Notes under the pieces: generated by a model
What the model was told of the DNA's origin: nothing
The model's database searches: none
Seen by the model: the letters and a program-made list of their open reading frames with translations, nothing else
Part shown: piece by piece, positions 1 to 64,000 of the stretch
How positions within the stretch are numbered: position 1 is the first letter of the stretch
Layout: every line of letters begins with the position of its first letter
Origin: Azospirillum sp.
GTDB taxonomy: Bacteria > Pseudomonadota > Alphaproteobacteria > CACIAM-22H2
Direction of reading: 5' to 3'
Assembly: GCA_020249045.1 (NCBI GenBank)
Contig: JADCGK010000049.1
Location: 9,112-73,111, forward strand
Length of the DNA stretch: 64,000 bases
Position numbers and translations under genes: made by a program

Positions 1-363
1 GTCTTCGCCAACGAGGCGGAATTGCTGTCGCTTTACGAGGTCCGGAGCTTCGACGAAGCCATCGGCCACCTGCGCGGCCACAAGGACCGCGTGTTCGCGG
101 TCACGCGTTCCGAAAAGGGCTCGGTCGCCTTCCGCAACGGCGAGGTCTTCGCCGTCCCGGCCGAACCCGACGTCAAGGTCGTCGACACGACCGGGGCGGG
201 CGATCTTTACGCGGCCGGTTTCCTCTACGGCCTCGCGCGCGGCAAGGACCTGGGCGCGTGCGCGCGCCTCGGCTCGATCTGCGCCGCCGAAATCATCGCG
301 CATTACGGCGCGCGTCCCGAAACCTCGCTCAAAACCCTCGCCGCGTCCAAGGGCGCAATGTGA
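1..363 (+). CDS. PfkB-family carbohydrate/nucleoside kinase, C-terminal fragment (5' end outside window)
   Basis: Open frame from base 1. Translation contains [17 protein letters not shown], the C-terminal ATP-binding motif of ribokinase/adenosine kinase (PfkB) proteins. Confidence 0.7.
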
Positions 364-368
364 CCGCC

Positions 369-2198
369 ATGGACATCCGCAACGTCGCCATCATCGCCCA
401 CGTCGACCACGGCAAAACCACGCTGGTCGACCAATTGCTGAAGCAGTCGGGCACCTTCCGCGCCAATCAGCAGGTCGCCGAACGCGCGATGGACTCGAAC
501 GATCTGGAGCGCGAGCGCGGGATCACCATCCTCGCCAAATGCACCTCGGTCGTCTGGAAGGACGTGCGGATCAACATCGTCGACACGCCCGGCCACGCCG
601 ATTTCGGCGGCGAGGTCGAGCGCATCATGTCGATGGTCGACGGCGTGGTCGTGCTGGTGGACGCGGCCGAAGGCGCGATGCCGCAGACCAAGTTCGTCAC
701 CATGAAGGCGCTCGCGCGCGGGTTGCGCCCCATCGTCGTCATCAACAAGGTCGACCGGTCGGACGCGCGCGCGCACGAGGTGCACGACGAGGTGTTCGAT
801 CTGTTCGCCGCCCTCGATGCGACCGACGAACAGCTCGATTTCCCCACGCTGTTCGCCTCGGGCCGTTCGGGCTGGGCGGCCGAGTCGATGGAGGCGCCGC
901 GCGAGAACCTCGATCCGCTGTTCGATCTGATCCTGCGCCACGTGCCGCCCCCGGTCGCCGACAAGACCGGCCAATTCAAGATGCTGGCGACGACGCTGGA
1001 ATACGATCCTTACGTCGGCCGCATCCTGACCGGGCGCATCCACACGGGTGTGGCGAAGGTCAACATGGCCGTGAAGGCGCTGTCGCGCGACGGCAAGCTG
1101 ATCGAGGAAGGCCGCCTGACCAAGCTTCTCGCCTTCCGCGGGCTCGACCGCGTGCCGGTGGAAACGGCCGAGGCGGGCGACATCGTGGCGATCGCGGGCC
1201 TGACGGGCCCGACCGTCGCCGACACGATCTGCGAGCCGGCGGTCGTCGAGCCCATCGCCGCCCAACCCATCGATCCGCCCACGCTGGTCATGACCTTCTC
1301 GGTCAACGATTCGCCGCTGGCGGGCCGCGAGGGCACGAAGATCACCAGCCGCATGATCCGCGACCGCCTGATGCGCGAGGCCGAAGGCAACGTCGCCATC
1401 CGCGTGCGCGAAACCGAAAGCGGCGAAGCCTACGAGGTCGCCGGCCGCGGGGAATTGCAGCTCGGCGTTCTGATCGAAACGATGCGCCGCGAAGGCTTCG
1501 AATTGTCGGTGGGCCGTCCGCGCGTGCTGCTCAAGACCGGCGAGAACGGCGAGAAGCTTGAGCCGATCGAGGAAGTCCAGGTCGACGTCGACGAGCAGCA
1601 TTCCGGCATCGTCGTCGAAACGCTGGGCAAGCGCCGCGGCGAGATGACCGACATGCGCCCGTCGGGCGGCGGCAAGGTGCGCTTGACCTTCCTGGTCCCG
1701 TCGCGCGGATTGATCGGCTATCACGGCCAGTTCCTGTCCGACACGCGCGGCACCGGCATCATGAACAAGATCTTCCACTCGTACCAGCCGTGGAAGGGGC
1801 CGATCGACGGCCGGCACACGGGGGTTCTGATCTCCAACGCCGACGGCGTGGCCGTCGCCTACGCGTTGTGGAACCTGGAGGACCGCGGGCCGATGATGAT
1901 CACGTCCGGCGTGCCGGTCTACGAAGGCATGATCATCGGCGAGCATACGCGCGACAACGATCTCGAGGTCAATCCGCTCAAGGCCAAGAAGCTGACCAAC
2001 ATCCGCGCCGCCGGCAAGGACGAGAACGTCGTCCTGCAGACGCCGAAAATCCTCAGCCTCGAGCAGGCCATCGCCTATATCGCCGACGACGAGTTGGTCG
2101 AGGTGACGCCCAAATCGATCCGTCTGCGCAAGAAGCTGCTCGACCCCAACGCACGCAAGCGCGCCGAAAAGATCGCCGAGGCCGAAGCGGGGGCGTGA
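369..2198 (+). CDS. typA: Translational GTPase TypA/BipA
   Basis: Starts [21 protein letters not shown] (G1 motif), with [14 protein letters not shown] (G2/G3) and NKVDR (G4). About 609 aa, the typical length. The ATG at 369 is the first in-frame Met before the GTPase motifs. Confidence 0.95.
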
Positions 2199-3031
2199 TG
2201 CGCGGCGAAGCGCGCGGCCGGATTTTCGCGCTTCTCACGGCGCTGGGCGTCAAGCGGGGGTTCTTCGCGCCCTACCGTCACGCCGCCGCCGTCCGCGCCC
2301 CGGACGCGTACCCGGCGTTGGCCCCCGTCTTCGCCGCGGCGCGTTCCCGGTTCGAAGCGGGTCTCGACGGCATTGCGCGCCATTTGCCGGCTTTGCGCGC
2401 CTTGGGCGCGGCGCCGCCGCCCGCGCCGCGGTGGACCCAGGACTGGTTTCCCTGGCTCGACGCCGCATTCGCCTATGCGTTCGTTCGCGATAACCGTCCT
2501 GCCCGGATCGTGGAGATCGGGTCCGGCCATTCCACGCGCTTCATGGCCCGCGCCGTGGCCGACGGCGCGCTTGCGACGCGGATCGATTCCATCGATCCGG
2601 CGCCGCGGGCTTCGCTCGCGGGATTGCCCGTCAATTGGATCCGCGCCCGGTTGGAGGAGACGGATTATCCGTTCGATCGCCTCGCGGCGGGCGACGTCGT
2701 CTTCGTCGATTCGTCGCATATCCTGATGCCGGGCACGGATCTCGATGCGATCTTCTCGGCCGTGTTGCCGGCGCTGCCGCCGGGCGTGTTCCTTCATTTC
2801 CACGACGTTTTTCTGCCCGACGGCTATCCGGTCGAATGGGCGTGGCGCGGCTATAACGAGCAAAACGCCCTCGCCGCGCTGATCGCCGCAAAATCCCATC
2901 TGCCGATCTGGTCGTCGGCGTGGGTGGCGCGCAACATGGCGCCGGCGATCTCCGAACGCGGGATCGACGCGCTGGCGCGGCCGGCGGGCGCCGTCGTTTC
3001 GAGCCTTTGGCTTCAATCCGCCAAAGGTTGA
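2198..3031 (+). CDS. Class I SAM-dependent methyltransferase-like protein (Methyltransf_24/CmcI-like)
   Basis: The ATG overlaps the typA stop (TGATG). Has IVEIGSGHST (SAM-binding, Gly-rich) and DVVFVDSSH (acidic post-II motif), as in macrocin-O-MT/CmcI-like folds. Function unknown. Confidence 0.5.
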   Translation: MRGEARGRIFALLTALGVKRGFFAPYRHAAAVRAPDAYPALAPVFAAARSRFEAGLDGIARHLPALRALGAAPPPAPRWTQDWFPWLDAAFAYAFVRDNRPARIVEIGSGHSTRFMARAVADGALATRIDSIDPAPRASLAGLPVNWIRARLEETDYPFDRLAAGDVVFVDSSHILMPGTDLDAIFSAVLPALPPGVFLHFHDVFLPDGYPVEWAWRGYNEQNALAALIAAKSHLPIWSSAWVARNMAPAISERGIDALARPAGAVVSSLWLQSAKG

Positions 3032-3786
3032 ACCAACAGCCTGTCCAAGCGCTGATCCCCGCGCGCGCCGAAGCGCTCCAAGCCGATTTCCCCGCGCGCG
3101 GACTCGGCGCGATAGGTGCCGAACAGCCGATCCCAAAGCGCCAGGTTGAAACCGTAATTGCTGTCGGTTTCGGCGCGGTCGGGGGAATGGTGGATGCGGT
3201 GCATGTCCGGCGTGACGAAGATCCGCCGGATCGCGCGGTCGAGGCCGGACGGCAGCGCTGCGTTCGCATGCGTGAACAGGGCGCCCGCGTTGAGCAGGAT
3301 GTCGAAGGCGAGTACCGCTTCCGGGGGTGCCCCCAGCAGGGCGGCGATCGCCGCTTTGTAGAGCGCCGAAAGCAAAATCTCGCCGGGATGGAAGCGCAAC
3401 CCCGTGGTCGCGTCGAAATCCGGGTCGGCATGGTGGACGCGATGCAGCCGCCAAAGGAACGGCACCTTGTGTACCGCCACGTGCTGCGCCCAAACCGCGA
3501 AGTCGAGCGCGACGAGACAAGCCGCGAAGGCGAGCCAGAACGGCGCGTCGAGCGCGTTGAAAAGGCCGAACCCCCGGCTTTGCGCCCAAAATGCCGCTGC
3601 GAAGCCGATTCCGGGCAACGCCAGCCGGACGAGCAGCGTATCCAACGCGACGAGACCCAGATTGTTGGGCCAGCGCCACGCGCGCGAAAACTTGCGCGGG
3701 CGCGCGGGCGCCAAACCCTCCCACAGCGCAGCGGCGGCGAAGACCGCCAGAAAAGCGCCCAAGCGCAACGTCGCGTCGTCGGTCAT
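3013..3786 (-). CDS. Sterol desaturase / fatty acid hydroxylase superfamily membrane protein
   Basis: Hydrophobic N-terminus and histidine boxes HRVHHADP and HRIHHSP. Start placed at MTDDATL (3786), 5 nt downstream of the yejE stop. An alternative upstream Met at 3825 would overlap yejE. Confidence 0.7.
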   Translation of the reverse strand: MTDDATLRLGAFLAVFAAAALWEGLAPARPRKFSRAWRWPNNLGLVALDTLLVRLALPGIGFAAAFWAQSRGFGLFNALDAPFWLAFAACLVALDFAVWAQHVAVHKVPFLWRLHRVHHADPDFDATTGLRFHPGEILLSALYKAAIAALLGAPPEAVLAFDILLNAGALFTHANAALPSGLDRAIRRIFVTPDMHRIHHSPDRAETDSNYGFNLALWDRLFGTYRAESARGEIGLERFGARGDQRLDRLLVQPLAD

Positions 3787-3790
3787 GATC

Positions 3791-4960
3791 TTATTTATAT
3801 GGATCGGCCGCGTCGCGCAGACCATCGCCCAGGAAATTGAACGCGAGCACGGTCACGATCACCGGCACGACCGGCAGCAACAGCCAGGGATAGAGCGCGA
3901 CGACGTTGATGTTCTGCGCTTCGGTCAGCAGGACGCCCCAGGACGTGATCGGCGGCCGCAAGCCCAAGCCCAGGAAGGACAAGGCCGTTTCGCCCAGGAT
4001 CATGGTCGGGATCGCCAGCGTCGCCGAGGCGATCAAGTGGCTCATGAAGCTCGGCACCAAATGCCGGAAGATCACGCGCTTGGGCGAAGCGCCCATCAGC
4101 TTCGCGGCCGTGCAGAAATCCTCCTCGCGCAGCGCCAGCAATTTCGAGCGCACCGCGCGGCCCAAGCCCGTCCACCCGATCATGCCCAGGATCAGCGTGA
4201 TGCCGAAATAGACGTAGATCGGGCTCCACGACACCGGCAACGCCGCCGACAGCGCCATCCACAGCGGCAATTCGGGGAAGGAGCGGATGATCTCGATCAG
4301 CCGCAAGACCGCCATATCGACCCAGCCGCCGTAGTAGCCCGCAAGCCCGCCCAGGACGATTCCCAGGGCGAACTTCACCACCACGCCGATCAGACCGATG
4401 GTCAGCGAAATCCGCGTGCCGTAGACCAAGCGGCTGAACACGTCGCGCCCCAAGCGGTCGGTGCCCAGCAGGAAGAACGTGCCGCCTTCGGCCGGGCACA
4501 CGAAATGGAAGGAGCCCGGTATGAGTCCCATCCATTCGTAGGAATCGCCGCGGCAGAAAAAGCGGAGTTTCTGGATCTTCTCGGGATTGGGCACGTACTC
4601 GCGCTTCAGCGTGTCCATGTCGAGCCGGTAGTCGAACCCGTAGACGAACGGACCCACGAAGCGCCCCTCGTGGAACAGGTGCACGGCCTGGGGCGGCGCA
4701 TAGATGTGATCGACGTCGCGCGTGCCGACCGCGTAGGGCGCTATCGCCTCGCTCACCAGGATCGAGGCATACATGAACAGCAGCAGATAGCCCGACCACA
4801 AAGCGAGCTTGTGCCGCTTGAGCTTCCACCACATCAGCCGCCATTGCGTGGCCATGTAGTAGCGTTCGAGTGCGGGATCGAGCCGCTCGGAATCCTGCGG
4901 GTCGAAGGGCTCGCGCCGGACGTAGTGGGGCAGTTTGTCGGAAGCGGCGGGGCCGGTCAT
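3791..4960 (-). CDS. yejE: Peptide/microcin-C-type ABC transporter permease, YejE-like
   Basis: BPD_transp_1 permease. The N-terminus (MATQWRLMWWKLKRHKLALWS) and the C-terminal LGLGLRPP...GDGLRDAADPY match the DppC/YejE family. The ATG at 4960 overlaps the yejB stop (ATGA). Confidence 0.85.
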   Translation of the reverse strand: MTGPAASDKLPHYVRREPFDPQDSERLDPALERYYMATQWRLMWWKLKRHKLALWSGYLLLFMYASILVSEAIAPYAVGTRDVDHIYAPPQAVHLFHEGRFVGPFVYGFDYRLDMDTLKREYVPNPEKIQKLRFFCRGDSYEWMGLIPGSFHFVCPAEGGTFFLLGTDRLGRDVFSRLVYGTRISLTIGLIGVVVKFALGIVLGGLAGYYGGWVDMAVLRLIEIIRSFPELPLWMALSAALPVSWSPIYVYFGITLILGMIGWTGLGRAVRSKLLALREEDFCTAAKLMGASPKRVIFRHLVPSFMSHLIASATLAIPTMILGETALSFLGLGLRPPITSWGVLLTEAQNINVVALYPWLLLPVVPVIVTVLAFNFLGDGLRDAADPYK

Positions 4961-5955
4961 TTGTCCGCGCCCCCGTGCAGGCGGATGCGCGGATCGAGTG
5001 CCGCAAGCGCCAGATCGGACAGGAATACGCCGATCACGATCAACGTCGCCTCGATCATCAGGAACGACCCGGCCAGGAACATATCCTGGCTGCGCAACGC
5101 CGAAAGCAGCATCGGGCCGTTGGTCGGCAGGCTCATGACCACCGAGACGATCGCCGCCCCCGAGATCATCTGCGGCAGCAGATCCCCGATATCCGCGATG
5201 AACGGGTTCAGCGCCATGCGCAGCGGATACTTCATCAACGCGCGGCCCGGCGGCAGGCCCTTGGCGCGCGCGGTGGTCACGTACTGCTTCTGGAGCTCGT
5301 CCAACAGATTGGCGCGCAATCGCCGGATCATCGCCGCCGTGCCGGACGTTCCGATCACGAGCACCGGGATCCACAGATGCTCGAGTACGGACAGGAACTT
5401 GCCCCAGCTCATCGGCTGATCGACGTACTCGGGATCCATCAGGCCGCCGATCGCCGTCCCGAACCACACATTGGCGAGATAGAGCATCACCAGCGCCAGC
5501 AGGAATGACGGCGTGGCGAGCCCCAGGAAGCCGAGCAAGGTGAGCCCGTAATCGCCCCACGAGTACTGGCGCGTGGCCGAATAGATGCCGATCGGAAACG
5601 CCACGATGTAGGTGAACAGGACCGTCGCGAAGCCGACGACGAAGCTCAACAGCAGCCGATCGCCGATCACCGCGTTGACCGGCAGATCGTATTCGAACGA
5701 CCAGCCGAGATCGCCCTGCAGCAGCCCGATCAGCCAGATGCCGTAGCGTTCGACCGGCGTCTTGTCCAAATGGTACTGCGCGCGCAGCGCTTGCGCGCGT
5801 TCGGCGGCGCCGCGTTCGCCTTGGGCCTCGAGTTCGGCGATCTGCGTCGTCAGGAAATCGCCCGGCGGAAGCTGGATGATGGTGAAGACGATGGCGCTGA
5901 TCGCCAAGAGCGTGGGGATCATCACCAGCACGCGGCGCGCGAGATAGGCGAACAT
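4957..5955 (-). CDS. yejB: Peptide ABC transporter permease, YejB-like
   Basis: MFAYLARRVLVMIPTLLAISAIVFTIIQLPPGDF N-terminus and EAA-like loop typical of DppB/YejB permeases. Confidence 0.85.
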   Translation of the reverse strand: MFAYLARRVLVMIPTLLAISAIVFTIIQLPPGDFLTTQIAELEAQGERGAAERAQALRAQYHLDKTPVERYGIWLIGLLQGDLGWSFEYDLPVNAVIGDRLLLSFVVGFATVLFTYIVAFPIGIYSATRQYSWGDYGLTLLGFLGLATPSFLLALVMLYLANVWFGTAIGGLMDPEYVDQPMSWGKFLSVLEHLWIPVLVIGTSGTAAMIRRLRANLLDELQKQYVTTARAKGLPPGRALMKYPLRMALNPFIADIGDLLPQMISGAAIVSVVMSLPTNGPMLLSALRSQDMFLAGSFLMIEATLIVIGVFLSDLALAALDPRIRLHGGADK

Positions 5956-5967
5956 CGATCCCTCCCC

Positions 5968-7887
5968 CTACCGCGCGGCGGCCGCGGCGGCGCCCGCGCG
6001 CCGCTCGCCGTCGAACCAGAACGTGTCCATCCGATGCATGCCGAAGAAGGCGCCGGGATCCCATGCCCAAATGCCCTCGCGCGGCACGTTGCGCAGCCGG
6101 TTGGTCACGACGATGGGCTGCGGCACGCCCGCGACGATCCCGATCGTCCACACGTTCTCGGCGTGGTTGGCGAGCAGGCGCCGCCAGATCTCGGCGCGCG
6201 CCGCGCGCCCGGGCGCATCGGCCCACGCTGCGGCCAGGTCGAGCAATTCGCGCGCCTCGGGCATGTCCACGGGCTCGCCGCGCTGCCCGCCGGTCTCGAA
6301 ATGCAGACCCCATTTCGGCCATTGCAACGCGACTTGCTCGACGGGCGCGAACTCGTCCGGGGCGAAATCGGCCGAGGCGAGGCCGTTCTCGATTCCGGAC
6401 CAGACGGCCATGCGGGTTTCGCCCGATGCGGCGCGGTTGCGCAGGATCGTGCGCTGCTGGGGCCGCGAATAGAGCTTCACGCCGGCTTTGAGCCACGTAT
6501 CGTGGATCAGTTCGAGGACGTCGGTCTGCTCGGCGTCCTCCCCGGCGGTTTCGACGACGATCTCCATCGGCCGCCCGTCGGGAAGCAGCCGCACGCCGCG
6601 CGCGTCGCGCCGCACGAGGCCGATTTCGTCGAGCAACCGGTTCGCCGCCGCCAGATCGAAGCGGTGCCAATCCTCGCGCAGGTGCCGCTCGTAGAGCGGG
6701 CTTTGCGGCAGCACCGTATTCGCCCCTTCGATCGCAAGGCCGAAATAGACCACCATGTTGATCTCGCGGCGGTCGATCGCCAGGGACAGCGCGCGGCGCA
6801 AGCGCACGTCGCGGAACAGGCCGCGCCAAACCGGATCGTTGGCGTTGAGGTTGGGATAGAGCGCCACATGCGCGCCGCGCGCCGGTCGCCACAGCCGCGT
6901 GTCGAAATCGTTGCGTTTGCCCGCCTGACGCAGGAACGTGTAGTGCGAGAAATTGACGTTCCGGGCCTGCAGATCGGCCTCGCCCGCGCCGGTTTTGGCG
7001 GCGAGGATCTTGCCGTCGGCGATGTTCAGGATCGCGCGGTCGATGTAGGGCAGTTGCCGACCCTGCGGGTCGACGCGGTGGTAATAGGGATTGCGATCGA
7101 ACACGAAGCGTTCGGAGGGCGCGCGCGTACGCACGACCCAGGGATCGAGCGTCGGCAGATCCGGATTGTCGTTGCGGTCGAGCTTGTCCAAACGGTTGAA
7201 CAACTGCGCCCAGTTGCGCGCGTTGGCGCGCCGCACGGCCTCGCGCAGCCGCTCGGGGTCGGCGTACCTGGCGTGCAGCGTCTTCAGATAATGCGCGGGG
7301 CGGTAGATATAGAGCGGCGCGGGTCCGGCCAGCGCCGGCACGAACGCCGGGTTCGGCGCATCCCATTCGAACACCACCGTCGTCGCGTCGGGGAACGAGA
7401 CGCGCGGCGGCTTGTCGTCGGCGAGCAAGGCTTTGGGCAGGCCTTGCGGCGCGAGTTCGGCGTTGTTGGCGACGTCCTCCCACCAGAATCGGAAATCCTC
7501 GGCCGTGAACGGCGCGCCGTCCGACCACCGATGGCCCCGGCGCAGATTGAAGACGAAGACCCTGTCGTTTTCGACGCGGAAGGATTCGAGGATGTCGGGC
7601 ACCAGCGCCAGCGCGCCGTCATACCCGATCAGGCGCGCATAGCCGTAGACCGAAAGCAGGCGGGTGTCCTGGGTGCGGCCCGACAGCAGCCGCAACTCCC
7701 CGCCGTGCCGGCCCGGCGTCCAATCCGCGCGCGCCACGTGCGTGACGAGCGGCGTTTCGGGCAGGCGTTTTTCGAGCGGCGGCAGCCGGCCGGCCGCGAC
7801 CTCGGCGGCCAGCGCGGGCGGCTCGACATAGTTGGCCCAGGCGGGCCCCGCGCACAGCGCCAATGCGAGTGCGAGCCGGCGGATCAT
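5968..7887 (-). CDS. yejA: Family-5 periplasmic substrate-binding protein, YejA-like
   Basis: Signal peptide [18 protein letters not shown]. The roughly 620-aa mature protein has SBP_bac_5 characteristics. The start overlaps the yejF stop (ATGA). Confidence 0.85.
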   Translation of the reverse strand: MIRRLALALALCAGPAWANYVEPPALAAEVAAGRLPPLEKRLPETPLVTHVARADWTPGRHGGELRLLSGRTQDTRLLSVYGYARLIGYDGALALVPDILESFRVENDRVFVFNLRRGHRWSDGAPFTAEDFRFWWEDVANNAELAPQGLPKALLADDKPPRVSFPDATTVVFEWDAPNPAFVPALAGPAPLYIYRPAHYLKTLHARYADPERLREAVRRANARNWAQLFNRLDKLDRNDNPDLPTLDPWVVRTRAPSERFVFDRNPYYHRVDPQGRQLPYIDRAILNIADGKILAAKTGAGEADLQARNVNFSHYTFLRQAGKRNDFDTRLWRPARGAHVALYPNLNANDPVWRGLFRDVRLRRALSLAIDRREINMVVYFGLAIEGANTVLPQSPLYERHLREDWHRFDLAAANRLLDEIGLVRRDARGVRLLPDGRPMEIVVETAGEDAEQTDVLELIHDTWLKAGVKLYSRPQQRTILRNRAASGETRMAVWSGIENGLASADFAPDEFAPVEQVALQWPKWGLHFETGGQRGEPVDMPEARELLDLAAAWADAPGRAARAEIWRRLLANHAENVWTIGIVAGVPQPIVVTNRLRNVPREGIWAWDPGAFFGMHRMDTFWFDGERRAGAAAAAAR

Positions 7888-9800
7888 GCGCCGACCCGGG
7901 GCCGCGCGAAGCGGCGCAAGGTTCCGGGACCGGTGCCGATCCGCGCGCGGACGTAATGCCCATGGCCGAGATCGACGAGACCGGCGGCGTTCGCCGCGTC
8001 GATCGTGAAGGGATCGGGCCACAAGGCGGGCACGGAGGCGCGCCCCTCCATCAACGCGGTCAGATCGAGCGGCCGGTCGATATCGGGCTCGGGCACGGCC
8101 GAGAGCAGGGCTTGGGTATAGGGATGGATCGGTTCGCGGAACAGGCGCGCGCGCGGAGCGATTTCCACGATGCGCCCCGCGCACATCACCGCGATCCGGT
8201 CGGCCATGTAGTCGACGACCGCGAGATTGTGGCTGACGAAAATGTAGGTCAGGCCCAGCGCCTTCTTCAGGTCCTGAAGCAGGTTCAGCACTTGCGCCTG
8301 GATCGACACGTCGAGTGCCGACACCGGCTCGTCGAGCAGCAGCATCTCCGGGCCCAGCGCCAACGCGCGCGCGATGCCGATGCGCTGGCGCTGCCCGCCG
8401 GAGAACGAGTGCGGATAGCGGTTGAGGGCGCGGTCGTCCAAGCCGACCACGCGCATCAACTCGCGCACCGTTTCCCGGCGCGTGGCGGCGTCGCCGATGT
8501 CGTGGATCACCAGCGGCTCGGCGACGATGTCGAACACCGTCATGCGCGGATTGAGCGACCCGAAAGGATCCTGGAACACGAATTGGACCTTGCGGCGGTA
8601 CTCGAAAAGCTCGGCGCCCGCGAGCGCGCGCACGTCGCGCCCGTCGTAGACGATGCGGCCCGAATCCGGGGCGAGCGCGCGCATGATCATCTTCGAAACG
8701 GTGGTCTTCCCGCAGCCCGACTCGCCCACCAGCCCAAGGCACTCGCCGCGCAAGACGTCGAACCCGACATCGTCGACCGCACGCACGGTCTGCGGCGCGC
8801 CCGCGCCGAACAGGCCGGATTTGCGGATCGTGTAGGTCTTCTGCAGTCCGCGCACCGACAGCAGGGCTTCGCGGCGCTCGGCGCCGGCCGGACCGTCGAC
8901 CCGGTTGCGCCGCTCCGGCCCGAAATCGCGTTTGCGCATCATCGCGCCCAGATCCGTCTTGATCTCGCGCAGCGGCACAAGGCGTTCGCCGGGCTTCATG
9001 TCGAAGCGCGGCACGGCGGCGAGCAACGCCTTCAGGTAGGGATGCTCGGGCTTGCGGAAGATATCCTCGCGCGCGCCCGCCTCCATCACGCGGCCGCGAT
9101 ACATCACGACGACCTCGTCGGCCAGGTTGGCGACGACGCCCAGGTCGTGGGTGATCAGCAGGATCGCCATGCCCAGATCGGCCTGCAGATCCTTCAGCAG
9201 CTTCAGGATCTGCGCCTGGATCGTCACGTCCAGCGCCGTCGTCGGCTCGTCGGCGATCAGCAAAGCGGGGCTGCAGACCAGCGCCATCGCGATCATCGCG
9301 CGCTGGCGCAAACCGCCCGACAATTCGAACGGGTAGGTCTTGAGGGCCTTGGCCGGATCCGGGAAGCCGACCTTGCGCAGCATGTCTTCGGCCAGATGCC
9401 TCGCTTCGGTCTTGTCCTTGGTGCGGTGCAGGCGCACGGCTTCGACGATCTGATCGCCGACCGTGTGCAGCGGCGACAGCGAGGTCATCGGTTCTTGGAA
9501 GATGATCGAAATCCGGCCGCCGCGGATCCGGCGGAACTCCGCACCGTCCGGGTCGAGCGCGGCGAGATCGGTTTCCGTGCCCTTGTCGCGGAACAGCATG
9601 TGGCCGCGCGCGATCCGCCCGACCTTCGGCAGGATGCCCATCAGCGCCTGGCTGACGACCGTTTTGCCCGATCCCGACTCGCCCACCACCGCGACCGTCG
9701 ATCCCGGCCGGATGCGGAAGTCCACGCCGTCCACGGCCTTGATCCGCGTTTCGTGCACGCGAAAATCGATGGCCAGGTCGCGGACCTCGAGCAAGTTCAT
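7884..9800 (-). CDS. yejF: Duplicated-ATPase ABC protein, YejF-like
   Basis: Two complete nucleotide-binding domains: GESGSGKT and GESGCGKTT Walker A, two LSGG signatures, two DEP Walker B, plus oligopeptide C-terminal extensions. 638 aa. Confidence 0.9.
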
Positions 9801-10279
9801 GATCCGGCGTCGATCCCCATGGCTTGCAGGTTTTCGGCCGTCGCGGGATCGAAGACCAGCCCGCGCGCGCGCGCCGCCGCGTGCGCCGCCGCGACCAGGC
9901 CCGCGAAGTTTTCCCCCGAGGAATCCGCGCGCACGCGCCCGGCGGTGCCGGCCAGTTTGAGCTGCATCCATCCCCCCGCACGGTCCCGGGTGGTCGCGTA
10001 GAATGCGAGCCGGAAATCGCGCATCTCGTCCCATGGGAGCCTAGCCGCTCCCGGACCCGAAAGCGACACGCCCGTCGCATCCCAGGTCACGCGTTGGCGG
10101 CCGCGGCGGAACGTGCGCAGCGCGAAACCCGCGAACAGACCCGCGAGCGGCACCAGAACCCAATGCGCCGCCGTCCATTCGCCCAAGGCGATCGCCGGCG
10201 TCAGCGTGAATGCGAGCCCGACGGCCGCGCGCGCGTAGTCCCCGATCAGCGCCTTGGGCGGATAGCGCAAAACGTTCAT
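9797..10279 (-). CDS. Hypothetical small membrane protein (2 predicted TM helices)
   Basis: A 160-aa ORF with two hydrophobic helices (AAVGLAFTLTPAIALG and WVLVPLAGLFAGFAL). Its stop overlaps the yejF start (ATGA). Confidence 0.45.
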   Translation of the reverse strand: MNVLRYPPKALIGDYARAAVGLAFTLTPAIALGEWTAAHWVLVPLAGLFAGFALRTFRRGRQRVTWDATGVSLSGPGAARLPWDEMRDFRLAFYATTRDRAGGWMQLKLAGTAGRVRADSSGENFAGLVAAAHAAARARGLVFDPATAENLQAMGIDAGS

Positions 10280-11031
10280 GGGCGCGACGCGAAAACGTCC
10301 TCGGGCGCGCGCCAGCGCGCCGCACGATGGGCGGCGATCCGTCGCAGCGCCGCTTGCGTGAAGGTCCACGCCGCTTCGTCGTGGGCCAGATGGTGGGTCA
10401 GCAATCCGGTCGGCTCGGCCGGATCGGCGGCGCCATCGAGCTTGGCGCGCAAATGGCCCACCAACGCGCCCAAGGCGGGGCCTTCGCCCGCGAACGCGCG
10501 CGTGTTCCAATCCATGATGTCGCAATGCGCGTTGATCTGGACGAGGCCGGCGGGGACGGCCTTGCGCGCGCCGAAGGTCGACAGGCCGCGATAGCCCGCG
10601 CGCGGGAGTTCGACGGCGATTTCGGGCGCGATGCGGTTGTGCGGCGGGACGAGCACGGGCAACGCCGCGGCATAAAGCGCGCGCAATCGCAGCCAACCCC
10701 GCGCCAACTCGCCCAACACCATCGCGGGCGGCCGATGCGCGCCCAGTTCGGCCTTCGGCGCCCCCAATGGCGCATGATTGTCGTGGTTCCAGCCATGCTG
10801 GCAGATCGCAAGCCCGGGCTCGGCCGCGAGTTCGGCCACGGCGCGCGCCGGAATCACCGCGATCAACGGCCGCACGCCGGTCGCGCGCGCGAGGGCGGTC
10901 AGGCGCGCGAACGCGGGCACGGGCAGGGTCGCGTCGTCGTCGCGCCACCATAGTTCGGCGGTTTTGCCGGCGGCGGCGTAGGCGTCGAGCGCGCGGTCCA
11001 GATCGGTCCAGTCGGCTTGGATCATAACCAT
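10276..11031 (-). CDS. Putative polysaccharide-deacetylase-like protein (tentative family call)
   Basis: A 251-aa ORF (MVMIQADWTDL...WWRDDDATLP...HGWNHD). The D-D and H-x-x-H arrangement is reminiscent of the carbohydrate esterase/deacetylase fold. Not confirmed. Confidence 0.4.
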   Translation of the reverse strand: MVMIQADWTDLDRALDAYAAAGKTAELWWRDDDATLPVPAFARLTALARATGVRPLIAVIPARAVAELAAEPGLAICQHGWNHDNHAPLGAPKAELGAHRPPAMVLGELARGWLRLRALYAAALPVLVPPHNRIAPEIAVELPRAGYRGLSTFGARKAVPAGLVQINAHCDIMDWNTRAFAGEGPALGALVGHLRAKLDGAADPAEPTGLLTHHLAHDEAAWTFTQAALRRIAAHRAARWRAPEDVFASRP

Positions 11032-12110
11032 CGTTCCACGATCTTGGCGGTTTGCGCCGCCCCTTCGCAAGAGAGGCCGAGGTCCGGGGGCGGTCGTGCG
11101 GCGTCCAATGCCGCACCCAGCGTTTCGGGCGAAAGCTCGGCTTCGGTTACACCGCATGCGAGCCCCCGACGCACGAACGCTTCGGCGCGGATCGTCTGCT
11201 CCCTTTCGTTGCCTTCGGCGAAGGGTACCAGCACGGCGGGTACGCGCGCGCGCAGCAGATCGACGCACGTGTTGTAGCCCGCTTGGCTGATCGAGGCGCG
11301 CGCGCGGGCCAGGAGGGCGGGAAAGTCGGGCCGATTGGCTTCGACGGTCACAAAGGGACCGGGCGTTCGCCGCGGCCCGGCGCCGTCGCCGGCCAGCAGG
11401 CGCCAGCGTTCGTCCGGCCCCGCGCGACGCGCGGCCAGGGCGAGAGCGGCGGCGAGCAGTTTTTCGCCGGCCGCGCCTCCGCCGACCGAGACGACGATCT
11501 CGTCGCGTCCGGCTTGCGCGTCGGTTGGCGGCGCACCCGCGATGGCGACATAACCCGTGTGGATCAAGCGCGCACCCAGGGACGCGAGTTCCGGGATCGC
11601 CGCCGTGGCGGGCAGGAACGAAGCGTCGCCATGCGCAAGTACGGCCGCGAAATCCGAGAGCGCGGCGAGGCGCGCGCCGAGTTTGGCGTCCGCCGGCCGT
11701 TGGGGCACGTCGCGGATCGACACCAGCTTGGGAATGGCGCGCGCGTGGTCGATCAAAGGTTCGAGCTCGAAGCGCAGCATCGCGCGGCCCAGCGGGTAAA
11801 GCTCGACCATCAGCAGATCGGGCGCGGCGGCGGCGTACACTTCGCGCGTGGCGGCCGCCCGCGCGGCGCGCCAGGCATCGTCGATCGGGGCGCCGCGTGC
11901 GTCGAGCAGGGTCTTGAAGCCCGCATCCTTCGCGCGGCAGGCGGGCAGCTGCACGAGCCGCGCGTGACCGAGGTCCAGCGGCAACGGCAATCCGCCGCTC
12001 GCCAGCGTGGTTTCGTGGCCGCGCGCGGCCAGCGCCTTGGCGATCGCGGCCATGCGCCGCGTATGTCCCGTGCCCAGCAGATGCTGGACATGGATCAGGA
12101 TTTTCGCCAT
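11022..12110 (-). CDS. Predicted glycosyltransferase, MurG/GT28-like (COG4671-type)
   Basis: Starts MAKILIHVQHLLGTGHTRR, a Gly-rich N-terminal loop as in MurG-like GT-B enzymes. 362 aa. A paralog of the gene at 36985-38244. Confidence 0.6.
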   Translation of the reverse strand: MAKILIHVQHLLGTGHTRRMAAIAKALAARGHETTLASGGLPLPLDLGHARLVQLPACRAKDAGFKTLLDARGAPIDDAWRAARAAATREVYAAAAPDLLMVELYPLGRAMLRFELEPLIDHARAIPKLVSIRDVPQRPADAKLGARLAALSDFAAVLAHGDASFLPATAAIPELASLGARLIHTGYVAIAGAPPTDAQAGRDEIVVSVGGGAAGEKLLAAALALAARRAGPDERWRLLAGDGAGPRRTPGPFVTVEANRPDFPALLARARASISQAGYNTCVDLLRARVPAVLVPFAEGNEREQTIRAEAFVRRGLACGVTEAELSPETLGAALDAARPPPDLGLSCEGAAQTAKIVERWL

Positions 12111-12694
12111 CGCCGCTTGAGCGCGAGATTGATTTCCACGAGCGTCGGCGCGCCGTCGGCGGCCACGCGCACCAGGTGCATCGCGTAGAGATCGAGTTTG
12201 TCGGGCGGATCCCCCGTCATGTCCCACCCGCGCGCCAGCGCGTAGACCGCGCGGAAGACGCCGCGATGGGTGACGCACAGCGTGTTGCGCCCGTCTTTGG
12301 CGATTTCGGCGAGAAGCGGCAAGACGCGGTCCAGGACCATGCGCGGGGATTCGCCGTTGGGCGGCCGGAAATCGAGGCCGCGCGCCTCATTCTCGGCGAG
12401 AGCCGGCCCCAATTCCGCGCGCATGTCGGCCATCGTGCGGCCTTCGAAATCGCCCCAGCTCATTTCGACCAGCCTCGGCTCGATCGTATGCGTCAAGCCC
12501 AGCAATTCGGCCGTTTGCCGGCACCGCACCAGCGGCGAGCACAACACGCGCCAGCCGTCGAATTCGTGCGGGATGCGGCGCGCCTTCAGGAATTCGCGGG
12601 TCCGCGGCGTCAACTCGATATCCGCGCGCCCTTGCAGGCGCTTGGCGCCGTTCCAAGCGGTCGGCCCGTGGCGCATGAAGGCGACGAGCGTCAT
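12095..12694 (-). CDS. Histidine phosphatase family protein (phosphoglycerate-mutase-like)
   Basis: Catalytic RHGPTAWN motif at the N-terminus (RHG signature). 199 aa. The start overlaps the stop of the upstream GT4 gene (ATGA). Confidence 0.75.
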   Translation of the reverse strand: MTLVAFMRHGPTAWNGAKRLQGRADIELTPRTREFLKARRIPHEFDGWRVLCSPLVRCRQTAELLGLTHTIEPRLVEMSWGDFEGRTMADMRAELGPALAENEARGLDFRPPNGESPRMVLDRVLPLLAEIAKDGRNTLCVTHRGVFRAVYALARGWDMTGDPPDKLDLYAMHLVRVAADGAPTLVEINLALKRRWRKS

Positions 12695-13782
12695 GCCGCC
12701 AGCCGCCGGAACAGCGCGTCGAGTTCGCGCGCGGCGACGTCGATGCCGTGCGCGCGCTCGGCCTTGGCGCGCGCCGCGCGCCCCATGCGCGCGCGCAGGT
12801 CCGCATCGTCGATCAACCGGGCGAGCTTGTCCGCGAAATCCGCCGTCGAATCGGGGCCCGCGAGCAGGCCGGTCTCGCCGTCGGCGAGGATCGATCCGAC
12901 CGCACCGAAATCGCCGGCGACGGCCGGCACGCCCGCGGCTTGCGCCTCCAACAACGCCATGCCGAAGGCTTCGTTGATCGCGGGCCAGACGAAGATGTCC
13001 GCCGTCGCCAGATCGGCGGCGAGATCGGTCTCGTCGCGGAGGCCCAAAAACGTCACGCGGTCGCCGAACCGCGCGAACATCGCTTCGACGACCGCCCGCG
13101 CTTCGCCGTCGCCGGCGATCCGCAATCGCCAGGGCCGGTCCTCGATCCGCGTCAGCGCTTGGGCGAGCAGCGCGAAGGAGCGCGCCTTGTCCCCCGGACG
13201 CATCATCGCGACCGCAAGAAGCCGGACATGCGCGGCCTCCGGCCGTCGCGCGCCCGGCGGCGGGCTCAGCGCCATGAAGGGCGCGAGCGCGACCCGCGCG
13301 CAACCGGCCGCGAGATGGGCGTCGAGCGCGGCGTCGTCGCGCGGGTTCAGGCTGACGACGGCTCGCGCGTGCGACAGGGCGTCCAGAACGGCGCGGTGGC
13401 CGATGTCCCAAGCCCCGCCCGCGCGCTTCATGGCGACGGAGGCCTCCGCCACGACGTAAGGAATGCCGAGCCGGCGCGCGATGGGCGGGCCCAAATGATC
13501 GGGCGCCTTGTAATAAAGGTGATAGGTCAGCCACAGATCGGGCCGCGGCTTGCCGCCGGCGTACCCCCGCAGCAATCGCGAAGATACGCGCGCGCCCAGC
13601 CGCGCCAAACGCGCCTGGCGCAAGGGATCGCCGCGGCGGTCGAAACTGCGCAAGCGCGACGGCCAGTCGACCGTGTGGCCGGCATGCGCGATCGCCGCGC
13701 CCAGCGCGCGGGCGACGCGCCGGTCCCCCGAAGGCGTGGGATCGTCGGGTGGTTTCAACGGGGCGTAGACGGCGATACGCAT
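12691..13782 (-). CDS. Glycosyltransferase family 4 (GT-B, RfaG-like)
   Basis: MRIAVYAP N-terminus and the C-terminal EAFGMALLEAQAAGVPAVA motif (the E-x7-E region of GT4). 363 aa. Confidence 0.8.
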   Translation of the reverse strand: MRIAVYAPLKPPDDPTPSGDRRVARALGAAIAHAGHTVDWPSRLRSFDRRGDPLRQARLARLGARVSSRLLRGYAGGKPRPDLWLTYHLYYKAPDHLGPPIARRLGIPYVVAEASVAMKRAGGAWDIGHRAVLDALSHARAVVSLNPRDDAALDAHLAAGCARVALAPFMALSPPPGARRPEAAHVRLLAVAMMRPGDKARSFALLAQALTRIEDRPWRLRIAGDGEARAVVEAMFARFGDRVTFLGLRDETDLAADLATADIFVWPAINEAFGMALLEAQAAGVPAVAGDFGAVGSILADGETGLLAGPDSTADFADKLARLIDDADLRARMGRAARAKAERAHGIDVAARELDALFRRLAA

Positions 13783-14963
13783 GGACGCAGCAACTCATAC
13801 AATCTGTCGCAGTTTTCGGCGAAGGGAAAGTCGCGCCGGACCTTGGCGCCCGCCGCCCGGCCCAGGCGTTCGCGCAGATCCGGATCGGCGATCAGCCGGG
13901 CCAACGCGGCGGCCAGCGCCGCCCGGTCGCCGGGCTCGACCGCGATCCCGCACGAATCGTCGAGGAAATCGCCGATCGATCCGGCCTTGGTCGCGACCAG
14001 CGGCAGATCCTGGCTCGCGGCCTCCATCAGCACGTTGGGCAGGCCGTCGCGGTCGCCGTCGTCGGTCACCTTGCTGGCGAGTGCGAACACGTCGCCCGCG
14101 CGCAGTGCCGCGAGCACGGCGTCCTGATCGCCCGCGCCGCGGAACTCGATGCGTGAGCCCAGCGTTTCGGCTTGCGCGACGAGTTGGGCCTTCATGGGCC
14201 CGCCGCCGACATGCACGAAGCGCCAATCGAGCGTGGGGTCAAGCATCGCCAATGCCGCGATCAAATCGTCGTAGCCTTTTTTGGGCACGAGCCGCCCGAC
14301 CGACACGATCGTGACCGGCGTGCGCGCGGCGCGCACCGGCGCATCGGGCCAGCGGGTCGTATCGAGGCCGTGGGGCACGTAGCGCACTTTGCCGGGGCCG
14401 AGTGCTTCCAGATGCGTAGCACCGGCTTTGGTGCAGGTCGCGCACCAAGCCATCGCGGCGAGTTTTCCGCGCTTCTCCCAGTCCGGCGTGGTCCAGATGT
14501 CCTTGGCGTGGGCGAAGGCCGACCAGGACAGGCCACGCATCGCCGCGGCGTAGCGCGCGACCGAGCCCGGCGTATGGATGAAATGGGCGTAAAGATGCGC
14601 GATCTCCGGCCCCATCTCGGCCGCCAGCACGCATGCTTGGAAAAAGCGGCGCGCGCGATTGGGCGTGGGATCGCGCGCCAGATCGGCGAGAAACGCCGCG
14701 CGTGCGGCCGGGTAGCCGGGCAAGCGGCGCGCCGTGCGCCAGCCGCGCCAGACGCGGCCCGGATCGTCCTTCAGATATTCGGGCAGATAGCGGACCGACG
14801 CCTTCAAGCGCTTGTGCAGTTCGTGGACCTTGCCGTCGGTCGGATGGCGCATCGACCAAAGATCGAGTTCGAGGCCGCGCGCTTCGAGGCCGACGAGCTC
14901 CTGGGCGACGAACGTCTCCGACAGGCGCGGCCAACCTTTGACGATGACGGCGAGCCGGGACAA
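13755..14963 (-). CDS. Glycosyltransferase family 4 (WcaL-like)
   Basis: N-terminal GWPRLSETFVAQEL resembles WcaL-type GT4 enzymes. GT-B C-terminal domain with the EAASQDLPLVATKAG motif. 402 aa. Confidence 0.8.
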   Translation of the reverse strand: MSRLAVIVKGWPRLSETFVAQELVGLEARGLELDLWSMRHPTDGKVHELHKRLKASVRYLPEYLKDDPGRVWRGWRTARRLPGYPAARAAFLADLARDPTPNRARRFFQACVLAAEMGPEIAHLYAHFIHTPGSVARYAAAMRGLSWSAFAHAKDIWTTPDWEKRGKLAAMAWCATCTKAGATHLEALGPGKVRYVPHGLDTTRWPDAPVRAARTPVTIVSVGRLVPKKGYDDLIAALAMLDPTLDWRFVHVGGGPMKAQLVAQAETLGSRIEFRGAGDQDAVLAALRAGDVFALASKVTDDGDRDGLPNVLMEAASQDLPLVATKAGSIGDFLDDSCGIAVEPGDRAALAAALARLIADPDLRERLGRAAGAKVRRDFPFAENCDRLYELLRPCVSPSTPR

Positions 14964-14973
14964 AGTGGCTCCG

Positions 14974-15537
14974 TCATTCCGCCGCCATCAGGCCGGTCCG
15001 CAACACGCTGTCGGACAGGACCGGATAGCGCTTCGAGTCGAAGAGTTGATAGTGCCACCACTCGCGCATGTAGAAATCCCACCCGGCCGCCGACATGATC
15101 CCGAGCAGGATATGGCGGTTGCGCTGGGCTTCGACGCCGATTTCCGTGTCGCCGTGATACGACAGCGGGGTGAACGCGTCGAACTCGGTGCCCATGTCGA
15201 GTTCGCGGCCGGTTTTCGTATCGACCAACGTCAGATCGACGGCCACGCCACGCGAATGGGGCGAACCGCGGCGCGGATCGGCGAGGAAGTCGGGATCGGG
15301 CCGGATGCGCCACAACGCCCACTGGGCTTCGGAGGGGCGGAACGCGTCGAAGATTTTGAGCGTGTAGCCGAGCGGCGCCGCAAGATCGATCGCGCGGCGA
15401 AGATTGCGCGCGGCGATGGGGTGCAGATAGGCCGCTGCCCGCGCGTAGACCGGTTTGCCGGTGAAGTTGCGCGCCGTCGCATAGGCGAGATCGAGTTCGA
15501 CCGGATAGTCGGGCGGGGCGATGGCGACGAGCGTCAT
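14974..15537 (-). CDS. ddpX: D-alanyl-D-alanine dipeptidase (VanX/DdpX family, peptidase M15D)
   Basis: DLAYATARNFTG, SEAQWAL, SPHSRGVAVDLTLVD and WEWWH motifs match VanX/DdpX zinc dipeptidases. 187 aa. Confidence 0.8.
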   Translation of the reverse strand: MTLVAIAPPDYPVELDLAYATARNFTGKPVYARAAAYLHPIAARNLRRAIDLAAPLGYTLKIFDAFRPSEAQWALWRIRPDPDFLADPRRGSPHSRGVAVDLTLVDTKTGRELDMGTEFDAFTPLSYHGDTEIGVEAQRNRHILLGIMSAAGWDFYMREWWHYQLFDSKRYPVLSDSVLRTGLMAAE

Positions 15538-15551
15538 GCCGCGTTTCTAGC

Positions 15552-16187
15552 ATGAAAATCCTCGCGCTCGATTCCGCCTTCGCCGCCGTCTCGGCCGCCG
15601 TATGGGCGGACGGCCGGTTGATCGCGACACGCCATCGTCCCCTGATCCACGGCCATGCCGAAGCGTTGCTGCCGCTGATCGAGGCCACGCTCGCCGAGGC
15701 GGGGCTGCGCGCGCGCGACATGACGCGCATCGCCGTCACGACCGGGCCGGGCCACTTCACCGGCTTGCGCGCCGGGATCGCCGCCGCCCAAGGTTTGATC
15801 GTCGCGACCGGTGCGGCGGCGGTGGGTATCGATTGCTTTTCGGCCGTCGCGGCCGCGATGCCCCCGGCCGAGCCGGACGAGCGCCGTTTGATCGCGTTCG
15901 ATTCCAAGCGCGCGGAGGCGTTCGTGCGGCTCGACGACGAAGTCGCCTTCGCCGCGTTGCCGGGCGATTTCGAAGCGCCGGGCGACGCGTTCGTGCTGGG
16001 CGGGGACCGGGCGCCCGAATTCGCCGCGCGCTTGCGCGCATTGGGCAAGCGCGCGCGCATCGCCCAAGCGCCCGCCTTGCCGCGCGCCGATCTGTTCGCG
16101 CCGTCGGCCGCGCGGTGCGCGCCGGTCGCCAAGCTGGTGCCGATCTACATCCACCCGCCCGCCATCACCCAAGAGAAGCCGCGATGA
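15552..16187 (+). CDS. tsaB: tRNA threonylcarbamoyladenosine biosynthesis protein TsaB
   Basis: MKILALDSAF start and YeaZ/TsaB-like Gcp fold lacking metal ligands, followed by rimI in the conserved arrangement. Confidence 0.85.
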   Translation: MKILALDSAFAAVSAAVWADGRLIATRHRPLIHGHAEALLPLIEATLAEAGLRARDMTRIAVTTGPGHFTGLRAGIAAAQGLIVATGAAAVGIDCFSAVAAAMPPAEPDERRLIAFDSKRAEAFVRLDDEVAFAALPGDFEAPGDAFVLGGDRAPEFAARLRALGKRARIAQAPALPRADLFAPSAARCAPVAKLVPIYIHPPAITQEKPR

Positions 16188-16645
16188 TCGAACTGCGCGT
16201 GGTCGATCGCGCCTATGGCGTCGTGCTGTCCGAACTGCACCGCGAATGCTTCCCCGACGGTTGGGGCGTGGCCTCGATGGACGAAGTGCTGCGCTCGCCC
16301 GGCGTCTACGCGATCCTGGCCGCCGACGGCGAAGCCGCCGCGGGGCTCGCGCTCGGCCGGCGCGTCGCGGACGAGGCCGAATTGCTCACCGTCGGCGTGG
16401 CGCCCGCCTTCCGGCGCCGCGGGCTGGGGTTCGCGCTGGTGCGGGCGGTCGCCTCGGTCGTGCCGCTCGCGCGCAAACTGCATCTTGAGGTGGCGGCCGA
16501 CAATCCGCCCGCCCTGACGCTTTACCGCATGATGGGTTTCGAGCAGGTCGGCCGGCGCAAGGACTATTACCGACGGCTCGATGGCCGCCTTGTCGACGCC
16601 CTGACCTTCGCCATCGAGCCCCGGAAAATCGCCGCCGTCGCATAA
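16184..16645 (+). CDS. rimI: Ribosomal-protein-alanine N-acetyltransferase (GNAT)
   Basis: GNAT motif A (RRRGLGFALV). Overlaps the tsaB stop (ATGA). Conserved tsaB-rimI pairing. Confidence 0.8.
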   Translation: MIELRVVDRAYGVVLSELHRECFPDGWGVASMDEVLRSPGVYAILAADGEAAAGLALGRRVADEAELLTVGVAPAFRRRGLGFALVRAVASVVPLARKLHLEVAADNPPALTLYRMMGFEQVGRRKDYYRRLDGRLVDALTFAIEPRKIAAVA

Positions 16646-16792
16646 TTCGACACCGTCGACGAGCGTCATCGTATCGCCATATAATAGCGGTACATCCCTG
16701 CGTGACCCCCCGGTCCCCGAGTCGCTTTGTGGAGCGCGCTTCGCATGGATGGTATGGCGTATTTCGATATCAGTCCCGGAGTCGTCCGACGC

Positions 16793-17269
16793 ATGCCGCG
16801 CCGTCTCGAAAGTTTGTGCATCGAAAAAGGGCTCAAGATGACCGGCCAGCGCCGGGTCATCGCGCGCGTGCTGTCCGAAGCGACCGACCATCCGGATGTC
16901 GAGCAGGTCTATCGCCGCGCCTCGGCCATCGATCCGCGCATTTCGATCGCGACGGTCTACCGCACGGTCAAGCTGTTCGAGGAAGCGAACATCCTGACCA
17001 AGCTCGATTTCGGCGACGGGCGCGCGCGCTACGAGGAAGCGCCCGAGGAACATCACGACCATCTGATCGACGTCAAGAGCGGCCAAGTGATCGAGTTCCA
17101 CAACGAGGAGATCGAGCGCCTGCAGCGGGAAATCGCGCGCCGGCACGGCTACGATCTGATCGGGCATCGGTTGGAGCTTTACGGCGTGCCGCTCGACCAG
17201 GCCAGCACCCGGGAGACGGGCAAGGACGCCGCGAAGGACGAAACCAAGGATCGGGGAGGCGCGCAATGA
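16793..17269 (+). CDS. fur: Fur-family metalloregulator (Fur/Mur/Zur subtype not resolvable from sequence)
   Basis: LESLCIEKGLKMTGQRRVIARVL (DNA-binding helix) and the HHDHLIDVKSGQVIEF metal-site motif. Start placed at MPRRLESLC. Upstream in-frame Met codons at 16727, 16745 and 16754 are alternatives. Confidence 0.8.
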   Translation: MPRRLESLCIEKGLKMTGQRRVIARVLSEATDHPDVEQVYRRASAIDPRISIATVYRTVKLFEEANILTKLDFGDGRARYEEAPEEHHDHLIDVKSGQVIEFHNEEIERLQREIARRHGYDLIGHRLELYGVPLDQASTRETGKDAAKDETKDRGGAQ

Positions 17270-18120
17270 GCGCCCAGAAGCTGTTCCTCGCCGCGATCGA
17301 GGCGGGGTTCCCGCCGATCCGTTCGGGCGATCTGGAAGTGCGGCTCGCCGCGACCCCGGCCGAGGTCGAAGCCGCGCAGCGCCTGCGTTATCGCGTTTTC
17401 GTGGACGAACTCGGCGCGAAGCCCGACGCCGAGGCCCTGCGCACGGGCCGCGACGCCGACAAATTCGACGGCTATTGCGACCATCTGCTGGTGCTCGACC
17501 ACGCCAAAGGCGACGGGACGGCCGCCATCGTCGGCACGTACCGATTGCTGCGCCGGTCGGTGGCGGTCGCGCATGACGGCTTCTACACGGCCACTGAATT
17601 CGACATTGCGCCCCTGGAGAGCGTGCCGGGCGAAATCCTCGAACTGGGCCGTTCGTGCGTCGACGCCGAGCACCGCAACCGGCCGACGATGCAGCTGCTG
17701 TGGAAGGGAATCGCGGCCTACGTTTTCCGCCACGACATCAAGCTGATGTTCGGTTGCGCCTCGCTGCCCGGCACGGACCCGCAGGTCCATGCGGCGGCAC
17801 TCGCCTATCTGCATCACAACCATCTCGCGCCCGAAGCCGTGCGCGCGCGCGCGCTGCCCGAACGCCATGTCGCGATGGATTTGCTGCCCGCCGCCGACGC
17901 CGCGCACGAAGCCGCGGCCGCGGCGTTCGACGCGCGCAGTGCGATCGCGGCCTTGCCGCCGCTGATCAAAGGCTATCTGCGCTTGGGCGGTTTCGTCGGC
18001 GAAGGGGCGGTGATCGACCGCGAATTCAACACGATCGACGTTTGCATCATCGTCGTCACCGACGCGCTGAGCGCCAAGTACCTCAATCACTACAGCCGCA
18101 CCGCCGGTCAGCCGGGCTGA
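17266..18120 (+). CDS. olsB: Ornithine-acyl-ACP N-acyltransferase (OlsB-like GNAT)
   Basis: A 284-aa protein with hemolysin-like/OlsB family features (LRYRVFVDELGA...GTYRLL). The start overlaps the fur stop (ATGA). An adjacent PlsC-type acyltransferase gives an olsBA-like pair. Confidence 0.7.
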   Translation: MSAQKLFLAAIEAGFPPIRSGDLEVRLAATPAEVEAAQRLRYRVFVDELGAKPDAEALRTGRDADKFDGYCDHLLVLDHAKGDGTAAIVGTYRLLRRSVAVAHDGFYTATEFDIAPLESVPGEILELGRSCVDAEHRNRPTMQLLWKGIAAYVFRHDIKLMFGCASLPGTDPQVHAAALAYLHHNHLAPEAVRARALPERHVAMDLLPAADAAHEAAAAAFDARSAIAALPPLIKGYLRLGGFVGEGAVIDREFNTIDVCIIVVTDALSAKYLNHYSRTAGQPG

Positions 18121-18124
18121 CGGC

Positions 18125-18970
18125 ATGGAAAATCCCGGCTCGTCGGCGCTGGCCGCGTTTCGTCTTGCGGCCTATCTGTCGCTCACTTTCGCGCTGATGC
18201 CGGTGCAAGCGCTGCTGCTGGCGGCGAGATCGCGCGCGGCGGGCCGTTTGCCGGTCGCCTATCATCGGCTTTGCGCGCGCATCCTGGGGTTCGATGTGCG
18301 CGTGCGCGGCACGCCGGTCGCAAGCGAACCCGCGCTGTTCGTCTCCAACCACATCTCCTATCTCGACATCACCGTGCTCGGCGGCGTGACCGAATTGTCG
18401 TTCGTCGCCAAATCCGACGTCGCCCAATGGCCGCTTTTCGGTTGGTTGGCCAAACTACAGCGCACCGTGTTCGTCGCGCGGCGGGCCGCCGGTGTGGACA
18501 AGGAGCGCGATGCGATCGCCCGGCGCTTGGACGGGGGCGGGCGGCTCGTGCTGTTCGCCGAGGGCACCACCGGCGACGGGAACCGCACGCGGCGCTTCAA
18601 AAGCGCGCTCTTCGCCGTCGCCGAAAGGCCCTTGGACGCCGCCCCCGTGGCCGTCCAGCCGGTGACGATCGCCTGGACGCGACTCGACGGCATGCCGCTG
18701 GGACGATTTTTGCGGCCTGCGGTGGCCTGGTACGGCGATATGGATCTGGCCCCGCATCTTTGGGCTGTGGCGGGGTTGGGCCGGATCGAGGTCGAGGTGA
18801 TTTTCCACGAACCCGTCACGCTGGCCCAGGTCGGATCCCGTAAAGCCTTGGCGCATCACTGCGAATCGATCATTTCGCGGAGTTTGACCCAAGCCCTCGC
18901 GGGGCGTGCCCCGGCCCCCTTGCCCGCGCCGGCGGGGCATGTCAAACACCCCGCCCCGTTGCACGCTTAG
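18125..18970 (+). CDS. olsA: Lyso-ornithine lipid O-acyltransferase / 1-acylglycerol-3-phosphate acyltransferase family (PlsC)
   Basis: NHISYLD (HX4D acyltransferase motif), FAEGTT motif and an N-terminal TM segment. Confidence 0.65.
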
Positions 18971-19028
18971 GGGCTATCGCCCGCGCGCGGCGGCCTGTAC
19001 CATTTTGTCGGTTGGATCCTCGGGTCGC

Positions 19029-20369
19029 GTGAAAAAACTGCACATCAAGACCTATGGCTGCCAGATGAACGTCTACGACTCCGCCCGGATGGCGGATGTC
19101 TTGGCGCCGCTGGGCTACGCGCCGGTCGATGCGCCCGAAGGGGCGGATCTGGTGATCTTGAACACCTGCCACATCCGCGAGAAAGCCGCCGAAAAAGTGT
19201 TCTCCGAACTCGGCCGTTTGCGCCCCCTCAAGGACGCCAACGGCACGATGTTGGCCGTCGCGGGCTGCGTGGCGCAGGCCGAGGGCGAAGCGATCCTGGC
19301 GCGCGCGCCTTACGTCGACGTCGTGCTGGGGCCGCAAGCCTATCACCGGCTGCCCGAACTCGTGGCGCGGGCCGCGCGCGGCGGCGGGGCGGCGCTCGAC
19401 ACCGATTTTCCGGTCGAGTCGAAATTCGACCATTTGCCCGTCCCCGGCGCGGGCCAGGGGGTCTCGGCGTTCCTGACGATCCAGGAAGGCTGCGACAAGT
19501 TCTGCACGTTCTGCGTGGTGCCCTATACGCGCGGCGCCGAGTTTTCGCGCCCGCCCGCCGACATCGAACGCGACGCGCGGGCACTCGTCGCCGGCGGAGC
19601 TGCGGAAATCACGCTGCTCGGGCAGAACGTCAACGCCTATCACGGGCGCGACGCGGGCGGGGCCGAACTCGGCCTGGGCGCGCTCGTCCGGCGCTTGGCG
19701 AAGATCGACGGACTCGCGCGCATCCGCTACACGACCTCCCACCCGCGCGATATGGACGACGATATGATCGCCGCGCACGCCGATACGCCGGCCTTGATGC
19801 CGTTCGTGCATTTGCCCGTGCAGTCGGGTGCGAATCGCGTGCTCGAAGCGATGAATCGCGGGCATACGGCCGCGCGCTATCTCGACATCGTCGCGCGTTT
19901 GCGCGCCGCCCGGCCCGACCTGGCGCTGTCGAGCGACTTCATCGTCGGTTTTCCGGGCGAAACCGACGCCGAATTCGAAGCGACGCTCGACCTGATCCGC
20001 GCCGTCGGCTTCGCGCAGGCTTTTTCGTTCAAGTACAGCCCGCGCCCGGGCACGCCCGCTTCGTTGCTCGACCGGCAGGTGCCCGAAGCGGTCAAGGACG
20101 CGCGCCTGCAGCGCCTGCAAGCCTTGCTCAAGGCCCAGCAGGACGACTTCAACGCCCGCGCCGTGGGCGCGGTCGTGCCGGTCCTTTACGAACGCGCGGG
20201 CCGCAACCCCGGCCAGATGGTCGGAAAAACGCCCTGGCTGCAGGCGGTCCACGCCGCGTTGCCGGAAACCGCCGCGGGCAAAGTCCTGCCCACGCGCATT
20301 CTCGCCGCCGGCGCCAATTCGTTGGCCGGGGCGATTCCCGACTCCAACCCGGAAAGGCTGTCGGCTTGA
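19029..20369 (+). CDS. miaB: tRNA-2-methylthio-N6-dimethylallyladenosine synthase MiaB
   Basis: [17 protein letters not shown] (UPF0004 N-terminal Cys cluster), radical-SAM CDKFCTFC and a TRAM domain. GTG start at 19029 chosen. An upstream ATG at 18939 would add about 30 aa. Confidence 0.9.
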
Positions 20370-21334
20370 GCGGACCCATCCACCTCGCTTTCGACGACAA
20401 TCGCCTCCTTTCCTCGCTGTTCGGCGAGCACGACCGGCACCTCGCGCGCATCGAGCAATTGCTTGGCGTGGCGATCGCCTCGCGCGGAAACGAGGTCCGC
20501 ATCCAAGGCCCGCATTCGGCCGCCGAGGCTGCGCGCGACGCGCTCAACGCGCTCTACGCCAAGCTCGTGAAGGGCATGCCGGTCGATCTGGGCGAAGTGG
20601 AGGCGGCCGTCCGCTTCAGCAATCCGGTCAATGGCGGGGCGGGCGAGCGCGAGTTGTTCGACGCCGAGGCGCTGGCCATCGCCACGCGCAAGCGCCGGGT
20701 GGCCCCGCGCACCGGCACGCAAGGCGCTTATCTCAAGGCGCTCAAGCAGAACGAACTCGTCTTCGGCGTCGGCCCAGCCGGCACGGGCAAGACCTATCTG
20801 GCCGTCGCCGTCGCCGTCGATCATCTGATCACCGGCAAGGTCGATCGGATCATCCTGTCGCGCCCGGCGGTCGAAGCGGGCGAACGGCTCGGCTTCCTGC
20901 CCGGCGACCTCAAGGAAAAGGTCGATCCCTATCTGCGGCCGCTCTACGACGCTTTGCACGACATGCTGCCGCCCGACCTGGTCGCCAAGCGCCTGACCTC
21001 GGGGGAGATCGAAGTCGCCCCGCTCGCCTTCATGCGCGGCCGCACGCTCGCCCACGCCTTCGCCATCCTCGACGAGGCGCAGAACACCACGCCCATGCAG
21101 ATGAAGATGTTCCTCACCCGCCTGGGCGAGGGCAGCCGCATGGTCGTCACCGGCGATCTCACCCAAATCGATCTGCCGCCGGGGCAGAAATCCGGCTTGG
21201 CCGAGGCGCTCGACACGCTCGACGGCGTTCCGGGCATCGGCGTCACGCGCTTCACCGGCCAGGACGTCGTGCGCCACCCGCTGGTCGGACGCATCGTCGA
21301 GGCGTATCGCAAGCGCGAGGAAGGCGGACGATGA
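20366..21334 (+). CDS. ybeZ: PhoH-like ATPase (YbeZ)
   Basis: [16 protein letters not shown] Walker A and the PhoH family C-terminus. Overlaps the miaB stop. Conserved miaB-phoH-ybeY-corC order. Confidence 0.9.
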
Positions 21335-21792
21335 ACGCGGCCCTCGCCGTTTCGATCGACGATCCGCGCTGGCGCAAGCGCGTGCGCGGCGCCGACGCGT
21401 TGGTGCGCCGGGCGGCGCGCGCGGCGCTGGACGGCGCCCCGCGCGCGGGCGAAATCCGCTACGCCCTGGCCGACGACGCGTTCTTGCGCGAACTCAACCA
21501 CGATTTCCGCGGCAAGGACAAACCGACGAACGTGCTGTCCTTTCCGGACGACGCGCCGGGCGCCTTGGGCGACGTCGCCCTGGCCTTCGAAACCTGCGCG
21601 GCCGAGGCGCGCGCGCAAGGCAAAACGCTGGACGCGCATCTGGCGCATCTGATCGTGCACGGAACGCTGCATCTTTTGGGCTGGGACCACGAGACCGTCC
21701 CCGAGGCGCTGGCGATGGAAGCGCGCGAACGCCGCGCCTTGCGCCGCTTGCGCGTGCCCGATCCCTATCGCGCGCGGAAGATCCGCCGATGA
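21331..21792 (+). CDS. ybeY: rRNA maturation endoribonuclease YbeY
   Basis: [16 protein letters not shown] metal-binding motif. Confidence 0.9.
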
Positions 21793-22676
21793 GCGACGCC
21801 GACACGACATTCGCCGACCGTCTGCGCGAACGCCTGCGCACGATGCTGCGCCCCAAGGGCCGCGCGGCCGAGGAGCAGCTGCGCGACACGATCGAGGAGA
21901 TCATCGAGGAGGGCGACGCGCCCGCCGAACCGATGGGGGCGGCCGAGCGCGCGATCCTCGCCAATGTGCTGCGCTTGCGCGAAGTCTCGGCCGAGGACGT
22001 GATGGTGCCGCGCGCGGACATCGTGGCGATCGAACAGGACGTCGACCTCGACCGCCTCGCCGAGTTCTTCGCGCGCGAGGCGCATTCGCGCGTGCCGGTC
22101 TATCGCGGCACGCTCGACGACGTGCTGGGCTTCGTGCATCTGAAGGACGTCGTGCGCGCGCGCCAATCCGGTAGCGCCGCCAAGCTGCCCGATCTGTTGC
22201 GCAAGGTGCTGTTCGTCGCCCCGTCGATGCGCGTGCTCGATCTGCTGTTGGAGATGCGCAAGTCGCGCACGCATCTGGCGCTGGTCGTGGACGAATACGG
22301 CGGGGTGGACGGTCTCGTCACCGTCGAGGACGTCGTCGAGGCGATCGTCGGGGACATCGAGGACGAGCACGACGTCGAGGAAGGTCCGCGCCTGCAGAAA
22401 ATCGCTGACGGGTGGCTGGTCGACGCGCGCGTGTCGATCGAGGAATTCCAGGCGCAGACGGGTCTGGCGCTCGACGACGACACCCGTGCGGCCGACATCG
22501 ACACGGTGGGCGGCGCCGTCGCCGCCATCGTCGGCCGCGTGCCGGGCCGCGGCGAGGTGATCCGCCACCCGGCGGGCTGCCAGTTCGAGATCGTCGACGC
22601 CGATCCGCGCCGCATCCGCAAACTCAAGGCCCGCGCGCCCGCGGCCAAGGCGCCGCGCGAAAGCGCGGCCGATTGA
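21789..22676 (+). CDS. corC: CBS-pair/CorC-HlyC family protein (TlyC/YbeX)
   Basis: Tandem CBS domains and a CorC_HlyC C-terminal domain. In the conserved position after ybeY. Confidence 0.85.
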
Positions 22677-22678
22677 CG

Positions 22679-24232
22679 ATGGACGCGCGCGCGCGGATCG
22701 CCCGGCTTTTTGCCGCGGCGGGGTGGCGGCGGCGTGGTCTTGCGGCGGCGCTGGGTGTGGCGGCCGCCGGCGCGTTGCCGCCCGTGCATCTCCTGCCGCT
22801 CGCCTTCGCGGCGTTTTCCGGGCTTCTGCTGACCTTGCGTGCGGCTGCCGCCGAACGGCCGGCCGCCGCTTTTTGGATCGGCTGGTGGTTCGGCGCAGGG
22901 TTCCACGTCGCGGGGCTTTACTGGATCGCCAACGCGCTGTTGATCGAATGGCAGCGCGTGGGCTGGATGATCCCCTTCGCCGTGTTCGGCCTGTCCGCCT
23001 TCCTCGCCGTTTTCGTCGGCGGCGCGTGTTACGCCGTGCGGCGCGCGGGCGGCGGGACGCTTGCGGGCGCGTTTTTCCTCGCCGCGTTATGGACCCTGGC
23101 GGAGATCGTGCGCGGCACGGTGCTGACCGGCTTTCCGTGGAATTTGATCGCCACGGTTTGGGTCGAAACCGAAACCGTGCTGCAACTCGCCGCGATCGGC
23201 GGCGCTTATGGCGTGTCGGCGCTGAGCGTGTTGCTGTTCGCGCTGCCCGCGACCTTGCGCGCGCGGCCGATTTTGGCCGGGGCGGCGGGGTTGGCGCTCG
23301 CCGTCGGGTTCGGCGCCTGGCGTCTTGCCGAGAATCCCGCGCGCGACGTGCCCGACGTGCGCTTGCGGCTGGTCCAGCCCGTCGTTCCCCAGGCGCTCAA
23401 ATGGGACCCCGAAGCGCGCGAAGCCAATCTCGAACGCACGATCGCGCTGTCGCGGAGCCCCGGGCTCGAAACCCGCACGCACGTCATTTGGGGCGAAACC
23501 GCCACGTCGTTCCCGATCTGGGGCGACGATCACCCGCGTTTCGTCGAACGCCGGCGCCAAGTCGCCCAAGCCGCACCCCCCGATGGCGTTTTGATCGTGG
23601 GGGCGGTCCGGGTCGAAAGCGACGCCGCCGGCGGAATCGCGGCGTGGAATTCCTTTCACGCGATCGATTCGCGCGCGCGCATGCTCGCCAATTACGACAA
23701 GCATCATCTGGTGCCGTTCGGCGAGTACGTGCCGTTCCGCGGGATCCTGCCGATCGACAAGGTTGTGCCCGGCAGTCTCGATTTCAGCGCCGGTCCGGGC
23801 GTGGCGACCGTGCGCGTGCCGGGCCTGCCGCCGTTGTCGCCGTCGATTTGTTACGAAATCGTGTTCCCCGGCCGTGCCGTCGACGCGGCCGACCGGCCGG
23901 GCTTGATCGTCAACCTGACCAACGATTCATGGTTCGGCTATTCCGCCGGTCCGTTCCAGCATTTTGCCGCGGCGAAGTTGCGCGCGGTCGAGGAAGGCGT
24001 GCCGGTCGTGCGGGCCGCGGGCGGGGGGATTTCGGGCATCGTCGATCCGTTCGGCCGCGTGACCGCGCGTTTGGGCCTCGAGCAAATCGGCGTTTTGGAT
24101 GCGAATTTGCCCGTGGCGGCGACCGCCACGCCCTTCGCCCGGTTCGGCGCCGGGATCGCCGCCGTCGGGCTCGCGATGCTTATGCTTTGCGGTTTTTGGA
24201 TCGCGAAAAGATCGAAAATCGATGGCGATTAG
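22679..24232 (+). CDS. lnt: Apolipoprotein N-acyltransferase
   Basis: Multi-TM N-terminus followed by a CN-hydrolase domain (the Lnt Glu-Lys-Cys triad family; ...PSICYEIVF with the nucleophile Cys). 517 aa. Confidence 0.85.
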   Translation: MDARARIARLFAAAGWRRRGLAAALGVAAAGALPPVHLLPLAFAAFSGLLLTLRAAAAERPAAAFWIGWWFGAGFHVAGLYWIANALLIEWQRVGWMIPFAVFGLSAFLAVFVGGACYAVRRAGGGTLAGAFFLAALWTLAEIVRGTVLTGFPWNLIATVWVETETVLQLAAIGGAYGVSALSVLLFALPATLRARPILAGAAGLALAVGFGAWRLAENPARDVPDVRLRLVQPVVPQALKWDPEAREANLERTIALSRSPGLETRTHVIWGETATSFPIWGDDHPRFVERRRQVAQAAPPDGVLIVGAVRVESDAAGGIAAWNSFHAIDSRARMLANYDKHHLVPFGEYVPFRGILPIDKVVPGSLDFSAGPGVATVRVPGLPPLSPSICYEIVFPGRAVDAADRPGLIVNLTNDSWFGYSAGPFQHFAAAKLRAVEEGVPVVRAAGGGISGIVDPFGRVTARLGLEQIGVLDANLPVAATATPFARFGAGIAAVGLAMLMLCGFWIAKRSKIDGD

Positions 24233-24334
24233 CAATCGAAATCTTTGCTTCTTTCCCAAATTCTTCCTACAAATGTACAAGGTTGCGACTGCGCGCAGGC
24301 GCCGGGCCGACCGCCCGCGAAGGAGAGCGATAGA

Positions 24335-24859
24335 ATGGCTGCCAAAACGATCCAGAAGAAGCGACGCGGAAATCCGCTGGGCCGGCGGGGTCGCGCTTCG
24401 CCGGGTCCGAACCCCATCGACATCCATGTCGGCAAGCGCTTTCGGGAGCGGCGGACTGTTTTGGGCATGTCCCAACACGATGTGGGCCGGTTGCTCGGCG
24501 TGACTTTCCAGCAGGTGCAGAAGAACGAACGCGGCGCCAATCGCTTCTCGGCGTCCCGGCTTTACGAGGCCGCCCGGGTGCTCGACGTTCCGGTCGGCTA
24601 TTTCTTCGAGGATATGCCCTCGGAAGTCTCCACCCACGGCCGCAAGCACATGCAAGGCGTGGCCGAAGGGCCGGCGCCGTCCTTCGATCTCGATCCGATG
24701 GCCAAGCGCGAAACGCTGGAATTGGTCCGCGCCTATTACGACCTGACCGACCGGGGCGTGCGGCAGAACATGGTCACGATGATGCGGACTTTGGCCAAAA
24801 ACGACCCGGGCTCCCGGGTCCATGACCGTCCCCGCCGGGGCCGTCCGCCCAAGAAATAA
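24335..24859 (+). CDS. XRE-family helix-turn-helix transcriptional regulator
   Basis: [31 protein letters not shown]. Strong RBS AAGGAGAG 8 nt upstream. Sits in the conserved alphaproteobacterial position between lnt and metK. Confidence 0.7.
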
Positions 24860-25062
24860 AGGCCCGATCCGGCCTCCGGCCGCCCGCAACCTACCGGTTG
24901 ACGCGCGCGGCGTTCCTTGCCACAAGACCCGCGCGCGCGGGCGACCTCCGGACGGAATGCCGGGGGGGCCGCGCGCGTTCACGTTTCCGGGCGCGCGTCG
25001 CCGCCCGGGCGGCGGGGCCAACCTCGCCGTCTTCCCCGGTCCGGTTTTGGAGGCAGGCCCCC

Positions 25063-26277
25063 ATGCGCAAGGGCGAATACGTTTTCACCAGCGAGTCCGT
25101 TTCCGAAGGCCATCCCGACAAGGTGTGCGATCGCATCTCCGACGCGATCGTCGACGCGTTCTTGTCGGTCGATCCCTACGCCCGTCTGGGCTGCGAAACC
25201 CTCGCGACGACCAACCGGATCGTGATCGCCGGCGAAGTCCGCCTCGACGCCAAGAAGTGCGGCCCCAAGGCGCCGATGCTCAAGGGCGGCAAGATCAACG
25301 CGCCGTTGATCGAGAAGATCGCGCGCGACGTGGTCAAGGAGATCGGCTACGAGCAGGACGGCTTCCACTGGAAGCGCAACAAGATCGACGTGCTGCTGCA
25401 CGGCCAGTCGGCGGACATCGCCATGGGCGTGGACGCGGCCGGCAACAAGGACGAAGGTGCCGGCGACCAGGGCATCATGTTCGGCTACGCGACGAACGAA
25501 ACCGAAGAGTTGATGCCGGCGCCGCTGCAGTATTCGCACAACATCCTGCGTCTGATGGCCGAAGCGCGCCACTCGGGCAAGGAGAAGAACTTCGAGCCCG
25601 ACGCGAAGAGCCAGGTCACGTTGCGCTACGTGAACGGCAAGCCCGTCGAAGCCACCGCCATCGTCGTGTCGACCCAGCATTCCAAGAAGGTCGATCAGGA
25701 CGACGTGCGCGAGATGGTGCGCCCCTACGTGCAGAAGGTTCTGCCCAAGGGCTGGAAGATCCCCGAGGCCGAGTTCTACGTGAACCCGACCGGCCAGTTC
25801 ATCATCGGCGGGCCGGACGGCGACGCCGGGTTGACGGGCCGCAAGATCATCGTCGACACCTACGGCGGTGCGGCCCCGCACGGCGGCGGCGCGTTCTCGG
25901 GCAAGGATCCGACGAAGGTCGACCGCTCGGCCGCCTATGCCGCGCGTTACCTGGCCAAGAACGTGGTCGCCGCGGGTCTGGCGGATCGTTGCACGATCCA
26001 GCTGTCCTACGCGATCGGCGTGTCCAAGCCGCTGTCGGTCTACGTCGACACCGCGGGCACCGGCCGCGTGGACGAGAACAAGCTGTCGAAGCTGCTGCAG
26101 GAACTCATGGACCTGAGCCCGCGCGGCATCCGCACGCATCTGAAGCTGAACCGTCCGATCTATCGCCGCACCTCCTCCTACGGCCATTTCGGCCGCAAGC
26201 CGGAGAAGGACGGCGGCTTCTCGTGGGAGAAGACCGATCTGGTGGCCGATCTGAAATCGGCCTTCGGCGCGCGTTGA
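25063..26277 (+). CDS. metK: S-adenosylmethionine synthase
   Basis: [29 protein letters not shown] and the [16 protein letters not shown] signature motifs. Confidence 0.95.
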
Positions 26278-27008
26278 GCGCTGCGGACACCGACGATCGG
26301 GACGAGGCGCCGGGAACCCCCCGGCGCCTCGTTCGTTCCGATCGGCTGCACTCCTACGGGCGGCGGCGCGGGCGCAAGCTCCGGCCCGGGCAAAGCGCGT
26401 TGCTGGAAACGGCACTCGGCGCGTTCGAAATCGACGCCCCGCTGGACCTTGCCGCCGCCTTCGGTTCGCCGCCCGCCCGGCTTTGGCTGGAGATCGGGTT
26501 CGGCGGCGGGGAACATCTCGCCCATCAAGCCGCGGCCAATCCCGACGTGGCGATCATCGGTGCCGAGCCTTTCGTGAACGGCGTCGTATCGGCGGTGCGG
26601 CATTTGCGCGACCGCGCCCTTGCCAATGTCCGGCTTTATCAGGGCGACGCGCGCGACCTGTTCGCCGGAATCGGGGATGGCGGGCTCGAAAAAATCTTCG
26701 TGCTCCACCCCGATCCGTGGCCCAAAGCCCGCCACCACAAGCGCCGCCTGATCCAAAAGCCGTTTCTGGACGACGCGGCACGAATGCTGCGGCCGGGCGG
26801 GGAATTGCGCCTGGCGACCGACGACCCGGATTATCTGATGTGGATGCTGCAACGCGTGCTCGTCCATCCCGCCTTCGAATGGACGGCGAACACCGCCGAC
26901 GATTGGCGGCTGATTCCCGCCGATGCGATCGAAACGCGCTACGGCGTCAAATCGCGCCGGGAGGGCCGGCCCGCGACCTTCTTGCGCTTGCGCCGCCGCG
27001 CTGCCTAA
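26274..27008 (+). CDS. trmB: tRNA (guanine46-N7)-methyltransferase
   Basis: Has the [11 protein letters not shown]-terminal motif, the [13 protein letters not shown]-binding motif and the [14 protein letters not shown] motif. The start is uncertain. The only in-frame candidate near the metK stop is TTG at 26274. No ATG or GTG was found before the conserved N-terminal motif. Confidence 0.8.
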
Positions 27009-28298
27009 TTGACGGCGATGGACCCTTCCCAAGACCGTCCGATCGACCGTCTCGCCGCCACCGCGGCGTTGGCCGCTCCGGCCGCTTTGGCATTCGCCGT
27101 CTTGGCGGCGTTCGACGCCGTCGATTGGCCGTGGGCGGCGCTGGGCGCGCTTGCGGCGACGCTGGGCGTGGCGGCGGTTCTTCGGCGCCAAGCGGCCGGC
27201 CGTTCGCGCGGCGACGGTGTCGGCGGATCGGCGACATCCCCGGCCGGTGCGGCCGCGCGCGCGGCGGCCCTCGAAACGCTGTTCGACGCGTTGCCCGACG
27301 CCCTATTGCTGCTCGGCCCGGACGAAACCATCCGGCGCGCCAACGCCGCCGCGCGCGCGATCTTCGGCGATACGCCGGTCGGCATGCCGTTGGTCGCGTT
27401 CATGCGCGATCCGGGTACGCTCGATGCGGTCACCGAAGCGCTGGCGGGCCGCGCGCCCGAAGCGGTGGACGCGGTGATCGCCGGGGCGGTCGAACGCGCG
27501 CTGCGCGTGCGCGCCGTGCCCTTGCCGCCCGACGGCGTGTTGCTGGCGCTGACCGACGTGACGGCCGTGCGCCGGGCCGAACGCATGCGCCGCGATTTCG
27601 TCGCCAATGTCAGCCACGAACTGCGCACGCCCTTGGCCGCGTTGTCGGGTTTCATCGAAACCCTGCAAGGCCCGGCGAAGGACGACGCGCCCGCCCGCGC
27701 GCGATTCTTGGGCATCATGGCCCAGCAATCCGCGCGCATGACCCGGATCGTGACCGATCTGCTTTCGCTGTCGAAGATCGAGGAGAGCGAACACACCCCG
27801 CCCGCCGACCGCGTTGACGCCGCCCGATTGGTGCAGACCACGATCGACGCGCTGGCCCCGCAGGCGCGCGTCAAATCGGCGACGATCCGCGCGGACATCG
27901 CCGACGGATTGCCGCCCGTGCTGGGCGACGCCGACCAACTCGCCCAAGTCGCGCAGAACCTGATCGACAACGCGATCAAATACGGCCGCGCCGGCGGCAC
28001 GGTGACGGTGCGCCTCGCGCGCGCGGTCACGCTGCCCGCGGGCTTCGTGGCGCGCCATGGCGCCTATCTCGCGCTCGAAGTGCGCGACGAGGGCGAGGGG
28101 ATCGCGCGCGAGCATCTGCCGCGCTTGACCGAGCGGTTCTACCGGGTCGACGCGGGCCGGTCGCGCGACATGGGCGGCACGGGCCTGGGCCTCGCCATCG
28201 TCAAACACATCGTCAACCGCCATCGCGCGGCGCTCGACGTCGACAGCGAACCCGGCAAAGGGACGGTGTTCGCCGTCTATCTGCCGGTCGCCGAATGA
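27009..28298 (+). CDS. PAS-domain sensor histidine kinase (PhoR-like HisKA + HATPase)
   Basis: N-terminal TM segment, a PAS-like region, H-box DFVANVSHELRTPLAAL (as in PhoR), and N/G1/G2 boxes (NLIDNAIKYG, GGTGLGLAIVKHIV). No adjacent response regulator. Confidence 0.8.
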   Translation: MTAMDPSQDRPIDRLAATAALAAPAALAFAVLAAFDAVDWPWAALGALAATLGVAAVLRRQAAGRSRGDGVGGSATSPAGAAARAAALETLFDALPDALLLLGPDETIRRANAAARAIFGDTPVGMPLVAFMRDPGTLDAVTEALAGRAPEAVDAVIAGAVERALRVRAVPLPPDGVLLALTDVTAVRRAERMRRDFVANVSHELRTPLAALSGFIETLQGPAKDDAPARARFLGIMAQQSARMTRIVTDLLSLSKIEESEHTPPADRVDAARLVQTTIDALAPQARVKSATIRADIADGLPPVLGDADQLAQVAQNLIDNAIKYGRAGGTVTVRLARAVTLPAGFVARHGAYLALEVRDEGEGIAREHLPRLTERFYRVDAGRSRDMGGTGLGLAIVKHIVNRHRAALDVDSEPGKGTVFAVYLPVAE

Positions 28299-28753
28299 CG
28301 GCGACGGAGATCCGCGCCGAACCGGCGGATTCGCCCGACGCGATCGGTTGCGTGCGCGCCTATTTCGCCGAACTCGCCGCGCGGTTCGAGGGGGGCTTCG
28401 ATCCGGGCAGCAAGGGTTTCGCGGGCGGACCCGAGGCGGGCGAGTTTTTTCTCGCGCGGCGACACGGGCGGGTCGTCGGCTGCGGGGCGCTGCGTGCGCT
28501 CGAGCCCGGTCTTTACGAGATCAAGCGCATGTGGGTCGCCCCCGAGGCGCGCGGGGCGGGCGTGGGCAAGGCGCTGCTCGCCTTCCTGGAGGACCGGGCG
28601 CGCGCGCGCGGCGCCGTGCGCCTGGTGCTCGACACCAACAAGTCCCTCGCCGAAGCGCGCACGCTCTACGCGCGCGCGGGCTATCGCGAGATCGCGCGCT
28701 ACAACGACAATCCCTACGCCGATTTCTGGTTCGAAAAACGGCTCAGCGCGTGA
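28295..28753 (+). CDS. GNAT family N-acetyltransferase
   Basis: RGAGVGKALL motif A. Overlaps the kinase stop (ATGA). Confidence 0.7.
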   Translation: MTATEIRAEPADSPDAIGCVRAYFAELAARFEGGFDPGSKGFAGGPEAGEFFLARRHGRVVGCGALRALEPGLYEIKRMWVAPEARGAGVGKALLAFLEDRARARGAVRLVLDTNKSLAEARTLYARAGYREIARYNDNPYADFWFEKRLSA

Positions 28754-29483
28754 TCGCGGCGCCGATCTCGCCGGGCTTGTCGGTGATCAGCGCATCGACC
28801 CCCCAGGCGAGCAACTCGCGCGCGCGCGGGGCTTCGTTGACGGTCCACACCAGCACCGGATGGCCCGCAACCTTCGCGGCGCGCACTTGGGCCTCGGTCA
28901 GGCGCTTCCAGCCCGGATGGATCGTCGCGCAGCCCAGCGCCTTGGCCTCGCCCAGCCAATCGCCGGTCAATTCCTCGGCCAGATAGCCGCGCGGCAGATG
29001 CGCGAAATCCTTCTGCGCCGCAGCCAGCGCAGCGCGCTTGAAGCTCGACACGACCGGCGTGGGCAGCGATTTCGGCCATAATTCGTCGACCAGCGCGCAG
29101 GCCGCGCGCGCGGTTTCCGCTTCGCGGCCCGGGCAGGGTTTGATCTCGATGTTGAAGCCCATGCCGAGCGACGCCATCAGCGCCATCGCTTCTTCGAGCG
29201 TCGGCACCTTCGTGCCGGCGAACGCGGGCCCGAACCATGCGCCCGCGTCGAGGGCGCGGATTTCGGCCAGCGTATGGGCCGCGACGTCGCCTTTGCCCGA
29301 GGTCGTGCGGTCGAGCGTCTCGTCGTGCATCAGGATCGGCACGCCATCCTTGGTCAGTTTGGCGTCGAACTCGATCCACGTCGCGCCCTGGCGATGGGCC
29401 TCCTCGATCGCGGGCAGGGTGTTTTCGGGCGCCGAGGCTTTGGCGCCGCGATGGCCGATCAGGCGGGGAATGGCGAGGGGCAT
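28743..29483 (-). CDS. ugpQ: Glycerophosphodiester phosphodiesterase
   Basis: LIGHRGAKASAPENTLPAIEEAHRQGATWIEFDAKLTKDGVPILMHDETLDRTT, the canonical GDPD catalytic motifs (HR...E.D...H.D). Confidence 0.8.
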   Translation of the reverse strand: MPLAIPRLIGHRGAKASAPENTLPAIEEAHRQGATWIEFDAKLTKDGVPILMHDETLDRTTSGKGDVAAHTLAEIRALDAGAWFGPAFAGTKVPTLEEAMALMASLGMGFNIEIKPCPGREAETARAACALVDELWPKSLPTPVVSSFKRAALAAAQKDFAHLPRGYLAEELTGDWLGEAKALGCATIHPGWKRLTEAQVRAAKVAGHPVLVWTVNEAPRARELLAWGVDALITDKPGEIGAAITR

Positions 29484-29564
29484 GGCATGTCCTGGAAACG
29501 AAAGCGGCCCCCGACCGGATTTCGCCGGAGCGGGGGCCGCGGGGTTCGCGACGACGGCGCCGGC

Positions 29565-31700
29565 TTACTCGGCCGGACCGTCCTTCTTCTTGTCGAACTG
29601 GTCGGAGATGTCCGCACCCGTGGCTTGATCCACGCGGCGCATCGACAGCTTGACCTTGCCGCGGTCGTCGAAGCCGATCAGCTTGACCTTGACCGCGTCG
29701 CCGACCTTGACGACGTCGGCGGTCTTTTCGACGCGGCGCGGCGCGAGTTCGGAGATGTGCACGAGGCCGTCCTTCGAGCCCATGAAGTTCACGAAGGCGC
29801 CGAAATCCATGATCTTGACGACCTTGCCGACGTAGATCGCGCCGAGTTCGGGTTCGGCGGCGATGCCCTTGATCCAGTCGATCGCCTGCTTGGCCTTCTC
29901 CTCGCTCGTCGAGGCGACCTTGATCGTGCCGTCGTCCTCGATGTCGATCTTGCAGCCCGTGACCTCGACGATTTCGCGGATGACCTTGCCGCCGGTGCCG
30001 ATGACTTCGCGGATCTTGTCCTTCGGAATCGTGAAGGTCGTGATGCGCGGGGCGTTGGCCGACACGCCGTCGCGCGCCCCGGTCAGGCCCTTCGACATTT
30101 CGCCGAGGATGTGCAGGCGGCCGTCCTTGGCCTGGCCCAGCGCGATCTTCATGATGTTCTCGTCGATCGAAGTGATCTTGAGATCCATCTGAAGCGAGGT
30201 GACGCCCTTCTCGGTGCCCGCGACCTTGAAGTCCATGTCGCCGAGATGATCCTCGTCGCCGAGGATGTCGCTCAGCACCGCGTATCCGCGGTCCTCCTTG
30301 ATGAGGCCCATGGCGATGCCCGCCACGGGGCGGGGCAGCGGCACGCCGGCATCCATCAGCGACAGCGACGAACCGCACACCGTCGCCATCGAGGACGAAC
30401 CGTTGGACTCCGTGATCTCCGACACGACGCGGATCGTGTACGGGAACTTGTCCTTGGGCGGCAGCAGCGGCCGGATGGCGCGCCAGGCGAGCTTGCCGTG
30501 GCCGATCTCGCGGCGGCCGGGCGAACCCATGCGCTTGGCTTCGCCGACCGAGTAGGGCGGGAAGTTGTAGTGCAGCATGAAGTGCTCGCGGTATTCGCCT
30601 TCGAGCGCGTCGATGATCTGCTCGTCGTCGCCCGTGCCCAACGTGGCGACGCACAAGGCTTGCGTTTCGCCGCGGGTGAACAGCGCCGAACCGTGCGCGC
30701 GCGGCAGCAGGCCGACCTCGCTCACGATGGGCCGCACGGTCTTGGTGTCGCGGCCGTCGATGCGCTTGCCGGTGTCCAGGATGTTGTCGCGCACGACCTT
30801 GGCTTCGAGGTCGCCGAACGCGTTGCCCGCGATCGCGGCTTCCTCGGGGATGTCCTTGAACAGGGCCATCGCCTTGGCCTTGATCGCGGCGACCTTGTCG
30901 CGGCGCGCGAACTTGACCGGTTCCTTGTAGGCTTCGGCGAGCTCGCCCGCGAACGCGGCCAGCTTGGCGTTGACCGACGCGGCGGCGGGCGGGGCTTCGG
31001 GCAGCGCCCAGGGTTCCTTGGCGGCGGCTTCGGCCAGCGAAATGATCATGTCGATCACCGGCTGGAAGGCGCGATGGCCGAACATCACGGCGCCCAGCAT
31101 CGTCTCTTCGCTGAGTTCCTTGGCTTCCGATTCGACCATCAGGACGCCGTCCTTCGTGCCCGCGACCACGAGGTCGAGGTCCGAGGCGGTCATTTCCTCC
31201 TGCAGCGGATTGAGCTTGAACTCCCCGCCGAACACGCCGACGCGCGCCGCCCCGATGGGGCCCATGAACGGAATGCCCGAAATCGTCAGGGCCGCCGAAC
31301 AGCCGACCATCGCGACGATGTCCGGATCGTTCTGCAGGTCGTGCGACAGGACGGTCGCGATCACCTGCACTTCGTTGCGGAAATTCTCCGGGAACAACGG
31401 ACGGATCGGACGGTCGATCAGACGGGAAACGAGCGTTTCCTTTTCCGTCGGACGGCCTTCGCGCTTGAAGAAGCCGCCGGGGATCTTGCCGGCCGCGAAG
31501 GTCTTTTCCTGGTAGTGGACGGTCAGCGGGAAGAAATCCTGCCCCGGCTTGGCCGATTTGGCGCCGACGACCGTGCACAGCACGACCGTGTCGCCCAGGC
31601 GCGCGACGACCGCGCCGTCGGCCTGGCGGGCCACTTTGCCCGTTTCGAGGGAGAGCGTGCGCCCGCCCCACTGAATCTCGCGCTTGATCACATCGAACAT
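29565..31700 (-). CDS. pnp: Polyribonucleotide nucleotidyltransferase (PNPase)
   Basis: Two RNase PH domains plus KH and S1. 711 aa. Conserved rpsO-pnp adjacency. Confidence 0.95.
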
Positions 31701-31860
31701 TTTTCTCTTACCTTCCTTGCCCTCGTACGGACCCGCGACGCCGCCCCTATGGCGAAGATCGCGTGGCGCCGGCCGTCTCCGCCCCCATGGCGGAAACCGG
31801 AGCCGACGCCGCCCATGGACTTCTGGACGTCGTGAAACGATGCGCGCGACGACGCGGCCC

Positions 31861-31878
31861 GCCGGGCTTTCGCCCGGC
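31861..31878 (-). terminator. Perfect 7-bp stem-loop (GCCGGGC-TTTC-GCCCGGC) about 45 nt downstream of rpsO, in the pnp leader
   Basis: An inverted repeat seen directly in the sequence. It sits where the rpsO terminator and pnp-leader RNase III hairpin sit in characterised bacteria. No U-tract follows on the sense strand. Confidence 0.4.
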
Positions 31879-31921
31879 GGTTGGCCGCAGATCGTCGCGC
31901 GCGGAATTCAAACTTGGGACT

Positions 31922-32191
31922 TCAGCGGCGCAGCTCGAGGCGCTCGACGAGCGTCGAGTAGCGCTTCGCGTCCGTCTTCTTCAGGTAGTCGAGCAAGCGG
32001 CGACGCTGGCCGACCATCATCAGAAGACCGCGGCGGGAGTGGAAGTCCTTCTTGTGCGTGCCCAGGTGCTCGGTGAGCTCCTTGATGCGCTCGGAGAGCA
32101 GGGCGACTTGCACTTCGGGAGAACCCGTATCGCCCTTCTTGACCGCGAATTGGGCGACGATTTCGCTTTTGCGAGCGGGATCCAGCGACAT
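31922..32191 (-). CDS. rpsO: 30S ribosomal protein S15
   Basis: 89 aa, with the conserved [17 protein letters not shown]...[16 protein letters not shown] sequence. Confidence 0.95.
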
Positions 32192-32209
32192 CGGTCTATC
32201 CTTTCGACC

Positions 32210-33118
32210 CTAGAGGTTGAACACGCGCATCGGACGGATCGTTTGTCCGTCGCTCGCGACCAACGCGATCAGCCGCCCTTCGTGGAAGGCGGCCATCGGA
32301 TCGGCGGGGGCGCGATCGATGCGGGGGTCTCGCAAGGCCTGGCCTCGTTTGAGAGCCAGGGCCTGTTCCTCGGTCACGGCCAGCGCCGGGATGTCGTCCA
32401 GCGCGGTCTCGACCGGGGCGAGGGCCCCAAAGCGGGCCGGACTATGCCCAAACCCCTCCAGTGTTTCCAGGGAAATTGCCGATTCGGCCGTGAATTTTCC
32501 CACCCGCGTTCGGCGTAATTCCACCACATGGCCGACGGTATCCAATAACCGCGCCAGGTCCCGGGCAAGGCTGCGGACATAGGTCCCCTTGCCGCAGACG
32601 ACCCGCAGGCGGGCGGTGTCCCGATCCGGCGAGTCTAGAAATTCCAATTTATAGATCAATACTTTACGTGCTTCGAGGGTGACTTCCTCGCCAGCCCGCG
32701 CAAGGTCGTAGGCGCGTTCGCCCGCGACCTTGATCGCCGAGAAGACCGGCGGAATCTGTTCGATTTCCCCCTCGAACCGGGTGAGAACCGCCCGGATCGC
32801 GGGCTCGGCCGGCCGGTGGGGGGAGGTTGCGGTCACCTTGCCTTCGGTGTCGTCGGTCGTCGTGGCCGTGCCCCAGCGCACGGCGAATTCGTAGGTCTTG
32901 GCGCCGTCCATCGCGAACGGGATCAGCTTCGTCGCTTCGCCCAAGGCGATCGGCAGGACCCCGGATGCCAAGGGGTCGAGCGTGCCGCCATGTCCGGCTT
33001 TGGCCGCTTCGAAAACGCGGCGCACGCGGCCCAGGGCCTGGGTGGAACTCGGGCCCACCGGCTTGTCGAGGACCACCCAGCCGTCGACTTTGTGTTTGGG
33101 GCGCTTTTCGCGCGTCAC
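32210..33118 (-). CDS. truB: tRNA pseudouridine(55) synthase
   Basis: GWVVLDKPVGPSS...HGGTLDPLASGVLPIALGEATK (catalytic Asp motif). GTG start at 33118 overlaps the rbfA stop. An upstream ATG at 33253 would add 45 non-conserved residues. Confidence 0.85.
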   Translation of the reverse strand: MTREKRPKHKVDGWVVLDKPVGPSSTQALGRVRRVFEAAKAGHGGTLDPLASGVLPIALGEATKLIPFAMDGAKTYEFAVRWGTATTTDDTEGKVTATSPHRPAEPAIRAVLTRFEGEIEQIPPVFSAIKVAGERAYDLARAGEEVTLEARKVLIYKLEFLDSPDRDTARLRVVCGKGTYVRSLARDLARLLDTVGHVVELRRTRVGKFTAESAISLETLEGFGHSPARFGALAPVETALDDIPALAVTEEQALALKRGQALRDPRIDRAPADPMAAFHEGRLIALVASDGQTIRPMRVFNL

Positions 33119-33552
33119 TTCTTCTTGCGCGCGCGTTTGGGTTTTTCGGGTTCGGGCGGGACGATGTCGGCGGCGACGCGAGGGCTCCGGAACGCCGCCT
33201 CCATGCGGCTGGCGTAATCGAACGAGGTGTCCTTTTGGAAATGCAGTTCGCAAGCTTGGCGCAAATCGACGCGCCGCTGCACTTCGCCCTTCAGGAAGGC
33301 GCGCGCCCGGCCCAGTGCCGCGATGGTCTTCTCGGACTCGATCCCACCCAGCGTGGTGACGAAGACGCTCGCATGTTTGAGGTCGGGCGAGGCGCGCACC
33401 TCCGACACGGTGATCGACGCGTCCTGCAGATCGGGGTCGCGGAAATGCGCCTCCTGCAGCACCTCGACCAGCGCGCGGCGGATCGCCTCGCCCACGCGCA
33501 GCTGGCGTTGGGACGGGCCTTCGCGATCGGTTTCGCGGAATCGGTTGCTCAT
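33115..33552 (-). CDS. rbfA: Ribosome-binding factor A
   Basis: SQRQLRVGEAIRRALVEVL...KH fold. 145 aa. Confidence 0.85.
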   Translation of the reverse strand: MSNRFRETDREGPSQRQLRVGEAIRRALVEVLQEAHFRDPDLQDASITVSEVRASPDLKHASVFVTTLGGIESEKTIAALGRARAFLKGEVQRRVDLRQACELHFQKDTSFDYASRMEAAFRSPRVAADIVPPEPEKPKRARKKK

Positions 33553-33661
33553 GGCAGGCGTTTTACGCGCATTCGACCATGTGCGCCAAGGGGATCGGCA
33601 TTGACCCCATCTACGCGGGGCAGTAGCTTTTCTACGGTTGTTCGCTTGTGGGGGATATGCA

Positions 33662-34990
33662 ATGCGGATTAACTCTTCGATTTGTTCGCTTGTCATTGCA
33701 ACCGTGATCGCAACTGCCGGCGCGCCCGCCGCGTCCGCGCAGTCGCTGCACCGGCAGCCGATCGGCACCGAAGTCGAGGGCAAGGCGCGGATCGGCCGAT
33801 ACGAAGTTCCCCTGCCGCCCGGCCGTTGGACTCTTATCGCGGCCCACGAAACCATTTCACGCCCGATCGACGGATCGTCCGGCCGCGCGACCGGTCATGC
33901 GATACTCGCGCGGATCGAGGGCAATCGTTTGGTCGGGTACATCTCCGCGCTGGGCCCGATGACGCCCAACAACGTCCATCGTCTCTGGGACATGGAATGC
34001 CGCCGGACGGACCTTTATTTCGTCGAATCCGATCCCAACAACAATCCGCAGATTCAGACCTGTTTTTCTGTCTATCATATGACGCGGACATGGACGGCCG
34101 CCCCGAACTTGGGTCCGCTGCACACGGCGGCGTACGAATGGCTGAACGCGAGGCCGGAAATCCGCAAGCCTTCGACCATGATTGTGTCCCGCCATAGCAA
34201 TGCGCGGAACTCGGACTACGTTCAGGTCGAATACAACTTCTCGCCGGAGAGCTACGGCTTTGCGCCCTCGCGCGATCGTAGCTGGGCGGGGAACGATTGG
34301 CACCGCGACAAGCTCAAACACGACCCCACACGCGACGCCTTCGCGCAAGCCGTCCTCGCCTGGGCCAAGACGACGCAAAAACAGGTGCTCGATGGCTTGA
34401 TCCATCGCTCGACGACGGCGGGCGCCGCCTTGGGGTTCTCCCCCGCCGCGCCCGAAGCGCCATCGACACAGGCCGCCGCCCGTCCTTTGCCGGCGGGGCA
34501 TGTGATGCCGGCCGTCGGCACGCGCTTCGTCTCCGCCGGCGGTCACTTCGATGTCGTGCGCGTCGAAGGAATGACGATCACGACCGTGAACGCCGCGAAC
34601 GCCAGCACGATGTGGCAGGTCGGCGGTCTGCTGCCGTTGAACGCATCCTCGCGTTTCGATCGGGCGATCGGGGAAAGCATTTTCCCTCTCGCGCTGGAAA
34701 AGAAGGTGTCGTTCGAACAGCGCGCCGCCGAAGGCACCGACGCATGGCGGCAAACGCTGGAGGTCGTGCGCAACGAAGACCTGACCGTGGACGGTCGTAC
34801 CTATCGGACCTTCGTTCTCGAAGGGCGAACCGAGGCCATCGGTCCGGGCATGGCGGAGTTCGTGCGCAAGCGCACGCTTTGGTATTCGCCGGAGCTTGGC
34901 TGGCTCATTCGTTTCCGCGAAGAGCAGCTGGCTGGTCCGCCGCAACGCATGAACAGCTGGGAGGTCGTTCGGGTCGTCAGGCCGCAATAG
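33662..34990 (+). CDS. Secreted hypothetical protein (signal peptide, no recognisable domain)
   Basis: MRINSSICSLVIATVIATAGAPAASAQS signal peptide. A 442-aa ORF with clearly lower GC (about 60%) than its neighbours. No motif I can assign. Confidence 0.6.
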   Translation: MRINSSICSLVIATVIATAGAPAASAQSLHRQPIGTEVEGKARIGRYEVPLPPGRWTLIAAHETISRPIDGSSGRATGHAILARIEGNRLVGYISALGPMTPNNVHRLWDMECRRTDLYFVESDPNNNPQIQTCFSVYHMTRTWTAAPNLGPLHTAAYEWLNARPEIRKPSTMIVSRHSNARNSDYVQVEYNFSPESYGFAPSRDRSWAGNDWHRDKLKHDPTRDAFAQAVLAWAKTTQKQVLDGLIHRSTTAGAALGFSPAAPEAPSTQAAARPLPAGHVMPAVGTRFVSAGGHFDVVRVEGMTITTVNAANASTMWQVGGLLPLNASSRFDRAIGESIFPLALEKKVSFEQRAAEGTDAWRQTLEVVRNEDLTVDGRTYRTFVLEGRTEAIGPGMAEFVRKRTLWYSPELGWLIRFREEQLAGPPQRMNSWEVVRVVRPQ

Positions 34991-34993
34991 CCG

Positions 34994-35974
34994 TTATTTG
35001 CGGACATCCACGACCACGCGGCCTTGGACCTGGCCCGCGACGATGGCTTCGGCGAGCGCGGGCAACTCGGCCAAGCCCACGGTCTTGACGCCGCCCGCGG
35101 GCAAACCGTCGGGCAGCAGGGCCGCGAGTTTGCGCCACGCCGTTTCGCGTTCGGCGATGGGGCTGCGGACCGAATCGATGCCGAGCAATTTCACGCCGCG
35201 CAGGATGAACGGCATCACGGTGGTGGGCAGGTCGTGCCCGCCCGCAAGCCCGCAGGCGGCCACGGGGCCGCGCGAGACGGTCGAGGCGATGGCGTTGGCG
35301 AGCGTGACGCCCCCGACGCTGTCCACGACGCCGCCCCATCGTTCGGATTCGAGCGGTTTGGGGGGCTTGGCGAGGTCGGCGCGATCGATCACCGCCTTCG
35401 CCCCCAGCGCCTTGAGATAGGGTTCGAGCGCGCGTCGGCCGGTCGCCGCCGTCACCGCGTAGCCAAGCTTCGCGAGAAGCGCGACGGCCACCGATCCGAC
35501 GCCGCCCGCCGCGCCGGTGACCAGAACTTCGCGGTCCTTCTTGAGCCCCGCCGCTTCGAGCGCCGAGACGCACAGCATCGCCGTGAACCCGGCCGTGCCC
35601 ATCGTCATCGCCCACGCTTCGTCGGTCCCCGGCGGCAGTTTGACGAGCCACTCGGCCTTGGCGCGGGCTTTTTCCGCCATGCCGCCCCAATGCGATTCGC
35701 CCACGCCCCAGCCGGTCAGGATCACCTTGTCGCCCGGTTTGAAGCGGTCGTCGGCGGAGGTTTCGACCGTGCCCGTCCAATCGACGCCCGGCACCATCGG
35801 AAAGGCGCGCACGATCTTGCCTTTGTCGGCGATGGCAAGACCGTCCTTGTAGTTCAGCGTCGAATAGGCGACGCGCGCGGTCACGGCGAAATCGGGCAAC
35901 GCCGCCTCGTCGAGGGACTTCACCGTGGCGACGACCTTGCCGTCGATCTTGTCGAGCACGAGCGCGCGGAACAT
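34994..35974 (-). CDS. acuI: MDR-family NADPH-dependent oxidoreductase, YhdH/AcuI-like (acrylyl-CoA reductase family)
   Basis: MFRALVL...VDWTG (catalytic-domain GroES-like fold) and the Rossmann motif VLVTGAAGGVGSVAV. 326 aa. Confidence 0.8.
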   Translation of the reverse strand: MFRALVLDKIDGKVVATVKSLDEAALPDFAVTARVAYSTLNYKDGLAIADKGKIVRAFPMVPGVDWTGTVETSADDRFKPGDKVILTGWGVGESHWGGMAEKARAKAEWLVKLPPGTDEAWAMTMGTAGFTAMLCVSALEAAGLKKDREVLVTGAAGGVGSVAVALLAKLGYAVTAATGRRALEPYLKALGAKAVIDRADLAKPPKPLESERWGGVVDSVGGVTLANAIASTVSRGPVAACGLAGGHDLPTTVMPFILRGVKLLGIDSVRSPIAERETAWRKLAALLPDGLPAGGVKTVGLAELPALAEAIVAGQVQGRVVVDVRK

Positions 35975-36065
35975 GCCGGGCCACCTTTCGTCCGAAAACC
36001 GTCCCTCTAGAAACCCGGGGACGGCGCTTGCGTCAAGCGGCGCGCGCGTCGCATGGTGCGGGCGC

Positions 36066-36983
36066 ATGGCACGCAAAGCGGCGTTGTTCGCTCTCAAGGC
36101 GGGGGTCTCGATCGCGTTGATCACGTGGCTGGCCACGCGCGTCGATCCGGCGCCCGCCCTTGCGGCCTTCGCGCGGCTCGATGCGGGCTGGACCGCGCTT
36201 GCCCTCGCGATCCTCGGGGCACAATTGATCCTGGCGGGCCTGCGGTGGGCGTGGATCCACGAAACGCTCGCCCAGCGTTTGGCCCCGCGCGACGCCGTCG
36301 CGCTCGCGTTCGTCGGCCAGTTCTTCAACCAAACGCTGCCCTCGGCGATCGGGGGCGACGCGGTGCGTGCCGTTCTCGCGGTGCGCTTGGGCTTGACGGC
36401 GGGTCAGGCGACCGCCGGCGTCGTGCTCGATCGCGGTCTTGCGCTCGTGGTGCTCGTGGGATTGATGGCGGCGGGTGCCCCGCTGCTCGCCGCCCAAACC
36501 GGCGCCGCGCACGAGGCCGCTTGGCTCGCCGGGTTCGCGTGCGCGGGACTTGCGGTGGTGGCGGCCGGGCTCGGGCTGGCCGCGCGGCTGCGCCGGTTCG
36601 TGCCGTCGATCCGGCCGCTCGATTGGGCGTTCGGGCTTGCGGCGGACATGCGCGCGATCCTTGTCCGGCCGCGCTTGCTCGTTGCGTCGCTCGCCGTGCA
36701 TGTGGGCGTGATCGCCGCGGTCTGGGCGCTTGCGCGCGCGCTCGACGTCCCCGCCGGGTTCGCGCTGTGCGCCGCCGTGGTGCCGGCGATCGTGTTGATG
36801 ACGACGTTGCCGATTTCGCTCGCCGGATGGGGCGTGCGCGAAGGGGCGGCCATTTACGCGTTCGGTCTTGCGGGCGTGGATGCCGGCGACGCGCTGGCCC
36901 TGTCGATCGCCTTCGGTCTCGCGCAGATCGCCATCGGCGCGCCGGGGCTCGCGTTGTGGCTCAAGGGAAGGTCGGGCGGTTAG
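36066..36983 (+). CDS. Flippase-like membrane protein (LPG_synthase_TM / UPF0104 family)
   Basis: A polytopic membrane protein of about 8 TM segments, with FNQTLPSAIGGDAVRA and LPISLAGWGVREG motifs typical of the MprF-type flippase domain. Confidence 0.65.
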   Translation: MARKAALFALKAGVSIALITWLATRVDPAPALAAFARLDAGWTALALAILGAQLILAGLRWAWIHETLAQRLAPRDAVALAFVGQFFNQTLPSAIGGDAVRAVLAVRLGLTAGQATAGVVLDRGLALVVLVGLMAAGAPLLAAQTGAAHEAAWLAGFACAGLAVVAAGLGLAARLRRFVPSIRPLDWAFGLAADMRAILVRPRLLVASLAVHVGVIAAVWALARALDVPAGFALCAAVVPAIVLMTTLPISLAGWGVREGAAIYAFGLAGVDAGDALALSIAFGLAQIAIGAPGLALWLKGRSGG

Positions 36984-36984
36984 G

Positions 36985-38244
36985 TTAAACCGCTGCCGTT
37001 TTCGCGGAACCGCGCGTTGCCTTCGTGCCCGACCGGCCGTCGGCCGGCAGCCAGCGGCGCACCAACCGCTCGACGTTCTCGAGCCCGTCGAGCAGACCCG
37101 GGATGACCGACGCCGAGGGCGGTTGCTGACCGTCGAGCGCCTGCAATGCGGCGACCATGGCGCCGGTCGCGCGGATGCCGTCGTCGGGCAGCATGCGCGT
37201 GAGGCCCAGCGCTTGCGCGCGCTCGGCGCGGATCGATTGCTCCAGCCGGGGCGCGATGCGGGGCACGATCACCGCGGGCTTGTCGAAGGACAGGATCTCG
37301 CAAAACGTGTTGTAACCGCCCATCGCCACGACGCCCGCGGCGCGCACAATCAATTGTTCCATATGCGCGTCGAAGGTGATCGCTTCGACGCGCCGGCCCA
37401 AGCGCTGCACGCGCTGCTGGAATTCGGCTTGGCGTTCGGACTGCATGAAGGGTCCGAGCACCAGCAGCGCGCGGTGCGGCAGTTTCTCGCCCGACTCGTA
37501 GGCGCGCAAAACCCAATCGATCAGCGCTTCGCCGTCGCCCCCGCCGCCCGGCGTGACGAGCACATAGGGCCGCTCGCGTTCGCGCGCGCGGTCGACGATC
37601 GCGCGCGGCGCCGCCAGCGGAATCGAGCGGCGCAGATAGCCCGTGTAGCTCATCTTCGCGCGCACTTCGGGCGGAATGACGAGACCTTCGAGCGGATCGC
37701 ACATCTGCGGCAATCCGTAGACCCAGATGTCGTCGTACAGGTCGCGCAACGCCGGGACGGCCTTCTTGCGTTTCCATTCGGGTTCGAGCAGCGCCGGATC
37801 GTCCATCACGTCGCGCAAGCCCAACACCAGGGGCACGCCTTGCGCCTTCAAGTCGCGCAGCGTGTCGGCGACCTCGCCGCGCAGGCCCAGAGGCTCTTTG
37901 TCGACGATGAAAAGATCGGGTGCGAACGCCGCCGCCGTGTGGCGGATGATCGAGGCGCGGATGGCCAGGGTCTGGCAGAAATCGATATGCAGATTGAGCG
38001 ACGTGTATTCGCCGTTGCGCAGCTTGACGACCCCCGGCACGCGCACGAAATCCACGCGCGCCTTGAAGTCGAACGAACCGATGATCGGCGATCCCGACAG
38101 GATCAGCACCGACAGATCCTTGTCGGCCTCGACCAGCGCGTGCGCGATCGTACGGCAACGGCGCAGATGCCCGAGACCCATCGTGTCGTGGCTATAGATC
38201 AAGACCCGACGGTCGGCGCCGGCGCGCTTGCTCGGATTTGCCAT
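36985..38244 (-). CDS. Predicted glycosyltransferase, MurG/GT28-like (COG4671-type), paralog of 11022-12110
   Basis: RVLIYSHDTMGLGHLRRCRTIAHAL Gly-rich N-terminus and the GT-B C-terminal domain (GGYNTFCE). 419 aa. Ends 1 nt from the convergent flippase-like gene. Confidence 0.6.
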   Translation of the reverse strand: MANPSKRAGADRRVLIYSHDTMGLGHLRRCRTIAHALVEADKDLSVLILSGSPIIGSFDFKARVDFVRVPGVVKLRNGEYTSLNLHIDFCQTLAIRASIIRHTAAAFAPDLFIVDKEPLGLRGEVADTLRDLKAQGVPLVLGLRDVMDDPALLEPEWKRKKAVPALRDLYDDIWVYGLPQMCDPLEGLVIPPEVRAKMSYTGYLRRSIPLAAPRAIVDRARERERPYVLVTPGGGGDGEALIDWVLRAYESGEKLPHRALLVLGPFMQSERQAEFQQRVQRLGRRVEAITFDAHMEQLIVRAAGVVAMGGYNTFCEILSFDKPAVIVPRIAPRLEQSIRAERAQALGLTRMLPDDGIRATGAMVAALQALDGQQPPSASVIPGLLDGLENVERLVRRWLPADGRSGTKATRGSAKTAAV

Positions 38245-38375
38245 GATCGTCCCCCCGGGCGCCCGACCGCCCTTTCCGGAGTTCGAGAGTAAGGCGACTC
38301 AGGTTACGAATCCAAGCGCGGCGGCGCGATTTGGGAATGCCCCCGTTGCGCGCGCGGGGTACGCGCCGCTAAGTT

Positions 38376-41078
38376 ATGGACTTCCTGGGGGGATTTCTAA
38401 TCTTGCGCGACGGCGGCGAACTCGACCGGTCGATATTCCGGTTCGTCTGGCGGTTCTCGGTCAAGGAGACGGTGCTCGTCTGCCTGTTGGTCGCGGTCGC
38501 GCAGGTTTTCTATTACGTCACGCTGAACCTGCCGAAGAACATCATGAACCAGGGCATCGAGGGCCGCGGGATGAGCTATCCCACGGAGGTCCTCGGGCTC
38601 TTCCAGTTCGACCAGATCGGCTATTTGCTCTGGCTGTGCGGGTTGTTCTTTCTGGCCGTGCTGGTCAATGGCGGGCTCAAGCAATACATCAACTCGCTGA
38701 AGGGCAAGCTCGGCGAACGGCTGCTGCGCCGTCTGCGCTACGCGCTCGTCGAGCGCATCCTGCGCTTTCCGGTTCCGCATTTCCGCAAGGTGTCGTCGGG
38801 CGAATTGATCCCGATGGTGACCGCCGAGGTCGAGCAGGTCGGCGGCTTCATGGGCGACGCCTACGTCCATCCGCTGATGCAAGCGGCGATGCTGCTGACG
38901 ATCGCCACGTTCCTTTTCGTGCAGAACCCGATCATGGGTCTCGCGGCGATCTCGCTTTATCCGTTCCAGGCCTACATCGTGCCCAAGCTGCAAAAGCGCG
39001 TGAAGGCGCTGGGCAAGGAACGGATCAAAGCGGTGCGCAAAGTGTCCGAGCGCATCGGCGAAACGGTCGGCGGCATCCAGGAAGTGCGCACCGCCGGTAC
39101 GGCGGCGTGGGAACGCGCGGACTACGCCGAACGTTTCGGGACGATCTTCCGCATCCGCTTCGACATCTATCAGCGCAAGTCGCTGGTCAAGTTCATCAAC
39201 AACTTCCTGAATCAGTGCGCGCCGCTGCTGTTCTATTCCATCGGGGGCTATCTCGTGATCCGGGGCGAGTTGACGCTGGGCGCCCTGGTGGCCGCACTCA
39301 CCGCGCACAAGGACATGACGGCACCCTGGAAGGAATTGCTCGACTACTATCAGGCGGCCCAGGACGCGCAGCAGAAATACGAGCAGGTCGTCGAACAATT
39401 CCGTCCGGAAGCGATGCTGCCCGCGGCGCTTCAGGATCTGCCCGCGGAGCCGGCCCCGGGCCTGTCGGGCCCGATCGTGCTGTCGGGCGTCGGCGTGCAG
39501 GAGGACGCGCAGACCAAGCTGCTCGAATCGATCAGCCTGACGATCGATCCGGGCGCCCGGGTCGCGCTTGCGGGGCCCGCGGGCGGCGGACGCGAGGCGC
39601 TCGCCATGGCGCTCGCGCGGCTGCACATCGTCTCCGGCGGTTCGATCAAGATCGGCGGGCGCGATCTGGCGCGCCTGCCCGATGCGCATATCGGCGCCTC
39701 GCTCGGTTATGTCGGGCCGGCGGCCTATCATTTCTCGGCGAGCGTGCGCGAGAACCTCGTCTACGGATTGCGTCAACGCCCCGTCGTGGCACCGGATGCG
39801 CGCGATCCCGCGCGCGCGCGGTGGCTCGCCGAGGCCGCACGCGCGGGCAATCTCGATCTCGACGTCAACGACGAGTGGATCGATTACGCGCGCGCGGGGG
39901 CGGCGGACGCCGCCGCCTTCGACGCGATCGCCGCACGATTGCTCGAGAAGGTCGATCTGGCCGAGGACGTGTTCGTCTTCGGACTGCGCGGGCGCATCGA
40001 TCCCAAATCGAAGCCGGCGGTGGCCGAGGCGATCCTCGCCGCGCGCGCCGCGTTCCGCCGGCGTCTGGCGGGTCCCGATGCCGACCCCGCGCTCAAAGGC
40101 CTCGTCGAGCCGTTCGATCCGGCGGCCTACAACGAAAACGCCACCGTCGCCGAAAACCTGTTGTTCGGCACGCCGCTCGATCCGGCCTTCGAAACCGACG
40201 CGCTGTCGGGCCAGCCGGACTTCCTGGCGGTCTTGCGCGCGCGCGGGCTCGAGGAGGTGTTCGTCGAAATGGGCCGCAAGGTCGCGGAGATCATGGTCGA
40301 GCTTTTCGCCGATCTTCCGGCGGGCCACGAGTTTTTCGAGCGGTTCAGCTTCATCGCCGCCGACGACCTGTCGGTCTATCAGGCGATCCTTGCGCGCACG
40401 GCCCCCGGGCCGGACGGCGCGCCATCGGCCGTCGTCGGCGAGGACCGCGCGCGGATGCTGGGGTTGCCGCTCAAACTCGTCAACGCGCGCCATCGTTTGG
40501 GATTGATCGACGCGGCCTTCAAGGCGCGCGTGCTCGAAGCGCGCGCGGCCTTCGCCGGCGCCAAGGCGACCCAGGGCAAGATCGCGTTCTTCGATCCGGA
40601 CGCCTACAACGCCGCCGCGTCGATCCAGGACAACATTCTGTTCGGCCGCGTCGCCTACGGCCAAGCCAAGGCGCAAGCCACCGTCGCCAAGGCGATGCGC
40701 GACCTGCTCGACACGATGGGCTTGCGCGAACGGATCTTCGAAGTGGGGCTCGAATTCCAGGTCGGCGTCGGCGGCGCGCGCCTGTCGCCCGCGCAGCGCC
40801 AGAAACTGGCGCTGGCCCGCGCGCTCGCCAAGCGGCCGGACGTGTTGGTGCTGAACGACGCCTTCGCGGCGATCGATCCGGCGGGCCAATGGCGCGCGCT
40901 CGAAGGCACGCTCGCCGCCGCGGGTTCCGCCACCGTGATCGCCTCGATGGGCGATTCGCGCATGGCGGAGAAATTCGCGCGGACGATCGTGCTGGCGGAC
41001 GGCCGCGTGGCGCAGGACGGCGACTTCGCCGGACTGGCGGCCGCGGACGGGCCGTTCAAGGAAACGCTGTCGGGCTGA
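38376..41078 (+). CDS. ABC type-I-exporter-like protein: 6-TM domain fused to an enlarged, catalytically degenerate nucleotide-binding-like domain
   Basis: Residues 1-345 form a typical ABC_membrane TMD. Residues 398-409 are Walker A-like, GPAGGGREAL (Lys/Ser replaced). The signature is LSPAQ instead of LSGGQ, at 40782-40796. Walker B is VLVLNDAF, with no catalytic Glu. There is no H-loop His. The Q-loop-like segment xxP.AY...S[VI].[ED]N[LI]L[FY]G occurs three times (aa 444-464, 577-598, 737-757). Confidence 0.7.
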   Translation: MDFLGGFLILRDGGELDRSIFRFVWRFSVKETVLVCLLVAVAQVFYYVTLNLPKNIMNQGIEGRGMSYPTEVLGLFQFDQIGYLLWLCGLFFLAVLVNGGLKQYINSLKGKLGERLLRRLRYALVERILRFPVPHFRKVSSGELIPMVTAEVEQVGGFMGDAYVHPLMQAAMLLTIATFLFVQNPIMGLAAISLYPFQAYIVPKLQKRVKALGKERIKAVRKVSERIGETVGGIQEVRTAGTAAWERADYAERFGTIFRIRFDIYQRKSLVKFINNFLNQCAPLLFYSIGGYLVIRGELTLGALVAALTAHKDMTAPWKELLDYYQAAQDAQQKYEQVVEQFRPEAMLPAALQDLPAEPAPGLSGPIVLSGVGVQEDAQTKLLESISLTIDPGARVALAGPAGGGREALAMALARLHIVSGGSIKIGGRDLARLPDAHIGASLGYVGPAAYHFSASVRENLVYGLRQRPVVAPDARDPARARWLAEAARAGNLDLDVNDEWIDYARAGAADAAAFDAIAARLLEKVDLAEDVFVFGLRGRIDPKSKPAVAEAILAARAAFRRRLAGPDADPALKGLVEPFDPAAYNENATVAENLLFGTPLDPAFETDALSGQPDFLAVLRARGLEEVFVEMGRKVAEIMVELFADLPAGHEFFERFSFIAADDLSVYQAILARTAPGPDGAPSAVVGEDRARMLGLPLKLVNARHRLGLIDAAFKARVLEARAAFAGAKATQGKIAFFDPDAYNAAASIQDNILFGRVAYGQAKAQATVAKAMRDLLDTMGLRERIFEVGLEFQVGVGGARLSPAQRQKLALARALAKRPDVLVLNDAFAAIDPAGQWRALEGTLAAAGSATVIASMGDSRMAEKFARTIVLADGRVAQDGDFAGLAAADGPFKETLSG

Positions 41079-41089
41079 GGAGAAACGCG

Positions 41090-41551
41090 ATGTCGATCAA
41101 GGAAGAAACCGACGCGCTCAAGCGCATTCCGCTGTTCGCGAAGCTCGACTCGGCGAAGCTCAAACTGCTCGCGTTCATGAGCCAGCGTCTGAGCTTCGAT
41201 CCCGGCCAAGCCGTGTTCGCGCAGGGCGATTCGGGGGATGCCGCCTATATCGTGCTGGAGGGCGAGGCGGTCGTGTCGATCGACACGCCCGGCGGCCCCA
41301 TCGAAATCGCGCGTCTGCTCAAGAACGAGATCGTCGGGGAGATCGCCATTCTGTGCGACGTTCCGCGCACCGCGCATGTGCGCGCGTCGGGTACGGCGCC
41401 GCTCGTTTGCCTGAAGATCGAGAAGGACGATTTCATGGCCTTGGTGAACGAGTTCCCGTCGATGGGGGTGGAGATCATGCGCGAATTGGCGCGTCGCATC
41501 GTCAGGAGCAACGCGCAATTGCGCCAGGCGATGGCGGCCAAAAGCGCGTGA
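41090..41551 (+). CDS. Stand-alone cyclic-nucleotide-binding (CAP effector-like) domain protein
   Basis: A 153-aa protein with the FAQGDSGDAAYIVLEGEAVV...GEIAIL...RTAHVRA cNMP-binding beta-roll and phosphate-binding cassette. An RBS GAGGAG precedes the ATG, which lies 12 nt after the ABC-like gene stop. Confidence 0.75.
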   Translation: MSIKEETDALKRIPLFAKLDSAKLKLLAFMSQRLSFDPGQAVFAQGDSGDAAYIVLEGEAVVSIDTPGGPIEIARLLKNEIVGEIAILCDVPRTAHVRASGTAPLVCLKIEKDDFMALVNEFPSMGVEIMRELARRIVRSNAQLRQAMAAKSA

Positions 41552-41617
41552 AGCGTTTCGGATAGGTCACCGCGCGTTTTTCGCCGCACGCCGACATCGA
41601 CCCGTGCGAAACAGCAC

Positions 41618-42766
41618 CTATCGCGCGCGATAGCTTTGCGCGGCCAATGCCGCGATGCCCGCGACCAGCCCCCAGAACGCCGCACCCACGCCGTAAAGCG
41701 TGACCCCCGAGGCCGTGACCGCGAGCGTCAGCACGGCCGGGAAGCGTTCGCTTTCCTCCTTGAGCGCGCCGGTCAAGGCGCCTTGCAGGGCGCCCACGAG
41801 GCCGAGCCCCGCGAAGGTCGCGATGAGCGCCTTGGGCAACGAGGCGAGGATCGCGACCACGGCCCCGGCGAACGCGGCCAGCAGAACGTAATAGCCGGCG
41901 TACCACAGCCCCGCGATCCAGCGCCGCTCCTTGTCCGGATGCACGTCGGGGCCCGTGCAGATCGACGCGGTGATCGCGGCCATGCCGAGCGGGATCGAAC
42001 CCGAGAACGCGCCGGCGAACGAGGCGAGGCCGGTGGCCGCGAGCGCGTCGCGCGCCGGCACGGGATAGCCCGCGGCCTTCAGAACCGCGAAGCCCGCGAG
42101 ATTTTGCGAGGCCATCGTCACGAGGTAGAGCGGAAGCGCCAGGCCCACGACGGCGCTCCATTCGAAGCTCGGCGCCACGAATACGAAGCGCGACAGGCCC
42201 AGTTCGCCGGCGATGGGGGCGGACAGGCCCAGCAGATGGGCAAGGCCCACGCCCGCGAGCAGGACCGCCACGACGGCCATATGCGGATTGAACAGCCGCA
42301 CGCCCAAAAACAGCAGGATGAGCGGCAGCACCAAAGCGGGCGCCGCTGCGGCCTGCACGAACACCTGCACGACGAACGGCAGGACGACGCCCGCGAGCAT
42401 CGCCGCGGCGATCGAGGTCGGGATCCGCGCGACCAGATCGCCGAGCGGTTTGACGAAGGCGGTCGCCACGACTGCGGCCGAAGCGACCAGATAGGCGCCG
42501 ACGGCCGCTTCGAAGCTCAACCCCGTCGTGCTGGCGATCAACGCGGCCCCGGCCGTGGCCCAGGCGGTGATCATCGGAATGCGGTGGCGCCAGCTCAACC
42601 ATGCGGCGGCGACGGCCTTGACCAAACACACGGCCGCGATCGAAGCGCCGGTCTGCGCGGGCGATGCCCCGACCGCCTCGGCCGCCGCGACCACCAGCGC
42701 GACCGTGCCGCCGAAGCCCACGATCGTCGCGATGAACGCCGCCGCCGCGGGGCCGCCGCGGCTCAT
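41618..42766 (-). CDS. BenE-family (benzoate:H+ symporter-like) membrane transporter
   Basis: A roughly 382-aa polytopic membrane protein with BenE family features (MSRGGPAAAAFIATIVGFGG...). The start overlaps the xthA stop (ATGA). Confidence 0.7.
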   Translation of the reverse strand: MSRGGPAAAAFIATIVGFGGTVALVVAAAEAVGASPAQTGASIAAVCLVKAVAAAWLSWRHRIPMITAWATAGAALIASTTGLSFEAAVGAYLVASAAVVATAFVKPLGDLVARIPTSIAAAMLAGVVLPFVVQVFVQAAAAPALVLPLILLFLGVRLFNPHMAVVAVLLAGVGLAHLLGLSAPIAGELGLSRFVFVAPSFEWSAVVGLALPLYLVTMASQNLAGFAVLKAAGYPVPARDALAATGLASFAGAFSGSIPLGMAAITASICTGPDVHPDKERRWIAGLWYAGYYVLLAAFAGAVVAILASLPKALIATFAGLGLVGALQGALTGALKEESERFPAVLTLAVTASGVTLYGVGAAFWGLVAGIAALAAQSYRAR

Positions 42767-43605
42767 AGCGCCAGATCCGCGACGACGGGCACGTGGTCGG
42801 AAGGCTGCGGCCAGTCGCGCGCCTCGCGCAGGATGTGGAAGCCTTTGAGTTTGGCGGCGAGATCGGGTGTCGCCCAAATGTGGTCGAGCCGCCGGCCGCG
42901 ATCGGATTTGCGCCAATCCGAATTGCGATAGCTCCACCACGTATAGACGCGCTGGGGCTCGGGATGGGCTTGGCGGGCGAGATCCACCCAGCCGTGGTTC
43001 TCGCGCATTTTCGAAAGCGCTTCGACCTCGACCGGCGTGTGGCTGACGACGTCGAGCAATTGCTTGTGGCTCCAGACGTCCGTTTCGAACGGCGCGATGT
43101 TCAGATCGCCCACCAAAATGCGCGGCCGGTCGCGCTTCGTCTTTTTCCAATGCGCGGCTTGCGCGCCGACGAAGTCGAGCTTGTGCTTGAACTTCGGATT
43201 GGCGGCCGGATCGGGCACGTCGCCGCCCGCCGGCACGTAGACGTCGTGCAATTCGATGCCGCCGGGCAGCGTGGCTTGCACGTGCCGGCGATCCTCGAGC
43301 CCGCACCAATGGCGCGGGGCGGTCTCGCTCAACGGCACGCGGCTGAGGATGGCCACGCCGTTGTAGCCCTTCATGCCGTGGAAGACCCGATGCGCGAAAC
43401 CCAGATCGGCCAGGGCCCCGTCCGGAAACAGCTCGTCCGGGCATTTGGTTTCCTGCAGGCACAGGATATCGGGCCGGACCAGCGCCACCAGCTTTTCGAT
43501 CAGCGGCAGGCGCAGGCGAACGGAGTTGATGTTCCAGGTTACGAGGCGCGTGGCTCCTCGCGGGGTTTTCGGCGGTCCGGAAAGGGGCGCGTAGGCGTCG
43601 GTCAT
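42763..43605 (-). CDS. xthA: Exodeoxyribonuclease III (AP endonuclease family 1)
   Basis: LVTWNINSV, LCLQETK, ...GDLNIAP..., and DHIWAT...SDHVPVVADL motifs of the EEP/Xth family. Confidence 0.85.
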   Translation of the reverse strand: MTDAYAPLSGPPKTPRGATRLVTWNINSVRLRLPLIEKLVALVRPDILCLQETKCPDELFPDGALADLGFAHRVFHGMKGYNGVAILSRVPLSETAPRHWCGLEDRRHVQATLPGGIELHDVYVPAGGDVPDPAANPKFKHKLDFVGAQAAHWKKTKRDRPRILVGDLNIAPFETDVWSHKQLLDVVSHTPVEVEALSKMRENHGWVDLARQAHPEPQRVYTWWSYRNSDWRKSDRGRRLDHIWATPDLAAKLKGFHILREARDWPQPSDHVPVVADLAL

Positions 43606-43824
43606 GCCCCCCTGTTATCGGAAATCGCGCCGGCGGTGGGGCCAAAAAGAAATGGCGCCCGGCCGGGGGGAAAGGGGCCGGGCGCCTGCGGGATCCTCGG
43701 GGAAGGATCCGTTTCTCGGGCCGTCAGGGGGGCGGCCCGGTCGATCCAAGTCGGGATCGAGCTTCATTACAGGTGGGGGCGAAGTTCGAATCTACAAGGG
43801 CTGGATGTCGTTTCTCGAAGCTGG

Positions 43825-44769
43825 TCAGTCAATAAATTTTCTCAGTAATTTCAGAGACTTATCAAAGTCTTCGAAAATCATCATATGGCTACGGCCTTCC
43901 ATTACCGCAAGCGAGGCGCCCGGCAACCGAGCGGCCGCGTCGTCCATGATGCCGGAGACCCAATCCCCGCGCGCCTTCGCCCGCGCGATGTCGCCGGCCA
44001 CGAATCCGACCGACGGCGGACTGCGGTATTCGGCAAGGCGCAGGAACAATGGGACTTTGCGGAAGGTGCGGAAAAACTCGGCCTCCATCGCCGGCGTGCA
44101 GGCCAGCCGCCACGTCGCCCCTTCCGCGCGCAGCGTCGCGGCGGCGTGATCGGCCAGGGTTTCGGGCGGAAAATCCGCGAACATTTCGCGTTGGGCCAGA
44201 TAGGCCGCGAATTCCGCAGGCCCGCCGGGAAAAACCGCCCGACGCGCCTCGGTGCGCGCGAGGCGTTTGATTTGGTTTTCGTCGGCCGCCGCACGCAGCG
44301 CGTGGCCTTCGGGCGGAAACAGCGGCGGCTCGAACAACAGCAAGCCCGCGAGATCGAGCGCCTCGAACCGCGCGCGATGGGCCGTCGCCAAATGCAGCAT
44401 CGCCGAACCGCACAGCGAATGCGCGGCGTAGCGCAAGCGCGCCTGACCCGACCAGGCTTGCGCGGCGCGCACGATCGCTTCCACATCCTCGGCCAAGCGA
44501 TCGGCCGCGCAGAATTCGGGCAGGCCGGTCTCTGCCGAGTCCGACCCGCCTTGCCCCGCGGCATCGAACGCGAACACGTCCGCCTCGGCCGCGAGCGCGC
44601 GCAACACGCGCGCGTAGCTGCCGGCCGCAAAGCCGTTGGCATGCCCCCAAAGGATCGCGTTGCCGCGACGCGGCCCGCGCAGCCGATAAAGCGCCAAGCG
44701 TCGCCCCGCCGGGCTTGCCACGCGGCGGCACTCGGCCAAATCGGCCGGCAACGAGACGAAATCGTTCAC
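43825..44769 (-). CDS. Alpha/beta-hydrolase fold protein
   Basis: LWGHANGF (oxyanion HG motif) and the AAHSLCGSA nucleophile-elbow-like region. GTG start overlaps the stop of the upstream amidotransferase (GTGA). Confidence 0.6.
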   Translation of the reverse strand: MNDFVSLPADLAECRRVASPAGRRLALYRLRGPRRGNAILWGHANGFAAGSYARVLRALAAEADVFAFDAAGQGGSDSAETGLPEFCAADRLAEDVEAIVRAAQAWSGQARLRYAAHSLCGSAMLHLATAHRARFEALDLAGLLLFEPPLFPPEGHALRAAADENQIKRLARTEARRAVFPGGPAEFAAYLAQREMFADFPPETLADHAAATLRAEGATWRLACTPAMEAEFFRTFRKVPLFLRLAEYRSPPSVGFVAGDIARAKARGDWVSGIMDDAAARLPGASLAVMEGRSHMMIFEDFDKSLKLLRKFID

Positions 44770-45527
44770 GCGGGCGTCCGTTCGGCCGCGGCGGCGGCCA
44801 CGATCCCGGCGAAATGGCGGAAGATCGCGGCACTGAAGGCGTCGCTCGTCACGTGCCATTCGGGGTGGAATTGCAGACCGAGCGCGAAACCGGGCCCGCG
44901 CGTCCACCGCACGGCTTCGATCGTGCCGTCGGCGTGCGTGGCTTCGACGGCGAGCCCGTCGGCCAGCCGGTCGATGCCCTGGCCGTGCAACGAGTTGACG
45001 AAGGCGCGCGGCGCGCCCGCCAGCGCGCGCAAGACGCCATCGGGCGCCAGGTCGATCCAATGCCGGTTGGCATAGCGCACGTTCGGATCGTCGTGGACGG
45101 GCGCTTGATGGTCGATGCGTCCGGGCAGGCGTTCGACGTACTGGTGCAACGTGCCGCCCAGCGCCACGTTGAGTTCCTGGTGGCCCCGGCACAGGCACAG
45201 GATCGGCACACCCCACGCCAAACCTTCGCGCAGCAAGGGCAGCGTGGTGGCATCGCGCGCCGGATCGGCGGGCGCGCGGCCTTCGCCGGGCGCGCCGTAC
45301 TCGGCGGGTGCGACGTTCGAAGGACTGCCGGTGAACAGCAGACCGTCGAGCCGGTCGAGCAAGCCGCGCGCGTCCTGCCGGTTGCCGATGGCCGGCAAAA
45401 CGACGGGCATCGCATCCATGCCGTCGAGCACCGCGTTCACGTATTGCGCGCGCGCGATGTGCTGAAGATGGACCGGACCTTGCTGAAGGTCCGCGGTCAC
45501 GCCGATCAGAAGGGGCCGGGACGACAT
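44766..45527 (-). CDS. Class I glutamine amidotransferase-like hydrolase (PuuD / gamma-glutamyl-GABA hydrolase family)
   Basis: LLIGVTAD..., the LCLCRGHQELNVALGG nucleophile Cys motif and an HPEW His. Start placed at MSSRPLLIGV. An upstream ATG at 45566 is an alternative. Confidence 0.7.
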   Translation of the reverse strand: MSSRPLLIGVTADLQQGPVHLQHIARAQYVNAVLDGMDAMPVVLPAIGNRQDARGLLDRLDGLLFTGSPSNVAPAEYGAPGEGRAPADPARDATTLPLLREGLAWGVPILCLCRGHQELNVALGGTLHQYVERLPGRIDHQAPVHDDPNVRYANRHWIDLAPDGVLRALAGAPRAFVNSLHGQGIDRLADGLAVEATHADGTIEAVRWTRGPGFALGLQFHPEWHVTSDAFSAAIFRHFAGIVAAAAAERTPA

Positions 45528-45624
45528 GGCTCGGATCGGTAGCACGCGCGGCGGCGTTTGATCCATATCATTGGCGCGTTCGGGCTTTCCTGGTGGGATC
45601 GGCCATCGTCAAGGAGAGCAGCCC

Positions 45625-46011
45625 ATGAACCATTTCCACGCCGTCTGCTGGATGGACCACAACGAAGCCCGCGTCTTCCACTTCGACGCCCACGATTTCG
45701 AGCGGACGACGATCCATCCCGACAAGCCCAACCGCCATCTGCACAACAAGCGCGCGCCCGAGGCGACGCACGGCGACAAGCATTTTCACGAGGCCGTCGC
45801 CCGCGCGTTGGCGGATGCGCGCGAGATCCTGCTGATGGGCCCCGGCCAGGCGAAGGTCGAGTTCCGCAAGTTCCTCGACGCGCACGCCCGCGACACCGCC
45901 AAGCGGATCGTGGCGAGCGAACAGGCCGACCACCCCACCGACGGCGAGATCGTCGCCCACGCGCGCAAGCACTTCAAGGCGATCGATCGGATGACGCCGC
46001 AACTGACCTGA
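45625..46011 (+). CDS. Hypothetical His-rich small protein
   Basis: A 128-aa ORF with a strong RBS AAGGAGAG. The N-terminal 70 residues contain 11 His (HFHAVCWMDHNEARVFHFDAHDFERTTIHPDKPNRHLHNK...HGDKHFHE). Confidence 0.5.
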   Translation: MNHFHAVCWMDHNEARVFHFDAHDFERTTIHPDKPNRHLHNKRAPEATHGDKHFHEAVARALADAREILLMGPGQAKVEFRKFLDAHARDTAKRIVASEQADHPTDGEIVAHARKHFKAIDRMTPQLT

Positions 46012-46040
46012 CGGCCGGCGGGGCCGCGCGCCAAAGAAAA

Positions 46041-46066
46041 GGGCCGGCGGATCGCTCCGCCGGCCC
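46041..46066. terminator. Bidirectional rho-independent terminator (11-bp perfect GC stem, loop TCGC)
   Basis: GGGCCGGCGGA-TCGC-TCCGCCGGCCC between convergent genes. It is preceded by AAAGAAAA, which gives a TTTTCTTT tract for the minus-strand TerC gene. Confidence 0.55.
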
Positions 46067-46091
46067 TTCGCGTTCGACGTTCGCCGCGCCG

Positions 46092-47081
46092 TCAGGCGGC
46101 GGATTTGTCGGTCTCGGGCGTGTCGCCGCGGGTCTTCCACAGCGAGTACAGGATGCCGCCCGTGATCAGCGAGACGGTCACCGACAGCGAGAACCACGCC
46201 GGCATCTTGCCGATGATCCCGACCAGGAAGATCTTGCAGCCGATGAAGATCAGCACGAAGGACAGCGCGTACTTCAGATACTTGAAGCGGTGGATCATCG
46301 CCGCCAGCGCGAAGTAAAGCGAGCGCAGGCCCAGGATCGCGAAGATGTTCGACGTGTAGACGATGAACGGGTCCTGCGTGATCGCGAAGATCGCCGGAAC
46401 CGAGTCGACCGCGAAGATCAGGTCGACGGTTTCGACCAGCACCAGGCACAGGAACAGCGGCGTGGCCCAGCGCACCATCTTGCCCGTCGTCGGGTCCGGG
46501 CGCGTCACGAAGAACTTCTGCCCGTCGAGGTCCGGCGTCACGCGCATGCGCTTCTTGAGGAAGTTCAGCACGGGATTCTCGCCGAAATTCTCCTCCTTGT
46601 CGGCCATCCACAGCATCTTGGCGCCGGTGAACACCAGGAACGCGCCGAAGATGTAGAGGATCCACTGGAACTGCGCGACCAGCGCTGCACCCAGGCCGAT
46701 CATGATCCCGCGCATCACGATCACGCCCAGGATGCCCCAGAACAGCACGCGGTGCTGGTACTTCCGGGGAACGGCGAAATACGTGAAGATCATCGAGATC
46801 GCGAAGACGTTGTCGAGCGACAGCGACCATTCGACGAAGAAGCCGGTGTAGTACTCAAGACCCGACTGGGGCCCCATGTACCACCACACCCAACCGCCGA
46901 AGAGCATCGCGAGCGCGAAGTAGAAGCCCGACAGTTTCAGGCTTTCCGCAACCTCGATTTCCTTGGTGTCCTTGTGCAGGACGCCCAAATCGAAAATCAG
47001 CAGTGCCGCGACGATCCCAAGAAAGGCCGCCCACATCCACACGGGCTTGCCCAAAAATTCGTTGGCGAACAGAAATTCCAT
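46092..47081 (-). CDS. TerC/Alx-family integral membrane protein (copy 1)
   Basis: MEFLFANEFLGKPVWMW...SLDNVFAI...AVDSVPAIFAIT, the TerC family signature. 329 aa. Confidence 0.8.
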   Translation of the reverse strand: MEFLFANEFLGKPVWMWAAFLGIVAALLIFDLGVLHKDTKEIEVAESLKLSGFYFALAMLFGGWVWWYMGPQSGLEYYTGFFVEWSLSLDNVFAISMIFTYFAVPRKYQHRVLFWGILGVIVMRGIMIGLGAALVAQFQWILYIFGAFLVFTGAKMLWMADKEENFGENPVLNFLKKRMRVTPDLDGQKFFVTRPDPTTGKMVRWATPLFLCLVLVETVDLIFAVDSVPAIFAITQDPFIVYTSNIFAILGLRSLYFALAAMIHRFKYLKYALSFVLIFIGCKIFLVGIIGKMPAWFSLSVTVSLITGGILYSLWKTRGDTPETDKSAA

Positions 47082-47284
47082 GACCCCGGTCCGTTTTTGG
47101 GCCCGAACGCCGTCGATTCCCCATGAATCGGGAGCGGACGGGCCATTGCGTTTTCCCCACTGAAGTCCGACATCGCGGCGCCGAAGCTGACCCAGTTTCC
47201 CAGCGGGTGGAAACATGAGCCGGAAGGCGCGCCGCCAGAGGGGCCCGGACCCGATTAAGGCGTAAATGGGGCGGGGGTACCCCA

Positions 47285-47340
47285 TGCGCAAGAGGGGAAA
47301 TCGAAAGAATCGACTATTTTACAGCATAACTTAGTATATT
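47285..47340 (-). promoter_or_regulatory. AT-rich island (about 30% GC) upstream of TerC copy 1; candidate promoter
   Basis: AATATACTAAGTTATGCTGTAAAATAGTCGATTC on the minus strand contains a TAAAAT -10-like hexamer. It stands out against the roughly 70% GC background. Confidence 0.3.
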
Positions 47341-47584
47341 AACCATTAAGGAACGGTCGCGCCCGCGCATAGGCATCGGCGCATGTGGCGTCGAATTCGG
47401 CGAGCACGGCTTCGATCCGGGCCGTTCCCAGCCAAACGCGCACGACCGTCGTGATGGCCCAGCCGGGTTCGGCAAGCGCGCGTTCGGCCAGGGCCGGGCC
47501 GCCGCGCCGGGCACAATCGCCCAAGGCGCGCACGACCTCCTGCGGGGCGCGGGCGGCGGCGAGCTTCTCGCCCGCCGTCGCCAT
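47339..47584 (-). CDS. Small hypothetical ORF between the TerC paralogs (doubtful)
   Basis: An 81-aa ORF (MATAGEKLAAARAPQEVVRALGD...) beginning 50 nt after the copy-2 stop. No recognisable motif. Could be non-coding leader sequence. Confidence 0.25.
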   Translation of the reverse strand: MATAGEKLAAARAPQEVVRALGDCARRGGPALAERALAEPGWAITTVVRVWLGTARIEAVLAEFDATCADAYARARPFLNG

Positions 47585-47634
47585 CGCCGGTTCGACCACG
47601 AACAGCGCGAACGCCCAAGCGAGGAAATCGCCGA

Positions 47635-48642
47635 TCAAGCGCCGCTCCCGCTCTTGGCCGGGGCGGGGGCCGCGTCGCCGCGCGTCTTCCACAACGAGTA
47701 GCCCACGCCCGCGGCCAGGATCGCGAAGGTGATCGACAGCGACCACGCGGGCGGGAACTTGTCGAGGCCCATGAGGTCGGCGACGAAGATCTTCGATCCG
47801 ATGAAGACCAGCAGCACGGCCAATGCGTACTTCAGGTACTTGAAGCGGTGCACCATCGCGGCCAACGCGAAGTAGAGCGCGCGCAACCCGAGGATCGCGA
47901 AGATGTTGGACGTGTAGACGATGAACGGATCGGTGGTGATCGCGAAGATCGCCGGAACCGAATCGACCGCGAAGATCACGTCGGCGATTTCGATCAGCAC
48001 AAGCGCCAGGAACAGCGGCGTCGCCCAGGTGACGGTCTTGCCCGTCTTCGGATCGGGCTTGCGCACGAAGAACTTCTCGCCCTCCAGCGTTTCGGTCACG
48101 CGCATGCGCCGCTTCATCCAGCCGATCAGCGGATTGGCGCCGACGTCGTACTCCTTGTCCGCCATGATCCACATCTTCACGCCGGTGACGATCAGGAACG
48201 CGGCGAAGATGTAAAGCACCCACGAGAACTGCGCGACGAGCGTGGCGCCCAGACCGATCATGATCGCGCGCAACACGATGACGCCCAAAATGCCCCAGAA
48301 CAGAACGCGATGCTGGTAAAGGCGCGGGACGGCGAAATACGCGAAGATCATCGCGATGACGAAGACGTTGTCCATCGCCAGCGTCTTCTCGACGACGAAG
48401 CCGGTCACATACTCGACGGCCGAGTCGCGGCCGAGATTCCACCAAACCAAGCCGCCGAAGCCGAGGCCCATCGCGATGTAACCCGCCGACAAGACGAGGC
48501 TTTCGCGCACTTCGATTTCGCGGTTGTCGCGGTGGAGCACGCCCAAATCGAACGCCAGCAAGGCGACGACGATGCCCAGGAAGCCCCACCACATCCATGC
48601 GGGCTTGCCCAAAAAATCAGCCAAAAACAGAGACTCGATCAT
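47635..48642 (-). CDS. TerC/Alx-family integral membrane protein (copy 2)
   Basis: MIESLFLADFLGKPAWMW...AMDNVFVI...AVDSVPAIFAIT. 335 aa. About 65% identical to copy 1 by eye. Confidence 0.8.
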   Translation of the reverse strand: MIESLFLADFLGKPAWMWWGFLGIVVALLAFDLGVLHRDNREIEVRESLVLSAGYIAMGLGFGGLVWWNLGRDSAVEYVTGFVVEKTLAMDNVFVIAMIFAYFAVPRLYQHRVLFWGILGVIVLRAIMIGLGATLVAQFSWVLYIFAAFLIVTGVKMWIMADKEYDVGANPLIGWMKRRMRVTETLEGEKFFVRKPDPKTGKTVTWATPLFLALVLIEIADVIFAVDSVPAIFAITTDPFIVYTSNIFAILGLRALYFALAAMVHRFKYLKYALAVLLVFIGSKIFVADLMGLDKFPPAWSLSITFAILAAGVGYSLWKTRGDAAPAPAKSGSGA

Positions 48643-48830
48643 TCCGCCTAGCCCCTCCTGAGGGCGCGAAAGAGCGTTTCGAAGGCCGGACCGACATCGC
48701 GCGCGCCAAGTGCACGCCAGAGGGGCCCGGATTCCGGCCGTTGTTCTGCGGAGATGGCGTCCCGCGCCGCGCTCCGCAAGGGGGGCGTCCGAAAAATCGG
48801 ACGCCAAATCGCATCAGAACCCAAATCGTA

Positions 48831-49817
48831 TCAGAACATCGTGTGGACGACCTTGTCGGGCGGCGTATGCCCGTCGACGAAGGTCTTGATGTTGACGATC
48901 ACGCGTTCGCCCATGTCGAAGCGCCCGTCGTGGGTCGAGGAGCCCATGTGCGGCAGCAGGACGACGTTGTCGAGTTCGAGCAGCCGGGGGTGGATATCGG
49001 GTTCGCGTTCGTAGACGTCGAGGCCGGCCCCCGCGATCTCGCGTGCGTAAAGCGCGCGGGCCAGCGCCTCCTCCTCGATCACTTGGCCGCGGCTCGTGTT
49101 GACGACGATCGCGTGCGGCTTCATCAGCCGCAAACGCCGCGCCGAGATCAGGTGGTAGGTCGCGGGCGTATGCGGACAATTGATCGACACGACGTCCATA
49201 TGGCCGAGCATCTGGTCGAGGCTCTCCCAATAGGTCGCGTCGAATTCCGCCTCGACGGCCGGATCGAGCCGCCGGCGGTTGTGATAATGGATCGACAGGC
49301 CGAAGGCGCGCGCCCGCCGCGCCACGGCCGTGCCGATGCGCCCCATGCCCACGATGCCCAAGCGCTTGCCCGTCAGCCGCATGCCGAGCATCGCGGTCGG
49401 CGCCCAGCCCTGCCAACGCCCGGCGCGGACCAGCCGTTCGCCTTCGCCCAAGCGGCGCGCCACGGCCAGGATCAACGCCAGCGTCATGTCGGCCGTGTCC
49501 TCGGTCAGCACGCCGGGCGTGTTGGTGACCGTGATGCCCTTGGCCTTCGCCGCGTCGAGCGCGATGTTGTTCACGCCCGTGCCGAAGGACGCGATCAGCT
49601 TCAATTGCGGACCGGCGGACTGGATGAGGGCGGCCGACAATTCGTCCGTCACCGTCGGCACGAGGATTTCGGCCGTATTCAGCGCCGCCGCCAGCTCGTC
49701 GCGCGTGAAGGCGTGGTCGTCCAGATTGAGCCGGCAGTCGAACAGCTCCATCATCCGCGTCTCGATCAGATCGGGCAGCTTGCGCGTGACGATCACCAGC
49801 GGGCGGCGGCGGGTCAT
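48831..49817 (-). CDS. D-isomer-specific 2-hydroxyacid dehydrogenase (glyoxylate/hydroxypyruvate reductase-like)
   Basis: GIVGMGRIGTAVARRA NAD-binding motif and the catalytic R/E/H arrangement (NTSRG...E...H). 328 aa. Confidence 0.8.
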   Translation of the reverse strand: MTRRRPLVIVTRKLPDLIETRMMELFDCRLNLDDHAFTRDELAAALNTAEILVPTVTDELSAALIQSAGPQLKLIASFGTGVNNIALDAAKAKGITVTNTPGVLTEDTADMTLALILAVARRLGEGERLVRAGRWQGWAPTAMLGMRLTGKRLGIVGMGRIGTAVARRARAFGLSIHYHNRRRLDPAVEAEFDATYWESLDQMLGHMDVVSINCPHTPATYHLISARRLRLMKPHAIVVNTSRGQVIEEEALARALYAREIAGAGLDVYEREPDIHPRLLELDNVVLLPHMGSSTHDGRFDMGERVIVNIKTFVDGHTPPDKVVHTMF

Positions 49818-49891
49818 GGACGTTCCTCGGAACTTTATGCGGGGCCGCTCCGGCGTAGCAGGGCGATCGCACCTTTGTCTATAATGACCCC

Positions 49892-50386
49892 GTGATGATT
49901 CGCCTTTTGCCGCTGCTGTTCGCGCTGCTGGCGCCGGTGCCCGCGATGGCCCAGGCCGCGCGCGAGGCGCTGCCGATCCCGCGCTTCGTTTCGCTGCGCT
50001 CGGAGGAGGTGAACCTTCGCACCGGCCCGGGCGTGCGCTATCCGGTCGAATGGGTCTTCGTGCGCCGCCAGATGCCGGTCGAGATCCTGCAGGAATTCGA
50101 GAATTGGCGCCGCGTACGCGACCGCGAGGGCACGGAAGGCTGGGTCCATCAGTCGATGCTCGCCGGCCGGCGCACGGCGATCGTGCTCGGCGAGGCCGGC
50201 CGCCCGGCCGAACTGCGCCGGCGCGCCGAAGATGGGGCACCGGCTTTGGCGCGGATCGAACCGGGCGTGATCGCCACGTTGATCGAATGCGCGGGCGCGT
50301 GGTGCCGGCTCGAAGCGGGCGGCTTCCGCGGTTGGATGCCGCGCGCGGGCTTGTGGGGCGTCTATCCGCAGGAGACGGTGAAATGA
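49892..50386 (+). CDS. Secreted SH3b-like domain protein (DUF1058-type)
   Basis: Signal peptide MMIRLLPLLFALLAPVPAMA. Two SH3-like repeats (FVSLRSEEVNLRTGPGVRYPV.., AIVLGEAGRPAELRRRAEDGAPAL...). Confidence 0.6.
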   Translation: MMIRLLPLLFALLAPVPAMAQAAREALPIPRFVSLRSEEVNLRTGPGVRYPVEWVFVRRQMPVEILQEFENWRRVRDREGTEGWVHQSMLAGRRTAIVLGEAGRPAELRRRAEDGAPALARIEPGVIATLIECAGAWCRLEAGGFRGWMPRAGLWGVYPQETVK

Positions 50387-50874
50387 CCTACCGCGACATC
50401 GGTCCCGGCGAAATCCTGGCCGTGCGCCAGGGGCTTTATTGGCATGTCGGCATCCACGACGGCGCGGGCCATGTGCTGTCCCGCCGTCCGGGCAAGGGCG
50501 TGGTGCGCGAGACCTTCGACGAATTCGCGGCCGACGGAACGCCGCATCTCGTCCCCATCGACCGGCCGAGCTTTCCGCCCGCGGACATCGTCGGCCGTGC
50601 GGCGGCACGGATCGGCGAGCCGGGCTACGATTGGGTCGAGCGCAATTGCGAGCATTTCGTCGGCGAGTGCGTCTACGGCAAGTCGGCTTCGCGCCAGATC
50701 CGGCTCGCAGGCGCGCTCGCGGCCGGGATCGCACTCGCGGCGAAATACGCCGGTCCGAATTGGCTTGCGGCGGGGGCGGTGGCGCTCGCCGGCGTCGCGG
50801 CCTTCGCCTGGCTCGCCAAACCCCCCACGGCCCAAGCGCTGGAAGCGCCCGACGCGATCCGCGTGCGCGCGTGA
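50383..50874 (+). CDS. LRAT-like / NC-domain (permuted NlpC-P60 papain fold) protein with C-terminal TM anchor
   Basis: GLYWHVGIHDG (the His of the H-box) and the NCEHFVGEC catalytic Cys motif, as in lecithin-retinol-acyltransferase-like proteins. A hydrophobic C-terminus. The start overlaps the SH3 gene stop (ATGA). Confidence 0.55.
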   Translation: MTYRDIGPGEILAVRQGLYWHVGIHDGAGHVLSRRPGKGVVRETFDEFAADGTPHLVPIDRPSFPPADIVGRAAARIGEPGYDWVERNCEHFVGECVYGKSASRQIRLAGALAAGIALAAKYAGPNWLAAGAVALAGVAAFAWLAKPPTAQALEAPDAIRVRA

Positions 50875-51335
50875 TCGCGCGCCGCGCGCTACTGGCGGCC
50901 GGTTTTGCCGCCGCTTTTTCGGGCGGGCTTGCGGGGTGCGCGGGCGTGCGCCTCGAACCACTCGACGTGCGTCTCGTGGATCTCGCATTGGTCGAGGGCG
51001 GGGGGCTGCTCGAACAGCGGCTGGCGCTGACGCTGGCGTTGTCCAATCCCAATCCCACCGACGTGGCGCTCGACGGTTTGCGCGTGGCGCTGGACGTCAA
51101 CGGCGAGCCGTTGGCGCGCGGCCAATCGGGCGAGGGCGTGGTCGTCCCGCGCTTGGGCGAGGCGCGCGCGCGCGTGATCGCGACGGTTTCGATGCTCGAT
51201 CTGCTGCCCGGCGTTCTCGCGATGACCCAACGCGAGGGTCTCGCCTATCGCCTTTCGGGTACGGCGTTCGTCGCCGGGCTCGGCGGCGGGCGGCTTGCCT
51301 TCGCGCGCGAAGGCCGGTTGCCGCGCGGCGGTTGA
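50871..51335 (+). CDS. LEA_2 (Lea14-like/water-stress) domain lipoprotein
   Basis: Lipobox LAGCAG after a signal peptide. The L..LALTLALSNPNP...L..L...LDVNGEPL pattern matches LEA_2 beta-sandwich proteins. GTG start overlaps the LRAT-like gene stop (GTGA). Confidence 0.5.
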   Translation: MIARRALLAAGFAAAFSGGLAGCAGVRLEPLDVRLVDLALVEGGGLLEQRLALTLALSNPNPTDVALDGLRVALDVNGEPLARGQSGEGVVVPRLGEARARVIATVSMLDLLPGVLAMTQREGLAYRLSGTAFVAGLGGGRLAFAREGRLPRGG

Positions 51336-51358
51336 GCCGCCCGCGCCGCGGCCTTCGG

Positions 51359-52336
51359 TCAACTCGCGATCGAGTCGAGCCGGGCGCGGTCGAAGGCGCG
51401 CAAGCCGTTGACGCGCATCAGCGCGCGGATGTCGCGCACGTAATCCATTCCGCGTTCGGAATAGCGCTGCAAATGCTGGGCGAGGGCATGGCCGTCGAGC
51501 GGCTTGCCTTCGCGCCGGGCTTGCTCGCGCGCGCGGCGGAAATCGGCGTAGGCGCGGTGGGTGTTGAGGTTGACCGCGTAGGCCACGACCGCGTCCTCGA
51601 GCTGCTCGAATTTGCGCACGCGGCCGTCGTCGTCGGCCGAACGGAAGACCATCTGCCCGAACAGCGCTTGACCCGCCTGCGCGACGCGGCTGGTGCCCCA
51701 GCCGGTCTCCATCGCGGCTTGGGCGAGCGCCAGCGACACCGGGATCGCGTCCACGCGGCGCAGAAGCTCGCGCGTCTGGCGCGGCTCGACGTCGTAGCGC
51801 TCGGCGAGTTCGGCGAGCCATGCGCGGTCGGCCGGAGAGGCGTCCGCACCCGCGGCCAGCACGTCTTCGAGCCGCGCGCGCTCGGCCAGAACGCGCTCGT
51901 TCTCCATCAGCAGCAGCGGCAGCAGCGTCTTGATGAAAACCGTCTTGCGCAGATCGCTGGAATCGAGCGCGCCGAGATCGCGCGGCAGCCGCTCGACCAC
52001 CAGGCGCGGCACGATTTCCGCCCCCTGGCGCACGGCGTCGAGCACGAAGCCGCGTTCGACGTAAAGCCGGTAGAGTTCGCCCGCCGCCTTGCCCGCGATC
52101 CGGGTGACGCTCTCGCGCTCGGGTTCGATTTCGGCGACGGGGGCCGCGCCGTTCGGCGGCGGCAGGGCGGCGACGGCGGCGGTGCGCCATTGCACGGCGG
52201 CCGGCGCCGTGGCGACCGCAAGCGCCACGCCGATCGCGGCCAAAGCGGCGATCCCGCCATAGCGGCTCAGCAAAGACGGCAAAGCGTAGGGCGGCGCGAA
52301 ATCGCGCGTGCCCGCCGCGGGGGCGGAGCGTTCCAT
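51359..52336 (-). CDS. Bax-family protein with glucosaminidase (FlgJ-like) domain
   Basis: N-terminal TM/signal segment, then a C-terminal domain with AQAAMETGWGTSRVAQAGQALFGQ, typical of the mannosyl-glycoprotein endo-beta-N-acetylglucosaminidase-like (Bax) family. Confidence 0.6.
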   Translation of the reverse strand: MERSAPAAGTRDFAPPYALPSLLSRYGGIAALAAIGVALAVATAPAAVQWRTAAVAALPPPNGAAPVAEIEPERESVTRIAGKAAGELYRLYVERGFVLDAVRQGAEIVPRLVVERLPRDLGALDSSDLRKTVFIKTLLPLLLMENERVLAERARLEDVLAAGADASPADRAWLAELAERYDVEPRQTRELLRRVDAIPVSLALAQAAMETGWGTSRVAQAGQALFGQMVFRSADDDGRVRKFEQLEDAVVAYAVNLNTHRAYADFRRAREQARREGKPLDGHALAQHLQRYSERGMDYVRDIRALMRVNGLRAFDRARLDSIAS

Positions 52337-52376
52337 GTCGGTATCCTTCGGAAGGGAGCGAGGCGGGGACGCCGGA

Positions 52377-52934
52377 TCAGGCGACCGCGCGGACCTCGAC
52401 GATCTCCGGTATGTAATGGCGCAGCATGTTCTCGATGCCGGCCTTCAAGGTCGCCGTCGACGACGGGCAGCCCGAGCAGGAGCCCTGCATATGCAGGTAC
52501 ACCACGCCCTCTTCGAATCGATCGAACACGATGTCGCCGCCGTCTTGCGCCACGGCCGGGCGCACGCGGGTGTCGAGCAGTTCGATGATCTGGTTCACGA
52601 TCTCGGCGTTTTCGCCGTCGGCCGCGCCGTGCGCGGCGCCCGCCGCTTGGCTCAGCACCGGCGCGCCGGAGGTGAAATGCTCCATGATCGCGCCGAGCAG
52701 GGCGGGCTTCATCAGATGCCAGTCCTGGTCCTCGGCCTTGGTCACGGTCACGAAATCCTGGCCCAGGAAAACGCCGGTCACGCCCGCCACGCCGAACAAT
52801 TTGGCGGCCAGCGGCGAACGCTGGGCGGCTTCTTCGGCGGTTTTGATGTCGGCCGAACCTTGGCCCAGCACTTCGCGGCCGGGCAGGAATTTCAACGTCG
52901 CCGGGTTCGGCGTCGTTTCGGTCTGGATAAACAT
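52377..52934 (-). CDS. nfuA: NifU-family Fe-S cluster assembly protein (Nfu N-terminal domain + NifU C-terminal CXXC domain)
   Basis: MFIQTETTPNPATLKF (Nfu_N) and the GSCSGCPSS CXXC motif. Confidence 0.8.
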   Translation of the reverse strand: MFIQTETTPNPATLKFLPGREVLGQGSADIKTAEEAAQRSPLAAKLFGVAGVTGVFLGQDFVTVTKAEDQDWHLMKPALLGAIMEHFTSGAPVLSQAAGAAHGAADGENAEIVNQIIELLDTRVRPAVAQDGGDIVFDRFEEGVVYLHMQGSCSGCPSSTATLKAGIENMLRHYIPEIVEVRAVA

Positions 52935-53075
52935 GACGGACACTCCCAAATCTCGCGGCTTGAACGGAAGGCTGCTCTCGCCGACAGGGGTGGGGTCGGA
53001 CAGGGGCCTAGATGGCGACGAACCCGCCACCGGTCAACCCCGTTGTTTTAAACACTTGGAAAATATGGAAATAAT

Positions 53076-54362
53076 TTGATGAATTCCTTTTCGCAAGTGC
53101 GAAATGCGCCGCCGGGCGTGTTGACGCGGCGGCGATTCGTGCGCCCCGACGCGGCCCGCCCGACCGTGGCCGACCTGGCCGGCTTGATCGCCTGGGCGCA
53201 TGGCCGCGCCTATGGCGTCGGCAGCCCGATCAAACTCGTGGACGGGTTTACGTGGCGCTTGGCCTCGATCGTGCCGGTGGATCGGCTTGGGATTTCGGTC
53301 GCCCTGCTGCATCCGCAGTTTGGCGGTTACGGGATACGCTGGTGGCGCGACACCGGGGCGTCGGAGGAGGCGCTGGTCGAGCACGAAGTCCGCAAGACCG
53401 ACATCTATCGGGCCAGCCCGTTCCCGGCCGTCGTCGAGCGCGGGGAGACGTTGCGCGTGCGGATCGAGGGCAATGCGGATGTTCCCTATCCGGTGATCGG
53501 GGATTTGCGCGCCGAGGGCTACACCGACTACCTCGCCATGCCGATCGCGCTGGGCGGGTTCCTGCCGGCCGATCCGAACCGGCGCTATCAAGTCGCCAAT
53601 TTCGCCACCCGGCGCCCGGGCGGGTTTTCGGACGCGGACATCGCCGCGATCGGTGCGGGGCTGTCGGCTCTCGAAGGACCGCTGGCGCTCGTGACCGAAC
53701 GGCGCATCGCGCGCGATCTGCTGTCGATCTATCTCGGCCGGGCGACGGGCCCGCGCGTGCTGAAGGGCGAGGTCGCGCGCGGCACGGGCGAGTCCATCCG
53801 GGCCGCGATTCTGGCGACCGACATGCGCGGCTTCACGACCATCGCGGACAAATTGCCGGAAACCGAGACCATCGCCCTGTTGAACGCGTGGTTCGAACGC
53901 CAAGTCGGCGCCGTGCACGCCCATCGCGGCGAGGTGCTGAAATTCGTCGGCGACGGCATGCTGGCGATCTTTCCGATCGACGACGTGGAGCTCGCGCGCG
54001 CTTCGGTCCGCGACGCGTTGGCCGCGGCGCGCGACGCGTTGGCGTGCGCCGCCCAAATCGACATTCCGGGCGTCGGCCGTCCGCGCGCGGTCGCAGCGCT
54101 GCACGTGGGCGAAATCTTCCACGGCAATATCGGCGCGCGCGACCGGTTGGATTTCACCGCGATCGGCCCGGCCGTGAACGCCGTCTCGCGGTTGGAGGGG
54201 GTCGCGAAATCGCTCGACGTGCCGCTGGTCGTGTCGGACGAATTCGCCGCGCTGTCGACCGAGCCGATGCGTTCGCTGGGCCGTTTTCCGTTGAAGGGCT
54301 TCGCCGAACCGCGCGAGGTGTTCGCACCGGCGCCCGCGCCCGGCCGATCGGGCTCTATGTGA
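53076..54362 (+). CDS. Class III adenylate/guanylate cyclase with about 240-aa uncharacterised N-terminal domain
   Basis: The C-terminal CHD domain has AILATDMRGFT (metal Asp), KFVGDG and GNIGARDR...FTAIGPAVN. The N-terminal half has no motif I can assign. Confidence 0.75.
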   Translation: MMNSFSQVRNAPPGVLTRRRFVRPDAARPTVADLAGLIAWAHGRAYGVGSPIKLVDGFTWRLASIVPVDRLGISVALLHPQFGGYGIRWWRDTGASEEALVEHEVRKTDIYRASPFPAVVERGETLRVRIEGNADVPYPVIGDLRAEGYTDYLAMPIALGGFLPADPNRRYQVANFATRRPGGFSDADIAAIGAGLSALEGPLALVTERRIARDLLSIYLGRATGPRVLKGEVARGTGESIRAAILATDMRGFTTIADKLPETETIALLNAWFERQVGAVHAHRGEVLKFVGDGMLAIFPIDDVELARASVRDALAAARDALACAAQIDIPGVGRPRAVAALHVGEIFHGNIGARDRLDFTAIGPAVNAVSRLEGVAKSLDVPLVVSDEFAALSTEPMRSLGRFPLKGFAEPREVFAPAPAPGRSGSM

Positions 54363-54837
54363 TCGCGTCGATATCCGCGTCGGAAAGGCCGCCGGGCACG
54401 ATCGTCAGCGGCACGCGCAGCCGCGTGGAGTACTTGCCCGAAAGTGCGGCGATCAGCGGCCCCGGCCCGGCTCGGCCCGTGCCCGCGGCCAGCACCAGGA
54501 TCGAAATCGCCGGCTCCTCCTCCAACAACGCGAGCAGCGCTTCGCGCGGTTCGCCCTCGCGCACGTAAAGCATCGGCGTCTCGCCCGACATTTCGTGGAC
54601 GTGGTGGGCGAGCTCGGCCAGTTTGGTTTCGGCTTCCTGCCGGCGCTCCTCGCGCATCAGATCGCCCACGCCCATCCATTCCACGCCCTCGGCGGGCTCG
54701 GTGACGTAAAGCATCGCGACACGTCCGCCCGAATGGCGCGCGCGCCGGCAGGCGAAGCGCAAGGCGACCTTCAACTCCGGGCTTTGATCGACGACGACCA
54801 GGAACACGCGCTGGGTCTGCGGATTGCGGTTGGGCAT
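54355..54837 (-). CDS. Universal stress protein (UspA family)
   Basis: RVFLVVVDQSPE...MLYVTE...LLVLAAGTG..., the USP alpha/beta fold with an ATP-binding-like G-x2-G-x9-G(S/T) region. Confidence 0.7.
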   Translation of the reverse strand: MPNRNPQTQRVFLVVVDQSPELKVALRFACRRARHSGGRVAMLYVTEPAEGVEWMGVGDLMREERRQEAETKLAELAHHVHEMSGETPMLYVREGEPREALLALLEEEPAISILVLAAGTGRAGPGPLIAALSGKYSTRLRVPLTIVPGGLSDADIDAIT

Positions 54838-54863
54838 GGCGATGTCCTCCTCGCGAGCGCGAC

Positions 54864-55598
54864 TCAGGATTTGCGGAATACGGCGCCGGCGGCCCAGCCG
54901 GCGAAGACGGCGATCAATACGGCAAGGATGCCGTACCAGGCGGCATGGGTATGGGCGAAGTCGTAGATCTCGGCGCCGATGCCGACCTTGCTCACGAACA
55001 TCGGCGTCGATTGCGCGGCGGCGACTTGGCCGTTGCGGATCAGCAGCACCTCGACGGTATAGGCCCCGGTCGGCACGTTGGCGGGAAAGAAGATGCGCGT
55101 GCGGAACAGCCGCGGGCCCAGAAATGTCACGCGCCCCGGCTCGGGCTCGTAAAGCTGCGCGCGTTCCTTGTTGCGGATCAGGCCCGCTCGGAAGGCCTGC
55201 ACGGCTTCCGAATTCGCCTCGCGCATCGGCGCCAGACGCAGGAAGTCCGATCCGATCTGGTGGCGCTGGCGCAAGGCGGGCGTCAGAAATTCGCTGAGCG
55301 GCCGCGACGCGGCGACCCGGTAATAGGCGGGCACGCCGGAAAACCTCAATTCCTCGGTGTTGAGCCAAATCCCCGCCACGCGCGCCTTGCGCCGCACGGC
55401 GGTTTCGCCTTCGGGCCCGCGCACCAGCACGACGACGTCGCCTTCGCCTTCGGTCGCGCCGAACAGCAGCAACTCGGTGCCCGCGAAACCGGCGGTGATC
55501 GCGATCAGATGGCTCGACAAATCCGCGACGAGCGGCTGGGCGCGCGCCGGGGCGGCGGCGAGTACGAGAAAAGCCAATGCTGCCAGAACCCGGCGCAT
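54864..55598 (-). CDS. TIGR02186-family periplasmic/membrane protein (partner of TauE/SafE exporters)
   Basis: Signal peptide and a C-terminal TM segment. Its start overlaps the stop of the upstream TauE gene. Known conserved pairing with TauE/SafE permeases. Confidence 0.6.
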   Translation of the reverse strand: MRRVLAALAFLVLAAAPARAQPLVADLSSHLIAITAGFAGTELLLFGATEGEGDVVVLVRGPEGETAVRRKARVAGIWLNTEELRFSGVPAYYRVAASRPLSEFLTPALRQRHQIGSDFLRLAPMREANSEAVQAFRAGLIRNKERAQLYEPEPGRVTFLGPRLFRTRIFFPANVPTGAYTVEVLLIRNGQVAAAQSTPMFVSKVGIGAEIYDFAHTHAAWYGILAVLIAVFAGWAAGAVFRKS

Positions 55599-56545
55599 CA
55601 ATGCCCGCCCCCGGCGCGCACGGCGATCGAATACAGATCCTCCGGCCGCACGATCAGGTCGACGAACAGCTTGATCGCCACCGCCAGCACGATCAGCGCC
55701 AGCAGGCCGCGCAATTGCTCGCCTTTGAGCTTGGCGCCCGCGCGCGCGCCGAATTGCGCGCCGACCACCCCGCCCAAGAGCAGCAGCACGGCCAGCACGA
55801 TGTCGACGGTCTGGACCTGCCAAGCCTGCAGGAACGTGACGTTGGCGGTGACGAACACGATCTGGAACAGCGACGTGCCGATCACCACGCTTGTCGGCAT
55901 GCCCAGCAGATAGATCATCGCGGGCACCATGATGAAGCCGCCGCCCACGCCCATCAGCGCCGACAGCACGCCCACGAACACGCCGATCAGGAACGGTGCG
56001 ATGGCGCTGATGTAGAGCTTGGAGCGCGGAAAGCGCATCTTGAGCGGCAGCCCGTGCAGCCACGTATGTTCGTGCAGCTTGTGCAGTTCCTTGGGCGCTG
56101 CGGCGCCCGCGCGCGCGCGTTTGACGCCCTTGCGCAACGTGTTCGCCGATTCGACCAGCATCAAAGCGCCGATCAGGCCCAGCACGACGACGTAGGCGAT
56201 CGAGATGACGAAATCGACCTGCCCCAGCGTGCGCAGCCAGGCGAAGATCTGCACGCCCAGCGTCGATCCCACGATGCCGCCCGCGAGCAGCACGCCGCCC
56301 ATGCGGAAATCGACGTTGCCCCGGCGCATATGCGCGATGACGCCGGAAACCGACGCCGCGACGATCTGCGCGGCCTCCGACCCCACCGCGACCGCGGGCG
56401 CGATCCCGATGAAAATCAGCAACGGCGTCATCAGAAAGCCGCCGCCCACGCCGAACAGTCCCGACAGGAATCCCACGCCGCCGCCCAGCAGCAGCAGCAG
56501 GAAAATGTCGACCGAAACCTCGGCGATGGGCAGATAGATCTGCAC
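55598..56545 (-). CDS. Sulfite exporter TauE/SafE family permease
   Basis: Two internal repeats each with a GVGGGF motif (GGGVGFLSGLFGVGGGFLMTP and LMGVGGGFIMVP). 8 TM segments. Confidence 0.8.
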   Translation of the reverse strand: MQIYLPIAEVSVDIFLLLLLGGGVGFLSGLFGVGGGFLMTPLLIFIGIAPAVAVGSEAAQIVAASVSGVIAHMRRGNVDFRMGGVLLAGGIVGSTLGVQIFAWLRTLGQVDFVISIAYVVVLGLIGALMLVESANTLRKGVKRARAGAAAPKELHKLHEHTWLHGLPLKMRFPRSKLYISAIAPFLIGVFVGVLSALMGVGGGFIMVPAMIYLLGMPTSVVIGTSLFQIVFVTANVTFLQAWQVQTVDIVLAVLLLLGGVVGAQFGARAGAKLKGEQLRGLLALIVLAVAIKLFVDLIVRPEDLYSIAVRAGGGH

Positions 56546-56599
56546 GCGGACGAACCCCCGCCTGATATTGGCGGGGCCGTACGCATCGCCGCAAGGGAA

Positions 56600-57379
56600 T
56601 TAGGACGGAAACGCCCGTCGCCGTTGCCGGGGCGCCCGCTTGCGCGCAACCCGGCTCGCATCGCGGCCGGCTGCTGGGGCTTGGGCCGCCGATGCCTTCG
56701 CGGGCAAGCTTCGCAGATAGTCCTCGAAACGTTTTCCGGTCTCATGCCGGAAAACCGCGCCCGTCGGCTCGATCGCCTCGATCCGGTCGACGCGAAGATT
56801 TCTGAATGCGCGCCTCAGCTCGCACCAAATCGTCAGCAGCCAGACTTCGTCGAACGCCGTCAATCCGAGCGGACGGCACAGCCGTTTTGAGCGTCGCCCG
56901 GCGGGATCGCGGTAGGCGATGCCCAGGATCGCGCGGTGCCGAACCGCGTCGCGAAGCCGCGCCAGCTTATCGTGCTGGTCGAGTTTCCGGCGATCCGTCT
57001 TCGAGACCGCACGAAACGGCGCGTCGAGAAACTCGGCGCGGTCGCGGCCCTCCAGAACCGATCCGATCTTTCCGGCCGCCCGATCGGCAGCGACGCGCAG
57101 GCGCGCGTCACCCTTTGCCGAGGCCAATCGCAGCCCGAAACGAACGGCGTCCGTCTCGTCCGCATCCAAACGCAACGGCGGCAGGAAGAAGCCCGGCTCC
57201 AGCCGATAGCCGATCCCGGCCTCGCCCCGAACCGGCGCGCCGATCGCCTGAAGGGTTGCCATGTCGCGATAGATGGTCCGCAGCGAAACCTCCAGGCTCG
57301 AAGCCAAGGTCGTCGCCTTTACAGGCGCCGTCGCCGAACGGAGCGAGTCGAGGATCAGGAACAAACGTGTCGTTCGCAT
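56600..57379 (-). CDS. WYL-domain transcriptional regulator (YafY-like HTH-WYL)
   Basis: N-terminal HTH (LASSLEVSLRTIYRDMATLQAIGAPV) and a WYL-domain region (LGIAYRDPAGRRSKRLCRPLGLTAFDEVWLLTIWCELRRAFRNLRVDRI). Confidence 0.65.
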   Translation of the reverse strand: MRTTRLFLILDSLRSATAPVKATTLASSLEVSLRTIYRDMATLQAIGAPVRGEAGIGYRLEPGFFLPPLRLDADETDAVRFGLRLASAKGDARLRVAADRAAGKIGSVLEGRDRAEFLDAPFRAVSKTDRRKLDQHDKLARLRDAVRHRAILGIAYRDPAGRRSKRLCRPLGLTAFDEVWLLTIWCELRRAFRNLRVDRIEAIEPTGAVFRHETGKRFEDYLRSLPAKASAAQAPAAGRDASRVARKRAPRQRRRAFPS

Positions 57380-57463
57380 CCGTGGATCGTAGCCGAGATT
57401 GCTGTCGAAAAATGTCAGGACGCCGAGTTTATGGATTGGCGCGCCAACTCATCGGAGAAAGAC

Positions 57464-58057
57464 ATGAACGGATCCATCTATGAGATCGTCCTTTACTCGG
57501 TCGCCGACCCGGCCGCCGGCGACGAAGCGCGCGCGGGAATTGGGCGGCATCTGCAAGCCCTGCCGGGGTTGCGCGGGTATCTGCCCCTCGTCGATGCCGA
57601 AAATCCCGCGAAGCGGGCCGATCTCGTCCAATGGGCGTCGCTCGACGCGGCGAAGGATGCGGCCAAGGTCGTCCAGACCCACCAGAACTTCACGTCCTTC
57701 ATGAGCACCATCGCGTCGGTGGAGGCCATGGGACATTTCCAGGGGCAGGCCGGCGCGGCGATTGGCGTTTCGGCCGGAGGCATCGAGGTTGGGTTCTTCC
57801 GCCTCAAGCCGGACGTTTCCGAAGCGCAAGCACGCGCGGCGCACGCCAAAGCCATCGAAAGTCACCTTTCGAGGCAACCCGGCTGGATTGCCGAGTACTT
57901 CGTCCGCTTCGACGAGGGGCTTTATCTCGATCTTTTGCTCGCTGAAAGCCGGCCACGCGCGGAAGCGATCTGCCGACTCTGGTACGACCATCCCGATTGT
58001 CGGGCATTCGTCGCGCTGGTCCAGGATGTCGACATGAAATTCGGACAGGCGATCTGA
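57464..58057 (+). CDS. Hypothetical protein with two ABM/Dabb-like (ferredoxin-fold) halves
   Basis: A 197-aa ORF with an internal two-fold pattern (IYEIVLYSV...DAENPAK... / GIEVGFFRLKP...). Divergent from the WYL regulator. Domain call is tentative. Confidence 0.4.
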   Translation: MNGSIYEIVLYSVADPAAGDEARAGIGRHLQALPGLRGYLPLVDAENPAKRADLVQWASLDAAKDAAKVVQTHQNFTSFMSTIASVEAMGHFQGQAGAAIGVSAGGIEVGFFRLKPDVSEAQARAAHAKAIESHLSRQPGWIAEYFVRFDEGLYLDLLLAESRPRAEAICRLWYDHPDCRAFVALVQDVDMKFGQAI

Positions 58058-58109
58058 AGGGCGGTCCGCCGGCTCGAAGGCGGGCGCTGTCGCGGACTCG
58101 ACGCGGGGT

Positions 58110-59108
58110 CTACGGCCGCAGGAACCCGACGATGTCGTAGATTTCGGCGAGATGGCGCTTGGCCATGCCGCCCGCACGCTCCGCCCCGCGCCGCAGGACC
58201 GCGTCGATGGCGCCCGGATCGGCCATCAGCCGGTTCATTTCGGCCGTGATCGGCGACAGCGTGGCCACCGCCAGGTCCGACAGCTTGCCCTTGAACTCGG
58301 AGAATTGCTTGCCCGCGAATTCGGCCACCACGTCGTCGAGCGCGCGGTCGGATAGGGCCGCGTAGATGCCGAGGAGATTGTCGGCCTCCGGCCGGTCCTT
58401 CAGCCCTTCGACCGAGTCCGGCAAGTTGTGCGGATCGGTCTTCGCGCGCTTGATCTTCTGCGCGATCATGTCGGGCGTGTCGGTCAGGTTGATGCGGCTC
58501 TGGTCGGATTCCTCCGACTTGCTCATTTTCTTCGTGCCGTCGCGCAGCGACATCACGCGCGTGGCCGTGCCGAAAATCTGCGGCTCGGGCAGCGGGAAAT
58601 ACTCGACGCCGTAGCGCGCGTTGAAGGCGCCGGCGATGTCGCGCGCGAGCTCCAGATGCTGCTTCTGGTCCTCGCCCACGGGCACGTGGGTGGCCTTGTA
58701 GGCCAGAATGTCGGCCGCCATCAGAACCGGATAGGCGTAAAGGCCGAGCCCGGCGTTCTCGCGGTGCTTGCCGGCCTTGTCCTTGAACTGCGTCATGCGG
58801 TTGAGCCAGCCCAGCGGCGTGAGGCAGCCCAACGTCCAGGCGAGTTCGGTGTGCGCCGAAACGGTCGACTGGTTGAAGATCGTGCACGCGTCCGGATCGA
58901 TCCCGCAGGCGATGTACGCGGCCGTCACCTCGCGCGTGGATTTGCGCAGTTCGGCCGGGTCCTGCGGCAGGGTGATCGCATGCAGATCCACGATGCAGAA
59001 GACGCACTCGTAATCCTTCTGCAGCTTCACCCAATTGCGGATGGCGCCGAGATAGTTGCCGAGATGCAAGTTGCCGGTGGGCTGGATGCCCGAAAAGATG
59101 CGGTTCAT
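58110..59108 (-). CDS. trpS: Tryptophan--tRNA ligase
   Basis: [19 protein letters not shown] (HIGH region) and the KMSKS motif ([10 protein letters not shown]). Start placed at MNRIFSG. An upstream ATG at 59147 is an alternative. Confidence 0.9.
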
Positions 59109-59159
59109 GACGGGCCGGTTTATCGCGTCCCGGAGGCGCCGGGTCAACCGCGCGCCCCG

Positions 59160-60698
59160 CTACCCTCGCGAAAGCCCGCGCAGATCGGACGGCTTCGCCG
59201 CCCCGAACAGCCACGCGGCCCCCGCATAGGACGCCAAGCCCAGGGCGATCAGCCCGCCCAAGGCGGCGTAGCGCCAGCCAGGCGCCGCGAGCCAGGGATC
59301 GAGGATCCAGCGCGCGAAGATCAGGATTCCGGCCATCGCGAGGGCGGCGCCGATCTGGCGCGGCAGCCGGGCCTTGAGGCGCGCGTCGGGTACCAGGAAC
59401 CCCTCGCGCAGCAGCAGGCGCGCGAGCAACCCGGCGTTCAGGATCGCCGCCAAGGCCGTGGCCAGCGCCAAACCGACATGCCCGACGATCCCCATCAGCG
59501 ACACGCCGCAAACCGTGTTGAACGCGACCGCGCCGATGGCGATCTTCACCGGCGATTTGGTGTCGCCCCGGGCGTAGAAGTTGGGCGTCAGGACTTTGAC
59601 GGCGACGTAGGCGGGCAAGCCGGCCGTGTACGCGACCAACGCCGCCGCCGTCGCCGAAACGTCGGCCGCGCCGAAGGCGCCGCGCCGGAACAGCACGTCG
59701 ACGATGGGTTCCGCCAGAACGATCAACGCCGCCGTCGCGGGCAGGGTCAGCAGGCTCGCCGCTTCGAGGGCGCGGTTGAGCGTGGCGCGCGCTTGATCGT
59801 GCTCGCCCAGGCGGATCTGCCTGGATTGCAGCGGCAATAACGCGGTGCCCAGCGCGATTCCCACGACGGCGAGCGGCAATTCGTAGATGCGGTCGGCGTA
59901 GTAGAGCCAGGAGATCGACCCGGCCGCGAGCAGCGAAGCGAGGATCACGTCGACGACCAGATTGATCTGCGCGGCGCCCGAGCCCACCGCCACGGGCGCC
60001 ATGCGCTTGAGCAGATCCTTCGTCTCCGGCGACAGGCGCGGCGCACGCAAGCGCAGCGCGAACTCCTCGCGCGCGCAGGCCCAGGCCAGGAACAGGAATT
60101 GCGCGACCCCGGCCAGCGCGACGCCCCAGGCCAGCGCGTGGCCCGGCGTCGCCAGAACCGGCGTCAACGCGACCAATGCGCCGATCAGGCACAGGTTCAG
60201 CACGATCGGCGTCGCCGCGACGGCCGCGAACCGGTCGAGCGAATTCAACACCCCGCCTTGCAGCGCCACCAGCGACACGAACAGCAGATAGGGGAACGTC
60301 ACGCGCGAAAACTCGATGGCCAGGGCGAGGCGCTCGGGCTCGTCCGCGAAGCCCGGCGCGATCGCGCGCACGATCCACGGCATGGCGAATTCCGCCGCGA
60401 CGGTCAGCGCGAACAGCACGGCGAGCAGCGCGGCCAGCGCGTTCTCGGCGAAATCGCGCGCGGCCGTGCGTCCGTGCTGGGCCAGCGTGCCCGCGAACAT
60501 CGGCACGAACGCCGCCGCGAAGGCGCCCTCGGCGAACAGGCGGCGGAAGAAATTCGGGAACTTGAACGCGACGAAAAACGCGTCGGCGACCGGCCCCGCG
60601 CCGAGATAGGCGGCCGTGGCCATGTCGCGCACGAAGCCCAGCACGCGGCTGGCCATCGTGTAGCTTCCGACCGTCGCCGTCGCGCGCAACAATGCCAT
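59160..60698 (-). CDS. murJ: Lipid II flippase MurJ (MviN)
   Basis: MALLRATATVGSYTMASRVLGFVRDMATAAYLGAG... canonical MurJ N-terminus. 14-TM. 512 aa. In the conserved glnD-murJ-trpS order. Confidence 0.85.
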   Translation of the reverse strand: MALLRATATVGSYTMASRVLGFVRDMATAAYLGAGPVADAFFVAFKFPNFFRRLFAEGAFAAAFVPMFAGTLAQHGRTAARDFAENALAALLAVLFALTVAAEFAMPWIVRAIAPGFADEPERLALAIEFSRVTFPYLLFVSLVALQGGVLNSLDRFAAVAATPIVLNLCLIGALVALTPVLATPGHALAWGVALAGVAQFLFLAWACAREEFALRLRAPRLSPETKDLLKRMAPVAVGSGAAQINLVVDVILASLLAAGSISWLYYADRIYELPLAVVGIALGTALLPLQSRQIRLGEHDQARATLNRALEAASLLTLPATAALIVLAEPIVDVLFRRGAFGAADVSATAAALVAYTAGLPAYVAVKVLTPNFYARGDTKSPVKIAIGAVAFNTVCGVSLMGIVGHVGLALATALAAILNAGLLARLLLREGFLVPDARLKARLPRQIGAALAMAGILIFARWILDPWLAAPGWRYAALGGLIALGLASYAGAAWLFGAAKPSDLRGLSRG

Positions 60699-60950
60699 GC
60701 CGAAGGGGTCCGGCCCCGCGTCAGCGCAGGCGCGGCGGGGCGCCCCAGCCCCACAACGCGAACCACGGCGCCCACGCGGCCCGCACCATGCCCGCCCACA
60801 GCGCCACGGGATCGGGCAGGGCGGTCGCGTCGTTCGCCTGCAAGGCCAGCACGATGCGTTCGGGCCCTTCGGCATCCGCCGCGCGGTGGCGCAGTTCGAG
60901 CGTGAGCCCGGGCAGATCGGCGGTCAGGCGGGTTTCCTGGGACATGGGGT

Positions 60951-63788
60951 TCACTCGGCCGCTTCGGCGGCGCGCTTGCGTTTGGGGCCGTCGTCGTCGT
61001 GCGCGGCGAGCGTTTCGAGCAGTGCCGCGCGCACGCGTTCGAGCTTGGCCTCGTCGACGATCTTATGGCCGAACACGTCCTTGACGTAGAACACGTCCAC
61101 CGCGCGTTCGCCGTAGGTCATGATCTTGGCGGTGGAGATCGACAGACCCAGCCCCGTCAGCGTCGAAGCGACGTCGTAAAGGAAGCCGATCCGGTCGCGG
61201 CCGTTCACCTCGATCAGCGTGTGGTGTTTGGAGGCTTGGGTATCGACGATCACGCGCGGCGGGACGGTGAACACGCGCGTGCGGCTGGGGATGGCGGGCC
61301 GCTTGGCGAGCAATTCCTTGACGCGCAGGCGTCCGCCCAGCGCGTGTTCGATCTGCGTCGCGAGCTTGGCGAGTTTTTCGGGCCGGTCGAAGGCGGCGGG
61401 CTGGCCTTCCGGATCGGACGCCGGCTCCTGGATCGAAAAGCTGTCCAGCGCCATGCCGTTGGACAAGGTGAAGATCTGCGCGCCCACGATGTTGGCTCCG
61501 GCCAGCGCCATGGCGCCCGCGATGCGCGCGAACAGGCCGGGATGGTCGTGGGTGTAGATCGTGATTTCTGTGATCGTGCGCTTGCGGTCGATGCGCGTGT
61601 CGATGGCCAGCGGCAGGCGCGCGCGTTCCGCCTCGCGCACGAAGCGCGCGTGGCGGGCTTGCGAAGCGCTGTCGAGCGACAGCCAATAGGCGGGATAGCC
61701 GAGGCCCTGGAACCACGCGAGGTCGGCCTCCGGCCAATCGACCAGTTCGTCGCGCAAGCGCGCCTGGGCGATCGCCACGCGCTTCATCGTGCCTTCTTCC
61801 GAATAGGCGCCGGCCAGCCATTCGACCGTGCGGTCGTAAAGCTCGCGCAGCAGCGTCGCCTTCCAGGCGTTCCACACGCCCGGGCCCACGGCGCGGATGT
61901 CCGCGACGGTCAGGCACAGCAACAGGCGCAAGCGTTCGGGGCTTTGGACCAATTCGGCGAAGGCGCGGATCGCCTGCGGATCCTGGATGTCGCGCTTGAA
62001 GGCGGTCGCCGACATGGCGAGGTGGTTGCGCACCAGCCAGGCGACGGTTTCCGTCTCCTCCGCCGACAGGCCCAAACGCGGCCCCAGGCGCTGGGCGATC
62101 TCGGCGCCCAGCACCGAATGATCGCCGCCCCGGCCCTTGGCGATGTCGTGCAGCAGCAGCGCGAGGTAAAGCGCGCGGCGCGAGGCGACCTGGCGGATCA
62201 CATCGCTCGCGCGCGGATGGTCGGCGGCGAGTTCGCCCTTTTCGATCCGGTGCAGGATGCCGATGGCGAAGATCGTGTGCTCGTCGACCGTGTACACATG
62301 ATACATGTCGTGCTGCATCTGCGCGACGACGCGGCCGAAATCGGGCACGAAACGGCCGAACACGCCGGCCTCGTTCATCCGGCGCAACGTCGTCTCCGCG
62401 TTCGCGTCGGTCAGAATCTCCATGAACAGCGCGTTGGCCTCGGGGTTCGCGCGCAAGGCGCCGTCCACGCCGCGCAAGGCCGCGCGCATCCGGCGCAGCG
62501 CATAGGGATGCACGTCCAGCCCGTCGATCTGCGCCACGCGGAAGATGCGCAGGAAATTGACCGGGTCGGTTTCGAACGCGTCGGGCTTGGCCAGCGTCAG
62601 GCGCCCGCTTTCCAGCGCGAAGCGGCCGTCGCCGAGCTTTTTGGGTGCGCGGCGGAACAGCTTGCCGACGTCGAAGCGCGTCTTCTTGCCTTCCTCGAGT
62701 TCCAGCGCCGCGCAGAAGATGCGCGTCAAGTCGCCAACCTCCTTCGCGACCAGGAAGTAGTGCTTCATGAAGCGTTCGACCCCGCGCGTGCCGCGATGGT
62801 CGGTGTAGCCCATGCGCTTGCCGATTTCGGCCTGCACGTCGAAGGTCAGACGGTCGTCGGGGCGGCCGGCCAGATAATGCAGGTGGCAGCGCACGCTCCA
62901 CAGGAATTCCTGGCATTTGGCGAAACGCGCGGCCTCTTCGGCCGTGAACACGCCCTTGAGCACGAGGTCGCGCACGCTGTCCACGCGGTGCAGATACTTG
63001 CCGATCCAAAACAGCGTGTGCAGGTCGCGCAGACCCCCTTTGCCGTCCTTGACGTTGGGTTCGAGCAGATAGCGCGAATCGCCGAGCCGCTGGTGGCGCT
63101 GGTCGCGCTCGGCGAGCTTGGCTTCGACGAATTCCGCGCCCGTGCCCTTCACGAGTTCGGCGTGGAAGCGCTTCTTGACCTCGGCGAACGGCTTCTCGTC
63201 GCCCCAGAGGTAGCGGCTTTCCAGCATCGTCGTGCGGATCGTCATGTCCTCGCGCGCGAGGCGCACGCATTCCTCGACCGAGCGCGTGGCGTGACCGACC
63301 TTCAGGCCCAAATCCCACAGCGCGTAGAGCGTCCACTCGACCATCTGCTCGATGCGCGGATTCGATTTGTAGGGCCGCACGAACAGCAGATCGATGTCGG
63401 ATTGCGGCGCCAGTTCCGCGCGGCCGTAGCCGCCGACCGCCGCGATCGACACGATCTCGCCCGCGGTGGGATTGGCCAGCGGATAGACGTGCCGGTCGGC
63501 GAAGTCGTAGATCAGCCGGACGATCTGATCGATCAGGAACGCGCCCGCGCGCACGGTCTGCGCGCCGTTGGCGCCTTCGGGCGCGCCTTGCTTCAATTCG
63601 AAACGGCGGCGGATCTCGGCGCGGCCAGCGGCCATCGCGGCCTTGACCCGGTCGAGGGCCGCGCGGCGCAGTTTGTCGGCCGGCCCGTCATACCCTTCGG
63701 CCAGCGCGCGCAGATCGGCGTCGACCGCGCGTCGGTCGATGATCGCGCGCTGATTGGCGACGTCGTCGCGGGGCGGGGATTCGTCCAT
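60951..63788 (-). CDS. glnD: Bifunctional [protein-PII] uridylyltransferase/uridylyl-removing enzyme
   Basis: Nucleotidyltransferase motif (GGYGRAELAPQSDIDLL), an HD domain (HDIAKG) and two C-terminal ACT domains. 945 aa. Confidence 0.9.
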   Translation of the reverse strand: MDESPPRDDVANQRAIIDRRAVDADLRALAEGYDGPADKLRRAALDRVKAAMAAGRAEIRRRFELKQGAPEGANGAQTVRAGAFLIDQIVRLIYDFADRHVYPLANPTAGEIVSIAAVGGYGRAELAPQSDIDLLFVRPYKSNPRIEQMVEWTLYALWDLGLKVGHATRSVEECVRLAREDMTIRTTMLESRYLWGDEKPFAEVKKRFHAELVKGTGAEFVEAKLAERDQRHQRLGDSRYLLEPNVKDGKGGLRDLHTLFWIGKYLHRVDSVRDLVLKGVFTAEEAARFAKCQEFLWSVRCHLHYLAGRPDDRLTFDVQAEIGKRMGYTDHRGTRGVERFMKHYFLVAKEVGDLTRIFCAALELEEGKKTRFDVGKLFRRAPKKLGDGRFALESGRLTLAKPDAFETDPVNFLRIFRVAQIDGLDVHPYALRRMRAALRGVDGALRANPEANALFMEILTDANAETTLRRMNEAGVFGRFVPDFGRVVAQMQHDMYHVYTVDEHTIFAIGILHRIEKGELAADHPRASDVIRQVASRRALYLALLLHDIAKGRGGDHSVLGAEIAQRLGPRLGLSAEETETVAWLVRNHLAMSATAFKRDIQDPQAIRAFAELVQSPERLRLLLCLTVADIRAVGPGVWNAWKATLLRELYDRTVEWLAGAYSEEGTMKRVAIAQARLRDELVDWPEADLAWFQGLGYPAYWLSLDSASQARHARFVREAERARLPLAIDTRIDRKRTITEITIYTHDHPGLFARIAGAMALAGANIVGAQIFTLSNGMALDSFSIQEPASDPEGQPAAFDRPEKLAKLATQIEHALGGRLRVKELLAKRPAIPSRTRVFTVPPRVIVDTQASKHHTLIEVNGRDRIGFLYDVASTLTGLGLSISTAKIMTYGERAVDVFYVKDVFGHKIVDEAKLERVRAALLETLAAHDDDGPKRKRAAEAAE

Positions 63789-63850
63789 CGGGGGCAGTAT
63801 AGTCGGCGCTTCGGACCGGATGGAGGCGAAATTGCGGCGGCGTATCGGGA

Positions 63851-64000
63851 TGTTGCTGTTGGTTTTGGGAGCGTGCCAGGCGGCGCCGCCGCCGGCCGCG
63901 TCGTTGCGTGTGGGCCTGCTCGCCGACGGACGTACCATCGAAATCCGCGCCGACGACCGGCTGGCGATCGCCGCGGCCGAATTGCGCTTGCCCGGTCATG
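63851..64000 (+). CDS. 5' fragment of a secreted protein of unknown function (continues beyond window)
   Basis: The ATG at 63851 is followed by the signal-peptide-like MLLLVLGACQAAPPPAASLRVGLLADGRTIEIRADD. Too short to assign a family. Confidence 0.3.

Follow-up and report, generated by a model that had tools for sequence, protein, structure and literature searches.

The 900-aa protein encoded at positions 38376..41078 (+ strand) of the 64,000-nucleotide stretch of Azospirillum sp. DNA analyzed here (the window) has the fold of an ABC exporter in which the RecA-like core and a glycine-rich loop persist and the helical subdomain of the nucleotide-binding domain (NBD) has been triplicated in tandem. 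The explanation toward which we lean, without great confidence, is that it represents a large, unnamed family of alphaproteobacterial half-transporters with an ABC-exporter fold, whose NBD appears to be a former ATPase that now serves as a regulatory platform; the mechanism, in which a cyclic nucleotide (cNMP) would act as the switch, is inferred. ABC exporters are defined by ATP-driven dimerization of their NBDs, and a family that keeps the exporter membrane domain (TMD), drops the catalytic constraint, and conserves a triplicated subdomain and a cNMP sensor raises the question of what powers or gates the TMD.

The gene is an uninterrupted open reading frame that begins with ATG (the coordinates count the stop codon in). 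Its true start is slightly uncertain, because residues 1–13 are modeled with pLDDT < 50 and distant homologs start at about residue 16. A preliminary description of this DNA had assigned the N-terminal 345 residues (38376..39410, + strand) to a six-helix exporter membrane domain, and such a domain, of type IV, is confirmed: ABC_membrane (PF00664) matches residues 34–309 (E = 2.5e-25; 90.1 bits against a Pfam cut-off of 28), and the AF2 model contains six long transmembrane helices (H20-49, H80-128, H164-179, H190-232, H243-295, and H316-341) and coupling helices. The NBD-like domain, which had been put at about 550 aa, measures 555 aa, as against ~240 aa in canonical exporters. The Pfam result was also as predicted, with ABC_membrane accompanied by a partial ABC_tran (PF00005) match that is split between residues 383–485 (profile positions 1–80) and a C-terminal stretch. 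NCBIfam exporter models align over residues ~37–467 and then again over ~735–898, and from these two separate blocks we deduce an insert of ~270 aa within the NBD. The protein meets the fold criterion of a RecA-like core plus a helical subdomain (PF00005), its AF2 model has a pLDDT of 87.4 (~90 in the insert) and a pTM of 0.81, and its best structural matches in Foldseek are type IV ABC exporters such as TmrAB, ABCB8, and P-gp (E ~1e-18, probability 1.00).

Apart from ABC_membrane and the split ABC_tran, no specific Pfam or NCBIfam family was found for the protein. It does not reach any of the named exporter equivalogs that we compared (MsbA TIGR02203, TIGR03796, NF045513 HepA, CydDC, and NdvA/ChvA), the best NCBIfam score being 171 bits against cut-offs of 602–853. 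A profile of the insert has no match among PDB sequences at E ≤ 1, and we found neither a related solved structure nor a literature description of the family or of its architecture. This supports the earlier suggestion that the architecture is an undescribed one. Database names for the homologs are generic. For this family, automatic names such as “ABC transporter ATP-binding protein” and “multidrug transporter” are likely to mislead.

The family is widespread in Alphaproteobacteria yet unstudied. More than 1474 homologs were retrieved, nearly all of them ~865–907 aa long among the matches listed; the insert alone retrieves 903 clusters at 50% identity, and at least 586 GTDB species have a relative, most of them Rhodospirillales-like Alphaproteobacteria. 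We count the number of homologs, their roughly constant length, and their wide species range as signs of purifying selection that support our explanation. Only the unusual motifs and length would favor the idea that the gene is a pseudogene in decay, or that faulty assembly or a frameshift has fused fragments of several NBDs. The reading frame is continuous, as the preliminary description had maintained in denying a sequencing artifact; other assemblies independently yielded a near-identical protein of 900 aa (P0001, reported as 100%); the architecture and length are shared by hundreds of species at 43–89% identity; and the AF2 model is confident throughout the insert. We give this idea virtually no credence and consider it already refuted by the conservation data.

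The expansion of the NBD is explained by the triplication of its helical subdomain. In canonical exporters, the Q-loop and an ENI-type helix belong to this subdomain, which is turned toward the coupling helices of the TMD. The preliminary description had reported three copies of a Q-loop/helical-start segment, and they lie exactly where it put them (all on the + strand): copy 1, GYVGPAAYHFSASVRENLVYG, at residues 444–464 (39705..39767); copy 2, VEPFDPAAYNENATVAENLLFG, at residues 577–598 (40104..40169); and copy 3, AFFDPDAYNAAASIQDNILFG, at residues 737–757 (40584..40646). Their key residues are strongly conserved in a set of 67 full-length, diverse family representatives chosen at 50% identity: N460 (57/67), Y463 (55/67), and G464 (52/67) in copy 1; E593 (64/67), N594 (67/67), F597 (63/67), and G598 (67/67) in copy 2; and N753 (63/67), F756 (61/67), and G757 (67/67) in copy 3. 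The hexapeptide [ED]N[LI][LIV][FY]G occurs three times in the protein, against an expectation of 6e-4 per 900 aa; a six-frame translation of the window contains no further instance.

Each motif belongs to a larger repeat unit. Unit 1 (residues 436–572; 39681..40091, + strand), supported by hhalign and covered by the NCBIfam exporter models up to about residue 467, comprises a strand, a Q-loop-like segment, ENLVYG, a lineage-specific extra (residues 468–522), and helices, and it ends in a conserved, signature-equivalent GLRG-IDP with its helix. Unit 2 (residues 573–732; 40092..40571, + strand) consists of a strand, ENLLFG, helices, and an extra of ~90 aa (residues 645–732) that contains the nearly invariant H706-R707-L708. 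Unit 3 (residues 733–818; 40572..40829, + strand), also supported by hhalign and covered by the second block of exporter-model matches, is a helical subdomain of canonical length (E736-738, H750-755, H766-780, H784-792, and H805-818 in the AF2 model) that terminates in the LSPAQ signature helix. Profile–profile alignment of the units, with profiles drawn from a 186-sequence alignment, gave P = 7.6e-7 over 73 columns for units 1 and 2, P = 1.4e-8 over 66 columns for units 1 and 3, and P = 7.6e-14 over 60 columns for units 2 and 3, whereas reversed-sequence, TMD, and other-NBD controls gave P ≥ 0.02; the triplication thus survives accurate alignment. Residues 510–572 and 763–830 are similar even with the motif excluded (P = 8.9e-6), which indicates that the repeat exceeds the 22-aa segment noticed at first: the triplication stands, but what is repeated is a helical-subdomain-like module of ~60–70 columns and not the Q-loop alone. 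No internal or external similarity was found for the unit-specific extras (residues 468–522 and 645–732). The [ED]N[LI]L[FY]G motifs and the unit-specific elaborations are among the most conserved cytoplasmic residues of the family.

The catalytic motifs present the opposite picture. At the Walker A position (residues 400–409; 39573..39602, + strand), the protein reads GPAGGGREAL, as previously stated, with Arg for Lys and Glu for Ser/Thr, and so fails G-x4-G-K-[ST]. The signature (residues 803–807; 40782..40796, + strand) is indeed LSPAQ and fails LSGGQ. Walker B (residues 823–828; 40842..40859, + strand) is VLVLND, placed by aligning VLVLNDAFAAID of the window with ILLLDEATSALD of ABCB4 (ILLL-D-E). 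Its degeneracy had been recognized correctly, but not the replacement of the catalytic Glu by Ala: Asp828 aligns to the catalytic Glu of ABCB4, so that Glu is replaced by Asp, and the Walker B Asp is replaced by Asn827. The H-loop His is missing, as claimed (the region reads TVIASMGDS), and no His is conserved there across the family. Pro448 occupies the position of the Q-loop Gln in copy 1, a position that is variable in the family.

This degeneracy is not peculiar to the window sequence. Among the 67 representatives, the Walker A Lys position is Lys in 25, Ala in 17, and Arg in 14, and the next position is Asp in 14, Ser in 13, and Glu in 13; the Walker B Asp position is Asn in 28 and Asp in 20, and the catalytic Glu position is Glu in 17 and Asp in 14. 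The signature Ser and Gln are kept in 26/67 and 39/67, respectively, with Pro, Ala, or Ser and Ala, Gly, or Val at the Gly positions, and the A-loop aromatic is absent, its position being mostly aliphatic (Leu in 27, Val in 16). Only 2/67 combine Lys, Ser/Thr, Asp, and Glu, and the 52 positions conserved at ≥85% include no catalytic residue. The family thus tolerates free variation at the A-loop, Q-loop, signature, and H-loop positions and at those of the Walker A Lys and Ser/Thr, the Walker B Asp, and the catalytic Glu. These data support the earlier pseudo-ATPase reading and extend it to the whole family, with the qualification that sequence is the only evidence for a loss of hydrolysis. The glycine-rich loop itself is kept (G400 in 56/67, G405 in 53/67), with the strand-loop-helix geometry of a P-loop in the AF2 model (E395-399, H406-413), and it could yet bind a phosphate-bearing ligand.

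The retained P-loop geometry also leaves room for an exporter that is still driven by ATP or another NTP through a non-canonical catalytic constellation, in which, in the wider clade of the window protein, the Asp/Glu407 after the Walker A Lys/Arg could assume the Mg2+ coordination from the Asn827 position. Members of the close clade (identity ≥49%) consistently combine G-x4-G-[KR]-[DE] with hhhhN-[DE] and have an invariant D-loop D834, which resembles a compensated charge swap, and several sub-clades retain the H-loop His (VLHNP) together with NE at Walker B. A minority of family members retain Lys, Asp-Glu, or the H-loop His, so that some clades could still bind or hydrolyze nucleotide. We nevertheless think this reading quite improbable: the free variation at the Walker positions across the whole family is hard to reconcile with a conserved alternative active site, neither the A-loop aromatic nor the Q-loop Gln is present, the signature glycines are substituted, and in the window protein itself Lys is replaced by Arg and Glu by Asp, and the His is missing.

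Heterodimers with a single degenerate site are common among type IV exporters, and the NBDs of BmrCD and TM288 are among the structural matches of the protein, which could accordingly be the degenerate half of an extreme TM287/288, TmrAB, or BmrCD, with a competent partner elsewhere in the genome. Heterodimer partners are normally adjacent, though, and neither the ±6 kb around the gene in 86 loci nor the rest of the 64-kb window contains a second ABC-like gene; a distant partner is not excluded. The top 80 GTDB loci have one copy per genome. Moreover, the degeneracy extends to Walker A, Walker B, H-loop, and signature of a single chain, which means that a heterodimer would have LSPAQ even at its “consensus” site. 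We regard such a partnership as very unlikely and, in the absence of an adjacent partner gene, take the protein to be probably a homodimer.

The start codon of a second gene lies 11 nt past the stop codon of the ABC-like gene and is preceded by GGAG. This co-operonic gene (41090..41551, + strand) encodes a stand-alone cNMP-binding protein of 153 aa (PF00027; E = 2e-17; 63.4 bits, with the cut-off at 27.5) with the phosphate-binding cassette GEIAILCDVPRTA, which satisfies G-E...R-[ST]-A. In 86 orthologs the cassette is GEiAILcdvPRtA, in which the residues G, E, A, I, L, P, R, and A each reach at least 90%. The link between the two genes, raised in the preliminary description, is strongly supported: in 79/80 GTDB loci the cNMP-binding gene directly follows the ABC-like gene in the same orientation, and a cNMP-binding domain is fused to the C terminus in 9/9 of the long (≥1030 aa), distant family members that were scanned. 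Two of the fused members (P0178 and P0197) carry an extra, apparently degenerate GGDEF domain. One review (PMC10710835) mentions fusions of cNMP-binding domains only to MFS transporters. A connection with cGMP and cysts was dropped when the paper on the R. centenum CgrA regulon gave no link to the ABC-like gene. We also rejected a defense system: PADLOC gave only generic domain matches (Pycsar effector cNMP-binding region, 49 bits; mad3, 30 bits), and membership of a Pycsar-type anti-phage system, as judged by a specific model and partner cyclase/effector genes, was not fulfilled. The cNMP-binding gene lies in a conserved chromosomal glycosyltransferase locus.

That locus had been overlooked at first, when the context was described by the cNMP link alone. 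Four GT-B glycosyltransferases and a histidine phosphatase are encoded in an operon divergent from the ABC-like gene. Its first gene, GT28a (36985..38244, − strand; GT28_C-like, PF04101, E = 4e-7; TIGR00661 [MJ1255/VC2487 family] matched below cut-off), is divergent and upstream of the ABC-like gene in 68/80 loci. The rest of the operon is relocated in the window (11022..14963, − strand, identified with Pfam and NCBIfam) and comprises GT28b (11022–12278), the phosphatase (about 12095–12718), and two GT4 genes (12691–13782 and 13755–14963). The operon is thus split, with its remainder 22 kb from the ABC-like gene; in 54–67 of the 80 related loci, these genes are contiguous with GT28a beside the ABC-like gene (GT4, 67/80 and 59/80; phosphatase, 54/80; GT28b, 58/80). 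The product of the glycosyltransferases could not be identified, since NCBIfam gave only generic GT4, MurG-like, and CobC-like matches, all below cut-off. The seven-gene locus occurs in Azospirillum, Thalassospira, Nisaea, Thalassobaculum, and many uncultured Rhodospirillales-like bacteria.

We infer a non-hydrolytic, ABC-fold translocator or regulator that is under cyclic-nucleotide control and serves a glycoconjugate pathway; non-hydrolysis, gating, and cargo are each inferences. The 900-aa protein would act as a homodimer, and the cNMP-binding partner would dock on the expanded helical modules and join or separate the cytoplasmic domains, the movement of which would be driven by this partner and not by ATP binding or hydrolysis. 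The resulting cAMP- or cGMP-dependent switch would open or close the exporter-type membrane domain, and the opened domain would translocate, by flipping or facilitated export, the glycoconjugate made by the neighboring glycosyltransferases; alternatively, the last step may couple the signal to glycoconjugate synthesis. Against this explanation, biochemical evidence is absent, the glycine-rich loop persists, as do some motif residues in a minority of members, the glycosyltransferase operon has only generic matches and lies 22 kb off in the window, the cargo is unidentified, and, to our knowledge, bacteria offer little precedent for an ABC exporter that is passive or gated by a ligand. It is a tentative possibility, no more, that this is the first machine with an ABC-exporter fold in which a second messenger replaces the ATP power stroke, a cyclic-nucleotide-gated glycoconjugate flippase or channel of hundreds of alphaproteobacterial species; a cAMP- or cGMP-loaded domain on the triplicated helical subdomains would then power or permit the switching of the TMD between its inward and outward states.

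The same protein might not transport anything. TMD and pseudo-NBD may form a membrane signaling scaffold or receptor that, with the cNMP-binding protein, regulates the adjacent glycosyltransferases or other targets, by analogy with SUR, which regulates Kir6, and BceAB-type transporters, which signal to kinases. The tight association with a second-messenger sensor, the signaling domains fused in some members (cNMP-binding and GGDEF), and the loss of the catalytic motifs from a protein whose conserved part is its protein-interaction-like helical modules all suit such a role. We nevertheless consider it rather unlikely, because the membrane domain shows good conservation (a mean of 0.50, versus 0.40 for the NBD core) and retains all six helices of the exporter fold together with the coupling helices, as expected of a working translocation pathway; the GGDEF fusions are rare (2/67 representatives), and synteny with four glycosyltransferases suits a pathway that produces a cargo. 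The family could serve as a natural “ATPase-dead” system for studies of TMD–NBD coupling, offer a rare bacterial target of cAMP or cGMP other than a transcription factor, and give a handle on an uncharacterized seven-gene glycoconjugate pathway.

Among known systems, the homodimeric ABCB-like exporters MsbA, Sav1866, BmrA, and Atm1, which likewise join an N-terminal six-helix TMD to a C-terminal NBD fold in one polypeptide, are the best matches in sequence and structure. They differ from the family in NBD length and in that its ATPase motifs are all degenerate and unconstrained, and even for MsbA the score of 171 bits falls short of the NCBIfam cut-off of 602. TM287/288, TmrAB, BmrCD, and CydDC show that a working exporter tolerates non-canonical Glu, H-loop, and signature positions; however, they keep one consensus site, the Walker A Lys in both chains, and adjacent genes, whereas here there is no partner, and Walker A, Walker B, H-loop, and signature are lost in one chain. 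The ABCC members CFTR and SUR1/2, a ligand-gated channel or channel regulator, are also among the closest known systems. Bacteriocin/NHLP-type exporters (TIGR03797; TIGR03896, “cyc_nuc_ocin”; HetC-related, PMC10986499) combine a cNMP-binding domain with a type IV exporter, but there the domain is N-terminal, replacing a C39 peptidase, in an exporter whose NBD is a canonical ATPase. Scores against these models were far under the cut-offs (41 versus 161 bits, the weak TIGR03896 match of the window cNMP-binding protein, and 135 versus 709 bits). MalK, MetN (C2), and ModC (trans-inhibition) are importer ATPases with intact motifs, and their ligand is the transported substrate or EIIA and not a cyclic nucleotide, but in them, too, a small C-terminal ligand-binding domain governs NBD closure, and the cNMP-binding domain of the fused family members occupies the same position as these regulatory domains.

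The ABC gene (38376–41078, + strand) is an uninterrupted open reading frame of 900 codons. In Pfam searches of its product, ABC_membrane matched residues 34–309 (90 bits) and the match to ABC_tran was split, its first stretch (residues 383–485) covering only profile positions 1–80; a membrane domain with a weak or partial match to the ATPase domain is what the preliminary description had expected. NCBIfam exporter models (MsbA, NHLM, HepA, CydDC, and others) aligned in two separate blocks, at approximately 37–467 and 735–898, which indicates that about 270 residues are inserted within the nucleotide-binding domain (NBD). No NCBIfam exporter model came near its curated cut-off (best 171 bits vs 602–853), and the protein lies below the cut-off of every equivalog exporter. 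An AlphaFold2 model made from a 75-sequence alignment had a mean pLDDT of 87.4 and a pTM of 0.81, with a pLDDT of about 90 across the entire NBD insert. Foldseek grouped this model with type IV ABC exporters (TmrAB, ABCB8, P-gp, and Rv1273c/72c), and the protein belongs to that fold. The ATG start (38376–38420) yields a 15-residue N-terminal extension with pLDDT below 50 that is absent from more distant homologues; the true start may lie a few codons downstream.

The motifs previously read from the sequence were all found in the protein: GPAGGGREAL at the Walker A position (residues 400–409), LSPAQ at the signature position (803–807), VLVLND at the Walker B position (823–828), and an H-loop region (TVIASMGDS) without the histidine. 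The catalytic glutamate had also been described as replaced by alanine, which is wrong. When ABCB4 (ILLLDEATSALD) is aligned with the ABC protein (VLVLNDAFAAID), the Walker B aspartate corresponds to Asn827 and the catalytic glutamate to Asp828, so the replacement is by aspartate. Neither the Q-loop glutamine nor the A-loop aromatic residue is present. Judged by its sequence, the protein fails every criterion for a functional ABC ATPase.

We counted residues at these positions in 67 full-length representatives of the family. The Walker A lysine position is occupied by K in 25, A in 17, and R in 14, and the Ser/Thr position that follows it by D in 14, S in 13, and E in 13. The Walker B aspartate position holds N in 28 and D in 20, and the catalytic glutamate position E in 17 and D in 14. 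The signature serine is retained in 26 representatives, the H-loop histidine is not conserved, and K, S/T, D, and E occur together in only 2. The ATPase positions are unconstrained across the representatives, and the family combines an exporter-fold transmembrane domain with an NBD fold that lacks conserved catalytic residues. A possible charge swap in the close clade (G-x4-G-[KR]-[DE] with hhhhN-[DE]) leaves some room for an active NTPase of a non-canonical kind; set beside the counts, we consider such an activity improbable. Exporters with one degenerate site are heterodimers defined by an adjacent partner, whereas the ABC protein has none: the ±6 kb around it is free of any other ABC-like gene at every locus, as is the whole window. 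The protein could still be the degenerate half of a heterodimer if its partner were encoded at a distance, which we regard as very doubtful. We infer a homodimer without hydrolytic activity that works as an ABC-fold translocator or regulator.

The repeated segments reported within the NBD-like domain lie exactly where they had been placed (residues 444–464, 577–598, and 737–757). The protein contains three matches to the hexapeptide [ED]N[LI][LIV][FY]G where 6e-4 would be expected, and no further copy is found in the six frames of the 64-kb window. We split a 186-sequence family alignment into unit 1 (436–572), unit 2 (573–732), and unit 3 (733–830) and compared the units profile to profile. 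Units 2 and 3 matched with P = 7.6e-14 over 60 columns, units 1 and 3 with P = 1.4e-8 over 66, and units 1 and 2 with P = 7.6e-7 over 73, whereas controls (reversed units, pieces of the transmembrane domain, and other NBD pieces) gave P ≥ 0.02. The triplication is thus real and its three copies stand; its size had been underestimated, as the repeat exceeds the segment first reported. The likeness extends from the strand that precedes the Q-loop, across the ENLLFG helix, into the "vL..hgL.e.vf..Gl" helices, and it remains when the motif is left out (residues 510–572 vs 763–830, P = 8.9e-6). All three motif copies share a local strand-loop-short-helix arrangement in the AlphaFold2 model.

Unit 3 has the canonical length, with the signature helix at its end. 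Unit 1 contains a signature equivalent (GLRG.IDP) and its helix, together with extra sequence at residues 468–522 (39777–39941), and in unit 2 the extra spans about 90 residues (645–732; 40308–40571). No similarity was detected between either extra and the rest of the ABC protein or any PDB sequence. The unit 2 extension holds the nearly invariant F644, H706, R707, and L708. N594 and G598 are present in 67/67 representatives, and the other top-conserved cytoplasmic residues are E593, F597, N753, F756, G757, G633, R557, H706, and R707. Because the most conserved cytoplasmic residues all fall within the modules or their extensions and the ATPase positions are unconstrained, selection acts on the modules and not on catalysis. 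The tandem triplication of a helical-subdomain-like module is strongly constrained.

More than 1474 relatives of the whole protein were found; nearly all of the matches listed are about 865–907 residues long, with identity down to 49%, and all bear generic names ("ABC transporter ATP-binding protein/permease," "multidrug transporter"). The insert alone retrieved 903 clusters at 50% identity from 1.8 billion representatives, 588 of them at E ≤ 1e-10. Relatives occur in at least 586 GTDB species genomes, mostly Rhodospirillales-like Alphaproteobacteria, with cultured Azospirillum, Thalassobaculum, Nisaea, Oceanibacterium, and Sneathiella among the carriers; the closest is a Tagaea sp. protein (85%). 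That the gene is a pseudogene or an artefact is refuted by this conservation, and we give the idea practically no weight. Our searches revealed neither a specific Pfam or NCBIfam family nor a related solved structure or published description of the architecture, in keeping with the initial view that it is undescribed. We consider the finding solid, and one that will surprise ABC specialists.

A gene for a 153-residue cNMP-binding protein (41090–41551, + strand) begins 11 nt beyond the stop codon of the ABC gene. The protein has a single cNMP_binding domain and no DNA-binding domain. Whether ABC homologues are regularly followed by such a gene had been raised as a check, and they are: of 80 GTDB loci, 79 have an orthologue immediately 3′ of the ABC gene in the same orientation, as do all six further loci fetched. 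The phosphate-binding cassette GEiAILcdvPRtA is kept in 86 orthologues (G, E, A, I, L, P, R, and A at ≥90%). In nine distant members (1030–1206 residues), including clusters with Thalassospira and Bosea proteins, a cNMP-binding domain is fused to the C terminus of the ABC protein, and two of the nine, P0178 and P0197, have an additional, apparently degenerate C-terminal GGDEF domain. The fused form is found in Thalassospira lucentensis. No intact GGDEF/GGEEF motif was seen in the GGDEF-like domain of P0178 and P0197, whose presence suggests some connection with signalling modules of the c-di-GMP type. Association with, or fusion to, a cNMP-binding domain is obligate. The N-terminal segment iPlFa..KLKLLAFtSeRl (41090–41140), which precedes the β-barrel, is, like the cassette, strongly conserved in the 86 orthologues and could serve for docking onto the ABC protein.

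The fused sensor mirrors in position the C-terminal regulatory domains of MalK, MetN, and ModC, whereas in those bacteriocin-type exporters that have a cNMP-binding domain it is N-terminal and the NBD canonical. By analogy, the closest functional counterparts would be CFTR and SUR, in which the ABC fold has a gating or regulatory role, and trans-inhibited importers that carry their regulatory domains at the C terminus. The cytoplasmic domains of the ABC protein may be switched by the cyclic-nucleotide sensor instead of ATP. The ABC protein could also be a pure signalling scaffold that performs no transport, a reading we hold to be unlikely.

The ABC gene is syntenic with a glycosyltransferase/phosphatase operon. 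A GT-B glycosyltransferase gene (36985–38244, − strand) lies upstream of and divergent from it, and in most relatives this is the first gene of a five-gene operon: GT28-like (68/80 loci), GT4 (67/80), GT4 (59/80), histidine phosphatase (54/80), and GT28-like (58/80). The translocator or regulator that we infer might serve a glycoconjugate produced by these enzymes; its mechanism and cargo remain inferential.

Four operon genes, encoding a GT28_C-like glycosyltransferase, a histidine phosphatase (CobC/PGM-like), and two GT4 enzymes, are intact at 11022–14963 (− strand). They adjoin the ABC gene directly in most related genomes; at two Tagaea loci (L007 and L008) they are parted from it, and so they are here, where the distance is about 22 kb. 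A gene for an LPG_synthase_TM/TIGR00374 "flippase-like" membrane protein (35925–36983, + strand) adjoins the divergent glycosyltransferase; tblastn against the 86 related loci turned up nothing equivalent close to the ABC gene, so this neighbour seems peculiar to the arrangement in the present genome. The flanking loci, truB and rbfA (32210–33855), a zinc-type alcohol dehydrogenase (34994–36328), a benzoate transporter of the BenE family that converges with the cNMP-binding gene (41618–43645), and an alpha/beta hydrolase (43825–45216), all on the − strand, seem to be unrelated genes with housekeeping or transport roles. Long spurious opposite-strand ORFs are typical for this 65–72% G+C DNA.

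Follow-up and report, generated by a model that had tools for sequence, protein, structure and literature searches.

Ligand-binding regulatory domains lie C-terminal to the NBDs of several ABC proteins, as in the C2 domain of MetN, in ModC and in the regulatory domain of MalK. In each case a small dimeric domain that follows the NBD controls the approach of the NBDs to one another. These domains may be the nearest mechanistic analogy for the pair of genes described here, whose cyclic-nucleotide-binding (CNB) component is found, in fused orthologues, exactly at the position of the MetN, ModC and MalK regulatory domains. However, MetN, ModC and MalK belong to importers whose ATPase sites are canonical, and the folds of their regulatory domains, which bind the transported substrate or EIIA, are unrelated. 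The present system instead combines a CNB fold, on a separate polypeptide, with an exporter-fold half-transporter whose ATP sites are degenerate.

CNB domains also control membrane transport proteins of other kinds. In MloK1, SthK and the HCN/CNG channels, a C-terminal cytoplasmic CNB domain exerts this control, although the membrane partner considered here has an ABC exporter fold rather than a voltage-gated-like pore, and the assembly would be a dimer instead of a tetramer. CFTR has the ABC fold and an impaired ATP site, and its activity is ultimately under cAMP control, but it senses cAMP indirectly, via PKA phosphorylation of the R domain, and one of its ATP sites stays active. It has no homology beyond the ABC fold to the ABC protein encoded in the window, by which we mean the whole 64-kb stretch of Azospirillum DNA that was analysed. 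The mycobacterial proteins Rv0073 and Rv2564 might be cNMP-ABC fusions, but a review makes no mention of a cNMP domain, and they are not used as evidence here.

Two further systems place cNMP domains on or beside ABC exporters. Proteins of the TIGR03896 family ("bacteriocin-type transport-associated protein", cyc_nuc_ocin) are cyanobacterial, are encoded beside ABC exporter genes and accompany NHLP/peptide exporters. Like the CNB protein of the window, which they match in part, they are soluble and consist of CNB domains only, but their 317-position model comprises two such domains rather than one. The window protein scores 41.1 bits against this model, for which the cut-off is 161 (NCBIfam), and hence is not a member of the family. 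The second system is HetC of Nostoc PCC 7120, in which an N-terminal cNMP domain is followed by a C39 peptidase and an ABC exporter (PMC10986499). It resembles the present system in having a PF00027 domain on a type IV ABC exporter, where it is required for HetC function, and in vitro this domain gave no response to cAMP or 2-OG but did bind ppGpp (Kd 59 uM; PMC10986499). The differences are that the cNMP domain of HetC is N-terminal and precedes the peptidase, that the catalytic Glu of its ATPase is essential, and that HetC has neither the NBD insert nor the split form of the window family.

An earlier sequence-only reading of this DNA had called the pairing of a cNMP protein with an ABC protein undescribed. 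As a general statement this does not stand, given HetC and TIGR03896, but the particular family to which the window pair belongs does seem to be undescribed. A full-text literature search that included cNMP/ABC pairings returned no paper on it, only HetC and general reviews. We define this family, ABC(insert)-CNB, by the presence of a CNB gene directly downstream of an insert-bearing ABC gene, or by a C-terminal fusion of the two, and the window pair fits this definition.

The gene pair and its products

The locus contains the following features:

36985..38244, minus strand: GT-B glycosyltransferase, 419 aa, divergent from the ABC gene (Pfam Glyco_tran_28_C, E 4e-7; conserved neighbour)
38376..41078, plus strand: partner gene, encoding a 900-aa ABC-exporter-fold protein with a TMD and an NBD-like domain (Pfam; non-canonical ATP-site motifs)
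39768..40610, plus strand: family-specific insert of ~280 aa in the NBD-like domain, aa 465-745 (phmmer, AF2; contains an internal duplication)
41077..41082, plus strand: GAGGAG Shine-Dalgarno of the CNB gene (read from the sequence; overlaps the TGA stop of the ABC gene, 41076-41078)
41090..41551, plus strand: CNB gene, encoding a stand-alone 153-aa protein, ATG to TGA (ORF reading, Pfam, AF2 model, orthologues in 78 loci)
41336..41386, plus strand: phosphate-binding cassette, aa 83-99, GEIAILCDVPRTAHVRA (conserved among 79 orthologues; aligns with E. coli CRP)
41456..41545, plus strand: C-terminal helix, aa 123-152, equivalent to the CRP C-helix (AF2 model; alignment with CRP)

An 11-nt spacer (41079-41089) separates the ABC stop from the ATG of the CNB gene, and the GAGGAG lies 7 nt upstream of that ATG. 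Purine-rich sequences resembling a Shine-Dalgarno precede the CNB start in related loci as well. A promoter/terminator scan found no promoter-like site and no plus-strand terminator-like site in or near the junction of the two genes, and Rfam scans detected neither a riboswitch nor an sRNA between the glycosyltransferase and ABC genes or after the CNB gene. The CNB reading frame is not a chance one, because its product has thousands of homologues, and orthologues of ~150 aa (33-84% identity) are encoded at the same position in 78 other genomes.

Only one domain is recognised by Pfam in the CNB protein, cNMP_binding (PF00027), at aa 34-121. The match spans profile positions 2-88 of 89, and its score of 63.4 bits (E 2e-17) exceeds the cut-off of 27.5; Pfam found neither an HTH, kinase or channel domain nor an output domain of any other kind. 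The sequence-only reading had described exactly such a single cNMP-binding domain lacking an output domain, in a gene that has its own GAGGAG ribosome-binding site and starts 12 nt after the ABC stop, counted from its final base, and each of these points proved correct. An AlphaFold2 model (pLDDT 87) predicts the canonical CNB beta-roll followed by the C-terminal helix. When this model was searched with Foldseek, the best matches were CRP-family N-domains and the CNB domains of PKA RI-alpha and PKG (E ~1e-11), with 2pqq, a truncated CRP-family regulator, at the top, followed by Mtb CRP, GlxR and Clr. SthK and related CNBDs are also among the PDB matches, and the PDB additionally holds stand-alone CNB proteins of unknown partner (5d1i, 3gyd). 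Structurally, then, the effector domains of CRP/FNR regulators (E. coli CRP, Mtb CRP, Clr, GlxR) are the best match, with TM up to 0.81. The CNB protein differs from these regulators in having no helix-turn-helix domain and ending after the C-helix at aa 153, and it scores 28 bits against the CRP equivalog models, for which the cut-off is 266 (NCBIfam). It likewise departs from the layout of PKA regulatory subunits and PKG, in which tandem CNB-A/CNB-B domains accompany an inhibitor or kinase segment, because its 153 aa contain a single CNB domain, and each PDB match covers just one CNB domain.

In the partner protein, Pfam detects ABC_membrane at aa 34-309 and ABC_tran in two separate stretches. 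The family-specific insert is predicted by AF2 to be mostly helical (pLDDT ~65-90 over most of the stretch), and no PDB chain was found that matches it. An internal duplication relates aa 572-633 to aa 731-792 (hhalign 97.6%, E 5e-12). No curated NCBIfam family reaches its cut-off for the protein. The models for MsbA, NHLP exporters, HepA, CydDC, NdvA/ChvA and HlyB give at best ~171 bits, well short of their cut-offs of 600-850, and every one of these exporter matches is partial and split around the insert.

Conserved pairing and gene fusion

Among species-representative genomes, 583 were found to encode a relative of the ABC protein, and the best 80 loci were examined for neighbours. In 78 of these 80, the ABC gene is followed immediately by a CNB gene in the same orientation. 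One of the two exceptions is at a contig edge. The other (L062) is a relocated copy beside an MBOAT gene, without the glycosyltransferase and without the CNB gene, and was examined as a possible counter-example. Among the related loci with room for a CNB gene, which span Rhodospirillales, adjacency is therefore complete (78/78), with a median gap of 28 nt and a gap of at most 50 nt in 66. This short-gap, same-strand adjacency upholds two expectations of the sequence-only reading, namely that the genes are co-transcribed and that they co-occur in related genomes. The arrangement extends to a deep-branching, unfused member of the ABC family (P0294), where a 149-aa CNB gene begins 31 nt downstream. 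Nevertheless, not every member of the ABC family in its widest sense has this partner, because a CNB neighbour is absent from two distant branches (P0322 and P0319) as well as from L062. A 167-aa protein encoded after P0319 was considered as a CNB domain and ruled out (hhalign probability 0.1).

Gene fusion gives the decisive evidence for the same partner. When the family-specific NBD insert was used as a phmmer query on a set of 1.84 billion representatives, 789 were found to carry it, and proteins of ~990-1206 aa were also returned. All nine of the long proteins that were scanned with Pfam consist of ABC_membrane, ABC_tran and a C-terminal cNMP_binding domain. The CNB domain is fused C-terminal to the NBD in 27 of 149 representatives and aligns with the whole of the window CNB protein at 30-44% identity. 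Most fused domains score 110-169 bits with an HMM of the stand-alone orthologues, compared to ~60 bits for CRPs, and the motif KLKLLAFTSER is common to the split and fused forms. Fused forms are present in Thalassospira, Roseospira marina, Bosea psychrotolerans and many metagenomic lineages, and they are placed in at least four spots of a rough NJ tree. Fused orthologues, among them Thalassospira WP_102784181 and Roseospira WP_150061100, bear generic names in RefSeq. The proposal that the ABC-like protein is the partner of the CNB protein is thereby borne out by a Rosetta-stone fusion.

Judged from gene order and fusion across genomes, the ABC-CNB pairing is real and old. Because the two genes are always neighbours in these loci and are fused in other bacteria, we consider it likely that the CNB protein is a cAMP/cGMP receptor and forms a regulatory subunit, encoded by its own gene, of the ABC-exporter-fold protein whose gene is upstream. 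Bacterial genomes commonly encode stand-alone CNB proteins, hardly any of which has been assigned a partner. For the window protein, an invariant operon and recurrent fusion allow the partner to be named from genomics alone with unusual confidence. The pair is an apparently unstudied second-messenger target that is present in at least several hundred species, including members of Azospirillum, Thalassobaculum, Nisaea, Tagaea, Thalassospira, Roseospira, Bosea and other genera.

ATP sites, ligand site and mechanism

The window ABC protein fails the canonical exporter ATPase pattern (GxxGxGK[ST], hhhhDE, LSGGQ, H-loop His). Its Walker A reads GPAGGGRE (K to R and S/T to E), its Walker B LVLND (D to N and E to D) and its signature LSPAQ, and the H-loop His is absent. 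The altered residues include R406 of Walker A and N827 and D828 of Walker B. Similar changes prevail among 81 close relatives, of which 68 have Asn or Ser for the Walker B Asp and 69 have Asp or Glu for the Walker A Ser/Thr, while the Walker A Lys is kept in 49, the catalytic Glu in 51 and the H-loop His in 40. Over 62 full-length representatives the ATP motifs vary almost freely; several lack Walker A, and one alone looks canonical. The sequence-only reading had termed the protein ATPase-dead. The non-canonical and freely evolving motifs would agree with a loss of activity, but many relatives keep the Walker A Lys and the catalytic Glu.

The ligand site of the CNB protein, in contrast, is essentially invariant. 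The Gly-Glu...Arg-[Thr/Ser]-Ala pattern of cAMP/cGMP-binding CNB domains is present in the cassette, and in 79 orthologues G83, R93 and A95 are found without exception, E84 in 76, and T94 in 76 with Ser in the rest. The cassette is thus kept across orthologues down to 33% overall identity, and it aligns with G71, E72, R82 and S83 of E. coli CRP. The Arg and Ser/Thr that nucleotide binding needs are therefore in place, and the intact cassette supports the single-domain cNMP receptor that had been proposed. The C-helix aligns with the CRP segment MARRLQVTSEK, and the family consensus residues Thr140 and Asn/Thr141 align with Thr127 and Ser128 of CRP, which contact adenine N6. The CNB protein and CRP thus have in common both the cassette residues and the C-helix Thr/Ser positions, and the helix is a probable element of dimerisation and signal transmission, as the structural model and alignment suggest.

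In the mechanism that we favor, the ABC and CNB genes would be transcribed together, and the CNB protein would probably form a CRP-like parallel dimer via its C-terminal helix. In the split form, this dimer would dock beneath the two NBD-like domains of a homodimeric half-transporter, at the site that the fused orthologues reserve for their own, covalently linked CNB domain. Binding of cNMP at the phosphate-binding cassette would shift the hinge and C-helix, as occurs in CRP, PKA and the CNG/HCN/SthK proteins. This shift would bias the NBD-like dimer toward closure or opening, in a direction that we can only infer, and so set the TMD inward-facing or outward-facing. The cargo would be a glycoconjugate made by the divergently encoded glycosyltransferase and, in most genomes, a Methyltransf_17 protein.

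A more radical possibility, the strong version of what the sequence-only reading suggested, is that the NBD-like domains have lost their catalytic cycle and that the ABC fold is switched, or its switch gated, by cNMP on the CNB subunit and not by ATP hydrolysis. The pair would then be a cNMP-gated, ATP-independent translocator or channel. Every catalytic motif of the window ABC protein is altered, the motifs drift while the CNB ligand site does not, and because the ABC protein would be a homodimer, both ATP sites would be equally degenerate. We nevertheless regard this possibility as unlikely. Sizeable fractions of the relatives retain the Walker A Lys, catalytic Glu and H-loop His, the paired changes of Walker A S/T to D/E and Walker B D to N could still coordinate Mg-ATP, and dimerisation could still need ATP binding without hydrolysis. 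Moreover, uphill transport without an energy source has no known precedent, so an ATP-independent protein would have to work by facilitated diffusion, flipping or channel activity. It seems quite unlikely that the NBDs have been so remodelled, through triplication of a helical-subdomain segment and decay of the catalytic motifs, that the cNMP receptor, fused or separate, supplants the ATPase cycle as the gate of the transmembrane pathway. Bacteria would then possess an ABC-fold translocator or channel gated directly by cNMP, in a family that is widespread in Alphaproteobacteria. If true, it would be a candidate for the missing exporter or valve of secreted cGMP/cAMP, or of a cyst or envelope glycoconjugate, in the Azospirillum clade. 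The ABC family can in any case be viewed as a natural experiment in which an ATP site decays while a separate nucleotide sensor stays under strict selection.

Ligand, cargo and genomic surroundings

We infer from the sequence of the cassette that cAMP or cGMP is the ligand of the CNB protein. A CNB fold might instead bind a non-cyclic ligand (ppGpp, 2-oxoglutarate or another nucleotide), which would place the ABC protein under stringent-response or metabolic control. Effector domains of the CRP/FNR family bind diverse ligands, and the ppGpp-binding domain of HetC is a precedent that counts against assuming a cNMP ligand from a canonical cassette (PMC10986499). However, the full canonical cassette, G-E-x-A...P-R-T-A, is conserved here and resembles the cyclic-phosphate-binding cassettes of PKA, PKG and CRP, and cyclase or phosphodiesterase genes adjoin two of the three fused-form loci inspected, which makes a non-cyclic ligand very unlikely in our view. 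At one of these loci a gene for an Apyc1-like MBL phosphodiesterase is immediately upstream of the fused gene, and at another, two class III cyclases and a CRP regulator are encoded within 6 kb. No conserved phosphodiesterase partner can be claimed, because the MBL-fold neighbours at two loci (L084 and L087) have only the HxHxDH motif in common. A tblastn search of the 64-kb window with proteins from the fused loci found no cyclase, CRP or phosphodiesterase gene.

The gene neighbors in most Rhodospirillales suggest that the cargo is possibly a glycoconjugate. The glycosyltransferase gene is divergently upstream of the ABC gene in ~70 of 80 loci (57-83% identity), and a Methyltransf_17 protein is encoded after the CNB gene in 53 of 80. 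For the glycosyltransferase, the matches in the PDB and NCBIfam are all remote ones of GT-B type (GT1/GT28-like), and hence no specific function is assigned to it. Methyltransf_17 is missing from this window, and both genes are missing beside all three fused ABC-CNB genes inspected; the case for this cargo is therefore weak. In the Azospirillum clade, cyst development is under cGMP/cAMP control, and the pair is a candidate cNMP-controlled exporter beside a conserved glycosyltransferase.

Alternatively, the cargo might be the second messenger itself, with the CNB subunit sensing cytoplasmic cAMP/cGMP and turning on its export. Eukaryotic ABCC4/5 export cNMPs and so provide a precedent, and to our knowledge no exporter has been identified for the cGMP of Rhodospirillum centenum. 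This species, a member of the Azospirillum clade, in which the ABC/CNB family is common, makes cGMP and secretes it during encystment (PMC4681086). The Apyc1-like phosphodiesterase gene, or the cyclase and CRP regulator genes, that adjoin fused members are also in keeping with such a valve. We give it only a slim chance, since the conserved glycosyltransferase and methyltransferase neighbours point to a glycoconjugate cargo, the 64-kb window contains no cyclase, and R. centenum is not among the 80 loci retrieved.

Finally, the CNB protein might be an independent soluble cNMP receptor whose place beside the ABC gene reflects nothing more than co-expression. It could buffer cAMP or, resembling a CRP that lacks the HTH, heterodimerise with a CRP/FNR regulator via its C-helix. 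Such a receptor would fit the CRP-like fold and helix (top match 2pqq) and the existence of stand-alone proteins with no assigned partner such as 5d1i and 3gyd, but is extremely improbable given the repeated fusion of the orthologous domain to the C terminus of an ABC membrane-protein family, the 78/78 adjacency at loci whose other neighbours vary, and the KLKLLAFTSER motif in both split and fused forms.

The gene pair and its conservation

The 153-aa cyclic-nucleotide-binding (CNB) protein is encoded behind the gene for a 900-aa protein of ABC-exporter fold, with a spacer of 11 nt in the window sequence.

Genes and signals around the pair
36985..38244, - strand: GT-B glycosyltransferase (GT) gene (Glyco_tran_28_C, E 4e-7)
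38376..41078, + strand: ABC-like gene, open reading frame of 900 aa, TGA stop at 41076-41078
41077-41082, + strand: GAGGAG, Shine-Dalgarno (SD)-like, overlapping the ABC stop codon, with the ATG of the CNB gene 7 nt downstream
41090..41551, + strand: CNB gene, ATG-to-TGA open reading frame of 153 aa

These features bear out the sequence-only reading that the CNB gene is real and has its own ribosome-binding site close behind the ABC stop, and a scan of the junction and its vicinity revealed no promoter-like site and no terminator-like site on the + strand. The start of the ABC gene is uncertain: with the annotated ATG at 38376 the N-terminus exceeds that of most relatives by about 9-15 residues, and an in-frame TTG near 38403 ('LRDGGELDRS') marks the position where the closest relative, P0125, begins.

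With an ABC protein profile as query, a GTDB set holding a single genome for each species yielded at least 583 confirmed relatives, and the best 80 loci, with ABC identities of 43-76%, were fetched from Tagaea, Telmatospirillum, Azospirillum, Thalassobaculum, Nisaea, Stellaceae, Sneathiella and many alphaproteobacterial MAGs. In 78 of these 80 loci tblastn places a CNB orthologue directly behind the ABC gene and in the same orientation, so the co-occurrence on which the earlier reading had made its pairing depend is present. The gap between the genes has a median of 28 nt (50 nt or less in 66 of the 78), and every one of the 78 CNB proteins is 147-166 aa long and preceded by a purine-rich SD-like sequence. 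One exception, L011, ends 116 nt past the ABC gene; the other, L062, is a relocated ABC copy in a Stellaceae MAG (4962-7754) that has neither the GT nor the CNB gene. Behind the L062 copy comes a gene for an MBOAT (membrane-bound O-acyltransferase); the copy has large proteins without Pfam match on its flanks and may be a paralogue, other Stellaceae loci carrying the normal module. The same arrangement recurs on a 523-kb metagenomic contig of a close relative (86% ABC identity) and in the deep-branching unfused member P0294, where a 149-aa CNB gene starts 31 nt downstream. No CNB gene adjoins the ABC gene in the downstream loci inspected for the distant members P0322 and P0319.

Fusions of the ABC and CNB genes

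The ABC protein carries an insert, and PDB searches with the protein found no solved chain that covers it.

39768-40610, + strand: NBD insert of ~280 aa (ABC aa ~465-745), splitting the NBD-like domain

When the insert alone was searched against 1.84 billion cluster representatives, 789 matches reached E<=1e-3, of which 160 reached E<=1e-30. Among the best 149 of the 789, 16 full-length proteins measure ~990-1206 aa instead of the usual ~880, and all nine long proteins scanned with Pfam combine ABC_membrane and ABC_tran with a C-terminal cNMP_binding domain. BLASTP with the window CNB protein detects such a C-terminal domain in 27 of the 149 representatives, fragments included, aligning over nearly the whole 153 aa at 30-44% identity and following the ABC part after a linker of ~30 aa. 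Split and fused domains have [KR]LKLLAF[TA]SER and similar family-specific motifs in common. An HMM built solely from stand-alone CNB orthologues gives 110-169 bits on most fused domains versus ~60 bits on two CRP regulators, so fused and split CNB domains are orthologous. A rough neighbour-joining tree built on the ABC part puts fused forms at no fewer than four places among unfused ones, a count that is approximate since branches are long; this suggests repeated fusion or fission. Gene fusion is decisive evidence for the pairing: the ABC protein had been proposed as the partner of the CNB protein, and the orthologous domain is found attached to its C-terminus. For an orphan CNB protein the assignment is secure to an unusual degree.

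Two of the nine scanned proteins, P0313 (1206 aa) and P0323 (1156 aa), have an additional degenerate GGDEF domain and are thus ABC-CNB-GGDEF triple fusions, that of P0313 apparently without a GGDEF/GGEEF motif. These fusions hint that a c-di-GMP-type module, too, can be driven, or else simply tethered, by the CNB C-helix.

CNB domains have been linked with ABC exporters before. HetC bears one as an N-terminal fusion, whereas in the present family the domain is C-terminal, split or fused; the stand-alone protein TIGR03896 has two CNB domains and is tied to bacteriocin-type transport by the name of its model. Fused orthologues also exist in RefSeq, in cultured Thalassospira species, Roseospira marina and Bosea psychrotolerans, named only 'ABC transporter transmembrane domain-containing protein' or 'cyclic nucleotide-binding domain-containing protein'. 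The earlier view of the pairing as wholly undescribed was therefore too strong. Full-text literature searches, some directed at cNMP/ABC pairings, gave no publication on the ABC(insert)-CNB family, and the ABC protein is covered by none of the curated NCBIfam models. What seems to be new is the place of the proposed CNB regulator, C-terminal and either split or fused, on an ABC protein of exporter fold whose NBD is remodelled and degenerate. The family is widespread, and it allows one to test directly whether a second messenger can take the place of ATP in running an ABC fold.

Ligand site and ATP site

In the CNB protein Pfam recognises cNMP_binding (aa 34-121, 63.4 bits, E 2e-17) as the sole domain, and no DNA-binding, kinase, channel or other output domain, as had been read from the sequence. 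NCBIfam gives only sub-threshold partial matches to CNB portions of larger proteins (Pat, TIGR03896, CRP, FtrB, encapsulin 2B). An AlphaFold2 model from 36 homologues (mean pLDDT 87) predicts helices at the N-terminus, then a beta-roll of eight strands, a short helix and a long C-terminal helix (aa 123-152). Foldseek matches this model at E ~1e-11 to CRP-family effector domains in the PDB (2pqq, Mtb CRP, GlxR, Clr) and to the CNB domains of PKA RI-alpha and PKG, and searching the PDB with a sequence profile gives the same picture.

The phosphate-binding cassette reads GEIAILCDVPRTAHVRA, and its conservation was assessed in 79 sequences, the window protein and its orthologues from the 78 loci (33-84% identity to it).

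Conservation of cassette residues
G83: 79/79
E84: 76/79
R93: 79/79
T94: 76/79, the remainder Ser
A95: 79/79

The Arg and Thr/Ser needed for nucleotide binding, whose presence the sequence-only reading had left to be checked, are thus retained. When E. coli CRP is included in the alignment, the cassette residues align on its G71, E72, R82 and S83, and the conserved Thr140 and Asn/Thr141 of the C-helix 'ARR[IL]xxT[NT]' align on Thr127 and Ser128, which in CRP touch adenine N6 across the dimer. The CNB protein looks like a functional, CRP-style cNMP receptor and is probably dimeric; its sequence would fit either cAMP or cGMP.

The ABC partner is predicted by AF2 (pLDDT 71) to have a type IV exporter fold, the insert being mostly helical at moderate confidence. 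Segment aa 572-633 is homologous to aa 731-792 (hhalign, probability 97.6%, E 5e-12), a third short copy lies at aa 448-464, and three stretches, aa ~454-464, 589-598 and 747-757, match the motif A-[ST]-[IV]-x-[ED]-N-[IL]-L-[FY]-G. These repeats show an insert evidently born of internal tandem duplication of the post-Q-loop segment.

ATP-site motifs in the window protein and in 81 close members
Walker A Lys: window GPAGGGRE (Lys to Arg); Lys 49, Arg 24
Walker A Ser/Thr: window Glu; Asp or Glu 69
Walker B Asp: window LVLND (Asp to Asn); Asn 55, Ser 13 (Asn/Ser 68/81), Asp 7
Catalytic Glu: window Asp; Glu 51
Signature: window LSPAQ; Gly-Gly essentially never
H-loop His: window absent; His 40

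In the wider family (62 full-length representatives) the ATP motifs vary almost freely, several members having no Walker A at all and only one looking canonical. What is strongly conserved, by contrast, is the transmembrane domain together with the coupling regions and the CNB ligand site. This pattern fits a family in which selection has been relaxed for catalysis but kept up for cNMP sensing; it is no proof that ATP binding or hydrolysis has been lost. The coupled swap of Walker A Ser/Thr to Asp/Glu and Walker B Asp to Asn could still ligate Mg-ATP, and may be a compensatory exchange of Mg2+ ligands, not simple decay.

Mechanism, alternatives and genomic neighbours

We consider it likely that the CNB protein serves the ABC-fold protein as a regulatory subunit encoded by a gene of its own. 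It would probably dimerise through its C-helix, as CRP does, and the dimer would sit beneath the two NBD-like domains, where the linker tethers it in fused orthologues; cNMP binding would then probably alter NBD-dimer geometry and, through it, the state of the transmembrane domain. Such action can be likened to that of the C-terminal regulatory domains of MetN, ModC and MalK and of the C-terminal CNBDs of MloK1, SthK and HCN channels, families to which the CNB protein does not belong. That cNMP has replaced the ATPase cycle, which would be the stronger form of this reading, seems unlikely.

The regulatory subunit would act within a module whose other genes vary. GT is divergent from the ABC gene in ~70 of the best 80 loci (57-83% identity), and a Methyltransf_17 (PF12692) gene of ~135-158 aa follows CNB on the same strand in 53 of them, as it does in L081, a close relative (86% identical; 13161-13637). 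The methyltransferase gene is absent from the 64-kb window and looks like a third operon gene lost lineage-specifically there; the CNB stop at 41551 is followed by 66 nt (41552-41617) and then by the end of the convergent BenE gene. Neither GT nor Methyltransf_17 is present at the three fused loci inspected. ABC and CNB are therefore the invariant core of the module. GT and methyltransferase suggest a glycoconjugate as cargo in most Rhodospirillales. The cyclic nucleotide itself as cargo, a reading to which cGMP secretion by R. centenum (PMC4681086) lends some colour, is improbable.

A non-cyclic ligand, as in HetC, whose cNMP domain was reported to bind ppGpp (PMC10986499), is about equally improbable. 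Neighbours of the fused genes support a cyclic nucleotide. In Thalassospira an Apyc1-like MBL-fold cyclic-nucleotide phosphodiesterase homologue lies directly upstream (L084, 5192-5971), and on a Bosea-like contig, where the 90% cluster of the fused gene includes Bosea psychrotolerans proteins, two class III nucleotidyl cyclases and a CRP-family regulator lie within 6 kb (L085, 5736-10579); the Roseospira fused gene stands alone. An independent soluble receptor is hard to square with the fusions and very improbable.

Elsewhere in the window, two Rfam terC RNA motifs (RF03067; gathering score 39.9) occur on the - strand at 47158-47256 (50.7 bits) and 48682-48738 (41.1 bits), each just upstream of one of two tandem genes for TerC-family membrane proteins (~46092-47150 and 47635-48680, - strand). 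Mechanical open reading frames overrun the motifs, so the true TerC genes start downstream of them.
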